Below, in pieces: positions 1-64,000 of a stretch of 64,000 bases of DNA. Both the position numbers and the translations under genes were made by a program. The DNA is from Callorhinchus milii. Lineage: Eukaryota. The stretch is from the NCBI RefSeq assembly GCF_018977255.1, contig NW_024704749.1, positions 21,700,001-21,764,000 of the forward strand, given 5' to 3'. How positions within the stretch are numbered: the first letter of the stretch is position 1; every line of letters begins with the position of its first letter. The notes under the pieces were generated by a model. It was given only the letters and a program-made list of their open reading frames with translations, made no database searches and was not told where the DNA came from.

Positions 1-2764
1 GCTCGGTTTAACATTTCAAGAGCATCAGACAGAGCAGGAAACAAATCTTCTTTTGGGGTATTTTGAGTCACTTTCATGATGCATTCATTCCTCTGACAAA
101 TACAGGTGTTGAGAGAAGGCTTGGCTTGGTGGTAACTCTGAAATTTCACAGGGGCTATTAAAACTGGGACATGTACACGTATAAAGTTTGGCAAACAAGG
201 GTATAGCAGAACACAAGACTTAAAAATAAGGATGAACTTTAGAAAATATGGAATCAAATAATTTTGTTTGAGGTAAACCGCTTCCTGTGGTAGTTTTACA
301 TGTCATTATTTGTTCTTTAATTGAAATGCAATACTTTTATACCCATCATATGGTAAAAATATCCAGAGGAAAGTTAAAAGGCTTCCTAGAGGACAACTGG
401 AAATATAGCAAGAACTTCCCCAAGGTGCCAGCTACTTCACGCAAACATCTGTTCACTCTGGATTTTGAACTATAAACTGATCAAGGCATTCAGTACATGG
501 CCCTGAATTCCCACTCTTCTTACATGTAGATATTCTGCTGTATTTACCCGAACACAATTGCAAACATACGAAGAAGAACAGTAATGATATGATTCCAGAA
601 TTATTCTTGTTTGCTTTTATTGGTGTGTGTACAGCCAAAGATTTGATCCAAGATTATAATCTAATATTTATAACCCCAGTATTCCCTGATCATGGTCAGC
701 TCTTTCCTTGCATTTGTTGTTGTATTTCACGAGTTTTCCTGTGTTAACTTCTAGCTCCCAAGAGAGTATCAGCATTCCTCTTTTCTTTCCCTCTGTGTTC
801 AGGATTCTTTGCAGACATGTTCAGGTATGGTAACAATTTATTGTGTCTGTGCCACTGACCTAAAATAAACTCAAGGTTTGAAGCACAGCCTTAATCCAGG
901 GGACTGTGCAGTAACACATTATACCACTGGCCCTGATTTGAAACTAGCTCACACACAATACTGGCCTGGTTTAAAACTAGCTAAGGCAGATGGAATGAAA
1001 CTCTCTGACAGCTGTTAGGACTCCTAAGTGACATTAGTTTGGTCAATCTCAAACTGGTTCCCAACAGACATAAGTTCCATAAGACTGTCTTCCAATTCAG
1101 TAAAGACTGACATTAAATTGTCAATCACACTCAGAGACGGGCTACAAGTTGGATCAGTGTGGGAAATGGAAATGTTGCATTGATGCAAATGGGGATTCTT
1201 TAGTGTTCAGATTCAGTGGAGTGTACAGAGTCCTCTGTGTACACGGAGCTCTAACTTACAGTATACCCAAGTTTGACAGTCTCTCTGGTTACAAAGAAAA
1301 TAGACTTGCAACTCAGCAGCAGAATTTGTACTGAACTCTAATGGTCACAGAAGTCATGGGAAAAATACCTATTGTCTTTCTATGTCTTTCAGAGGCAATT
1401 TGGCTTTGAGAAAACGATGGGTCAGATTTAACTTGTTCATTCTCAGTTTACATATCCGACACCTGAAATTCCAATTTGTCTTAAAATCTACAACTGTGCA
1501 AAATTATGGAATATTCTTAAACTCGGTCATAATATAGATGCCAGTTTTATAATAACACAATAACATAACACAGTACAACATCATATAATATAATCCTTGC
1601 ATTTGATATAGCGTCTTATCACATCAGTGAGACGTCTCATAGCATTTCACAGAATATATCATGAAGTGGATTGACTGTATTTTTGTATATTTTCTATAGT
1701 TCTTAAAAAAAATCAGCTTCTAAATTTTGACTGAATTTAAGAATATTCCACAATTTGGCAAGATTTTACATTTTAAGAGAAAACGTAAGGGAATTTCAGG
1801 CTCAGACTATCCTCGTGATCAGGTAGGATAAGGTCTATATTTTTACTGCACTCATCACCTACAGCAAGACCAAACATGATGCACCAGGAGACACTGGATA
1901 TAGATTTCATGCAGATTGAAGGAGCAAGCTTGTGGCGCAGTGCACTCATGCACTAATTTTTAATTTCCCGCTGGTCGAATTTCGGTACTTTTCAAAGATA
2001 TTCTCTCATCTTGATGTCGTCCACTTTTATATGAGTTAATGTGCGCAAATCAATACATTATTCTTTGGGTATTGAAAGTCTGCCACCTTTGATGAAATAT
2101 AAACTTTCTTTGGTCTTAAAATTGTGGAGGGTGTGGGGGAATTACCCCTATGAAGTGCAAGAGACCAGGCCCCTTGTCAATCATTCAATGTTTTAGAAGA
2201 TTTATAATTGATTTACACAAAATATACAGTCAATTCACTTTACAGTATATTCTGTGAAGCACTTTGAGATGTCTCAAAGACATGATAAGGTACAATGTCA
2301 AATGCAAGGATTATTATTATTATTTATTTGATGTAGATACCCAACTAAATAAGGTTTGTAGTCTTTATTATTAAATCATTATTATTAAAGGACAACTTGA
2401 GAATCAGCACAATAATAATCTTGTTTTAAGCTGAAATCCAAAATCTTGTTACTGAGAGAAATAGGGGAACGGAAATAATGCCATTTTACAATAATGGATT
2501 GTTCCTAATCAAACAGTACCATAAATTGGAGACCTTTTGTTGGGATACTGAATGAAAGAAAGGCTTGTTCTCAGTGGTTTGTCTCTACCCCACAATCAGT
2601 TCTCAATCCACTATTTGATAAAGATACAAAAGTTGCAAGCTTTCATATCTTTGTCTACAAACTACACAGTCACTCCACTTTACGGTAAATCCTATGAAGC
2701 ACTTTGAAATGTCCTCCTGACCCAAAGGTGCTCACCCAAGGTAACGGTATCTATGTTAACTTAC

Positions 2765-5700
2765 CAACATGATCCGGTGCCACTCCCATTTCCTGCAGGA
2801 CAATCGCCTGCTCCCGAGAGACAGGAAAACCCACCAGGACCCAACCCTGAAGGAAACAAATGATGAGAAGAATTGTAAAGTGCCAGAACTGGTTACTTGA
2901 ATGACGTATCCCAACAAAATAAAACTGAGTTTGTTTCAGAGCAACTCATCTAATATTTCTACTCTTAAACACCTCAACGTAATATTTCAATAGCAACATC
3001 AAGACCATTTTAAGAAGCCCATTTAATTTTTCATGTTTCTTTGACAACTTACATAATGTTAAAAAGCTGGATGATAGTTTAGCTACATTGGTGTTAAGCA
3101 CCTTTAGAGAAATAAAAGAAAGGATACATTTTTTTCATTGATCGAAACTATATTGGTGGAGTCCTGTAGCTCAATGGTTAGAGCACTCGCTTTGCAAGTG
3201 AGAGACCTGAGTTCAATTCCAGGCAGAGGGCGAAACCTTGGGCAAGTTTCCTTACTCCACACAGAGCCTAATAATAATCCCTCCAAAAAACCAAAAACAA
3301 TAATAAATTGGTCATTTTCAATCTACGACTGTTTGTGGGACATTGCTGTGTGCAATTGGCTGCCGCGTTCGCCCACAAATATACAGTTAATTCACTTTAC
3401 AGTGTGTTCTGTGAAGCGTTTGGGACGTCCTCCCGACGTGAAAAGCGCTATATTAAATGCAAGGATTATTATTATTATTATATTGCATTTCCCTGGAAAT
3501 ATAAAATATTTTAAACTTCAAATAACTCATTACTGTATTGTCCTGTTTTATAAAATGTTGCAATCTTTCATAACAAAAAAACCTTAACTTTTCAGTTTGC
3601 CTGAAAATATTCCTGCATACTACTGTTTACCTGAATTTATTTGAATTCCTTAATAGGATTAGACACATTGTTCTGCAATGTTGGACCTAAAAGCCAACAT
3701 TTGAGTTCTCAAACTGCTTTACATTGATTCTTTGGTTCCAGATTTAACCGATAAAAATCTAGACTGGGGAATTAAAAGGAAATCCACTAAAACGGAATCA
3801 GTCAAATGTATACTTGATTTATAAAAGCAACAATAAAAACTTCCCAAAAATGTCATGAATATAAAAGCAAAGGCAACAAGAGGCAAGACTGCGGTAACAC
3901 AATCAACATAAACTGCACATTCGTTAGTTACAAATGAGAGGATCTTGCTAATGGAACATCCACTCCTAGGACTAATAAACAGGAACTGTGCTGAAAACAA
4001 ATCAGTTCCCACTTGCCCTTCTTAACAGAAAATGTAAATGTATTACCAGCACTCTTTGAAAGTTAACATTTATAGACCTGAATAATGTGTGCACAATTGA
4101 CTACCGCATTTCGTCTACAAAATAAACAGTCAATTCACTTTCCAGTATATTCTGTGAAGTGGTTTGAGACGTCTCGAAAACGTGATATGGCGTTATATCA
4201 AATGCAAGGATTATTATTATTGTGGTGTCTGTCTCAAGTGCTCTTTGATAAAAGTTTAAATGATTTTCTCAAATACTGAAACAGGGCTAGATTGTCACAC
4301 TAAAAGCACCATCTCTTTAGGTTTTTCACGACAGTGTAGGAACGACTGACAAACAAATGCCAGTAAAATACGGATATGTACACTCATCTAATACCTCAGT
4401 TTCCATTCACTCCAAAAGCAATCTATGGAATTATACTTCTCAAACATTGTAAAATTATTTACTTCTACAAGGTACTTCTTGAGACTCTTCCTTTAGAATA
4501 AATTGACTGCCAAAGACCAGCAGATAGGTAGAAACAGATTATTTATGAACACTTGCACAGATCTCTGTGTTTGCTGCCATGTCGGGCTCAAGACACTTCT
4601 CCTTATATAATGAAAAATAAGCACCTCTGCAAAAGGTTCCCAGTTGCAGGGAAACTGATAAATCAATGGCTGAGACACAATTAGGAAAGATTCTGACAGT
4701 CTTTTCTGGCCATGTTGTTTTGGAAATGTTGCTTGTTTTTATACGTGTAGCTTTTAAAGTCATGTTTCAGATACTAACTATTAAAAAACTTTGGCATTAT
4801 TCCAGGAGCGGTGTTTAAAGCACAATCGTTTTGGAAACCGTTCCTGCTTTATTACACTGGAAGACAGTGTTTAACAAGCACTTGTAAAGTGAAGGGAATA
4901 GAGAGAATGACAGAATCAAACCTCACGTATGTAGTTGCTCAGCTGACAGAATTGTACACGTTTATGAGTGACATGAAACGTTATGCTGTAAAGATTAGCA
5001 CCCTGCCCAATTATTCTTTCTGTATACATTCACTCACTCTTTCATAACACTTTCCTTCTGTACCTTTGTGCTTTCCCCAAGCCCCTCTGGCATTTTAAGT
5101 GCTGATTAGTATAGTTAGTTTGGTATTATAATTGTATTTCATATTTAAATACACATTTAATTCCCCTGCACTTTCATAAACTACAATCATCACAACTAAG
5201 ATGTTACGGTTTACATTTATACCTCTCCAGCTACATTTGTGATTTATTATGACATACAAATCCATATAATTGCTTATCGATTCCAAAGTAGAAAATGGAT
5301 CCCATTTTAATTTAGTTATTCCAGGAACTGTGGACTCCTGTAGCTTAGTGGTTAAAACACTTGCCTCACAAGCGAGATGACCTGGGTTTGATTCCCAGGC
5401 AGGGCGAAATGTTGGGCAAGTTTCCTTATTCCACACGCTTCAATTTATCTAGCAGTAAGTAGGAACCCAGTTGTTAATCGATTGGCGGATTTTTTTTCTG
5501 GGGGTAAAAATCCCTTAAAAAATAATAAGTTGGTCACTCAATCCACTGTGCGCAATTGGCTTCCGCGTTTCGTCCACAAAATATACAGTCAATTCACTTT
5601 ACACTATATTCTTTGAAGTGCTTTGAGACGTATTAAACACATGATAAGACACCGTATCAAATGCAAGGGCAAAAAAAAAACTGCAGTGTTATATTTCCAT

Positions 5701-8700
5701 GGTCTGTCCCCATTGTATGTGTTTTTTAAATCTTTCCTGGATGTTATTTTTAACTCCACTTTGCAGTTAGATGCAGTTATATTCATCAAGATATACGTTC
5801 TGGTTTGTAGCTAACGTTTGGTTTGCCGCTCTGATAGGATTACAAACAAAACAATGGAATCTAAAACAGGATAATTTATAACTGCAAATCCTAAATAAGA
5901 GCTAGTGCCTGTGACTGTATGTGCCATCACATTGGCCCAGGGGAACCCGCTACAATACCATCTACCTCAATTTACTGTGAGCTGGCGTTAGACAAGCACC
6001 AGCAGCAATCACTATCTTCCAATATGAATATCACAATTTCACTCTAATAGGACGAGCTAAATGTAAAATGATTAAACAGACAGAGGCAGACTGTGCAAGA
6101 GTTAATAGTTGCCAACTTCACTTGATCACAAACTGACTGATTCATCGCAGAGGCTCTCCAGCTTGTTTGGCCAAGGTTAATTGACATTCTGATCATCCTC
6201 TCCTTACCTCCAGTGAGTTGGTTCTTTTTATCAGACATCAAAAGCCTGTATGCTCTGAGCTACTTAGGCACGGCACTGATCTATGGACAGAACATCTGCA
6301 TGAGTAAAGGAACTGAGGAGGGACAGGCAACTGAGCAGATGTCACAGGGAAAAGAGCTACCTTGGGAGTCAAACGGACGATCGTACAACACAGAGACTGT
6401 GACCTAACTCCACACTGACACAATGTACTAAAATCTATCCTTGTTAAATTTCGCACCTCGATGCACATACACAGATTTAAGTTATCAGGGGTTAATTACG
6501 CATTATCAATAAACAAAAAAAGGCAAACTAGACACAGTGAATTACGGAGGAAGTCAAACCGGAATTCTAACTGGAATTAAAGTTAAATGCCTCTTACATT
6601 TATGGGTAGTGTTGTGGTCAACTGCGTAATATAGTTGCCAATTGCACTAGCTTGGTTCAGGAACAGTTCCCAGAATCTAAGGGGGTCTGCAAAAGCAAAG
6701 TGAGTATACCACACGTAAACCATATGTAAACCAGGAGACCCGAGTCAAAAGTGATGAAATTCAAACTGGGAGAAAATATACCTTTAAAAAATGAGTCCAT
6801 TCAGCACAGGTAACTGGATACACTGATTTAACAATTTGATGGAAGAAAAAAGGCATTTTTTCCAGCAAGACAGTTAACTACAAATTTGCAACACGCAAAC
6901 TGGTAAGTGAGAACCAACGACACAATTTGGACATGTAAAATATTTGCTTTTATTTGTGCTTTGAATCAAAATCCGATTAGGAGCCAGACAGACAATATGT
7001 CAGAGCAAGATTTGTTGAACATAAAAGGATTCTTGGAGTTGACTGCTCTCTCTTTACTCGCTCTGAAATCTCAATATTATTTGAATTTTTTTTTAAAAAT
7101 CATATAAAAGGTGTACAAATATTGTTTTGTCACACGTTAATTTCTCACTAAATACTTCCTCTTCTCATTCCTGTACCTGTGCAACACCCAGAGTGAGGTA
7201 TGCGTACAAAGGTTTTGAAAGGTGAGATTATGTGCAATTAAACTTGCAAAATATCTTCATATTTTCAAAGTATTCATGTAACTACAGCAGACAGATTCAA
7301 AAATATCAGAGAGAAAATCGTTAGCAACAAGACAGAAAATGTCAATGGGACACAAGTGATACAGTATTTGAAGCCATAATTATTTATTATTACATGTCAC
7401 AACTAAGACCTTTGACTTTAGAGAACCTGTGACAAATATCCATCACAATTACTGACATCCTAATGCAAAAACAATAGTCTCCCAAGCTTTAATAGCTTGC
7501 TGTAGTCTCAAACTTTATTTCTCAAGCATAAAAATAAATGTTTCAAAGAATTTTGACAATAATGATGTGAACTTCAATCAAAGTCTCTTCTAAAGTCGAC
7601 AAGACTAGTCAAAGGTGGTACTTGAGGTTACTCAGTTACAATTATAGATGCGGATTGCAGGCTGCTCTGAACTACCAAGGATGGACTGTTCTCATGTGCA
7701 TTGGGACTTCAGCAAAGAACCATGATGGTTTTGCGGGCAGTGCAAGTAAAATACAGTCAGACTGCAAGTGGGAAAACATGATAAAATGCCACAGTATTTT
7801 TCCAGTCTAAAACTATTCTGAACAACAAAGAAACACAACTCTAAAAGTGAGCAATTTCTCCCGCTTAGTTTGGAAATTACATTAAAAACAGCTAATGTTC
7901 AGTTTTGCTCTAGGGAAGAAAATAAACATTTCAGGAGCTCATCATCTTCAAAGGAGAAATCAGAAGCCATAAAAAATAGGGATGTTGTTTCAGCTAAGAA
8001 CAATGTAATCAAAAGTTCAGTGATATGTTTCAAGACTCTGCATTATTTTAGAGTGAAATTGAAGCAAATAGCTGAGATGTTTTAAAATGTAAAGTGTCTC
8101 AGAGTACTTTGTACATAGATTATTTTGGTTAGTGCTCCAAAATGTGAGTATTTAAATGTCAAGTATGGTAGCTGGGGAATTTAGAACCACATAAAATGAG
8201 GGAAGTTATCGTGCAATTAAAAGTTGAAAGAATCTAGCAGTGAAACTATGTTTAATTTTTAATACGTTGGTAGCAAACATTCCAGTCTAACTTCACTTCA
8301 GACATTATTAGCAAACTGCTTCATTAAGAGTTTTGAATTACAAAATAACATCAGATGCTAGCTACATGTGCTCCAGTAATGATAATCCTTAATTTGATAT
8401 AGCGCCTTATCACATCTTCGAGAAATCTCAAAGCGCTTCATAGAATATATTGTAAAGTGAATTGACTGTATATTTTATGGAAGAAATGCAGCAGCCAATT
8501 GTGCACAGCAGTGTCCCGCAAACAGTCGTAGATTGAGTGACCAAATTGTTTTTTTTAAGGGATTATTGCCCATGGAAAAGCGATCCACCAATCGACTAAC
8601 AACCGGGTTTCTTCTTACTGCTAGGTAAACAGAGGCTGCTTGAGTAAGGAAACTTGCCTAAGGTTTTGCCTCATCCGGGAATTGAACCCGAGTCCTCTCG

Positions 8701-11700
8701 CTTGAGAGGTGAGTGCTCTAACCACTGCACTATGGGATGTAATCCTGTAATCCTGGTTCACAGTAACGCATCACAGCAGTTTTTACTATTTTGAATACAG
8801 ACACTGTGTCTCGATATCAAAAGTATTGCAGGCACAAATCCAAAGTACTTGATTTCACAACTGCATAACTCCACAATTTGTAAATCTACCTGTATTTGAT
8901 GTAACACAATAAATCCCACTTAAAAGAGCATCTGTTATGTGAATCTTTCAGATTTTGTCCCCCTCCGCAACTTTCTAATTAGTCATTTTATAGGAACCCA
9001 ATTTACAGTAAAATGTTTGAAGCCCTGTGAGCAAAATTGTTAGTCTATCCACCAGATGTTGCCATTTTCAAGCACAATTGTTACCAGATGTTACTTTGAT
9101 CATCTTGCATGGTATTCATGAGCTTTTATTGCTTAATGTAAACGAGGAATCAACTTCTCAGACTTCACATAACAATCAGTATCACACTTGCACCTCAATT
9201 CAACTCACACTCACTCCATAGCAATACGTTCCTGGTGCACTAAGCTCAGCTCTCCAGGGGTAAGAAGTGCTGCACAAAAGTGGATATTCAGTCACCAAGG
9301 TTTCTGCTTCTTTGTCTTTATCTTGTAACCGGGCCAATCTTTTCCTGACCAGTCGAGGGAGTGAGCATGTGAAAGCATTGCCTGGGAGTCCATGTCATCA
9401 TGCAATGTATAAATAATGACCTATTGCATAGTGTAATTCTACATGAAGGCAACATCCATCACCCCAAACCTGGGCCAACACCATAAACACTAGGGATTAA
9501 AGGCAGCACCAAAGTTCCATAGATTTCCCTTTAGCGCTACTCTTGAGGCCCTTTCCATCTTTATTTCAACATTGGTTATTGCAAGCATATCCTGTGTGAA
9601 GGGCGCTTTTTAAATGCAAGTTGATGGTGTTGCTGTTGGTCCAGTTTGCTGCAAGAGATATCGTTGCCACTTAGTAAATGTGCTGATGTCAAAGCTCGGG
9701 CTGCATGATCATGCAATTCCACTGGCTTACATCTATCTGCCTATTAGCAGCTGAAATCAAACCCATCGCAGAATGTGGTCGTAGGGTTTTCACCTTTTGG
9801 GACGTCTTTCCGATGTGAAGGATGCCATACAAGTGTAATTTATTGTTGTTGTTGCTGCTTGAGTTTAGTTTCCAGTGGCAGTGTTGTAAGCTGAAGTAGG
9901 CACGAACGAGCAAGAGGACTATTCTTTATTAATAATTTTTATCCATTCTGGATATTATTTATTACGAAGCTCTACAATCAGTATGAAGCACATTGCAACA
10001 TCATTAAACACGCTTAATTGTTCAAACATTACAAGGCTATGAAATACTTATTTATTTGCGTGCATTATTTACAGGATATTTTGTTTATACGATTTGAATT
10101 TTTTAATGCATTATGCTAATGAAGTCTACTACACAGGGTGCTAGACGTCAAGATAATTTATTTGACTTTCGGTTGTTTCTGTGCCATCAGTAATGAAATA
10201 TGAAACGTTAGCCTGGCTCGGTAGTTCTTAAACTGTAAAGTGTGGACCCTGCCAATAGCTTGTATTCGTATTGACCTTTTCCCATAAAATAATGTCTCAA
10301 AGTGATTAACATGAGCAGTCGACACTGAACAAGAAGTTGGAAGAATTTCGAGGTGACTAACATCATGATTAAAGGATAGGCTTTCAGTAGATTTTTGAAA
10401 GCAGTGCAAGAGATAATGAGGCAGGGATTTTGCCCAATGATAATACTAATTTAATACATTTGTTAAGCAACTGAGGCTGTAAGTCATTTATCTTAGGATT
10501 TGTACAATCTTCAATTGTGATAATTCAAGTCCCTCATTCCTGGTACCATCTTGGTAAATCTCCTTTGCATCCTCTCCAAGGCCTTGACATCCTTCTTAAA
10601 TTGTGGAGCCCAGGATTGAACACGGTACTCTAACTGAGGCCTAACCAGTGTTTTATAAATGATCATTATAACCGCCTTACTTTTGTGTTCTATGCCCCTA
10701 TTTATAAAGCCAACAATCCCATATGCTTTTTTAACAGCTTTATCTACCTGTCCTGCCACCTTCAAGTGCTTATTGATGGTACAATCTTAAAGGGGGTGCT
10801 TATGTGAACAACAACAACAACAAAATGACATTTGTATAGTGCCTTTCACGTCAGGAGGACGTCCCAAGGCACTGGACAGACAGAGTTACAGACCCAAGCT
10901 GAGGGTCGGGGTGGGGGAGGGTGGAGGGCAGGGGGACAAGCAGGGAGATCGAAAGCACGGTCGAAGAGGAGGGTCTTGAGGTGGGTCTTGAAGGTTGCGA
11001 GAACCCCCAGGTTTCTCTGCTTCTGCACCCCCTTTAAGATTGTACCACCAATAAGCACTTCAACTCCATTGCCTAGGTTTTACTCAGCCTGCAATTTTCA
11101 TTTGTAAACCTAAATTATGGATCTCTCTCACACTAGCGAAAATAATCACAAAAGCTGCCCAAGACAAGAATCTATCAATTTCCCCCTGCGCAGCGAAAAT
11201 CATATTTCCATTGATGGAATGGATATACAGAAAGCTCAAATGGAGATTTACTACACAATAGGGGTTAACACTGTCCTGTAGGCATATTGCTTTAGCCCAC
11301 AGGGACACGGAACCAGGGAAATAGATTTATACACAATAAGTGGCTAGAATTCCCAGGTTCAACAATATTTGAATCATGGGATGCCAGGATCGTTACAACT
11401 GCTTGCCACATTTAGAGATTTACACACTCGTTAGGGATTAGTAGAAAACTGTTCACTGCAGTCTCCAAAATGCAAAGATTGCCATCATGCATAAACTACA
11501 AAAAAGCTGAATATTGAAAATGAGAGACGGATGCTCCGAGAGGAACAGCAACAGTTTCTAAAGTCACAAAAGTCGTGGAGTTAAAGAAAAACAAAAGCCT
11601 CATTAGATTTGTTAATGCAAAAACGTTACTCTAATCCCCCAAAGTATTACGTTAATACCAGTAGAACCTAACAAAAAATATCCTGTCCGCATTCATTAGA

Positions 11701-14700
11701 TTCATTTATGTTAACTGAATACTTTTATATGTAAATTCCTGTTAAAGGGCAATTAAAACCAAATTCGAACAGAGTAGCTCTGATAGCAAGCAGCTAACCT
11801 CAAAGACAAATAATTTGAAAATTCAAATCAGGGATATGATAATCAGAAAGATTCAACATGCACTTTCAAAAGGTGACACTATACCACATACATAGATCGA
11901 AAAATGGTTCCTTACCTATTTGTAATAGACCCACATTTAAATTCTTCACACTTTTTTTAATAAAATCTTTGTGATTTTCTTTTTTATTTGCCCAAATACC
12001 TTTCTTTCTTTAGTTTCAAATATCTGGCAATCCGAGCACGCTCTGTGCATGGTTTTATTTCTATTCTCTGCACTAACATTTAACTCCCTCCCGTTCCTAG
12101 AGTCAGTGACCCAAACAATTCTCGTCCACCAACAGACAAAACAAACATGAAGAACATGGGTAGAAAAACCTGCCAAGGTTACCTGCAAGCCTAAATGTTT
12201 AAGTTACTTAACTGCATTACTGCTGGAAGATTCTATATGATGTTGCACCACTTTTTAATTCAAATATATTTTTTAACTACTAAGGACAGCTGAAGTAATT
12301 ACTGCAAAGTCCTTGATCACAGGAAGATGGCAGACGCCAGCATTATTGCAGCCATGCAGATAGAAATACTCGTTACCACGGTCATGGTAGGAAGCATCAA
12401 GTGAAACTGGTCTGTCAGGACTGGGCTTTGTTGAGAAAGGGAAGAAACACCATCAAGCAGAACAGAAAGTTTCTGTTGTAAGCAGCTATTGTCTTGACAG
12501 CTCTTATAGGGATTGTTTCATTCATTTCTTAACTTCATACAAGAAAGTTTAAAAATATTAGTATGGGACACTTGTTTGTGGAAATAAATTTGAAACAGGA
12601 ATTTGTCCCTCTCTTCACAGTAAGAAGGCACCCTAGTTATAACGCCATTGCTGTACTGCAAGCCTGCCATTGGTTTTATTCTCTCTTATACGGCACACAC
12701 CACCCCCTTATAATGATAATAATACTTGCATTTGATATAGCGCCTCACCATGTCGTTGAGATGTCGCAAAGAGCATCACATGATATACTGCAAAGTGAAT
12801 TGACTGTATATTTTGTGGGTGGAATGTGGTAGCCAATTGCGCACAGCAATGTCCCACAAACAGTCCTCCCTCTCATTCTCACAAACCGTGCTTTTACCAA
12901 AACAACCTAAAATAGATGTCTTTACTCTGTGTGCTATGACTGCTGTATAAATCCACACCTGAGAGAACTCTGGTATCATACACATAATGGCTGTGACGTG
13001 GATCCATGAGATTTTGCAGAAGAGGCTGCAGGAATGTACTTACTCATCATATTCTCTGTCAACCATTGGATTTGACAGTTAAAGATTGAACATATTTTCC
13101 AAGGGCAATGTGCTCAAAAACTGAATGCTATATCTCGCAGTCAGCAGTGTGTTACAAGGCTACAAACCTATCCAACTAACCATTAGAGGTATTCTGTTGG
13201 ATAATCAGTACAGTATTTAGCTGAACACAATAAACATCTGACCTGAAATTCTAAAGACTTTGCACAAATTGTGTTACTCTGTTCTGTTAACACTTTCTGC
13301 TTAGGTTAGACTAAGTTATACAGTTCATACATTTACCAATGTTTAACATTATAAAATGCAACACTTTTAACATTTGGAACTAGTAACTTAACATGCCTAG
13401 CTACCTATAGGCTGTAAGTAATTAGTGCAGCATTTTCAAGTCATGTTGGAGAAGCAGATAAATGGTTTTCGAACCAACACAAATTGCACTTCAGTTGTAC
13501 TATGGACACCACCTGGCGGAGGGGGTTTCAGTGTTAGTCTCACCAAATGAAGTATAAATGCAATGTTTTCGCACTGGGCTCACTTCCCAGGGTTCGATAA
13601 AAGCTCTTAAGAGGGCCACTGAATAGCCATGAGCTTCTTAAAAAAAACCCTGTTCGTTAATATTATTAAATAGTGGATCATCACATAACTACCTCCTAAT
13701 TATTATTAATAATAAAGAAACCACAATTCAATATCTGAAATCCCAAATCTTTTTTTTCCAATGCAAAACAGCAAGGAAAGTATAAATCACGCGTTCCATG
13801 CCACATCACTCTACTGCCAGTAAAAAAAACATTGGACTTCCAAGTTAAAGCAAAGAAAGCAGAGTAAAATAATTAAAACATTAAAATAACTGTGCAGAAC
13901 AATTTGTGAAGGCATCTGCATTGTTAATAAATGCACATTCTAACATTTAGTGCATATTTTGGCACGCTTATACTCGTGCTAAATTGGATGGCAGATGTGT
14001 TATTCATTTAACACAAACTGACTATATGGTTTCTGTTTGACTATTTTGTCTAGTTTCTGGGCGACATAGCCCATCCCAGCCCTGAACACTGCTCCAGGCA
14101 ATCAGTTGGATTCTGTGTTTAGTCTTTGATCAACACTCAACTATCAGATTAGCATATGCACACACACTCATCCCGCACTTTATCCTCTTAATAAACTTTC
14201 AAACTCCCTGACTGCTGTTCAACAGAGCAATCAGTCCCTAAATCAATCCCCCGCTCATTCAGCCGCTGAATACCAAGTACGAGTGCATGCTGTGTAATTG
14301 CTCTTTGACTATTCCTACAGGAGCGATTCCTACCCGTTTGATGCAGTCCATTTTTGACAGCCATTCTAGGATCAGCTTTGCCCAGAGTGTGTGGGGAATT
14401 TCCTGCAAAGCAAAAGAGAATTGCAAAGAGATGAGAGGGTGAATATTCAGAGGAAAGTTCAAAAGGAATTCCAAAGCCCCTACATGATTAGGCTGAAGGA
14501 GAAAAGTGAAAGGAATCGGCAGGCACTTTTTTTTTGAGTTACTAGGTCTCCCGGGTAGTTCGGCTCGAGACCTGTGCCCCGGTGCAGTGGGAGCTTGGAC
14601 TTGCTGTTTTTTGTCTCTGTGTCTGTTTGTGGTAGATCATGCTGTTTGCTACAGCAGCAGCCGGTGTCTGCTCCAACCCTTTGAAGTGTCAGATTGACAG

Positions 14701-17700
14701 GAGTGATGGATGTTGGACTCACCTCGTCCGGTCCTCCTACACCAAGCAATCTCCTAACTTGCTTTAGGGTTTGGGGAAAGAAAATCTCGGGAAAGAATAT
14801 TAGTAAGAATGTCCAAATTGATTACTGTTCATGCCTAAGATCTGGATATGCTCCCAGGACAGATTGTATTTCACTCAACTGCATGCATCCAATGTATTTT
14901 ACACAAAATGCACTGATCGGGATTATGGGTCGTCCATCAGTGTCCCACTGTTCTAATAACATTCCATTGGTGGTACATATTGCTCCATAGTTGTACTACA
15001 ATAAAAAGGGCAATACAGCCATTTTAATGACAAATAATGCAGATTGTGGCCTTTTCGAGAGTACCATTTGTTCTCAATGATGTTGTCAAATTGTTAATGA
15101 AAGCGAGATTAGAATCTTTGTTGTCATTTACTAGATTTATTTTTCGTTTACCCCCGTCTCCCCATACTGCCAATGGCCAAGGTTGACTGTTATTGGCCCT
15201 GTGTAATTATACAGTTCTTTATAACTTAAACGTTTTTTTAAAAAAAGTCTCTACGTTTGGGCAGAAAAACGTGCATTTCAAGTTTATAGCCTTGAAATAT
15301 GTTCGTATACAACACTAACAAGGGAAGATCGTTAACGGTTTGTGCATTTTAAAAGTTTTAAGATTCCTTTGGTAAACAGCAACTTTATTTAGAAAGGTGG
15401 AAAACCACAAACTATTGAGAGACAAGAATCCTAACACTGTGCCTTCATACTCTCAAATGCTAGGCCCAGAAACACAAGGATAACCGCTCATTATGAGCAG
15501 GATCGGAACTCAGAGCAGTTTCTGAGAAAATATATGGAATGTGCAGGTAGTGCAAGGAATATGGAATATAAATATATGGAACGTGCGTGGAGTCCTGTAG
15601 CTCAGTGGTTAGAGCATTCGCTTTGCAAGCGAGAGACCTGAGTTCAATTCCAGGCAGAGGGCGAAACCTTGGGCAAGTTTCCTTACTCCACACAGAGCCT
15701 AATAATAATCCCTCCAAAAACAAAAACAATAATAAATTGGTCATTTTCAATCTACGACTATTTGTGGGACTCTGCTGTGCGCAATTGGCTGCCGCGTTCG
15801 CCCACAAATATACAATCAATTCACTTTACAGTATATTCTGTGAAGCTCTTTGGGACGTCGAGAAGACGTGAAAAGTGCTATATCAAATGCAAGGATTATT
15901 ATTATTATTAAGTTGTTGCTTCTTTTTGCCCACAAAATAGTCAATCCATTTTACAATATAGTCTGAGAAGCGCTTTAAGATATCTGAACGACGTGATAAG
16001 GCGCTATATCAAATGTAATGACTATTATTATTACTATTATTATAATAAGTCGACCTACTTCAAATTTATCGTTAAACAATCTTTTAACCTGGGGTAAATT
16101 TGCAAAATGTAGGTATTTCTTTTCCACTTTCAAAGCAGAGAGAATGTCCTATGTGAACATGGGATCTCACATCAATTCCGGCTCCATCATAGCTTCCTCA
16201 CAGTCAGAATAAGTATCTGAAAAGCTTTGGTCTATAGACCAACCAAAACCACACAAAAAAAATGTATTTGTGAGTCGGCTTCAAGTCAAAAGCTGCTACG
16301 CTGAGAAGATAATTAATGCCCCCGCCGCTCTTTAAGGAGCTGCACCACAATCACTTTCCAGTGCCGTTATCTCCCTCGAGCGGAGTTTTATTCTCTAATT
16401 AGCACTGAGTAACTCCACTTTAGTTTCATCCATTTCTATCCGACAGCTTTGCTCAAATTAATTTAGATAGGCAGTAGAAATAAAATACAAAGCAAAATCA
16501 TTCAACTGCTCAACACAAACGTGTTACATTGGAAGCAGCTTTAAGCATGGGAATAACTTGTTCTCAACAGGGATGGCTCAACGTTGAAAACTAGCCATAA
16601 ACACCTATTCAGGAGCAATGGATCTGCAGTTTTATCCCATGAGTGCAGATAACTAAAACCTGGTAGATTATAAATATCTTTATCTTGTGACAATCTCATA
16701 TCCCATGGCATACTGTATTTCTTTCAAATCAACAAATTGCATTTATATAGCACCTTTCACATTGCGAGGACGTTCCAAGTCACTGGTAGCAAAGATGAAA
16801 CTGCAAATGCAAACCAGTAACAAATTGATTCCTGAAAGTTATCTTCAACTGACAAAGCTGAAGTTTTCACCTTATAACGGAACAAATCATCAATTGCAAT
16901 CCATCTAGCCGGTCCCAAATGAAAAACATCATAAGCTAATCTCATCTCTTAAATTGCTATTTCATCTTCACTTGAATTTTTGAACAAATCTGCGTTCACT
17001 TCCCTGAGTATCTATTTCACATATTCACCATTTACTGCGTAAAATAATTACGTATAAAATATCTCTTCACTTTGCTTCTTCTGAACTCGAGCTTGTTATA
17101 TAAGAGTATTCTTAGACATGATTTCACTACTGAGAACATACATGGAATGTGCAGGCAGTGCAAGTTGTTGCTATTTAACTCAAGAGCAAGAGGTAACTCA
17201 ATGTAACTCGTAATATTATGGTGCAATGCAGAAATATTGATCCTATGCATGGGTATGGTAAATATTCCAGTTAAAATACATTCTCTTTTACATGTCTTTT
17301 GAAGAGGCTTCTTAATGATTTGTTTTGTTTAGCTAAGACTTGTTTTCACAATGCATCGCTCATCTCCCTCAGGAGGTTGATCGTTCAGGGGATTTCACCA
17401 CAATCCTGCTTCACACTCAACTGTAGTAATATTCTGTGTTTTCTCTGAGATAAGAGAATCATTTTAGAAGCAGACAATGCATTATTGCCGTTGACACAAA
17501 TTCCGTCGACAATGAAAACCATCATACTTGTGACATGTGTGACTAATGGATGTCAGACCATTGAGTGAGGTCGCGAGAGTACCCTGCACTATATACTTAG
17601 CTTGGTGGCAAAGAAGTCACTTCAGCAAAATATCAGAGTACTTGCTTGTATGAGTTACCAGCTGCAGGACAGAAGGAATAAGGAGAAGAAATCAAATCTA

Positions 17701-20700
17701 ACCAGCTCATCACATGAGAGTGAGGATAAATTTCCAGCCACCCATTTTAGCAAATCAGATTATGTGTGTTGTTGGTAGTTTCATCAACAATATCATCTTC
17801 TGCCATAGCAACAACATGGAACAGACGACTTGTACATCCAAAATGGTTGCACATCACAAGCTGTAAAAGCTGTGTAACCTTCTTTATAAAGAAATCCACA
17901 ATGTACCTGAGAAGATGCTTGGTAGTTGCGAGCTTCAGTGGCGAGGGCCGATGCCTGATCTTCTAGCATACTCTTTCGATTGATGAGGCAGGCATTAGTG
18001 TTGTCACATAGCAGCTTGGCCTAGTGCAAAGACAAGGCAAAAACCTCATGACCACCTTCAAAAGAACAAGCATATCCCCAGAGCAAATCTAGAAATAAAG
18101 CTAGGTAATTAATCTGGTACCTTAGGGTCATTTATTGGGTGTCTATGAAGTAACACACAGCAGAGAGAGAAAAAATGAGCTTCATGAGATTCTGCCGATT
18201 TTTACAACCATTACAGCTGTTTTTATTGAGTTGGTATTGGCAGTGCAGTATCAAGTTTTACTTGTTTCATGTTATACACTGGACAAGATGAGATAGGACT
18301 GAGTTAATGATTGGTGCATACTACCGAAAAACAATACATTTAGCTTTCTATCTAAGCTTTTATGGAAATTTCTTTTGATTGAGTTTCTTTGAATATTACA
18401 TTGGGATGGATGCAAGAGATTTACAGCTCGGTAAAGAAATTACAAAATACACGTCAAGAATATCACAAGGTAAAACTAATTGGTGAAAATAGTGCTCCTG
18501 TTCTAGTTTGCGAAAAAAAGATCAAATAAACTGCATAATGGGAAATGCACCTTAAGGAGGCTGGGGCCCAATTACTGAAGTTGGCCATTTAGATAGTCTT
18601 TCTATATTTCACACAGCAAAGCAAAAGCAATAAATTATAATTCAACAGAATTTCATAAGAATATTAAAAACGTACTTCCAAAGAACATAAAGTAAATTAA
18701 TTTAAACTGCATTATTCTGATAAACTATGATTTTTATTTGAAAGACATTCAATGTTATGCAAGACACAAGGATATTAGTACATTAACAGCTTATTTCTTT
18801 CCTCTGAAAAAGAAACGAGCATCTTAGTTTCAATATTTCTCTCTTTAAGAAATGGTTTAAGTATAGATTTCACTTACAATAGTTATCTTGCCTGAAGCAG
18901 GGGCTCCCACTATAAAAACCCGGATAACTGTGAAGTAATAAAGAAAAGCTGAATAATTACATCAAAATTAGAACTCAACATTATTATTATCTCCTTAATC
19001 AGACGCCTCCTTATAGTCACCCCACACCTTGGATTATTCTCAACTTCATTGAATTTGCAATATCTAACCACCTCTATCTCATAACTACGGTAGTTTCTCC
19101 CTCTCCCCCTCACAAGTACCAAACAGAGCCATCATGACACCACTTCCTAAGCAGCTAGAATATGGTTTCCAGCTCCTTTATACAAACAATTTTTAATAAA
19201 ACTCATCATACCGCATTCACTAATTGTATCACCAAGCCTTGCTATTTTAACATTTTATGTTTTCTGTCTTTTAAATCTATTGTTTAAACATTTACTGCTA
19301 TTGTAACCCCTACTAAGACATCTGTACCAAGACATTCTAATAAATAGCAAAAGCAAAACTTTGTGTAGCAAAACGATTGTGTAATAATTGTGATAATTGT
19401 GTAATATCATCTTTTGTAGCCATTGATACTGTATTTGTTAATACTGTATACTGCCTTAGTACAAGAGGAATGAAGGTGAAATTGACATATATTGACAGAC
19501 AAAGCTGACTGAATCAAGACTGAGGTGGATAGATAATAATAATAATAATAATAATAATCCTTGCATTTGATATAGCGCTTTTCACGTCGGGAGGACGTCC
19601 CAAAGCGCTTCACAGAATAGACTGTAAAGTGAATTGACTGTATATTTGTGGGCGAACGCGGCAGCCAATTGCGCACAGCAATGTCCCACAAACAGTCGTA
19701 GATTGAAAATGACCAATTTATTATTGTTTTTTGTTTTGGAGGGATTATTATTAGGCGTGTGGAGTAAGGAAACTTGCCCAAGGTTTCGCCCTGCCTGGAA
19801 TTGAACTCAGATCTCTCGCTTGCAAAGCGAGAGCTCTAACCACTGAGCTACAGGACTCCACAGGACTTTCTGAATTTCTTTTGAATTTTTATATAGAGAC
19901 AGTAAGTGCTAACAAAGTCAGTGGTCCATTTGCTGTACCTTCCCAGCCATATATATATATATATATATATATATAACATATAGATATATGTTAGGTCAGG
20001 GCATCAAGGGATACAGGGCAAGAGCAAGTAATTGGAGATCAGGTACAGATCAGCAAAGATCCTATAGAATGGCAGAACAGGCTCGAGGGGCTGAATGGCC
20101 TACTCCTGTTCCTATGTTTCACAGTAATACAAACTCACTAGTGATGTCAAACTGCTGATGTGTTAACGGCTTGCTGACTATATTAGGGAGCTTCCATATG
20201 ATTTCACTGTAGGCTGGATTTTGTTTAAAGAACAACAACAAATTACATTTGTATAATGCCTTTCGCACAGGCAGCACGTCCCAAGGCGCTGGACAATCAG
20301 AGATTTGTACCTGAGCACTCATACACGAAGAAACAAACTTAGCAAACTATTGATTTTTATGAGATTCTGAATATTGCAGCCCAGTAATTTATTCAACGAC
20401 AGACTCTGTAAGGGTGCCCGAGGAATCACATAACTAAATCCAATATGCAAATGTCGTGGTGTGTGTTCAAAGTAAATGCAGAAAGCAATGAATTATTTAA
20501 CGGCAATACAATCAGTGTAGAACATGTTCTAGCGCCACCATCAGCAAGTTTCTTTCAAACAACTTCAAAGCACATTTTTTTTGGCAGTCAAGACTCTTCT
20601 GAGGATTGTCTAATCTCATCTGTAAGAAGTAATAAATCCTCAGGTGATTCAAGCCTTTACACTCATCTTCTCCAGCCAAGGGGATCAGTGAAAAACAGAA

Positions 20701-23250
20701 CGATTCTATTATTAACATGAGGTCAAACTCTTATTTTGGAAACCACTGCCTCGGGCTATTGTAATGGTTTACTCTGTACAAAAACGCAGTTCTACTTGCC
20801 CTAGGTCATATTTTCCTATAAAAGGAAAGAAAATTATTCTGTAATTGGATTACTTCCCTTGTAGATTTCTAACATACAGGACTGCAACCGCATTTTCCCG
20901 TCGCTACGTTTGTTCACAGCTGCTATTCAGAAGTAAGCATATGCACATTAGCAATGACGAGATTTAGATTAAAGAGACACAATAAGCTCCCCGATGGCTC
21001 AGCAAGTAATTCAGCAAGTAGCTGAGCCACGCAGACCATGAAAAAATAATAATAATCCTTGCATTTGGTTCAGCGCCTTTAATGTCAGGAGGACATCTCA
21101 TAGTGCTTCATAGGATTTACTGTGAAGTGGAGTGACTATGTATTTGTAGGTGAATGTGGCAGCCCAATCTGAACACAGCAATGTCCCACGAACAGCCATG
21201 AAACACATGACTAATTTTATTCAGGGATTGTTGGCACAGGACACCAGGAGAAACTCCTCTCTCTTTTTGAGTAGTGCCTTGGGATCTTTCACGTCCAGCT
21301 AAACAGGCAGATGGGAACTTGGTTTAACGTCACATCCAAAAGATGGCGCCTCCAACAATAACCAACCTTCTGCAGCACTGCATTGGAGCATCAGTTGAGA
21401 ACTATGTGAGTTCAAGCCCGGATGTGGGGTTTGAACCTACAACCGTCTGACTTGTATAAGAGTGTTACCAACGGAGCCAGACTGATGAGCATCCAAAACA
21501 TTCTCACTTATTTTCTTTCCCATGATTTCTACCGTGCTTGTGGTTTATCACAGACCCTCTCTCCTGTGCTGGCATTTTGAAAATAAAATCAACATTTTCA
21601 AAGCTTCCACAAAGATACAAAGATCCTGACCTTCATCATTTTCACTTTTAAGGTATTCAATCATATACTGGATGGGATCATTTGGTTTATCAACCACCAG
21701 GAACTGCACCATACTCTGCAGGCCACACACACAAAAAACAAAGAGGTTATACTTTATGCTAATGACTATAAACCTGTATATCTCACAATTTACAGCATTA
21801 TTTTTGTATGTCGATGCACTGTGTGTAGATATCAAATGCAGAAGAAAACTTGGCAAGTGAAAAGACAACTCAGCTCAGTCTATGGACAATTCAACCCTAT
21901 TGCGAACATAATAATATTAATGTTTGGATTTGACAGGAGTTTCCTGTCCGACTGAAATTGAAACGCACCTCGTGCAATGCACATGGTGAACCTTCGCTCC
22001 CATGTCTCTGGGCTTTTTGATAATAATAATAATCCCTGAATTTGATATAATGCCACATCACGTCGTTGAGACGACTCATAGGGCTTCACAGGATATTTTG
22101 CAAAGTGAATTGACTGTATATTTTGTTGCGTGAGCGAATTTCAACCACACACACACTCTCTCGCCCTCTCTCTGGGGGAAAAAAAAACTTTTTAGGCCCA
22201 ACTTTGGGCTTTCTCCAAAGGAAGAAATTCGTGCTTTCAGCCACTACGTTCCGAAACTCTGGAGCACTCTCCCTCAATCCCTCCACCTTGCCCCATCTCT
22301 CCCCTTTTACAAGTCCTGCCTGAAAACATTCCTCTTCCACCGTGTTTATGGCCACCTTCCCCCCGGCTCGGAATCAGGCTCCAGCCACTGTTAAGCGCTC
22401 AGAGACACTGCCCTGTGTGGAGGGCGCTGTGTAAGTGCAAGTTGTTGTTGTTGTGGTTGTACTGACTGCAATTCAGTAACTTCTGAATATAATTATCATC
22501 GTTTTTCCACGTGTTCCAGTTGTTGTCAGTGAGTGAGTGAACTGTAGAGAGAGGGAGAACATGCGGGGGAGTAACAGGTGAGGGGGGAGGGGGAAGAGAG
22601 GAGGGGGTAACAGATGAGGGGCGAAGGGGGTAACAGATGAGGGGGGAAGGGGGTAACAGATGAGGGGGAAGGGGGTAACAGATGAGGAGGGGAAGGGGGA
22701 TAACAGATGAGGGAGGAAGGGGGGTAACAGATGAGAGGGGAAGGGGGGGTAACAGATGAGGGGGGAAAGGGGGTAACAGATGAGGGGGGGAAGGGGGATA
22801 ACAGATGAGGGAGGAAGGGGGGGTAACAGATGAAGGGGGAAGGGGGGGTAACAGATGAGGGGGAGGGGGAGGGGTAACAGATGAGGGGGAAGGGGGGGAA
22901 CAGATTGGGGAAGGGGGGGTAACAGATGAGGGGGGAAGGAGGATATCAGATGAGGGGGGAAGGGGGGTAACAGATGAGGGTGAGGGGAGGAGAGAGGGAG
23001 GTGGTGGGGGGTGGGGAGGGGGGTAACAGATGAGGGGGAAGGGGGGTAACAGATGAGGGTGGAAGGGGGGTAACAGATGAGGGTGAGGGTGAGGGGAAGG
23101 AGAGAGGGAGGTGGTGGGGGGTGGGGAGGGGGGGGTAACAGGACTTTGTGGACGGACACCTTGTACCTTCAGCGTCTGGAACACGCGGTGTTTCTCGGCG
23201 TACATGGCCAGCTGCGGGGAAATACGCAGCGGCTTCTGGGTGGCGTCCAT
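2765..23250 (-). CDS. AK8: Adenylate kinase 8, coding exons 1-6 (3' part lies outside the window)
   Basis: Exons: 23167-23250 ([28 protein letters not shown]), 21631-21715 ([28 protein letters not shown]), 18878-18927 ([18 protein letters not shown]-loop), 17907-18020 ([11 protein letters not shown]...[12 protein letters not shown]), 14334-14402 ([23 protein letters not shown]), 2765-2846 ([27 protein letters not shown]). All GT-AG and phase-consistent; collinear with recalled human AK8; head-to-head with SPACA9 as in human. Confidence 0.95.
3156..3484 (+). mobile_element. tRNA(Ala-like)-derived SINE with L2 3' tail, young short subfamily
   Basis: A box TAGCTCAATGG, B box GAGTTCAATTC, L2-type tail GTGAAAAGCGCTATA...AAATGCAAG, (TTA)n end; TATTG on both flanks (possible TSD). 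Near-identical to copies at 15587, 19533, 34732, 53134. Confidence 0.9.
5329..5670 (+). mobile_element. SINE, older long subfamily
   Basis: tRNA-like head, extra central segment (TAGCAGTAAGTAGGAACCC...GATTGGCGG) and L2 tail. Confidence 0.85.
8378..8737 (-). mobile_element. SINE, older long subfamily
   Basis: Reverse-strand copy with head, central segment and L2 tail. Confidence 0.85.
10520..10765 (-). mobile_element. CR1 LINE ORF2 C-terminal fragment
   Basis: [15 protein letters not shown]...[11 protein letters not shown]...[20 protein letters not shown], typical of CR1 reverse transcriptase C-terminus. Confidence 0.88.
15587..15910 (+). mobile_element. SINE, young short subfamily
   Basis: Same sequence as the 3156 copy, full length with (TTA)n tail. 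Confidence 0.9.
19533..19861 (-). mobile_element. SINE, young short subfamily
   Basis: Reverse complement of the 3156 element, with (TAA)n at the left end. Confidence 0.9.
22565..23142. repeat. G-rich minisatellite, about 21 units of ~23-27 bp (GnTAACAGATGAGnAA), AK8 intron 1
   Basis: About 17 exact TAACAGATG cores plus 4 variants counted by eye; a longer GAGGGG...GGTGGGGGGTGGGG block occurs twice (about 22982 and 23091). Confidence 0.95.
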
Positions 23251-23545
23251 GAGGCTGTGGCTGTGTGTGTGTGAGGGAGGCCAAGGGTCTGGGTCAGGTC
23301 AGGTAGGAGGAGAGCGTCCGCCCTCTCCCTCTCGCTCTCTGTCTCTCCTCTCCACCGCCACCGTTGCCAGGGAGACGGCGACCGACCGTTGGTCTCCCAG
23401 CCGCCCCCGCGCCCTCGCGCATGCGTGCGTGCGTGTATGTGCGGCGGTTGCTAGGGGAGACGGTTCGCAAGACCCGGGCCGGATTCCAGCACCAGCCCGG
23501 AGCCGGCCCGCTCCCCAGTAACCCACAAACTCCGGACTGGGTAAT
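23251..23545. promoter_or_regulatory. CpG-rich bidirectional promoter AK8/SPACA9 with two RFX X-box-like sites and an NRF1-like site
   Basis: GTTGCCAGGGAGAC 23363-23376 and GTTGCTAGGGGAGAC 23447-23461 (X-box-like); GCGCATGCG 23417-23425 (NRF1-like); dense CpG between divergent genes. Confidence 0.75.
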
Positions 23546-26500
23546 CTACCGGAGCATTCCAGTCTGTGCAATCACACACACACACACACAAACATTCAAC
23601 AAAACAATTCCCCCTCCACCCATCTCCCCCCTCCAAAAAAAAGGACAGCTCAAAGTGCTCCACGGTTGAGATTTTGCTTTGGTCAGCCGGGTGTCCAGGT
23701 GACACGTGCGAAAACATAGGGACAGGGGGAGGCCATTCAGCCCCTCGAGCCTGTTCTGCCACTCTATAAGATCACGGCTGATCTGTACCTCAATTCCAAT
23801 TACCCGCCCCCGGTCCCGCATCCCTCGATACACTGACCTGACAGAAATCTATCCGCCTTTTGGCCCATTCGGGCTTTGGCTTGCTGAGTTAAGAGGAGCT
23901 GAGTGGGAGGAATCCTTGGCCCCAGGAACCGGTCTGCCCTCCAAGCTCTGCCAATGACCCTGGCTGGCTAGTACATCAGCATTAGTATCCTGTAAACCCA
24001 CCCGGCTCAGGAACCAGACTACTGAGGCCATCACAGAGGGCTCACCTGATTCCAATATTCCATTGCCAAGCAAGTCACCTTGAAGCCAACTCCGATCAGC
24101 TTCCCCAATCTCCCCTTCCCCGAAGACAATCATGACATTAATTATTGCGATCCTTAAAACATAATAATATGCATAATTCGCCACAAGGTGGTACTGTTCA
24201 GTTCTCCAAAATGTATTCAAAAGTTATAAAAATAGTTTAATCAGAACATTTGCAAATAGAATATATACCACAATAGGATACAGTAATTAACACTTCTTTA
24301 TTTATAATAATCATTGCATTTGATACATGCCAAAACATCGAAACATATTTGACAGAGAATTACTGTAAAGTGTAGTGACTGTGTGTATGCACAGAGCTTC
24401 CATGAAGCGAACATACACAGGTGGGGGGGGATGGAAGCGGATGGAGCAGGCTGTGCGCTGGGAGGGGAGGGAACCCCACGGGGTCTGGGTTGGGCAGGTA
24501 CAACAACAACTTGTATTTATGTAGCAACTATAATAATAATAATCCTTGTATTTGATACAGCGCCTGATCACACCTTCGAGGCGTCTCAAAAGTGCTTCAC
24601 AGAATATACTGCAAAGTGAATCGACTGTGTCTTTTGTGGGCGAAGCAAGGCAGCCAGTGACCCGCAATCAGCCGTGGATTGAAGTGACCAAGTTCCTATT
24701 AGGGGGTCGGTTAGGCACCTTCGAAGCGGAAGGTCTTCAGGCGTGAGCTGAAGATGGGGAAGGAGGGTGGGGGGGGGGGGGGTGCAGGGGCGGAGGGGAA
24801 GGGAGGTAGAAGAGAGGTAGAGCGGGCACTCCTGGGAGAGGTGTTGCAAGTCCCCGGACTGTGTTTATCCGATCTGCATCCATCCATCTCCTCGCAAACC
24901 CCCCTTTTGCTGACCGTCCATCTCCGGCTTCAGCTGAGTCTGTATTTTTGTTGTGTACTGTTATCCAAAAAAAAAACCCTCTGTTTGGGTCGAGTGCGGT
25001 TGCTAAGCAGTGTTGTAAACAATGGTCGCTAAGCGCTTGACAGCGCCTCCTCAGGCTGTCTTTCCCCATGAAGGTAACACACCCCCAAAACAACCCCCCC
25101 CCCAGTGTGTGGACGTAAAAGAGTCCAAACAGGAACACCTGCAAACAACGGGATCAAAGGGAAAACATTGGCATTTCTAAAGGGTTCAAAATCCGGGATC
25201 CGATTTAAGGATTTAAGGATTTCAGGTAAAAAGGGGTGTGGGGGGGGATTACAAACTGACTGTTTTTTTATTATCTGTTGACGTTGCAAATGACAGAGAG
25301 AGAGAGAGAGAAAAGGGGGGGCGGGTGGGGGGGGCGTTGATATCAGGACTAAAATAATCTGCTGACAAACAAGGCTTTGGCGAAACGAGTTTGGAAAGAA
25401 GTGTAGCGTAAATGTGGACGTTTGGTGGTTCAATGGTGATCAGTTCCAGCTGAGAGCTAAGAGGCTATAAAGCACACCCTCTGGCGGTTGGTTTCTGATC
25501 TGGTGCCAGTGTGCGATCAGGGTGGGATATACTGTAATTGCAAAGAGTTTGTTACAATCATAACCCACCAACTAACCCACCAACCAACCAACCAACCAAC
25601 CAACCGAGGTCTGCTCTGAAAGGCAGTGATGGTGTTCGTATGCAAGTTTTTATGCTCAGGTATCTCTCAGTTTAGACAGTTCCCAAATCCTCTGTGAGAT
25701 GGGAAGGAACGTGCAAAATACACCAGCCACCCCCCCCACACACACACACACACAAAAACACACACGCACACCCACACGCACACCCTCACACTCACTGCAG
25801 AGTTGAACCATGAAAGAGAATTAGAGTCGGGCTGTGTTGCTTTAGTGCATTAGAAAAAAATTGCTCACACCTTACGCTTTGCTCGCTCACAGAATAATAA
25901 TCCCTCCCCCACCTCCAAAAAAAATGATAATCCACGGCTGTTTGTGGGACGCTGCTGTGCGCAATCGGCTGCCGCGTTTCGCCCACACAATATACAGTCA
26001 GTTCGCTTTACAGTATATTCTGTGAAGCGCTTTGGCTTTGTGAGGTCTGAACGACGTGATCAGGTGCTTGACCAGGCTTCCTCCCCCACATCCGGTCCCT
26101 GACCAGGACCACCTTCCTCCACCTCCGCCACATTGCCCGCCTCCGACCGTACCTTACCCCAAATGCAGCCGAAACCCCCGTGCCTGCGTTTGTCACCTCC
26201 CGCTTGGATTAAGAACGCACTTCTCACCGGTCTCCCCAACTCCACCATTCACAAGATCCAGCTCATTCAGAACTCCGCCGCTCGCATACTGACCCGAAGC
26301 AAACTCCGTCCCCACATCTCATCAGTTCTGGCCCAGGCTGCGCCACTGTTAAGCGCTCTGAGACGCCACCCTGGGTGGAGGACGCTATATAAGTGCAAGT
26401 TGCCGTTGTTGTTGCAAGCATTATTATTATTATTGCAAAGGTGCATGTCCCCAGACCAAGCTAGGTTACAGTGCCAGAAATAATCCTTGCATCTGATATG

Positions 26501-27184
26501 CATTTACAAGATGCAACATGTTTTCAAAGTACCTCAGGGGTCCTGACTGTTAAGTGTAGTGCCTGTGCATTTTGCAGGCAAACACACAAGTGCACTCAAA
26601 ATGTTCCAGCATTTACCCCTCAAAGCACACTCTGCGGATCCCCAAAGCCTTGGCTCTTGCCAACCTAATACATTCCGGAATTAGGTAAACAGGATGCGTC
26701 CCTCCAGCGAGAGAAAATGCGCATTCCATTCCAACAATCTATCTCGAGTTGTTAGAATCCACTGCCTGAAAGGCTGGGGGAGGCTGATTCAACAACAGCT
26801 TTCAAAAGGGAATTGGTTAGGCAACTTGAAGAGGAAAGATTTGGAAGGATACGGGGAAAGAGCGGAGGAGTAGGACTGATTGGGTAGCTCTTCCAAAAAG
26901 CCGGCCCAGGCACGATGGGCCGAATGGCCTCCCTCTGTGCCCTAATATTCTAATGATTCTATGATCTCTGGGATTTCCATGTGTAGGTGGGATGCACGGA
27001 ATGCTCATTTGGGTTTGGATACGGTTAGGCACAGTGATGGGTTTCCGCACGTGTCAGACACCCGGGTGGCTGACCAAAATAAATAAATAACTAATTGAGC
27101 ATTTTCTCTAAAAGGGATGGTTTGCGCTCTGTGTGTTGCAGCAAACCCCAACCCCTGTCTGGTCATTGCTCATCTCATGTTACA

Positions 27185-30100
27185 ATGAACGAAGTGAAGG
27201 CCAGTCTGCGGGACCTGGAGCAGCGTTTCATCCTCTTCAGACAGCAGCAGTTCATCTTCATAGCAGCCTTGGACCGCACGCGAGAGAATGCCCACGACAA
27301 GACCCGGCCTGTATCCACCATCGCCCAGGTACACAGTCCGCCACAGCCCAGCATAGCACAGCGCGCCCCCCCACCCCCCCGCTGGCGGGCATGAGGCACA
27401 TGTATCCCATGCAACAACAACAACTTGTATTTATATAGCGCCCCTCACGCAGGGTAGCGTCCCAGGGTGCTTCAAATCGCACGTGGTCTCAAGGCCCCCC
27501 CCCCCCCTCTCTCCCCGACGTCATGAAAACTGATCGAAATCGCCTCCACACCAACCCAAATTAACCTGCAAACAATCCGTTCAGGTCCAGATCCTTGACT
27601 GGGGATGTCCTCCCGACGTGAAAGGCGCTAGATTCATATAACTGGTTGTTGTTGTTGTTTTTCCTGCCACTTTTGAGTCTCCGCAACAACTTACGCAGTG
27701 CCCGTCACTTTAGGGCAGCGTCTAGGAGCGCTGGGTATGGTGGATCGGACGTTGAGCGGGGGAGAAGGATGTGGGGGGCGGGAGGTGACCATTGGTGCGG
27801 TCAAAGAGGTAAAGAGGTAGATTTTAAGGTGGGATTTAAAGATGGAGGGGCAGGGCTAGATGGAGGGGTTGAGGGAGGAAGTTACAGAGTTGAGGAGCGA
27901 GGTACCCGAAGGAGGGGGGCAGGGCACAAGAGGCAAGCACGAGATAGTGGAGCAGAGTGGGGGAGAGCAGAGGAGCAGGACAGGAGAAGATCAGAAACAC
28001 AGGGAGGTGCTGGGATATGAAGGTGATGGTGAGGACTTTGAGATCACTCTGCTGGAGGACAAGGGGATAGTGGAGCCTAGTGAGGACTGGGGTGAGAGGG
28101 GTGAGGGGGGGGAGTGGGGGTGTGGGGAGAGATGTAAATACAAATACAAAAATTACATTTGTGTAGCGCCTTTCACATCGGGAAGATGCTGGACAATCCA
28201 TGTTTCGGACCCGAGTTGGGGACGGGATCGGAAGAGTAGAGGACAGAGGGAGAAGGAGGGTGACTGAAGGCACGGAAGAAGAGGAGGGTCTTGAGAAGGG
28301 TCTTGAAGGTGGCAAGGGAGGGGTGCGTGGCTGAGGGACTGCGGGATGGAGTTCCAGAGGGTGGGGGCAGAGTCGCTGAAGGCCCGATGGCCGATGGTGC
28401 GGGTGAGGTGAGGGGAGTCTGCGGACGATGGCAATGGATTAATCGAGATCCTCATGTTCTTTTTCTCTGCTTAGGTTCAGAATTACCTGGACCATTACTG
28501 TAACAACACCACAGACAGGCGTATCCTCAGCATGTTCCTGGACCTTTGCAGGGACATGAGCCAGTTCTGTGACAAACTGCAAGAGTTAAACCCTTACTCC
28601 TGTTCACCGCACGACGTACTGGAGAAGTGCAAAGTCCTTCTCAGTTGCAACAACGACATGACCAACCTACGAGCCAAGTGAGTAAACAGCATCAACAACA
28701 ACAACAACCATATAGCGCCTTTCGCAATGTAGTGGGTAGATTTCTAGATCAGTATACTCAACCCAACGCCGCTTTGACCCACGACCATGAGTTTGGTGAA
28801 GGTTAAACCCTGTCCTTGATCCACGGTAACTCTTGGTTGCTCCATAGTAAACCAGACCGATGACGACAGAAAAGACTTTGGTGTATATTGTTGGCATTGA
28901 CAATATTGCCAATTCAGAGGAACCTTTCCTTCGTATGAGACGTTAAACCAAGATCCCATCTGTCTGTTCAAGTGGACATTAAAGATCCCATGACACTGAT
29001 CGAAAAGAGACAACATCAACGACAAATTACATTTGTACGGCACCTTTCACGTCAGGAGGATGTCCCAAGGCGCAGGACAGTCAAGGATCTGCACCCGAGC
29101 TGGTGGTTTGGAACACAAGGGGTGGAGGGCGGGGAGGGTAGGGGTAGGAGAGTGACTGAAGGCGTGGTCGAAGAGGAGAGAAGGGAGTTTCTCTCTCCTG
29201 GTATTCTGGCCGACAATCCCCCAAATAAAATTGATCTCTCGCTTCCTGGCTGTTTGCAGGACAGTGCCATGCGCAAGTTGGCTGCAGTGTTTCGCCCACA
29301 TAACACACATTCGATTCACTTTACAGTATATCTCGTGAAGCGCTTTGAGACGTCCTCCCGAGGTTTAAAGGTGCTGTACCAAATGCGAGGAATATAGTCA
29401 TTAGTATTATTATTATTATAAGTTGTTGTAATGGTGCCAGTTGCTGCTACCAGGAAAAAAAAACATGTACAATGGCTTTGTGAGCAAGAGAGAGATGATT
29501 ATGAAGACAAAGAGTTCAGCACTGACACCTTCCACTCTCAATTTGACGGATTTGGGTCTGATTTAACTTTCAGCTCTCCTCAAAAATGCCTAATTTTGCT
29601 CGTTTGGTGACAAACACACAGGCGCGTCTCGGTTGCAAATCCCTGGGAGGCATCGGCTTGTAAAAGACGGGACCTTGAATCTCCTGGTAATTAGACAAAG
29701 ATTATCTCTCAATGAAGTAGCGGTGGTGGCAACCAGTCATTATGGCACTTGTCTGTGAACATCATTGAGCGTTAGGGGACCGGAGCACTGACAGGTGCTG
29801 TCTACGTTGACAGAAACACCCACATTGAGATCCCGAACAGCATATTATTATAAATAACGACACTCACAGAAGCCTCTTGAAGTGGCGCTTACCTTCCAAC
29901 CAGGAATCAAGTTTATTGCCTACATAATATTTTATTATTAAGTACAAATTTATTATTCATTTCCAGTTCATCGCCCTTTTTTCTTTGACAGGGTTATTAA
30001 ACGTAGGTCTGCCGTTTGATTCAGGTGGACATGAAGAGATTACCTCCCTGCCTGTCTCCTCCAACTCCCCGTTCTCCCCCTCCCCTTCTACCCCCCCTCC

Positions 30101-32406
30101 CATCCTGTCATTATTTTCAAAGAAACAGGGAACCTTTCTTCCAGATATCCTGGCTTGTATCACCCTCCTGTATCCCAAGTTTTTTCCCAAATTCAAATTA
30201 ATTGAACACTCCGCCTCATTATTGTTTACAGCACTTTCCTGGTTCAGACTCACAGTTTGCCTAATATCCAAAACATTTGCTTCCATTTTGTAATCGATTT
30301 TGTATTGCGAAGCACTTTGTGGCATCCAATTTGCGCGAGAGAAGTTATTAATATTAACAATAATGCTGTCTGTTCTGCCTCCGCTTTACAGCGCTCTGAG
30401 ATATCCAACGTGAAGGGCCCTATATAAATGCAAGTTGTTGTTGCCTGTTTAGGCGAGTGTTAAAGATCCCTCGGCACTATTCAAAATGATTGTTTCAATC
30501 ACCCCTCAGGTGACATTAGTCACTCCCTTCATAGCTGGTTGTGGGAAATTGCTGAGTGCAAATTGGCTGTCGTGTTTGCCTACAAAATACACAGTCACAA
30601 CATTTTACTGGTGAACCTTGTGAAGCACTTTGAGACGTCTCCCTCAATCCCCCCTTTGCCCCCCTCTCTCCCCTTTTTCAAGTCCCGCCTGAAAACCTTC
30701 CTCCTCACCCAACCCCCAACCCCTGGCTCGGAGTCAGGCTCGGTCACTGAGACTCTGCCCTGCGTGGAGGGCGCTTATATAAGTGCAAGTTGTTGGTGGT
30801 GCTGTCCTCCCGATATCTCAAAAGGATGTCTTCATCAATCGCGGAGAGAGAGGGTGTGGGTTCCGTTTCAATACCCGTGAATTTCCGCGCGTAGTACGTG
30901 GAATTCTCAGACTGGTTTGGAGACCCGTAAGCCCGGTCATGGGTTGGAGTGCGTGCCAGACACCGGGCTGACCAAAACAAAATCAAATGCAAAGGTTACT
31001 CTGAGGAATAACGACGGGCCTGTTTTCCCCTGTGAAGTAGACGCAGCACGTCGTTGCTCTCGTACCAGTATTCTGATTTCATACGCGTTCGGTCTTATTG
31101 TCCCAGTTGCTGTGTGTTCAGCTCCAGCACTCAATCCAGAGCTGTCGGTTTGCCCAATTATTATTATTTATTATTTATTGTTTCCACAGCGTCACCTGCT
31201 GGGGCTTCGTGTCAGTGCACCGTCGTTCCAATTTGGATCGCATTTAACCCAAACCCAAAGTTCAACTTTGTTCCCACCTGTGCGCGCGGAGGGAGGGGGC
31301 AGCGTGAGGTGGGGAAGGGAGCGCTGCACTGTCATGAGTGCCATCGATCGTGTGAGGCATTACATCTGCTGCTGTTAAAATCTGTGAGATTGGGAGTATT
31401 TACAAATATTTTCGAAGAATTTTACAGCACGGAAACAGGACATCTCTCCCCACCAGTCCTTGCTGCTGTTTATACTCCACACGAGTTTCCACCCACTCCT
31501 TACTCCCTCCCTTACCCTTCTATTCCCATCTCCCTCACGTGAAAGTCTAGCTTCCTCTTAAAAGCATCTCTAGTATCCATCGTAATAATAATAATCCTTG
31601 CATTTGATACAGCGCCGTAATCGTCGTTGAGACGTCTCAAAGCGTTTCACAGAATATTCTGTAAAGCGCTCTGGGACGCTACCCGGCGTGAGGGGCGCTA
31701 GGTAAATGCAAGTTGTTGCTGTCGTTAAAGTGAATTCACTGTATGTTGCGTGGGCGCAACACGGCAGCCAATTGCGCACAGCAGTGTCCCACAAACGGTC
31801 GTGGATTGAGGGATTAGTGTTTTTTTGGGGGAAGCGATTATCACCCCCGGAAAAACGATGCGCCAATCAACTAACCACTGGGTTCCCATTTACTGCTAGG
31901 TGAACATCAGCGTGCGTGTGTGTTTGTGTGGCATAAGGAAACTTGCCTAAGGTTTCGCACCGCCCGGGAATCGAACCCGAGTCCTCTCGCTTGCGAGGCG
32001 ATCGCTCTAACCACTACGCTACTGGTACTCAGCGTGGCTGTGTCTTGCCGATTGCAGGTATCCCCATGATGAAGTCAACCACCTGAGCTGCGAGGAGTCC
32101 AAGAACCACTATGGAGCCGTGATCAGCCTCCTGCCCATCGTGCTGGATTACATCAAAGACGGCATTGGCATTATTGAAAGAGCCCAGTACGAAGCTGTGA
32201 GAAATAACAGGTACGCGATGTTTTGCGGAGGGAACCAGCATCCGGTTCAGTCAAAGATCACCGAGGGCCGGCCCCAAAAAATCACTGCTAAGATGCAGAC
32301 GGAAACCTGTGACCCCCGGGAATGGAATATATCCAAGAACCCGAGAGCTCGTCGCGCTTTTTACAAACCACCCTGGAAGCCTGCAGGCCACACCAACGGT
32401 CTGTGA
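27185..32406 (+). CDS. SPACA9: Sperm acrosome-associated protein 9 (C9orf9), complete CDS
   Basis: Exons: 27185-27328 (MNEVKASLRDLEQRFILFRQQQFIFIAALDRTRENAHDKTRPVSTIAQ), 28475-28677 (VQNYLDHYCNNTTDRRILSMFLDLC...NLRAK), 32058-32406 (YPHDEVNHLSCEESKNHYGAVISLLP...KPPWKPAGHTNGL*). Matches recalled human SPACA9 (MNEVKESLR, YPHDVVNHLSC, KPPWRP). GT-AG; AATAAA at about 32636. Confidence 0.96.
31584..32025 (-). mobile_element. SINE, older long subfamily, with an internal L2-tail insert
   Basis: Reverse copy ending about 30 nt before the SPACA9 exon 3 acceptor. Confidence 0.8.
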
Positions 32407-34731
32407 GACCCAACACTCCTTCCCCACTTACCCCATTCCACACCCCCCCCACCTCCCCCCACTCCTCTCCTCTCCTCCTCTCCCTGCTCCACCCTCTCTC
32501 TCCCCTCCCCTTCCCCCTACCTTCCCATCTCTCCCAGGGACATCATCCTGAGAGCCTTCTATTACCATTAATGGACGGTCAATTATAAAGCCATTTGACG
32601 CTCATCAGAATTTGCATCATGTTTCCGAAAACAGAAATAAACCAAAGCAGTTTTCCTACTGTTATGCCACGCAGCCCACATTTTCCTGGCTTTTTTTCCA
32701 AATGAGGTTCTCACAGCAAGAGTTGGTGTCGGTGGCTCTAAGGCTGAGCTAAGCTTCCTCTTTGACCGTGTCTTTGGTCGCCCTCCTACCCCTACCCTCC
32801 ACCGCTCTTGATCGCAACCCTCTGCTCGGGTCCAAATCCCTGACTGTCCTCCTGACTGAAATGCACTCCGTAAATGTCATTTGTTGTTGTTGAGCTCTGC
32901 TAACCAGGTCCACATTGATCTCAGCTCAACGAAAAATAAATAGCGTAAGCAAACCTCCCCTATCCCCCCCTCCCTCCTCTCCCCATCCCTCCCTGCCACA
33001 GCAGGGGAGAGGGTGGGGGTGGGGGGGATTTGGGATCAACTAAAGTTCTTGCAGCCCGATCGCTATCCATTGGGAATGGGGATGTCGGGTCAGGACATGG
33101 CCCTCCATGGCTCAGTGACCGGGCTGAGATGGGAAGGTAGCTGTAGGTTGTTAAGAACACAAGAACATTAGAATTTGCTAAGCGAAAGAAGATCAAGGTC
33201 CATCCCGTTCGCTCTCCACCATCCTGGCAGTCGCTTGTCATGTCCCAAACTATATATTATAAGAACAGAACATTGGTGCTTGAGACCAACGCCCAGCTCA
33301 AGCCACCGCTCCAGGAGAGCAGAGGAGAGGAGAGGAAAGTTTTGTTGAAAGGCATGGCTGCTGTGAAGCTGCCGATGGTGAAATCCTCACGTGCTGTCAT
33401 CCACCTGAACAGGCACAGACGGGACCTCGGTTTAATGTTACATCCGAAGGACGGCATCTCTAACAATGCAACACCCCCCCCAACCCCCCAGCGCTGCATT
33501 GGAGCTTCAGCTTAGACTATGTGATTCTAAATCCCTACTTGGGGCTTGAACTCACAATCTTCTGACTCCTCGCCGAGAGCGCTACTGACTGAACCAGACG
33601 TCCAACACCATTCACTGGCGAGCTCAGCAGCTAGAAAAAGTGATGTAGACAGAGCCAGAGCCAGACTATAAACGTCAAAGGCCAAGGGTCGAGAGGACAG
33701 TGTTGAAGACCGCACTGGGCGGGCAGAAAGGTGGCAGACGTGATCAGTGAGGAGGGCAGGAGACACCTTCGATGACAGCGAGAGGCAGACAGACTGCGAG
33801 ACAGACAGGCTGCAGTACAGACGCCCGGTAAGCTTCACGTTCTTTTCCCTCTTCCCCCTGGCACTGCCCAGGGCACGAAAGCTTTTTGGAAAGCGCCTTG
33901 TATAAATAGTGCCTCAGACAATGTGCTAAAGTCAGTTTGCATCGTTCTAATTTACTTTCTACTCTCTTCCAATATGACCTCTCTCTCTTCCTCGCTCTCT
34001 CTCTCGCGCTCTCTTTCGAGCTCTGATCACTGACGTTTTGTCCTTCTTCCTACAGCTGCCGATGGCTTCTCTACCCAGCTCCACCACCTCCATCTGCCCA
34101 CTAGGACGTGACCTCAACCTTCTCCCCACCCCCCAGGATAATGCTGGGGCAGAGGATTGAGGGTCCAACTGCTCACAACTACCAAACAGCTCCCCACCCC
34201 CTGCACACCGGCTGTGTAGGACTTTCTACCCATCTCCACCACCGCACCAACAGCAAACCATCTCCAGGATTCCGAGCGTCTAACCTGGACGTGTTGTGCG
34301 TGTTTTTGGGTGGGGGTGTGGGCGGGTGGGGGTTCAATGGTGAACAGCTGGAGGTATCCTCTCCCTCCCCACCCCCCCCAGCATGGCTCCCACGTGCAGT
34401 CCTCTTCCCCAGACTCAGCCTCTCAATATATTTTTTGTTCATTGAGAGAATGTACAGCTGTCAATTGGCCAACACAAAAGGTCTTTTGCACTGAATTGTA
34501 AAACTGTTGTGGTGGACACACCTGGACCAGGACACGGGGAGAAAGAAACTCCCTTCGCTTTTTGAATAGCACCCTGAACAAGCAGACGGGACCTCGGTTT
34601 AACATCTCATCCAAAGGATTGCACCTCCGACAATGCAGGGCTCCCCCAACACTGTATTGGACTGCTGTGCACAATTGGCTTCCGAGTTTCACCCACAAAA
34701 TACACAGTCACTCCACTTAAAAGTACATCCT

Positions 34732-35059
34732 GTGGAGTCCTGTAGCTCAGTGGTTAGAGCACTCGCTTTGCAAGTGAGAGACCTGAGTTCAATTCCAGGC
34801 AGAGGGCGAAACCTTGGGCAAGTTTCCTTACTCCACACAGAGCCTAATAATAATCCTTCCCAAACCAAAAACAATAATAAATTGGTCATTTTCAATCTAC
34901 GACTGTTTGTGGGACATTGCTGTGCACAATTGGCTGCCGCGTTCGCCCACAAATATACAGTCAATTCACTTTACAGTGTGTTCTGTGAAGCGCTTTGGGA
35001 CGTCCTCCCGACGTGAAAAGCGCTATATCAAATGCAAGGATTATTATTATTATTATTAT
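34732..35059 (+). mobile_element. SINE, young short subfamily, nested in an older SINE tail
   Basis: Full-length copy; ATCCTGTG at 34727-34734 and 35058-35065; the host SINE tail resumes after it. Confidence 0.9.
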
Positions 35060-37484
35060 CCTGTGAAGTGCTTTGACGTAAAAGGCTCGATATCAATTGC
35101 GAGGATATTTATTAGTTCATCTTATTAGTTTAAAATCACCCACGTGAGACTTTAACCCACAACCTTCTGACTCAGACGCCAGAGCAACTGAGCTGGAATG
35201 TGACCTGATATTGTTGTAACAGCTGATAATTACCTGATTCTTTAAGCAAATAAAGGATCTTCATTCTTCTAGCTTATGTCCTCAGTGTATTTGTTTCACC
35301 TATTACTAGTCTTCAGTGAGTGAGTGAGTGAGCGAGTGTTTGATTGAGTTTGAGTCAATGAGTGAGCTGGTGAGCAGGTGTACGTTTTGCTGACGAGATG
35401 GGGCTGGGACTGTTTGACTGCGAGACAGCGGAGATTCTGGAGGGTGCTCACAGTTCAGACTCCATCAATGAGGCTGAAACGTGACAGGCAAAGGACAATG
35501 TGTGTAGGCGAGTGATTGTTGAGTGGCTGAATCACATTGGTTAAATCGCTTGTTTTATTGTGCTGTTCTGTTCCTTTTTCTTTGTGCGGTAACCATTCTC
35601 ATCCTTTGTCAACAAATATACTCTCAATCCTGGTTCCAAAACACCCTGACAAACCTATTCCCTTTTGGAAGAAACGGTTAAACCTCAGACCAAGTTAAGT
35701 TGAAGTTAAGCTGAAGTTAAGGCTCTAATTTCATTATTAATTTGTCTCAAACATGTTGCTCTGTCCTTTCAGTTGGGAATCCTTCACACCAGACTTCAAG
35801 GGTGGTTCGTTCTTTGCCTGTTGAGAGCTGGTTATTGGAAACACTGGCAATGAGCTGATTTTTGGTCAGCCGGGTGTCTGACCCCTGCAGAAACGCAGTC
35901 TCTGAGCTTAAGAGTAACCAAACCAGCCAGCGAGTAACACATACCTAGAGCACTCTACATGTGGAAATGTGACACTGTTAGTGCAAGTTACTGCAGGGCT
36001 CACTCGCATCACATACGGTAAAGGGAATGTAAGGGGAACCCGAAAAAAGAAGTCAAAAATTCATCATCGAATAAAAACACGCAAGCTGACTCTGATCCCC
36101 CTACGCAGCCCTCTCCGCACCATCACCCCCCCACCCCGCCACACTCCCCACACATACACCCACACACCCCACACACCAAGGTTACCGTCTTCAGTTATTT
36201 TCTTCCCAACGGGAATGGGTTTGGATCTTAACCTGTGCATGGCCTTGTGTAGACAGTACTAGGTGTGTAGTAGGATCTTGTGTAAATCCCTAACCTGTAG
36301 CTCCTTCGCTGTGTTACAGATGTGAAATGCAAAGAACAGCATTTTCTAAATGATGGGTGTGTCTAATCTCCATTCCCAGAGTCCCGTCACCGTGTCTTCT
36401 ACTATCAGCTCAAGAAAATTGTTGCCGGTGCTTTACTGTTCTCCTGTTACTTTCCTGGTTTGCCGTTTCCATTAAAGATCTGAAAAAGGCACATGTCCAC
36501 CCCTCGTTCTTTGTCAATCGCTGCACCATCATTTCCTGACCTATATGTCCCGCGTGTAAATTTCCCGTTTTCCCCTCTCCTCTCCCCATCTCCCATCTCC
36601 CAGTCCTAAGCTCTCTCCCTCACCTCCTTTCACAACACGTCTCAAGACCCCTCCTCTTCGACCGCGCCTTCGGTCACCCTCCTACCCCTAGCTGGAGTTA
36701 GATTAGAAGATCAGCCATGATTGAACGGCGAGGCAAGCTCGAAGGGCCGAAAGGCCTACTCCTGCTCCTACATTTATGTTATGTTACCCTCCCTGTCCTC
36801 CACCCCTCCTGATCCCAAGCTGATCTCAGCTCAACAGAAAACATGGAGATATTCACGAACAGCTCAAGCAAGAGGGCGCTGTGTAAATGTAACTTGCTGT
36901 TGTCGTTGCTCGAAGTTTAGACTGGGAGACACTTGTTTCCGAAAATTATAGTCCACACAGCAGATTAATCATTGCCACAACAGTATGTGATGAACCTGAT
37001 GTCATCAGGACAAAAAAAAAGACCACCAAATATATTAAACGACGAAAGATTAGTCAAAAGATCTTTGGTTTTATTTTGACGTGTTTTTCGGTTGCGACAG
37101 AGAATTTAAACAGACCCCACGCCCTCGCCATAAACTCAGAACCTGTTATTTTAATGACAAACTTTCTTAGTTTTTCTTGTGGACTTTTTTAGTTGTTGCA
37201 CAGTAGCATGAGGAACTCACATCAATTGGAAAACTTGTACAATCCCTCGGTCTTACTTCCTAATAATACGCAGGTTATTGCCAAAAAAACACTCGCTGAT
37301 TATTTAGGTGGACCTCCTAGAGGTGACTGTCTATACTTTTTTTTATTTGTGGTGGCTCTATCCGTATTCTCTGATCATCTTACTCTTCACCGAACCAGTC
37401 AGTGGTAACGAGAATCCATCTCTCTCATGACATCGAGGAGTTTGAGGTTTCACTAAATCTTTTTTCTTCTCTTGGGGCTTGGCC

Positions 37485-40400
37485 TCAGCGAGAAGGGCTG
37501 AGCACGAAGTTGTGAGGTGTGGCAGAGTAGTCACTCACAGAGTCTCGCACTTCCACTGTCTGGTTTAAGGGCTTAAAACCCTTTGCTTCAATCTGTAGGA
37601 CAGACAAGAGTACAATGACTGCCTGGGAGCTGGGTAAGTCATGGGAGACACTGCTCTGGATCTGTGATGATTGTTGGCAAATTCAATTTGTTCTGTGTTG
37701 TTTGTTTTGGGTAAATATTTTTGCTCATTAAAGGTGATGCATGTTATCACCAGGGAATGTAAGCCCTTCTCATCTTGATTACACAATGCCACCCCTGCCA
37801 GATAAAACATGTTTAAACCAATGTATAAACACACCTGGAGTGCTTCTCTCTCACACTCATACACAGACCAGGTCTGATTTTATTGCGCTTCATAGCATCA
37901 GAGTCATAATCATTTTTACATTTGATGCAGCGCCTTATCACGTTGTCAAGAAGTCTCAAAGTGCTTCACAGGATATACTGTAAAGTGAGTTGACTGTATA
38001 TTTTGTGGGCGAAATGCGGCAGCCAATTGCGCACAGCAGTGTCCCCCAAACAATTGTGGATTAAGTGACCGAATTATTACGATTATTATAANTTTTTTTT
38101 GAAGGGATTATTACCCCTGGAAAAGACTACTTGCCTCTTACCTGGAACGTGTAATGGCCGGGTAGTAACAGGCGGTAATATTCCCCCAAGGAGTTCGTTT
38201 CATAAGGGTAAATACTGTTCCTCCCCACGAGTTTCACGATTGCATTGGAAATGGGATTTCCCTTCTGATCCAGGACTCTGCCCTTCAGCCCTGCAAAAGG
38301 CAACATTGGTCGTCAATCAAGTTGTTGTCCCGACCTGTCAGCCAACCCACGAGGATAACCCTGACCCTGGAAGACAAAGCTGTAAGACTGAGATATATAC
38401 CTAAGTGAACATGTTTGATTAGCAATAAAAGGGCAGCTCGGTTCTGCTTCCAGTAGACAGGTAGGTGTTTGGCCGCTGGGTATTTGCAACAGGACAGTTC
38501 AATCGTCAGCTCATAACAGTGGCCCCAAACATAATTGTAGTCTTGCATACTGCCTAGGTGAGAGATAGTGAAAACTGTCAGACTGTGGAAGGCGGAAGCC
38601 AGACACTGGGTGATCTCCAAATGCACTCAACAACAGAGGAACATAGGAACACATAGGAACAGGAGGAGGCCCTTTAGCCCCTCGAGTCTGTTCCGCCATT
38701 CTAATAAGATCATGGCGGATCTGTACCTCAACTCCAATTTCCTGCCCTTGTCCCATATCCCTTGATAAACTGACCTGACAGAAATCGATCCACCTCAGTC
38801 TTGGGAATTTGAATGGATTCTTGAGAGGGACAGGCAGGGAGCGGGCAAAAGGGGGAGTCATGGTGGGGGGAGGGGTGGGGGGTGGGGGTTTGACTGATCA
38901 AGGCCACACTGACTGTTACAACTGGTTTAGCTGCTTTACATTACTGGCTCCAGGGCTGAACTCACACCAGCAAACCCCTCCTCTCCCCCCCCCCCCCCCC
39001 CGCCCACCCATTCCCCTATTCCCTCCCTCGGCCCACCCATCTGTGCAGGTGTGTTCAGACCTGACCTACAACCTACTGCCCAGGTGCCTTGCCTTTTACG
39101 ATGTACCATTCGGCTCCATTCGTCACTCCGTCCTGGAATTTCATCTTACAGAAATTCCCTTTGTGCATGATGGAATGGTTAATGGAGTAAACCTTGGCCA
39201 AGGCCTTAAACACGTCATCGTCGGGGCACTCACTGTACCGATTGATACCTGCCAACAGAGAGTGAGAGGAATGGTTAAATGGGCTTCATTCCCAACACTT
39301 CCTCCTCCCCACCCCCAACCCCAGCCCAGCCCCACTTCGCCTCGCCCCCTCCCTTGCCTCCTTCAAGGCCCGTCTCAAAACCTTCCTCCATGTCCAATGT
39401 ATGGTCACCCTCCTATCCCCACCCTCCCTGCGCCCCTCCTGACCCCGACAACTTCCAGCTCAGACGCAAATCCTCGACTGTCCAGCACCTCGGGACGTCC
39501 TCATGAAGTGAAAGGCGCTGTGTAAATGCAATTTGTTGTTGTTGTTGCTGTTGATGGGACCTCGGTTTCAACATGTCACCTGAAGGATGCCAACTCCCAC
39601 ATTGTGGCTCCTCCCATTATTTCCCCTCTCCCCCTGTTGTTGTTGTTGTTGTTGCTCGAATGAACGTTTTTAAATTGTTTCAATCCACAACGTTTCACCT
39701 TCTTCGTTGTTGTCGAACGGATAGGCAGTGAGGATGGCCCCTCCGTGCAAACTGGCCGAGAGGACAAAGGTCTCCCGCCGGATCCAGCTCATGATGGCTT
39801 CCGTTTCCGGCTGGCGGGGGCTGGTGTTGTTTCCGAAAGCGTCGGGGAAATTCCTGTTCAGGTCAACGTGATTCTTGTTATACCTGTAACAGGGAGCGGG
39901 GACAGTGATCTTGGTTCTGCTATAATAATAATGATAATAATAATAATAATCCTTGCATTTGATACAGCGCCTTATCACGTCGTCGAGACATCTCAAAGCG
40001 CTTCACGGGATACACTGTAAAGTGAATTGACTGTGTATTTTGTGGGCGAAACTCGGCAGCCAATTGCGCACAGCAGCGTCCCCACAAACAGTCGTGGGTT
40101 GAGTGACTGATTTATTATTTTTGGAGGGATTGAGAAGGAGGAAGGAAGAAGCAACAACACAAACAAACAATTAAATAGCTAAATAAGTAAAACGAACAAG
40201 ACAAAAAGTCTTATAGTGTCACGATGGGTTATTACCGGCCTAGTTTGCCCCCACACTTGCCGACCACTGACGCCTCAAACCCGTCGGGGTTCATGGAGGG
40301 TAAGATGTGGATCCTCGCGCTGCTGATCAGTTTGGTGATGTTTGTGTCATTTCCGTAACTCGTGACCAGGTAATCGATCAGATGGAGCAGCATCTCTCTG

Positions 40401-41759
40401 CTCACAGCCTGCACGAGACAGAGTGTCAACCTCCGGAAAGAACATGGGCCCCTTTTTTTAATATCCTAGGCTCCTTTGCTCAGCGGGCTCCGACCTGCTC
40501 CATGTCCCCCAACCAGGTGTTGGACATTCAACCTTTCTGCCTCCACTCTTTGGAACTCCATCTCACAGTCCCTTCACCTCGCCCCCTGCCTTATCTCCTT
40601 CAAGGCCCATCTCAAGACCCTCTCTTTAGACCGCTCCCTCGGTCACCCTCCGATCCCTACCCTCCTTTCCTTCCATCCTCCTCATCCAGAGCTTTGGGAC
40701 ACCCTCCCGACGTCAAAAATGTGTGGTTGTTGTTGTGTTGAGGAGATCAAACTCCCGTGGATACCTCACCTCGTTCCCATGGATGTTGCCGATGTATTTC
40801 ACCTCTGGAATGCCGACACGATGGTACTTTGGTGTCTCCCCGATTGCAACGACCCACAGATTCCGTCCTTTGCACAAAAGATCAAATGGACACACACAGC
40901 AGGAGATATTATCTAAGTGCCCTCGTTTACAAGGGTTGGGACACATTACAAAATAAGACAACACTCATAGTAAGAACATAATTAATTGTGCCTAGAGATG
41001 AAATACCCCTTAATAGCTCTTAGACCCAAATATCTCTGCACATTTACTGCTTCCCCTGCATTTTAGTTACAGAAGCCAGTTTGGACGCATTGGCTGGCTC
41101 TGATAAATCCCTGTTATAGACGGTCTATAAGAAACACTAGTCTGATGCCTTCGCTAGACGGGTCTGCAGTACTGCAGGACACTTGCTGAATGACAGATGA
41201 CTTGGTTGCAGACACAGGGAAATGTCCTTGTGTAAGTGCCATACACAGACCTCTCAATCTGGTATGGATACTCTTAAGCATAGTGGTGGGTTTCTGCGTG
41301 TGTCGGACACCCGCTGATCTAACACGTGAGCTATCGTGTTTGCCTACACAAAATATACAGTCAAGTGATTCCTGTAAAGTTGATGTGATAAGGCGTTATC
41401 TATATCAACACAAAGATTATATTAGTAGTGGTTCTAGTACTGAAGAAAATTATTTTTCGCCCACAAAATACACAGTCAATTCACTTCACAGTATATTCTG
41501 TGAAGCACTTTAAGACGTCTCGAAGACTTGATAAGGCGCTATATCAAATGCAAAAATTATTATTATTATTACCTTCTACAGACTTTCCAATACTGTAAAG
41601 GTGGGTAATAGAGGGATAACTTTGATTCACATCACAGAGGAAAGAGTCCAATTTCGCTGTATGATGATAGCTAAAATCCAACCCAGCCCAAGAGTATTGC
41701 AGAAGCAAAGCCAGGACACAAAATACTGTACAATTCCAGTCCTGCAGTGTGGTAGCCAT
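37485..41759 (-). CDS. Carboxypeptidase M-like M14B zinc carboxypeptidase, 402 aa, signal peptide, no GPI tail
   Basis: Exons: 41573-41759, 40770-40867, 40236-40408, 39699-39883, 39093-39248, 38401-38553, 38142-38290, 37485-37592 (1209 nt, in frame). Motifs LDFSYH, IHGNE (Zn ligands), [33 protein letters not shown] (catalytic Glu), plus a transthyretin-like C-domain. Exon boundaries follow recalled CPM structure. PolyA signal at 37070-37075. Symbol withheld because it may be a paralog rather than CPM itself. Confidence 0.93.
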
Positions 41760-42394
41760 CAGCAGGGCAGAAGGATATCAACCTGAAAGAGGCAAGAAAA
41801 ATAATAAATGGTTAAGTTACGCCCTATTTCTCCTCCATCAATCTCTGAAATGCTTTTTAAATGTAAGAACTCCACACGCCTCTGTTTACCCAGCAGTAAG
41901 TAGGGTAAATGATTGGTGGCTCGCTTTCCGGGGGTAATAATCCCTCCAAATTTCTTTTTAAAATGTGTTCACTCAATCCAAGACTGTTTGTGGGACCTGC
42001 TGTGCCAATTGGCTGCCATATTTCGCCCACAAATCACAGTCCCTGCGCTTTACAATACTGTGCATCCCGTGAAGCGCTTTGAGACGTCCTCCCGACATGA
42101 AAGGTTCTACGTCAAATATAAGGATTATTATTATTGTTATAATATGATCATTATTATCGGTAGTAAACATTTTACGATTCCTGAGAGACAAGAGTCACTG
42201 CACAGTGACAAGCCGCGTATCAATCGAAACAAACCTGTGCATTAAATCTCTCTTGGCCCCATGTTTTTACGCTCTTTAAGGCTGGCCAGAGTACGGCGGG
42301 TTAGGAACACATTGTGTGGGATCTCCTCTCTGCTGAGGTCATTCCAGTGAAGGGTTTAAACAAAAAAGGGTTCGGAGACCCTCCGCTCGTTTCC

Positions 42395-42396
<2 letters not shown>

Positions 42397-42438
<42 letters not shown>
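42397..42438. repeat. (GA)n microsatellite
   Basis: Seen directly. Other simple repeats: (TA)n about 19949-19975, (ACCA)n about 25578-25604, (GA)n about 56673-56703, (GTGA/GT)n about 43262-43320. Confidence 0.9.
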
Positions 42439-42440
<2 letters not shown>

Positions 42441-43340
42441 CTACAGCCCAAATTTGTCTTCATCAAAGGTCGCCCGCTGTTCTCTTGCTCCACAAGTCAC
42501 AAGTTGATGGGACTCTGAACCCAACGGTGCTCATAGCCCATTGTTCACATTCATGACCTCACTGGAGCGGAAGCCCAGAACACAAGGAAAGGCATTCCAA
42601 CAATAATAATTCTACGCCTGTGGGTCTTTCACACACAAACACACACACACACTCACACGGGTACAACGGAAACAGCGTTATTATTTACTACCCTAATAAT
42701 CCCCGAGGCTCGATATACCCCCTGATCATGATACGCTGTCGATGCGTCTGAAAGTCCTTCGCTCGGGTTTTCACTCTAAAGTGCAGCGGTGAACCGAGTG
42801 TGTGTAGGTGAATATGTACCATAGTCAACAGAGTCCGTTTTCAATGTGTAGTAGTAACTGTCGGGCTCTGCAGTGTGAGTGACTGAACTCAACAGTGAGA
42901 AACCAAAGCCCTTCACTTTATCAGGATATCAAGAGTTAAACTGCTTGGGGGCGGGTGGGGGAGCGGAAGTCGCCTTCTGCTGGTGTTCAAGTTGACGTTA
43001 TTGTATAGACATTGACTTAAAAGTGAATTTAACTGGGAGTATCTGCTGTTATGTCCAAGGTTTAATAAAAATAATCCTTGCATGTGATTATAGCCCTTAT
43101 CACGTCTTCGAGACGTCTCAAAGTGCTACGCAGAATATACTGCATAGCACTTTGAATTGACTGTAGTTTGCGGGCAAATCAAACAGATCAATCAAGGCAG
43201 AGGCCTTCTGTGGGTTAGCAAGTGAAGTCCAGCAGGTACACAGTGGCTGAATTCATATCACTGTGTGTGAGTGAGTGTGAGTGTGTGTGAGTGAGTGAGT
43301 GTGAGTGTGTGTGTGAGAGTGTGGCCTCTCCCAAGCTCTG

Positions 43341-43353
43341 GTTACCTGGTAAC
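43341..43353. promoter_or_regulatory. Palindromic RFX X-box in the TTC16 / CPM-like divergent intergenic region
   Basis: GTTACC-T-GGTAAC, perfect inverted half-sites, about 0.9 kb upstream of the TTC16 ATG. Confidence 0.65.
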
Positions 43354-44274
43354 AAAGGGACGGGGAGCGAGTTGGCTGCGGTACTGGGCACGGTGCCAGT
43401 CCTCAAACAACACACCCGGACACGGAGTAAAGATTGGCACTCCTGCGCAGTCCAATTTTTCTCCATCTAAACGTTGTGTTGTTTGAAACACAGTCAGTCA
43501 GTCCAAGCTCACTTTTCTCTCCTCTCCAACGCAGCGGATGTACTCTGGGTTCAAATCGCTTGTTCTTTATTTCCTTGTTATTTTGACACACTCACACGCA
43601 GTCTCACCCTCAGCTGATCTCCCCTAGATTTCTCTCTCCATCCTCAGAGGCACTCTTTCCACAACGTTGAAACCCAATTTGTCAAACTCCAGTTTGTTGA
43701 ATAGATCTCGGTGATGCATCTATGATTATTTATATTATATATGTGTAATTTATCGATGACTGCTTGTGGGACGCCGCTGTGCGCAATTGCACCCACAAAA
43801 TCCACTTTATAATGTATCCTGCGAAGCGCTTTGAGATGTCTCGACGACGTGATAAGGCTCTATGCCAAATGCAAGGATTATTATTGATTATTATTATCGT
43901 TGCCCTAGATATTGCAAATTCCCTTCTTGTTTAACCTATGAATCCAAAATTTGCAGGTTCCAAATTGAGTTTATCTCGCGGTTATAAAAATGACGACACT
44001 TGTATTTATGTAGCGCGTGGGATAGGTATCTTGGAGCGCTTAAACCTATTAAATAATATATCTTTAAAAATATTTTTTAAAAATATTTATATTGAAGAAT
44101 ATTTAAAAAATCTCTTCATATATAAACTAAATCTCTATTTCTTTCCTGGTTTTGTAGTGTTATGCATCCGATCAAACCAGAGGCCTCCACAAGTCACATC
44201 CAGGTATAAGGGAAAGGGGTGCGAAGGAGATCAGCTTAATCTTGGGGAAAACGTAGGAGAAGAAACATAAGGAG

Positions 44275-47200
44275 ATGGAGACGCAGGTGGAAGCAAGGCA
44301 GAAGGAGGCGGTGGAGAAAAAGAATGAGGAAGAGAAAAAGGAGGATAAAAAAGAGGAAGACGAGAAGGAGGATAAAAGAGAGAAAGAGGAGGATAAAAGG
44401 GAGGAAGAGAAAAAGGAGGATAAAAGAGAGGAAGAGGAAAAGGAGGATAAAAGAGAGGAAGAGGAAAAGGAGGATAAAAGAGAGGAAGAGAAAAAGGAGG
44501 ATAAAAGAGAGGAAGAGGAAAAGGAGGATAAAAGAGAGGAAGAGAAAAAGGAGGATAAAAGAGAGGAAGAGGAAAAGGAGGATAAAAGAGAGGAAGAGAA
44601 ACAAGAGGAAAAAGGAACAGAGGAAGAGGAAAAGGGGAAAGAAAAGGAGGAAGACAGAAACAAGGAGAATAAGCCCCAGAGTCCGGATCAGGTGAGCAGT
44701 CAAGTTGTGTAGTTTATCTCTTCAAGGACATTGAAGTACAGTGCAATCGATCGTACAATAGTACAACGGTGCAGTCCTGTAGCTCAGTGGTTAGCGCACT
44801 CTCCTCGCAAACAAAAGACTTGGGTTCGATTCCCGACAGGACGAAATACTGGGCAAGGTTCCTGTATCAAAAATGCAAAGGCAAGGATCATTATCTGTTG
44901 TGTTTCATGACGAATCCCAGCTGTAGGCGAGGGTGGAGCAACATTCCCTTAAACGTGCCATTTGCAGATCACTCCATGAAGTTTCCTATGGGGGGTGCGT
45001 GTGGTCGATGAGTATTTAAACCGCACCGATTCCATTATTCCCAAAGGCACCCAGCAAGCAATACTAATAATCCTTGCATTTGATACAGCGCCTTATCAAG
45101 TCTTCGAGACATCTCAAAGCGCTTCACTGCAGAGTAAATTGACCGTATATTTTGTGGGCGAAACTCGGCAGCCAATTACGCACAACAGTGTCCCACAAAC
45201 AGTCGTGGATTGAGTGACCAAATTGTTATTATTATTTTTGATTTTTTTTTTTGAAGAGATTATTAGCCCCGGGTAAAGCGATTTGCCAATCGACTGACAA
45301 CCAGGTTCCGACTTACCTCTAAGTAAACAGAGGTGCGCGTGTGTGTGGAGTGAGGAAACTTGCCTAACATTTTGCCCTGTCTGGGAATCAAACCCAGGTC
45401 CTCTCGCTTGCGAGGCGAGTGCTCTAACCACTGAGCTGGAGGACCCCACGATGGATTTGCTCCACTAAAAGTGGACACGTTGTAAAGTCTGATCCCTGCG
45501 TTAAACCGAAACCAAACCTGCGCGATTGGCCGCTCACAAGGACGGTTTCTCCCGCAGCCCGCTGACCCCGTGATGCCGGCTGACCTCTTTCCCAAGCCTG
45601 TGTCGGAGCAACAGCTGGAGGAAGCCTGGAAGGAATCACTGAAAAATCTGTTCGGGTCGAGTCAGATCTTTGAACCGGAAAAGTGCCTGGATCAGAGTTC
45701 CTTCATAAAGTCCACCGTCATCCATGACCAGGCCACGACATAGTGAGTTCATCTGGCAGCCGTTTCCTTTCAAAGAACCGTGTAAAACCAGCTGAACTGA
45801 CGCAGCTTGTGTTCATTTCCCCCCCAGTTACGAGAAGGGTTTGGAGATGTATTCCAGCAGAAAGTTGGACAAAGCGGTGACTCTGTTCAGCAAAGCGATC
45901 AGCCTGCAGCCGGAGAGGGTAAATGTCAGTCCGTCACAACAACAACAACAACTTGCAATTACGCAGCGCCCTTCGCACGAGATAGCTTCCCGGAGCACCT
46001 CACGGTTCACGACCCAAAAAAACGCAGCATCACAGCAATGACCGGCGGGGAGGGAATCGGAGGACGGAAATCATCTTCCCAGACCATTTTGTCTTAGAGT
46101 TTAAGATCTTATTGTGGAGGTCCGTAGCACAGTGGTTAGCGCGCTCGTCTCGCAACCGAGAGGACCTAGGTTTGATTGTCAGGTGCGGCAGAACCTTAGA
46201 CAAGTTTCCTTACTCCACACGCCTCTATTTAACCAGCAGTAAGTAGGAACCCCGTTGTTAGTCGATTGGCTTTTCCGGGGGAAAAAGTTCCTTCAAAAAA
46301 AATGTGGTCACTCAATCCACGAGTGTTTGTGGGACACTGCTGTGCGCAATTGGCTGCCCCCAAAATACACAGTCATTCCGCTTTACAGTATATCCTGTGA
46401 AGCGCTTTGAGACGTCTCGAAGATGAGATCAGGCGCTGTATCAAATGCAAGGATTGTGATTACTATCATTACGACAGTAAAACTCTCACAAATCTGATCC
46501 GTATCAATCGTACAATCGCCCAAGTGGTACATCCGCCGCCCAAGTCAAGAGTTTATATTCGATGCAAGTTCAACAGAACTCATACTTTGACATTAAAAAG
46601 CATTGTCCCGATCGAGACGACTTGCGTGAGGTTTACTGTAAGATATTGTTATGATATTACTGGCTGCAGGTGGAACTGTACGTGAGTCTGGCTGATGCCT
46701 ATCTGCAGTTCTGTGACTTCCAGTCAGCCATCATGAACTACAGGCGAGCATATACCCTGAACCCCGGGAATGAAGAGTTACAGCTACAAGTCGGCTTCAC
46801 CACCTACATCCAAGTGAGTCTCTGCCTTCCTGCAATAAAAACAGAAGTCGCTGGGAACACGCAGCGGGTCAGGCAGCATCTATGGAGAGAGGAAACTGAG
46901 CATTGTAACTCATTTTCCTCTCTCCGTAGATGCTGCCTGACCCGCTGCGTGTTCCCGGCGACTTCTGTTTTTATTTCAGATTTCCAGCGTCAGCAGTATT
47001 TTGCCCCTCTGCCTTCTGTATGTAAGATACTCGCTCTTAAGAGAATAACCATAACAACAGCATCCCCATTATTGTAACGTGCGAACTATATGTTTCTTCC
47101 ACAAAATACACAGTCACTCCACTTTAAAGCTATATTCTGTGAAGCGCTTCAAGACGTCCCGAAGACGTGATATATCAAATGAAAGGATTATTATTATTAT

Positions 47201-50200
47201 TATTATTATTATAGATGAACCTTGGTCTTTTTTTGTCCAGCAATTCCTTCGTTCATTCCTTACTTCCTCTCTTTTTTTCTTCCATTTCTTCTTTCCTTTG
47301 CTTTCTTCTCTCCCTTTCTCCCTCGAGTCAGTAACAAGAGTGAGTGTCTATTGGCCCTGTATCCCTGTGTCTGACTCCGTCGCTCTCCCTCTCTCTCTCT
47401 CTCTAGGGCCAGTGCCTGTTTGAAATGCAGATGTACAGTGAAGCTTTAGGAGCTTTCACAGAAGCGTCGGAGTTGTGTCCAGAAAACCAAGGATACCAAG
47501 TGAGAAGGTGACTGACCTGTTGCTGCTGCTGCAACTGTGCGGAGTGCGGCTGAGAAGTACAACCGCCAACACCCACGTGAACGTGATACAATGACCAAGT
47601 TACCTGGCCTGACATTTTTATCGCACCTCGTCACCTTGAAACATCTCAACGTGTTTTTGCCGTCATCGCCCCCAGTGAAGTGCCGCGACTGCGTGCGCGC
47701 AGGCAAACGCGGCAGGCAATTTGAGCGTGAGGGGCGCCCTGTGTGAGGGGCTCTGTAGAAGTGAAGGTTGTTGTTGTTGAGCACTGCAAGATTACCACTA
47801 ATTGCTGGGAACGTGCAGCAGGTTGGGCAGCATCTATGGAGGGAGGAAAATGAGTTAATACTCATTTTCCTCTTTCCGGAGATGCTCTCTGACCTTCAAG
47901 ATTCGGTCAGGACACCTGGAGAGAGAAACTAACCCTTCTCGTTTGCAATAGCCCAGCTAGGATTGTTATTGTCGCTTTGCTTTTGACGCTAAGCTCACCC
48001 TGTACAGGAAACAATGTAAAATAAGTTCTAGATCCTGGTCCTCACCTTCAAAGCCCTCCATGGCCTTGCTCCCCCCTACCTCTGCGACCTCCTAACCCCC
48101 TACCAATCTGCTCGCTCCCTCCGCTCAGCAGGCTCCGGCCTGCTTCATGTCCCCCGCTTCGCCCACCCCACCATTGGCCTTCAGCCACTCTGCCCCCACT
48201 CTCTTGAACTCCAACCCACAGTCCCTCCATCTCGCCCCCTCCCTTGCTTCCTTCAAGACCCATCTCAAGACCCTCCTCTTCGACCGTGCCTCTGATCACC
48301 CTCCTTCACCCCCTGCCCTCCACTCTCCCTGCTCCCGACCCCCAGTTTGGATCCGAAACACTGATTGTCCAGCGCCTTAGGATGTCCTCCTGATGTGAAA
48401 GGCGCTATACAAATATAATTTTGTCGGTGTTGTAAAATAAGAGTCCTCCACTTTATAGGATTGTCTGCCTGGCTGCGCTGGGGAGATTCAAGGAGGCCCT
48501 GCAGGTGGCGAACAAGTTGGTCATGGTCCAGAAGAATAACCCAGAGCTCTACATCCTGAGGGCCAGGATACACGATCACTTTGGCAACGTGAGTCTCTTT
48601 TGTTCCGTAGCATGGTGGTTAGCACGCTAGGCTCGCAAGCGAGAGGACCCGGGTTCGATGCTCCTCACGCTTCTGGTTGACCGTTAGTTAGTAGGAACCC
48701 GGTTGTTAGTCGATTGGCGTATCGCTCTCCAGAAAAAAATATTCCTCAAAAACCAATTGGTCACTCAGTCCACGACTGTGTGTGGGACACTGCTGTGTAC
48801 AATTGGCTGCCGTGTTTCGCCCCCACAATACACAGTCACTCCATTTACAAGATATACTGTGAAGCGCTTTGAGATGTCTCAACAACGTGATAAGGGGCTA
48901 CGTCAAATGCAAGGATTATTATTGTATTGTTATTATAAACCATAACAAGGGCCACCAACTCTTTCACACTGTGGTAACTCTCCTTAACATTTGCACAGAA
49001 TTGTGGAATTTTGAGGTCTCTATTAACATCGACTTTGTTAACTGTGTTAACATGAATCGGGTCTCTTTAGGAAGCAGAACAGTGGTATTTTTCATGTCCT
49101 TATTGACGTGTTTTTTTCCCTGGCTAATAGTTAGCCCTCTGTAACAGCGATATCACCGCGGCCTTGGCGATGGATCCCACCTGTCTAGGGGCACTTTCCC
49201 TCAAGTCCAGACTGGGGGAACGGGCTGAAGAGGCCAAGGCACAGGCAGTGAACAGCGCTCTGAGAGGTCAAATGAAAGAGGCAATGCAGAAGATCAACAA
49301 GGCTTTAGAAAATAACCCCAATGAAGCCAACTACTATATCCTCAGGTACCGCAGTCACAGGCTGGGCGCAACTCAACAACAACAACAGCAGATTACATTT
49401 GCATAGCGCCTCTCCTTTAATTCTTTTTTGGGGTGTGATTCTCCATGTGTTTGTGCCTTGATGACCTCACCATCATCAAGGCGCTGGACAGTCAAGGATT
49501 TGCACCTGAGCTGAAGATTGGGATCGGGAGGGGTGGAGGGCAGGGAGGGTGGGGGTAGGAGGGTGACCGAAGTCACGTTTGGTCGAAGAGGAGGGTTTTG
49601 AGACGGGCCTTGAAAGAGGCGAGGGAGGGAGCGAGGCGAAGGGACTGTGGGATGGAGTTCCAAAGAGCGTGGGGGCAGAGCGGTTGAAGGTTCGAGGATG
49701 GGCTGGGCGGGGGACATGGTGCAGGCCGGAACCTGCTGAGCGGAGCGAACGAACAGGTCGATATGAACGAGTTTACGATTGGGAGGAACATTGTGCTCCC
49801 AGGATTGGGTTGTTGTTATTTTTTTTAAGAAACCCTACTGCACGTTTGTCTTCATTTTATTGACTTCTTCGATCTCCAGAGGAACCCTGTACAGGAAACT
49901 CAAGGAATTCAACGCGGCCATCGACGACTATCTCTTCGCCCTGGACAAGGTCAACTACAACGACCAGAGCCAAATCTTCGGGGAGGCTCAGGGGCAGCTG
50001 CTGCTCACCTACAATGACTTTGCCGTGTACTGCTACCAAAGAGGGTTTTATGAAGAGGCCATCCTCCTCCTGAACCAGGCCATCAGGGGAGAGAAGCAAC
50101 AGAAAGGCCTGTACATTAACCGGGGAGGTAAGCACTGCACAGAGCACTTGCTGCGCAGGTGACTACTGTCTGGCATCGAGACTGTTTCATAGCCAATAAT

Positions 50201-53200
50201 CCATTCCCCCAACCCGCACCCCCAGCTCTAACCTGGCCCCCATTTACTCCGCAATAACAACAGCAAAATTACATTTATACAGCCACAAAGTATACAGTCA
50301 ATTCACTTTACAGTATATTCTGTGAAGCACTTTGAGATGTCTCAATGACGTAATAAGGCGCTATATCAAATGCAAGGATTATTATTATTATTCACTCAGC
50401 GATGTCCCAGCTCTCAGTTATGAATTAGGTAAGCAGGATGCATCCCTCCAGGGAGAGAGAGAGAGAGAGGACATTCCATTCCAACAGTCTATCTCTGGGA
50501 TTTGCACGTGTAGGTGAGATGCATGGAATTCTCAGTTTGGTTTGGAGACTCTTAAGCGACAGTGATGGGTTTCCGCATGTGTCAGACACCCGGTTTAACA
50601 AAAAAAAACTTGGGAGGACAGTTGGCCAGGACCCCTCTCCCTCTTCTCCTTCTCCTTTGTGGGAATGTCAGAGGGTCCTTGAGGTTCACTTGACCAGGCA
50701 GGTACCTGACCCTGAGAATGTTGAACGGCCAATCTCAGATGGGAACAGACTCCATTCCCCCCCCCAGCTCTAACCTGGCCTCCATTCAACCTGCTATAAC
50801 AACAGCAAAATTACATTTACACAGTGCCTTCCATATCAGGAGGACATCCCAAGGCGCTGGACAGTTAAGGATTTACCTCCGAGCTGGGAGTTGGAATCAA
50901 GAGGGGTCCTGTAGCGTATTGGTTAGACCACAAGGGAGAGTACCCTGGTTCAATCCGCCAATTGTCTAAACAACTGGGTTCCTACTTCCTGCTAGGCAAA
51001 CAGAGGCATGTGGAGTAAGGAGACTTGCCTAAGGTTTCACTTCGGCCCGCATGGGAATCAAACCCGGTTCCTCTCGCTTGTGAAGCGAGCGCACTAATCA
51101 CTACGCTGCAGTGTTCGACCAAAACAGACGAAACCAGCGATCAGTCTATTCGTCCCTACGTGAAGGACGCATCTGAAACACACTGCCACCTTTCAAATAT
51201 TCTTACAGATTGTTTCTTCAAGAAAGAGAACCTGGAGTACGCCTTGCTGGACTATGAGCAGGCTCTGGACCTGGATAACAAGGACCACAACATAAAGGAC
51301 AGGATCGCCATTGTGCGTGACGAACTCGGACTTCGGGACTATAAGCTCAGGTACAGAGAGCTGCTTCTGTTGTTGTTGTTTAATTTGCCACAACAGGATG
51401 GGGTGGACCTAGCTGGACAAGCAATGGGAAACCTTGCTAACAACAACAAATTTCACAGCAACTTTCACGTCAGGAGGATGTCCACTGATGGCACTAATGG
51501 CACTGAACGGTCAGGGATTTGGACCCGAGCTGGGAGTTAGGATCAGGAGGGGTGGAATGCAGGGAGGGGAGGGGTAAGGAGGGTGACCGAAGATGCGGTC
51601 GAAGAGGAGGGTCTTGAGACTTGCCTTGAAGGAGGCGAGGGAGGGAGTGAGGCGAACGGACTGTGAGATGGGTTCCAAAGCTTGGGTTGCCAGACAGCAC
51701 TATCAATGGCAAGCTCTGCAATATTAGCTGGTTAGACTCCAGCAGTTACCCCCAATGGACACTCTGGGATACCCCCCAAGCCTTGGCTCTCGCCAACCTG
51801 CGCCTAATACTTTCCGGAATTAGGTAAGCAGGATACATCCCTCCAAGGAGAGAGAGAGTGCATTCCATTCCAACAATCTATCTCTGGGATTTCCATGTGT
51901 AGTGTGAGATGCATGGAATTCTCAGCTTGGTTTGGACACTCTTAAGCACGATGATGGGTTTCCGCATGTGTCAGACACCCGGCTAACCAACCCCACCCCC
52001 CAAAAAAAATCTGCAGCAATTAAAAGCAAAAACGATTTGCCCCAGCGCCCAGACTGGCTCAGGTGTTTAGGGGGGTTCCTGGGGGAGACATTCTGACTCA
52101 GACTTGCCGTCCCTTGACTGCAGGAAGTACCTCGATGCGGAGAAGAACTTCACCATCGCCATCCAGAACAGCCCCCGGGCGGCGATGTATTACCTTCACA
52201 GAGCCAAAGCCCAGCGCTTCATGGAGCACCTACAGCAATCACAGGAGGATGTGGTCACAGCGCTCTTACTGGATTCACAGCACAAAGAGGTAACAGTTCA
52301 GATCAGGTACAGCTCATATATAAGTACAACAACAACAACAAGATTGCATTTATCGAGCGCCTTTCACGTCGGGAGGACATCCCAAGGCGCTGGACAGTTG
52401 GGTCGGGACCCGAGCAGGGGGAAATGGTCAGGGTGAGTGGAGGGAAGGGAGGAAGCGAGGAGGGGAGGGAGCGAGGAGGGGAGGGAAGGGGGGGAGAGAG
52501 CGAGGAGGGGAGGGAAGGGAGGGAGCGAGGAGAGGGTAGAGAGTCGAGAGGGGAGCTGAAGGCATGGTTGAAGAGAAAGGTCTTGGGACTGGCCTTGAAG
52601 GAGGAAAGGGAGGAGGTAAGGCGAAGGCACTGGGGGATGGAGTTCCAGAGCCTGGGGGCTGAGAGGCTGAAGGCCCGGCCACCGATGGTAGGGCAGTTGG
52701 GGCGGGGGATGTGGAGCAGACCGGAGCCAGAGGAACGGAGGTACAGGCACGGAACCTGTGTATGGTCACAGCTCCTGTAAGGATAACAACTTTTATGTGG
52801 AGTCCCATGGCATCGTGGTTAGAGCACTCGCCCCACAAGCCAGAGGACCCTGGTTTGATTCCCAGCTAGTGCAAAATCTTAGGCAGGCTTCCTTACTCCA
52901 CACTCACATCTCTGTTGATCTAGCAGTAAGTAGGAACCCGATTGTTAGTCAATTGGCGGATCGCTTTCCAGGGGTAATAATCCCTCCAAAAGTAAATCAA
53001 TTTGGTCATTCACTCCACCACTGTTTGTGGGACACTGCTGTGCGTCAATTTTCTGCCGCGTTTCACCCACAAAAAAAACACAGTCACTCCACTTTACAAT
53101 ATATTCTGTGAAGCGCTTTGAAACGTCTCAATTAATAATAATAATACTAATCCTTGCATTTGATATAGCGCTTTTCACGTCGGGAGGACGTCCCAAAGCG

Positions 53201-55011
53201 CTTCACAGAACACACACTGTAAAGTGAATTGACTGTATATTAATTGAGACGCAGCAATGTCCCACAAACAGTCGTAGATTGAAAATGACCAATTTATTAT
53301 TGTTTTTGGTTTTGGAGGGATTATTATTAGGCTCTGTGTGGAGTAAGGAAACTTGCCCAAGGTTTCGCCTTGACCTGCCGGGAATTGAACTCAGGTCTCT
53401 CGCTTGCAAAGCGAGTGCTCTAACCACTGAGCTACAGGACTCCACAACAATTACATCATAAGGCGCAACATCAAATGCAAGGATTATTATTATTATTCTA
53501 ATATAGATACATCTCCTCTATACGCACAGCTCCTATGACAGGGACACGAGTATGTTCTAATCTGCCTCTCCTGTTTAGGTCATGCCTCTGGTAACTCAAC
53601 TCTTCCCTGGGAAATCTGTGGACGAGATTCTAGCGAGTGAACTGGGAGAACATTCCAGAGCAATCCTAAAGACCATTCCTCAGCTCTGCGAACCCTACTG
53701 CCCACCCACAGCTCAGAAAAGGTAGCCAAAGCCTAGCGGCTCTGAGCCGAGGGGGTGGTGGGGCGATTCTCTCCTTTCCTGTTTCCTCAAGTCCTCCTTG
53801 TTTGACTTTTTTTGAGGCTCAAAAGAGCCTAACTCATGTAATCCATGAAAGGTGATGTTTATTTGGTTGAGTCGCTCACCCTCTCACCTCGGGTCAGAGG
53901 GTTATGGCTTCAAGCCCCTTGTCAGGGTCTGAGTTCACAGTCTAAGCCAGTGGCGGTTAACCTGTGGCCCGGGGCCCGGAAGCAGCCCCCTCCCACTCTT
54001 CTGCCCCCGAACTTACGCACGAGTCTTGGTAAGTCCGTGTTCGATTGGTGGTGTGTTTTCATTTTTTTCTGGATCGAATACTTCTTGATTTATGGTATAA
54101 AATTGCTGTGCGCACAAGATATACAGTCAATTTCACTTTACAGTGTATCCTGTGAAGCGCTTTGAGACGTCTCGAAGACGTGACAAGGCGCTGTGTCCAA
54201 TGCAAATACTTCTGACCCTTGGCGTCTGTGCTCACTTGCAGTCCATCAGTGATGACCATGAAAAGCCAAGAACAGCTCAGCCCCATCATGAACACTGACC
54301 AAGCGGCTGATAGAGAGACGCGCACACACACACTCTCGGAGACTGGAGATCGCTATTTACAAGCTTTACGCGAACAAGAGCATAACGAACAGATCATCAT
54401 GAGCCGGAGGAAGGTGAGGCCATCCCAGTCCTGCCCTCTCCGACCCCACGTGCCATTTTCCTTTACATAGGCTTCTGTTTATTGTGTGGGAGACTGTACC
54501 CTCCGCGCACAGCCTTCACTGAAGGAGCCGGGGGGTGGGGGGGGAACATCCCGAGGCGCTGACACATACACAACGTAACCCCCATGCAGGACCCACTGCA
54601 ACCCACCCACCCCACATACAGACCCCAAACCCCACCCCCACCCCCTCTACCCCCACTGTCTACAGTACTCCAGGGGTGACCTGACCAGAACTATATCAAC
54701 CTTACTCTACCTGAGTCTATGCACTCGTCACGGGGCTCAGTTTGAGGCTGGAAGCTTGGTGGATGGTAAGTGGTGGTGGGGAGGGGTGGGGGCTTGAAGA
54801 TGGCCTCGGCTGACCTACCTCTTCCCAAATATTCCCTCAGCTGAATTTGGAAGTGAAGAACACTCTCCGTGAGAGGATCCCATTGAGCTCCGAGGTGCCG
54901 AGGATCCCCCGACATCTCGCTCTCTGGTCCCAAAGATCCCGGCCCCGTCAGCCGGGCAGACGCTACGACTGGAAGAAACGCCGCGCAGCTTTGCTGAAGC
55001 CGCTGAAATGA
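44275..55011 (+). CDS. TTC16: Tetratricopeptide repeat protein 16, about 774 aa
   Basis: Exons: 44275-44691, 45558-45742, 45828-45918, 46670-46813, 47407-47507, 48459-48588, 49131-49345, 49880-50127, 51209-51350, 52124-52289, 53579-53721, 54242-54413, 54841-55011; all GT-AG and phase-consistent. Diagnostic peptides AYLQFCDFQSA, QLLLTYNDFAVYCY, KGLYINRGDCFF, LFPGKSVDEIL match recalled TTC16. Tail-to-tail with TOR2A as in human; AATAAA at 55068-55073. First and last exons are the least certain. Confidence 0.93.
44341..44604 (+). repeat. Coding 27-nt tandem repeat, EDKREEE[K/E]K x8 plus 2 degenerate units, TTC16 exon 1
   Basis: GAGGATAAAAGAGAGGAAGAG(A/G)AAAAG units at 44389-44604; degenerate units at 44341-44388. 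Confidence 0.92.
45063..45447 (-). mobile_element. SINE, older long subfamily
   Basis: Full-length reverse copy in TTC16 intron 1. Confidence 0.85.
46113..46470 (+). mobile_element. SINE, older long subfamily
   Basis: Head GTGGAGGTCCGTAGCACAGTGGTTAG, central segment and L2 tail. Confidence 0.85.
46830..46979. repeat. Long inverted repeat (71-bp arms, 8-nt loop), Penelope/MITE-like
   Basis: Arm 46830-46900 is the reverse complement of 46909-46979 with 4 mismatches. A degenerate second copy lies at about 47802-47897. Confidence 0.9.
48603..48936 (+). mobile_element. SINE, older long subfamily
   Basis: Starts about 15 nt after the TTC16 exon 6 donor; head, central segment and tail present. 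Confidence 0.8.
51700..52010 (+). mobile_element. Unclassified interspersed repeat ending CAGACACCCGGCT(G/A)ACCAA plus an A-rich tail
   Basis: Homologous copies at about 26640-27090 (split by CR1), 30815-30985, 50425-50608, 35864-35930(-), 23677-23710(-); shared 3' end and variable 5' truncation. Confidence 0.7.
53134..53444 (-). mobile_element. SINE, young short subfamily, inserted antisense into an older SINE (about 52797-53495 +)
   Basis: Full-length reverse copy; CAATTA on both sides; host tail (AAGGCGCAACATCAAATGCAAGGATTATT) resumes at about 53455. Confidence 0.88.
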
Positions 55012-55993
55012 CAAGGGTTTAGTCAAGCCCTCGCGCCTCTTTCTCTCTCTCTCTCTCGCTCACAGCTAATAAAGTTTACTTAACAAGGACTAAGTTTATC
55101 CAGGTGAAATCTATGCATCACAGGCTTTGCCGCAGTGTGTACTGTGGACCCGCAGTGTGGTCAGTAAACCCTTTGAAGTGCTTTGAGACGCGCTCCCAAT
55201 GCAGAAGATGCTGTATCAGATAATAAGGATGCTTGCATTTGATGTAGTGCCTTATCACGTCTTCGAGATGTCTCAAAGCGCTTCACAGGACACACTATAA
55301 AGCGAATTGACTGTATATTTTGTGGGCGAAACCCGGCAGCCACAGCAGCATCCTAAACAGTTGTGGATTGAGTGACCAAATTATTATTATTAATTTTTTT
55401 GTGCAAGGTTTACAATAATCCTTGTATCTGAATCATCACTCAGACGCACTGCAGACCTGATGTATCGCAGAGACCAGTAGCGGGAGTTAAGAGAAACCAT
55501 AGTAATTTACAGCACAGAAGAAGGCCACTCAGTCCCTCATGTATGTGCCGTCTCGTTTAAAGAGCGCTCCTTTTCAGTCCCATTTACCTGCCCCTTTCCT
55601 CCCCCCCCACCGCCCTCAACACCCCGCACACCACACCACACAGATCCCTTGATGTACGGAAGAAAGTCCATCCTGACAATGTCATTGCCATTTGCCATAT
55701 ATTTATGAAACGATATTTATAAAGATTTACAAATCACTATTTATAAAAAAATTCATATTACAAAGACACGGTGCGAGAAAGATGTTGTTTCTTCCCCGTT
55801 TCAAGTTACCGTCAGTTTGGTTGGGTCCCTCACTCCCTACTCAAACCCCCACTTTCTCTTCCTCACTCACTCTCCCTCTCTCTCTCTCTCTCTCCCTCTC
55901 TCGCTCTTCCTCCCGCCAGCCCGCGCTCCAAACAAAACCACTATTGCATTTCGACACGTACGAAACTCGCTCATGGGAACGGTCGTTTCACGT

Positions 55994-58502
<2,509 letters not shown>

Positions 58503-58585
58503 CTGCCCCAAAGAAGAGATAAAATCTGCCGTCAGATCTTCAATCGCACCTTTTTATTGCTTTTTGTGTTTGTGAATCCACCAAT

Positions 58586-58890
58586 GTGGAGTCCTGTAGC
58601 TCAGTGGTTAGAGCCTCACAAGCGAGAGACCTGAGTTCGATTCCTGGCAGGTCAGGTCAGCGCAAGTTTCCTTACTCCACTCGCCTGATAATAATCCCTC
58701 AACAAAAAATAGTTAATAAATAAATAATAGTAATTTGGTCACTCAATCTACAACTGTTTGTGGGACACTGCTGTGCGCAATTGCCTGCTGTGTTTCGCCC
58801 ACAAATATACAGTCACTACACTTTACAGTATATTTTGTGAAACACTTTGAGACATGACAAGGTGCTGTATCAAATGCAAGGATTATTATC
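58586..58890 (+). mobile_element. SINE, short-type copy
   Basis: GTGGAGTCCTGTAGCTCAGTGG head through the ATCAAATGCAAGGATTATTAT tail. Confidence 0.82.
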
Positions 58891-59406
58891 GTGTACTGTC
58901 CCGCACGAGGCTTCGGGACCACATCACTCCCACCCTCGCTCGCCTCCACTGACTCCCCATCCCCCAGAGGATCGAATTCAAGATCCTCATCCTCACCTAC
59001 AAGCCATTCACGGCCTCGCTCCCTCCTACCTCTCCAACCTACTATCCCCCTACCTACCTGCCCGTACCCTCCGTTCCTCTGGCTCCAGTCTGCTCCACAT
59101 CCCCCGCCCCAACCGCCCTACCATCGGTGGCCGGACCTTCAACCTCTCAGCCCCGAGGCTTTGGAACTCTATCCCCCAGTGTCTTCGTCTTGCCTCCTCC
59201 CTTTCCTCCTTCAAGGCCGGTCTCAAGACCTTTCTCTTTGACCGTGCCTTCGGCTCCCCTCTCGATCCCCTCCTCGCTCCCTCCCTTCCCTCCCCTCACC
59301 CTGACCATTTCTCCCCTGCTCGGGTCCTGACCCAACTGTACAGCGCCTTGGGACGTCCTCCTGATGTGAAAGGCGCTCTATAAATGGAATCTTGTTGTTG
59401 TTGTTG
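58891..59406 (+). mobile_element. L2 LINE 3' fragment (ORF2 C-terminus, 3'UTR, (TTG)n tail)
   Basis: AIHGLAPSYLSNLL...RTLRSS...APRLWNSIP...SFKAGLKTFLFDRAF, typical of the L2 ORF2 end. Related fragments at about 26080-26330(+), 27790-28420(-), 39330-39550(+), 40470-40735(+), 48026-48430(+), 49480-49745(-), 51470-51690(-), 52326-52750(-). Confidence 0.88.
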
Positions 59407-60359
59407 TATTATTATTAGATCTCATCCCTCCAGAACACCCACCTTACTATTAAAGGTGCGAGCTGCTTTTTTTTTATAAATGAGTCCCAGTGACCTGGCC
59501 TCAACCACTCTACCTGGCAACCTGTTTATTAATTACCCTCCTGGTGAAGAGATACGTCCCAGTATCCATCCCGAAATTACCCTTTGCAACTCTAAACACA
59601 TTATCTTGCTCTGCCACCTCCGAAAACATTGTTCAGGGTTTATTTATGCTTTATTTAATCCCGTTTCAAATGTTATTTTAAACACTATAAACGCCTTCCA
59701 AGTAATGTCTTCCTCTTCGGCCATTCTCCCACCTCCATCCCCCCCCTACCCTCCACACCCTCCTGACCCCAACTCCCAGCTCGGGTTCAAAACCCCGAGA
59801 CTGCCCTGCGCCCTGGGACTCCGTTCCGACATGAAGGGCGCTATGCAGTGTAATTTGTTGTTATGCATCTTAAAAAGACAGATAAGAACAACAAATTGTA
59901 AATAAGGTCTTCTTTAAATGTCTCCTCTCTGGACTGAACAGCCCCCTAGCTTATCTAATTGTTGTTCACAGCTCATTCCTCTGAGAATTGGGGTATCACC
60001 CTCTTTGTTACTCTCCTCCGCATTGCCTCTGGGGCCTTATCATAACCCCTCCAAAACAAAACAATAATAAATTGGCCAACCCAACTGAATTGGCAATACT
60101 CTACACAGCCCACAATCCTGTTTATTGGCCCTGTGAACGGAACTGATGGGTACAGAGTGAAGGCTGCAGGGGGGGGGGTGGGTTGGGGTGGGGGGGGGGG
60201 GGGGTGAACCTGCTTCTCAGTGAGAGGCGAAAGTAAGACAACGTTAACAGCTGGGCTAGGGAACAACAACAACAACAACAACAAGAAATGGCTTTTTTTT
60301 AAAAAGGGAACTGCAGGTTTCATTCCAGGAAACTGCACAGCACAGATCTGCGGATAGAC

Positions 60360-60873
60360 NNNNNNNNNNNNNNNNNNNNNNNNNNNNNNNNNNNNNNNNN
60401 NNNNNNNNNNNNNNNNNNNNNNNNNNNNNNNNNNNNNNNNNNNNNNNNNNNNNNNNNNNNNNNNNNNNNNNNNNNNNNNNNNNNNNNNNNNNNNNNNNNN
60501 NNNNNNNNNNNNNNNNNNNNNNNNNNNNNNNNNNNNNNNNNNNNNNNNNNNNNNNNNNNNNNNNNNNNNNNNNNNNNNNNNNNNNNNNNNNNNNNNNNNN
60601 NNNNNNNNNNNNNNNNNNNNNNNNNNNNNNNNNNNNNNNNNNNNNNNNNNNNNNNNNNNNNNNNNNNNNNNNNNNNNNNNNNNNNNNNNNNNNNNNNNNN
60701 NNNNNNNNNNNNNNNNNNNNNNNNNNNNNNNNNNNNNNNNNNNNNNNNNNNNNNNNNNNNNNNNNNNNNNNNNNNNNNNNNNNNNNNNNNNNNNNNNNNN
60801 NNNNNNNNNNNNNNNNNNNNNNNNNNNNNNNNNNNNNNNNNNNNNNNNNNNNNNNNNNNNNNNNNNNNNNNNN
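60360..60873. other. Assembly gap (run of N)
   Basis: Run of N; a smaller gap lies at 56945-56969 and a single N at 38092. Confidence 1.
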
Positions 60874-62429
60874 TGAGACACTATAAATGGATGAGATTTT
60901 GCAGCCTGAAGTGTTCAGCCTTCAGTGGTGATATTATCACATGGTATCTTAGAGGGTCACGAAATGTGAAGCAACACTTGCTCAAAGTATATCAGGTGAT
61001 TTTAAACGCAGGAAAATGTTGCTCATTCAGTGGACTGTCACCCCACGAGCTCTTCAATCAGCTCCTAATATTATAGTTAGAAATCTATTTACCACCTCTA
61101 TATCTACAGAAACAGCTAACATTAGGAACACACAGAGCCATTTATTAAGATAGTGTGGATAGTGTCAGTATGAATGGAATAGAATTACTTCTAGTGCTAA
61201 TTTTAATCTAAGAAACAACTGTGACACACTCCAATCTTGTTGACTAGGAGTATGTGCCCCCTCACCTCAATCCCCTAGCATCTTGCCAGCTGTTTTGGCA
61301 TTCATCCTGCCAACAAGTAGCCACACACTTCAGCCAGGCACCGGCACTCACAAACTGACCCCATTCCCGCCATGTGCCAACACCTAGTGTTAACGAAAGA
61401 CCTTATCCACTCAGTGTACAGGTTCACTCCTGCCTGATCACACACTGGCATATGATTACAAGTGGTTCAGATGAAGAGGACTTTCTGCCCTTTTGATCTC
61501 ATCTTCCTGAATACATACTTTGCCGTCCTTCTAACAGAGCATCAAGCTGTTTTATTAATGAGTGCAACATCCTGGCTTCAAACCCTCTTTCTAGCAACCT
61601 GTTTTGGTTGTTGAGTACCTTCTGGGTGAAGAAAAACGTCCTGGTATCTGTTCTGAAATTGCCCTTTGCAACTCCTAAGCCTATGATCTCTTCAACTTAA
61701 AGGATTTTAATTGTCACAAATCATTTTGCCATACTCCTAAAGGGGGGTTGGGGCGAAGGGTGGGTAGGGGGTGGAAGATGACCAAAGCACGGACAAAAAG
61801 GTATTTCTTAAGGAAAATGGGGTATTCTTGAGGAGTGAGGGGGTAAGTTTGAAGGATCTTGGGATGGTGTTCCCAAGAGCAGGGGTAGAAAGGCTGAAAA
61901 CTCAACCAAGGATGATGATGGGTTGGTTCAGTACTTTGATGTGCAGTGATCTCACTCAATCTGCATAAAACCAGTGAGCAAAACAGGGCTGTTTTGTGCT
62001 GTTACAAAACACACCTTGCTGAAATAAACAATAAGGTCCAAGGCCACAGGTGGTTTATGATCAAATCAAAGCAGCCCTGACATTTAAAAAATTCTAGGAA
62101 GGCTCTCTGGAGCTGAAGCACACTGAGCGAAAACAGAAACAATCTGTAAATAAAACTTCCCTTGTACGCAGGTGGCTGTATGGCAGCTTCCAGTATACCT
62201 CACTTAGGATGCTCCAGTACTTAGTAGCTGCCACTAGATGGAAATACCTGTACAGTATTGCAATGGTAACCATTATAGAATATGTTACAAGCACCCTCCA
62301 GGGGTAATAATCCCTTTAAAAAATGTGGTCACTCAATCCATGACTTTGTGGGATACTGATGTGTGCAATTGGCTGCCGTATTTCGCCCACAAAATATACA
62401 GTCAATTCACTTTACAGTTTATTCTTCTC

Positions 62430-62925
62430 ACCTCCCCTCTGTTTCTTTTAACAACTATTTTAAATCGGTGTCATCGGGTTACCAGTCCACCCACCAGTGG
62501 AAATAGTTTCTCCTTGTTCACCCTATCGAATCCCCTCATAAGTTTGAAAACTTCTATTGAGTCTCCTCTTAACCTTCTCTGCACCGAGGAGAATAATCCT
62601 CGCTTCTCTACCTCTCCTGATAACTGTAGTCCCTCATTCCTGGTACCATTCTGGTAAATCTCCTTTGCTCCCTCTCCAATGCCTTGACATCCTTCCTAAA
62701 GTGTGGTCCGCAGAACTTGAACACAGTCTCCGGCTGAGGCCTAACCAGTGTTTTATAAAGGATCATCATAACTTCCTGATTTTTGTATTCTATGTCTTTG
62801 TTTATAAAGCCTAGTATCGCGTATGCTTTTTTAACAGCGTTATCTACCTGTCCTGCGACCGTCAAAGATTTACTTATATGAATCCCCAGGACTCTCTGTT
62901 CCTTCACCCTCTTTAAGACTGTACT
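62430..62925 (-). mobile_element. CR1 LINE ORF2 fragment
   Basis: [42 protein letters not shown]...RRFTRMVPGM. CR1 3'UTR pieces (GGCTCGAGGGGCTGAATGGCCT...CCTATGTT) also at about 20000-20118, 23713-23850, 26745-26965, 36690-36785, 38636-38800. Confidence 0.88.
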
Positions 62926-63374
62926 CATAGTCCAGGCTGAAACTAGTACAGTGCTGGGAATCTGTTGCAATGTCAGAGACACCTTCCTTCAGATCAGACA
63001 TTAAATCGAGGTCCCGTCTATGCTGTTCAGGTGGCACTGTTCGAACGAGAAGGGAGTTTGTCCCAGTGTCCCAGTCAACAATCCCCCAGATAAAACCAGT
63101 TATTCACTTCATGGTGTCTTGTAGAACATTGCTCTGCACGAATCGGTTGCTGTGTTCGTGAACAAAATGCACAGTCAACGCACTTTCCATTCCGCGATGC
63201 ACTTTGAGACGCTTTGACAATGTTCCATCTCAAATGCCAGGATTATTACTGAGGATTACGAGAGGATTCTATCTCGTGTTGCGCGTTAACCACCGAACCA
63301 AGGTTCGATGGTCGTAAAATCTTCAAAGTCGTAAAGGTCTTGAACCAACAAATTAATATGGTAGTTGGCTATTT

Positions 63375-63836
63375 GCGGGCGGCTGCAGTGGGTGGGGGGG
63401 GGGGGGGGGGACAAGGTGAGAGGGTGATGGCCTGTCCGGCCTGGGGCTGTGATTGACAGGTGGGGATTTGATTGACAGGTGGGTTTGGGGGAGAGGAGGG
63501 AGGGGGCGTGAACTGGGCGGGGCTGTGATTGACAGGTGGGGCTGGGAGGGAGCGGCTGTGATTGACAGGTTGCGCGGGAGGCGGGGCGGCGGGGGGTGGG
63601 GAGGGCGTGAACAGTGGGCTGTGATTGACAGGAAGCGCTGCGATCTGATTGGCGGATGTGGCCCCGCGGGGGGCGGGCGGTGATCTGGGAGGGCGGGGCC
63701 CTGGGAGGGCGGGAGGCGGGAGGGCAGTGGCTGTGCGCGTGTGTGTATGAGTGTGTGTGTGGGCGGCGGTTGTCGCTGAGGCTGAGTCTGAGGCGTTTGG
63801 TGTCGGTCGTCAGTTGTCGTTGTACGCGGCGGGAAC
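63375..63836. promoter_or_regulatory. CpG-island promoter with five TGATTGACAG decamers, a CCAAT box and GC boxes
   Basis: TGATTGACAG at 63450, 63469, 63526, 63559, 63622; ATTGG 63648-63652; several GGGCGG; upstream of ATG 63837. Confidence 0.75.
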
Positions 63837-63882
63837 ATGGACGCCGACATGACAATGAAGTCGCATCGGAGCGAGAGCAAAG
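63837..63882 (+). CDS. Probable first coding exon of an unidentified gene (MDADMTMKSHRSESK)
   Basis: ATG in good Kozak context (AACATGG) at the downstream edge of a CpG island, 15 codons plus 1 nt, then donor AAG|GTTAGC. Protein not recognised. Confidence 0.55.
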
Positions 63883-64000
63883 GTTAGCGGATTGTGCGCC
63901 CGGTTTTCTTTTCTTTTTTCTTTTGATTCTTATTTTTTTTTTCCTTTTTGATTTCCCCGCCGCCCCCCCCCCGCCCCCCCACTCACTTATTTTATCATCA

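Follow-up and report, generated by a model that had tools for sequence, protein, structure and literature searches.

Why does a carboxypeptidase M (CPM)-like gene of the chimaera Callorhinchus milii end just past its transthyretin-like domain, with no signal for a GPI anchor? The gene lies on the minus strand of the stretch of 64,000 nucleotides that was analysed (the window), within which all positions are numbered. Our reading, to which we give a probability of about three in four, is that this is an ancient jawed-vertebrate CPM paralogue without a GPI-anchor signal, the product of which is likely a secreted, soluble zinc enzyme predicted to strip C-terminal Arg/Lys from extracellular peptides; secretion is considered likely because the gene ends without that signal.

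Eight coding exons join into a frame of 1209 nt with 0 internal stops, running from an ATG at 41759 to a TGA at 37487-37485, and the resulting 402 residues match XP_007900933.1 at 100% (an NCBI Callorhinchus milii model that bears no other name than "carboxypeptidase M-like"). The exon with the ATG also holds an in-frame stop 7 codons upstream, and this ATG is therefore the start. Contigs were available from four runs presumed to be RNA, of which three include spliced contigs, with depths of 2.3-8.2. The features are as follows, with CPA positions of residues given in brackets.

41573..41782, minus strand: exon bearing the ATG, coding at 41759-41573 (residues 1-62); an acceptor precedes 41782, and the junction to the next exon is seen in contig X2 record 14
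41685..41759, minus strand: predicted signal peptide, residues 1-25
40770..40867, minus strand: coding exon 2, carrying zinc ligands His92 and Glu95
40236..40408, minus strand: coding exon 3
39699..39883, minus strand: coding exon 4, with Arg153, Asn162, Arg163, zinc ligand His199 and the pocket residues Ala206 (203) and Asp210 (207)
39093..39248, minus strand: coding exon 5, with Tyr263 (248); the next intron is of the GC-AG type, the NCBI model concurs, and the junction is absent among the listed contigs
38401..38553, minus strand: coding exon 6, with Ser268 (253), Gln270 (255) and catalytic Glu285 (270)
38142..38290, minus strand: coding exon 7, start of the transthyretin-like domain; spliced contigs X3 record 20 and X4 record 27
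37485..37592, minus strand: last coding exon, holding the rest of the transthyretin-like domain and then the stop, with no stalk or hydrophobic GPI signal
37533..37538, minus strand: internal GTGAGT within conserved coding sequence, unspliced in the contig covering it
37070..37484, minus strand: 3' untranslated region; contigs span 37126-37538 (X1 records 7 and 8; X2 record 12)

A non-coding exon upstream of the ATG-bearing exon is implied. Exon 6 is without contig cover, and the junctions between exons 2-3, 3-4, 4-5, 5-6 and 6-7 are absent among the pieces listed, which is uninformative either way. PolyA-type signals lie 3' of the stop (AATAAA at 37347 and 37075-37070; ATTAAA at 37155). The donor of intron 5 is GC, a detail missing from the sequence-only reading that preceded this analysis.

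The motifs which that reading had described as intact in a CPM-like enzyme could all be located in the 402-residue frame: HGNE at 92-95, NRNF within DLNRNF at 160-165, LHGG at 198-201, and ELSCCKYP at 285-292. A Peptidase_M14 domain is found (PF00246, E 1.2e-74), within which the zinc ligands His92, Glu95, and His199 (= His69, Glu72, and His196) are intact. In the alignment with human CPM and CPD domain II, Arg153, Asn162, Arg163, Tyr263, and Glu285 fall at the positions of Arg127, Asn144, Arg145, Tyr248, and Glu270, and the S1' residues Asp207 and Gln255 are kept as Asp210 and Gln270; the pocket numbering was checked, with spacing in agreement with that given for CPD domain II (PMC5683605). 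A transthyretin-like domain follows the catalytic one (Pfam PF13620 at 319-384; fold match over 382 columns). The closest solved relative is human CPM (PDB 1uwy), both by sequence (462.6 bits, E 1.2e-137) and by fold (TM 0.91, rmsd 1.6), the predicted structure having a pLDDT of 95.7 overall and 98 for residues 391-400. At the N-terminus is a hydrophobic stretch (Kyte-Doolittle 11-residue maximum of 2.95 at residue 10), and the alignment to mature human CPM begins at residue 27, i.e., an N-terminal prodomain is absent. Signal-peptide and GPI calls were made from hydropathy and alignment; from the small-residue -3/-1 rule, we infer that the signal would be cleaved after Ala25.

At the other end, the protein closes 4 residues past the last strand of the transthyretin-like domain, compared with 49 residues past the aligned last strand in three mammalian CPMs, in keeping with the figure of about 45 additional residues given earlier for the mammalian enzyme. 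The C-terminus is not hydrophobic (maximum of 0.06 over the last 30 Kyte-Doolittle windows). Past the stop, the read-through frame encodes polar sequence and ends 19 codons on, with no hydrophobic tail in the other two frames; the earlier observation that the sequence beyond the stop is not hydrophobic thus holds, and in all three frames, which rules out a tail retained through stop read-through or a frameshift.

The same short ending recurs well beyond this genome. All 30 orthologues in the comparison (from chimaera, sharks, rays, sturgeons, salamanders, and frogs; mostly gene models) are without the hydrophobic tail, with 2-24 residues past the aligned last strand, and no such tail was present in any of 54 clade-like sequences, isoforms included. 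Two of the models deserve mention: that of Pleurodeles, whose last exon is aberrant, carries little weight, and in that of Acipenser sinensis Arg stands in place of the first zinc ligand (1/30). By comparison, of the 27 canonical or lamprey CPMs, 26 carry 37-55 residues past the last strand, with a hydropathy of 2.2-3.8, the tail being absent in one. On these alignments, tail absence is thus old. Callorhinchus also has a canonical CPM (P0054), a separate gene on another contig, with a hydrophobic tail and 55% identity to the tail-less protein. Because the same species has this separate tailed CPM and 30/30 orthologues are tail-less, the gene is a paralogue rather than a truncated CPM, and the earlier view that the short end is no recent truncation stands. 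That the short end reflects a recent nonsense mutation, faulty assembly, or pseudogene decay is accordingly the least probable account and may be set close to zero: contig depth is low and position 38092 is an N in the assembly, but the reading frame and every catalytic residue are preserved, the stop falls at the same place in orthologues from sharks to frogs, and the contigs agree with the assembly across the stop region. A second database model (P0323, 437 aa) does have another last exon; it was rejected, as it takes in sequence from intron 7, lacks the end of the domain, and is also not hydrophobic.

In the tree, sixteen tail-less members form a clade with support of 100/99, apart from canonical CPM (clade support 90/91), and branching within the tail-less clade tracks the species tree. 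A CPM-type group of 45 rows is separated from CPD domains with support of 97/91, in a tree built without vertebrate CPE, CPN, and CPZ. Duplication in the chimaera only was rejected (AU test, p 6e-31), as was duplication in cartilaginous fishes only (p 0.003). Sequence and fold scores set the chimaera protein nearer to CPM than to either CPD or CPN; it departs from CPM orthologues in (i) having no stalk or GPI signal, (ii) lying outside the canonical clade, and (iii) carrying Ala206 instead of Ser at position 203. The gene is thus a CPM paralogue of jawed vertebrates that belongs to the CPM branch of M14B, and not a new subfamily. The suggestion of an undescribed subfamily goes too far, as the paralogous clade lies within the CPM branch; no description of a tail-less CPM paralogue was found in the literature searched. 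No teleost or amniote clade member was found by score among 372 proteins, the two homologue searches each covering the best 120 hits. A search of 50%-identity representatives returned mostly multi-domain CPD, with no additional clade member on profile score, and an ESM Atlas look-up with a frog orthologue gave general M14B clusters only. Historically, an anchored ancestor, the tail of which is still present in lamprey, would have duplicated before the cartilaginous/bony fish split, a whole-genome duplication being one candidate source; one copy would then have shed its tail-coding end, and the amphibian line of that copy would later have lost Asp207.

Transcript evidence bears on whether the last exon truly ends the message. 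In contig X3 record 20, 38142 is joined to 37592, from which the contig runs on to 37483 across both the GTGAGT and the stop; the last exon, for which RNA support had been sought, is thus reached from exon 7 in a single spliced contig. Contig X4 record 27 exits exon 7 at 38142, its remaining 72 letters explaining the depth of the last-exon bin (72 x 8.2 / 267 = 2.21), and X1 and X2 contigs fall within the 3' UTR. Two objections anticipated by the sequence-only reading turn out in its favour as far as these and the foregoing data reach, i.e., that the internal GTGAGT is used as a donor (among the contigs listed, the spliced one covering it reads through to the stop) and that fish CPM orthologues are routinely tail-less (fish canonical CPMs keep the tail).

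A minor transcript might still gain a GPI signal by way of the GTGAGT, or of some other exon downstream, and so yield an anchored form as well; this we regard as very improbable. The hexamer at 37538-37533 fits the donor consensus at 6/9 positions, and the true donors of the gene fit at 6-8/9; GTGAGT occurs 20 times on the minus strand of the window. Splicing there would, however, drop residues 386-402, and with them a confidently modelled strand and several conserved residues (Ala391 is invariant and Tyr389, Phe396, and Leu398 are nearly so among 11 members). A short hydrophobic frame in the correct phase begins at 35526, with slight X2 and X3 contig cover in its bin, but hydrophobic frame ends are frequent by chance (32 hits in 11.5 kb). 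Records of the canonical chimaera CPM show three C-termini parting at one point, and end-switching therefore exists in the family; the 54 clade-like sequences noted above nonetheless include none with such a tail. Repeats dominate the contig listing, beyond which lie a further 620 joints and 115,296 pieces, and a rare spliced tailed form could escape among them.

For the preferred reading of a secreted enzyme, the following course is envisaged. The N-terminal signal would bring the chain into the ER and then be cleaved; as the chain has neither a GPI signal nor a transmembrane segment nor a KDEL-type end, its catalytic and transthyretin-like domains would be released as one folded unit, and the lack of a prodomain would make proteolytic activation unnecessary. 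His92, Glu95, and His199 would bind zinc, Arg163 and Tyr263 would grip the substrate carboxylate, Glu285 would serve as the general base, and Asp210 and Gln270 would choose a basic last residue. A GPI-free protein could instead stay bound at the surface or in a complex, through an uncleaved signal anchor, matrix polysaccharide binding as in CPZ, or a carrier subunit as in CPN1, which we consider unlikely. The core of the chimaera protein has a pI of 8.1 vs 5.1 for the canonical chimaera CPM, although pI varies within the clade (5.7-8.8 in 10 members). Secreted CPZ is matrix-bound via heparin affinity (PMC7698808), and several amphibian members have Lys/Arg-rich ends, but the chimaera protein is without a C-terminal extension for binding. 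As for a signal anchor, the hydrophobic stretch of ~12 residues is short for a membrane span and seems to be followed by a small-residue cleavage pattern.

Basic specificity is not certain, because none of the canonical CPMs in the comparison shares Ala206 or Ser268. Position 253, which we take to line the S1' pocket, is Gly in the 27 canonical or lamprey CPMs and Ser in the chimaera and 4 sturgeons; position 203 is Ala in 23/23 fish clade members and Ser in 27/27 canonical or lamprey CPMs, CPD domain II having Asn there. The chimaera residues at 203 and 253 would shift the Arg/Lys preference relative to CPM. That the secreted chimaera enzyme has thereby already moved off basic residues strikes us as improbable, if somewhat less so than retention at the surface. 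Position 203 has been tied to Arg/Lys selectivity, but so have Asp207 and Gln255 been named as the determinants of basic specificity (PMC5683605), and both are retained in all 23 fish members, while all 18 shark/ray sequences have Gly253. Loss of Asp207 is tolerated in the clade, Ser replacing it in 7/7 amphibian orthologues, in which the pocket preference has probably changed. The earlier prediction of a basic carboxypeptidase accordingly fits the chimaera protein, which keeps Asp207 and Gln255, and does not carry over to its amphibian orthologues. Ala203 in all 23 fish sequences and the replacement of Asp207 by Ser in all 7 amphibian ones are, at the level of alignments, new observations.

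Taken more broadly, and tentatively, since we would put it at rather less than even odds, the clade may represent an overlooked vertebrate M14B gene ("CPM2"), which cartilaginous fishes, sturgeons, and amphibians would have kept as a secreted, anchor-free enzyme for >400 million years and which teleosts and amniotes would lack. Stepwise pocket drift (Ala203 in fishes; Val203 and Ser207 in amphibians, with Cys253 also in frogs) would then make the amphibian enzymes the first active vertebrate N/E-subfamily carboxypeptidases to favour neutral over basic C-terminal residues.

With this paralogue, the vertebrate set of peptide-trimming M14B carboxypeptidases gains one gene. Databases label members of the clade "CPM-like" or, for skate and catshark models, even "CPM", and orthology is thereby confused. 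An anchored and a free enzyme on one fold offer a natural test of the role of the GPI anchor in CPM, and the orthologue series supplies pocket variants (Ser/Ala/Val at 203; Asp/Ser at 207) for testing the rule that Asp207 sets basic specificity. The reach of these findings does not extend beyond enzyme evolution and comparative physiology.

Set against known systems, the chimaera protein shares with human CPM (1uwy) and Callorhinchus P0054 a signal (here predicted), the catalytic and transthyretin-like domains, and the lack of a prodomain, keeping the zinc ligands, Glu270, Asp207, Gln255, and the SCCK motif; it differs from them in the missing stalk and GPI signal, in Ala for Ser at 203 and Ser for Gly at 253, and in its separate clade. 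The two-domain unit is also that of the Drosophila CPD isoform 1B short (3mn8) and duck CPD domain II (1qmu, 1h8l), at TM 0.89-0.90 but with 42-49% identity and with Asn at 203 in CPD domain II. The Drosophila isoform is soluble and likewise ends after the catalytic and transthyretin-like unit; CPD is, however, a multi-domain gene and its short form a splice product, whereas in the chimaera the short unit is the whole gene. Soluble M14B enzymes are already known, CPN and CPE being secreted forms without a GPI anchor that act on basic residues. CPZ is another such enzyme (PMC7698808), and the chimaera protein is predicted to work like these three, differing in that it has neither a frizzled domain nor a C-terminal extension and, for the CPN catalytic chain (2nsm), in scoring 309.8 bits vs 462.6 for CPM, at 42% identity. 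In the same species, canonical CPM has tail-less isoform records (NP_001279591.1, 417 aa), also CPM-type and without a hydrophobic tail. The tail-less state is thus not unique, given such isoforms and the known soluble M14B enzymes; but those records are alternative ends of a gene that also has a tailed 442-aa record, whereas the paralogue is a gene in its own right in which tail loss is fixed throughout jawed vertebrates.

The carboxypeptidase M (CPM)-like gene is encoded on the minus strand by eight coding exons (1209 nt), which translate by coordinates into 402 residues with a single, terminal stop:

41759-41573, minus strand, coding exon 1
40867-40770, minus strand, coding exon 2
40408-40236, minus strand, coding exon 3
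39883-39699, minus strand, coding exon 4
39248-39093, minus strand, coding exon 5
38553-38401, minus strand, coding exon 6
38290-38142, minus strand, coding exon 7
37592-37485, minus strand, coding exon 8

Six of the seven introns are GT-AG, with a GC donor in intron 5 (38554-39092); orthologue models P0346 and P0355 terminate at the same point, and this unusual donor may be common to orthologues, upsetting annotation there. Exon 7 as a query retrieved one protein, the paralogue itself (P0001; XP_007900933.1, "carboxypeptidase M-like [Callorhinchus milii]"). An in-frame stop lies 7 codons 5' of the ATG within the same exon, and the N-terminus carries a hydrophobic stretch (hydropathy maximum 2.95). 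The signal, zinc-ligand, and catalytic motifs named in the sequence-only reading were all found in the translation; its claims that the protein ends without a GPI signal, and that the sequence after the stop is not hydrophobic, were also borne out, with hydropathy reaching only 0.06 in the last 30 windows and no hydrophobic tail beyond the stop in any of the three frames. The feature is real, and that reading of it largely right. A purine-rich tandem repeat of ~540 bases (44172-44721), open in several frames, separates the gene from its tetratricopeptide-repeat (TPR) neighbour.

Splicing of the last exon was followed in contigs from four of 12 listed runs (X1-X4, two studies), guessed to be RNA, none being so recorded. 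In X3 record 20, 38142 is spliced to 37592, precisely the exon 7-8 junction; the contig then runs on to 37483, crossing unspliced both the stop and the internal GTGAGT previously raised as a possible donor. X4 record 27 breaks off from exon 7 at 38142; by arithmetic, the 72 letters that remain fit the last-exon bin depth, the piece itself not being among those listed; X2 record 14 holds the exon 1-2 junction. These results concern the joints and pieces listed, in tables dominated by repeats and at depths of 2.3-8.2, such that a rare alternative junction would escape, and X2 and X3 slightly cover a bin near 35500 containing a chance hydrophobic frame; with the covering contig reading through to the stop, a minor GPI-anchored isoform is nonetheless very unlikely. 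X1 and X2 contigs cover 37126-37538, beyond the first AATAAA, which fits the polyadenylation signal at 37075-37070 but does not prove its use. Separately, in a single contig, X2 record 13 (depth 2.67), coding exon 3 runs from its end (40236) straight into the ATG-exon acceptor (41782) on the minus strand; this is an exact back-splice, the pattern expected from a circular RNA of exons 1-3, but could be an artefact.

Among the best 120 of 1907 full-length matches, shark and ray "CPM-like" proteins lead (63-67% identity), then a sturgeon (59%), with canonical CPMs, that of Callorhinchus (P0054) among them, at 52-59%. Frogs and another salamander came from a profile search (best 120 of 1478), further species and isoforms from cluster look-ups. 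When 372 proteins from these searches, listing the best 120 each, were scored against two profiles, 54 favoured the tail-less one by >27 bits, none of them from a teleost or amniote. Thirty were aligned, one per species (1 chimaera, 18 sharks and rays, 4 sturgeons, 2 salamanders, 5 frogs); the 24 isoforms, fragments, and fused models left out likewise include no hydrophobic tail. All 30 end 2-24 residues past the aligned last strand without a hydrophobic end, and with such conservation an artefactual or recently broken terminus is scarcely credible. Fish CPM orthologues do not routinely lack the tail, as had been entertained: in 26 of 27 comparison sequences picked across vertebrates (26 canonical CPMs and lamprey), 37-55 residues follow the last strand (hydropathy 2.2-3.8), the lone exception being a coelacanth model without a start Met.

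Three other tail-less matches fall outside the paralogue clade: one model from a snake, one isoform from a caecilian, and an unnamed assembly protein, the last grouping with canonical Callorhinchus CPM. Three C-termini, all parting at the same position, are on record for the latter: that of the 442-aa form is hydrophobic, those of the 417- and 416-aa forms are polar, and one of these polar forms carries an NP_ accession (P0358, P0359, P0360, and P0092 comprise the tail-less isoform records and the unnamed protein). NCBI names the skate and catshark clade members (P0005, P0007) plain "carboxypeptidase M" and catshark canonical CPM (P0096) "CPM-like," i.e., swapped relative to the tree.

In that tree (60 rows, IQ-TREE, LG+C20+F+G4; vertebrate CPE, CPN, and CPZ outside the sampling), 16 tail-less sequences form one clade (100/99) whose branching matches the species tree (chimaera with sharks/rays, 100/97; sturgeon with amphibians, 96/87). 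A second group (90/91) holds the canonical CPMs, with lamprey CPM and a multi-domain shark protein outside both. The latter (P0145, Carcharodon, 714 aa) has two tandem CPM-type domains, groups weakly with lamprey CPM (93/79), and is possibly a third, multi-domain lineage. AU tests on a 25-row subset rejected both a sister pairing of the two chimaera genes (p 6e-31) and a single clade of all cartilaginous-fish sequences (p 0.003); the duplication is thus older than the cartilaginous/bony fish split. Since lamprey retains a hydrophobic tail, loss in the paralogue copy would be the simplest reading. The two chimaera genes lie on separate contigs (24.7 and 69.3 Mb), ruling out a tandem pair.

Around the paralogue lie:

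21551-34160 and 45486-58539, neighbouring genes, among them SPACA9 on the plus strand

SPACA9 (Pfam PF15120) lies downstream, head to head with a minus-strand gene bearing a weak Dpy-30 motif, which we take to be AK8; upstream are a torsin gene and the TPR-repeat gene, presumably TTC16. In human, TTC16, TOR2A, PTRH1, SPACA9, and AK8 map to 9q34, and CPM to 12q15. A frog protein labelled CPD-like (P0121, Pelobates cultripes, 823 aa) fuses two near-identical paralogue copies on either side of a peptidyl-tRNA hydrolase domain; the model was likely mis-joined across a local duplication. If these neighbour names are right, frog and chimaera paralogues share a neighbourhood distinct from that of canonical CPM.

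Pfam assigns Peptidase_M14 to residues 39-306 and CarboxypepD_reg to 319-384. Human CPM is the best of 18 matched PDB sequences (462.6 bits, followed by duck CPD domain II at 397, fly CPD short at 320.6, and CPN at 309.8) and the top fold match (TM 0.91, rmsd 1.6) of an AlphaFold2 model built on 98 sequences (mean pLDDT 95.7; 98 at residues 391-400). The protein is therefore one complete M14B unit terminating with its transthyretin-like domain. Lack of a GPI signal would still permit retention by other means, which for a protein ending at that domain we consider decidedly improbable.

According to PMC5683605, Asp207 and Gln255 (CPA numbering) set basic specificity, and position 203 is Ser in the Arg-preferring CPM, CPZ, and CPD domain I, and Asn in CPE, CPN, and CPD domain II. 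The CPD II spacings given there, His671/Asn678/Asp682 and Tyr740/Gln747/Glu762, map exactly to paralogue His199/Ala206/Asp210 and Tyr263/Gln270/Glu285. In our alignment, position 203 is Ala in 23/23 fish members, Val in 7/7 amphibians, and Ser in 27/27 comparison sequences. All fish members have Asp at 207, where 7/7 amphibians carry Ser. At 253, Gly is shared by the 18 sharks and rays, the 2 salamanders, and 27/27 comparison sequences; the chimaera and the 4 sturgeons have Ser there, and the 5 frogs Cys. Zinc ligands and Glu270 persist in 29/30 tail-less members, including the Ser207/Val203 amphibians (P0026, P0169, P0107, P0168, P0172, P0175, P0351); in frogs, Ala or Ser replaces Gly at query position 259. 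These residues predict that the enzyme is still a basic carboxypeptidase in the chimaera, its pocket retuned, and that basic preference has been lost in amphibians. The changes at 203 and 253 could mean that specificity has already shifted in the chimaera, an unlikely reading given the Asp and Gln kept at 207 and 255, and one overlapping in part with retention by other means.

The gene itself is known, having been annotated automatically in databases, and we found no description of the paralogue in the open-access literature, the scope of our search. The closest paper, on vertebrate M14 duplications, discusses AEBP1, CPXM1, CPZ, and CPO and reports most other genes as duplicated in 1-10 species (PMC9925722); "CPM" does not occur in the portion of its text and the two supplementary files covered, and its figures may count the paralogue. 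That the gene is a conserved paralogue lacking the anchor and having an altered pocket appears undescribed.

We favour, at a probability of roughly three in four, a soluble enzyme that would be secreted upon signal cleavage and released from the cell, would need no prodomain removal for activity, and would remove Arg or Lys at the C-termini of extracellular peptides. CPN, CPE, and short fly CPD are secreted M14B enzymes. So is CPZ (PMC7698808), and together with the tail-less canonical chimaera records this means that an anchor-free CPM-type unit is no new architecture. Canonical CPM acts at the cell surface, whereas its paralogue is predicted to act away from it.
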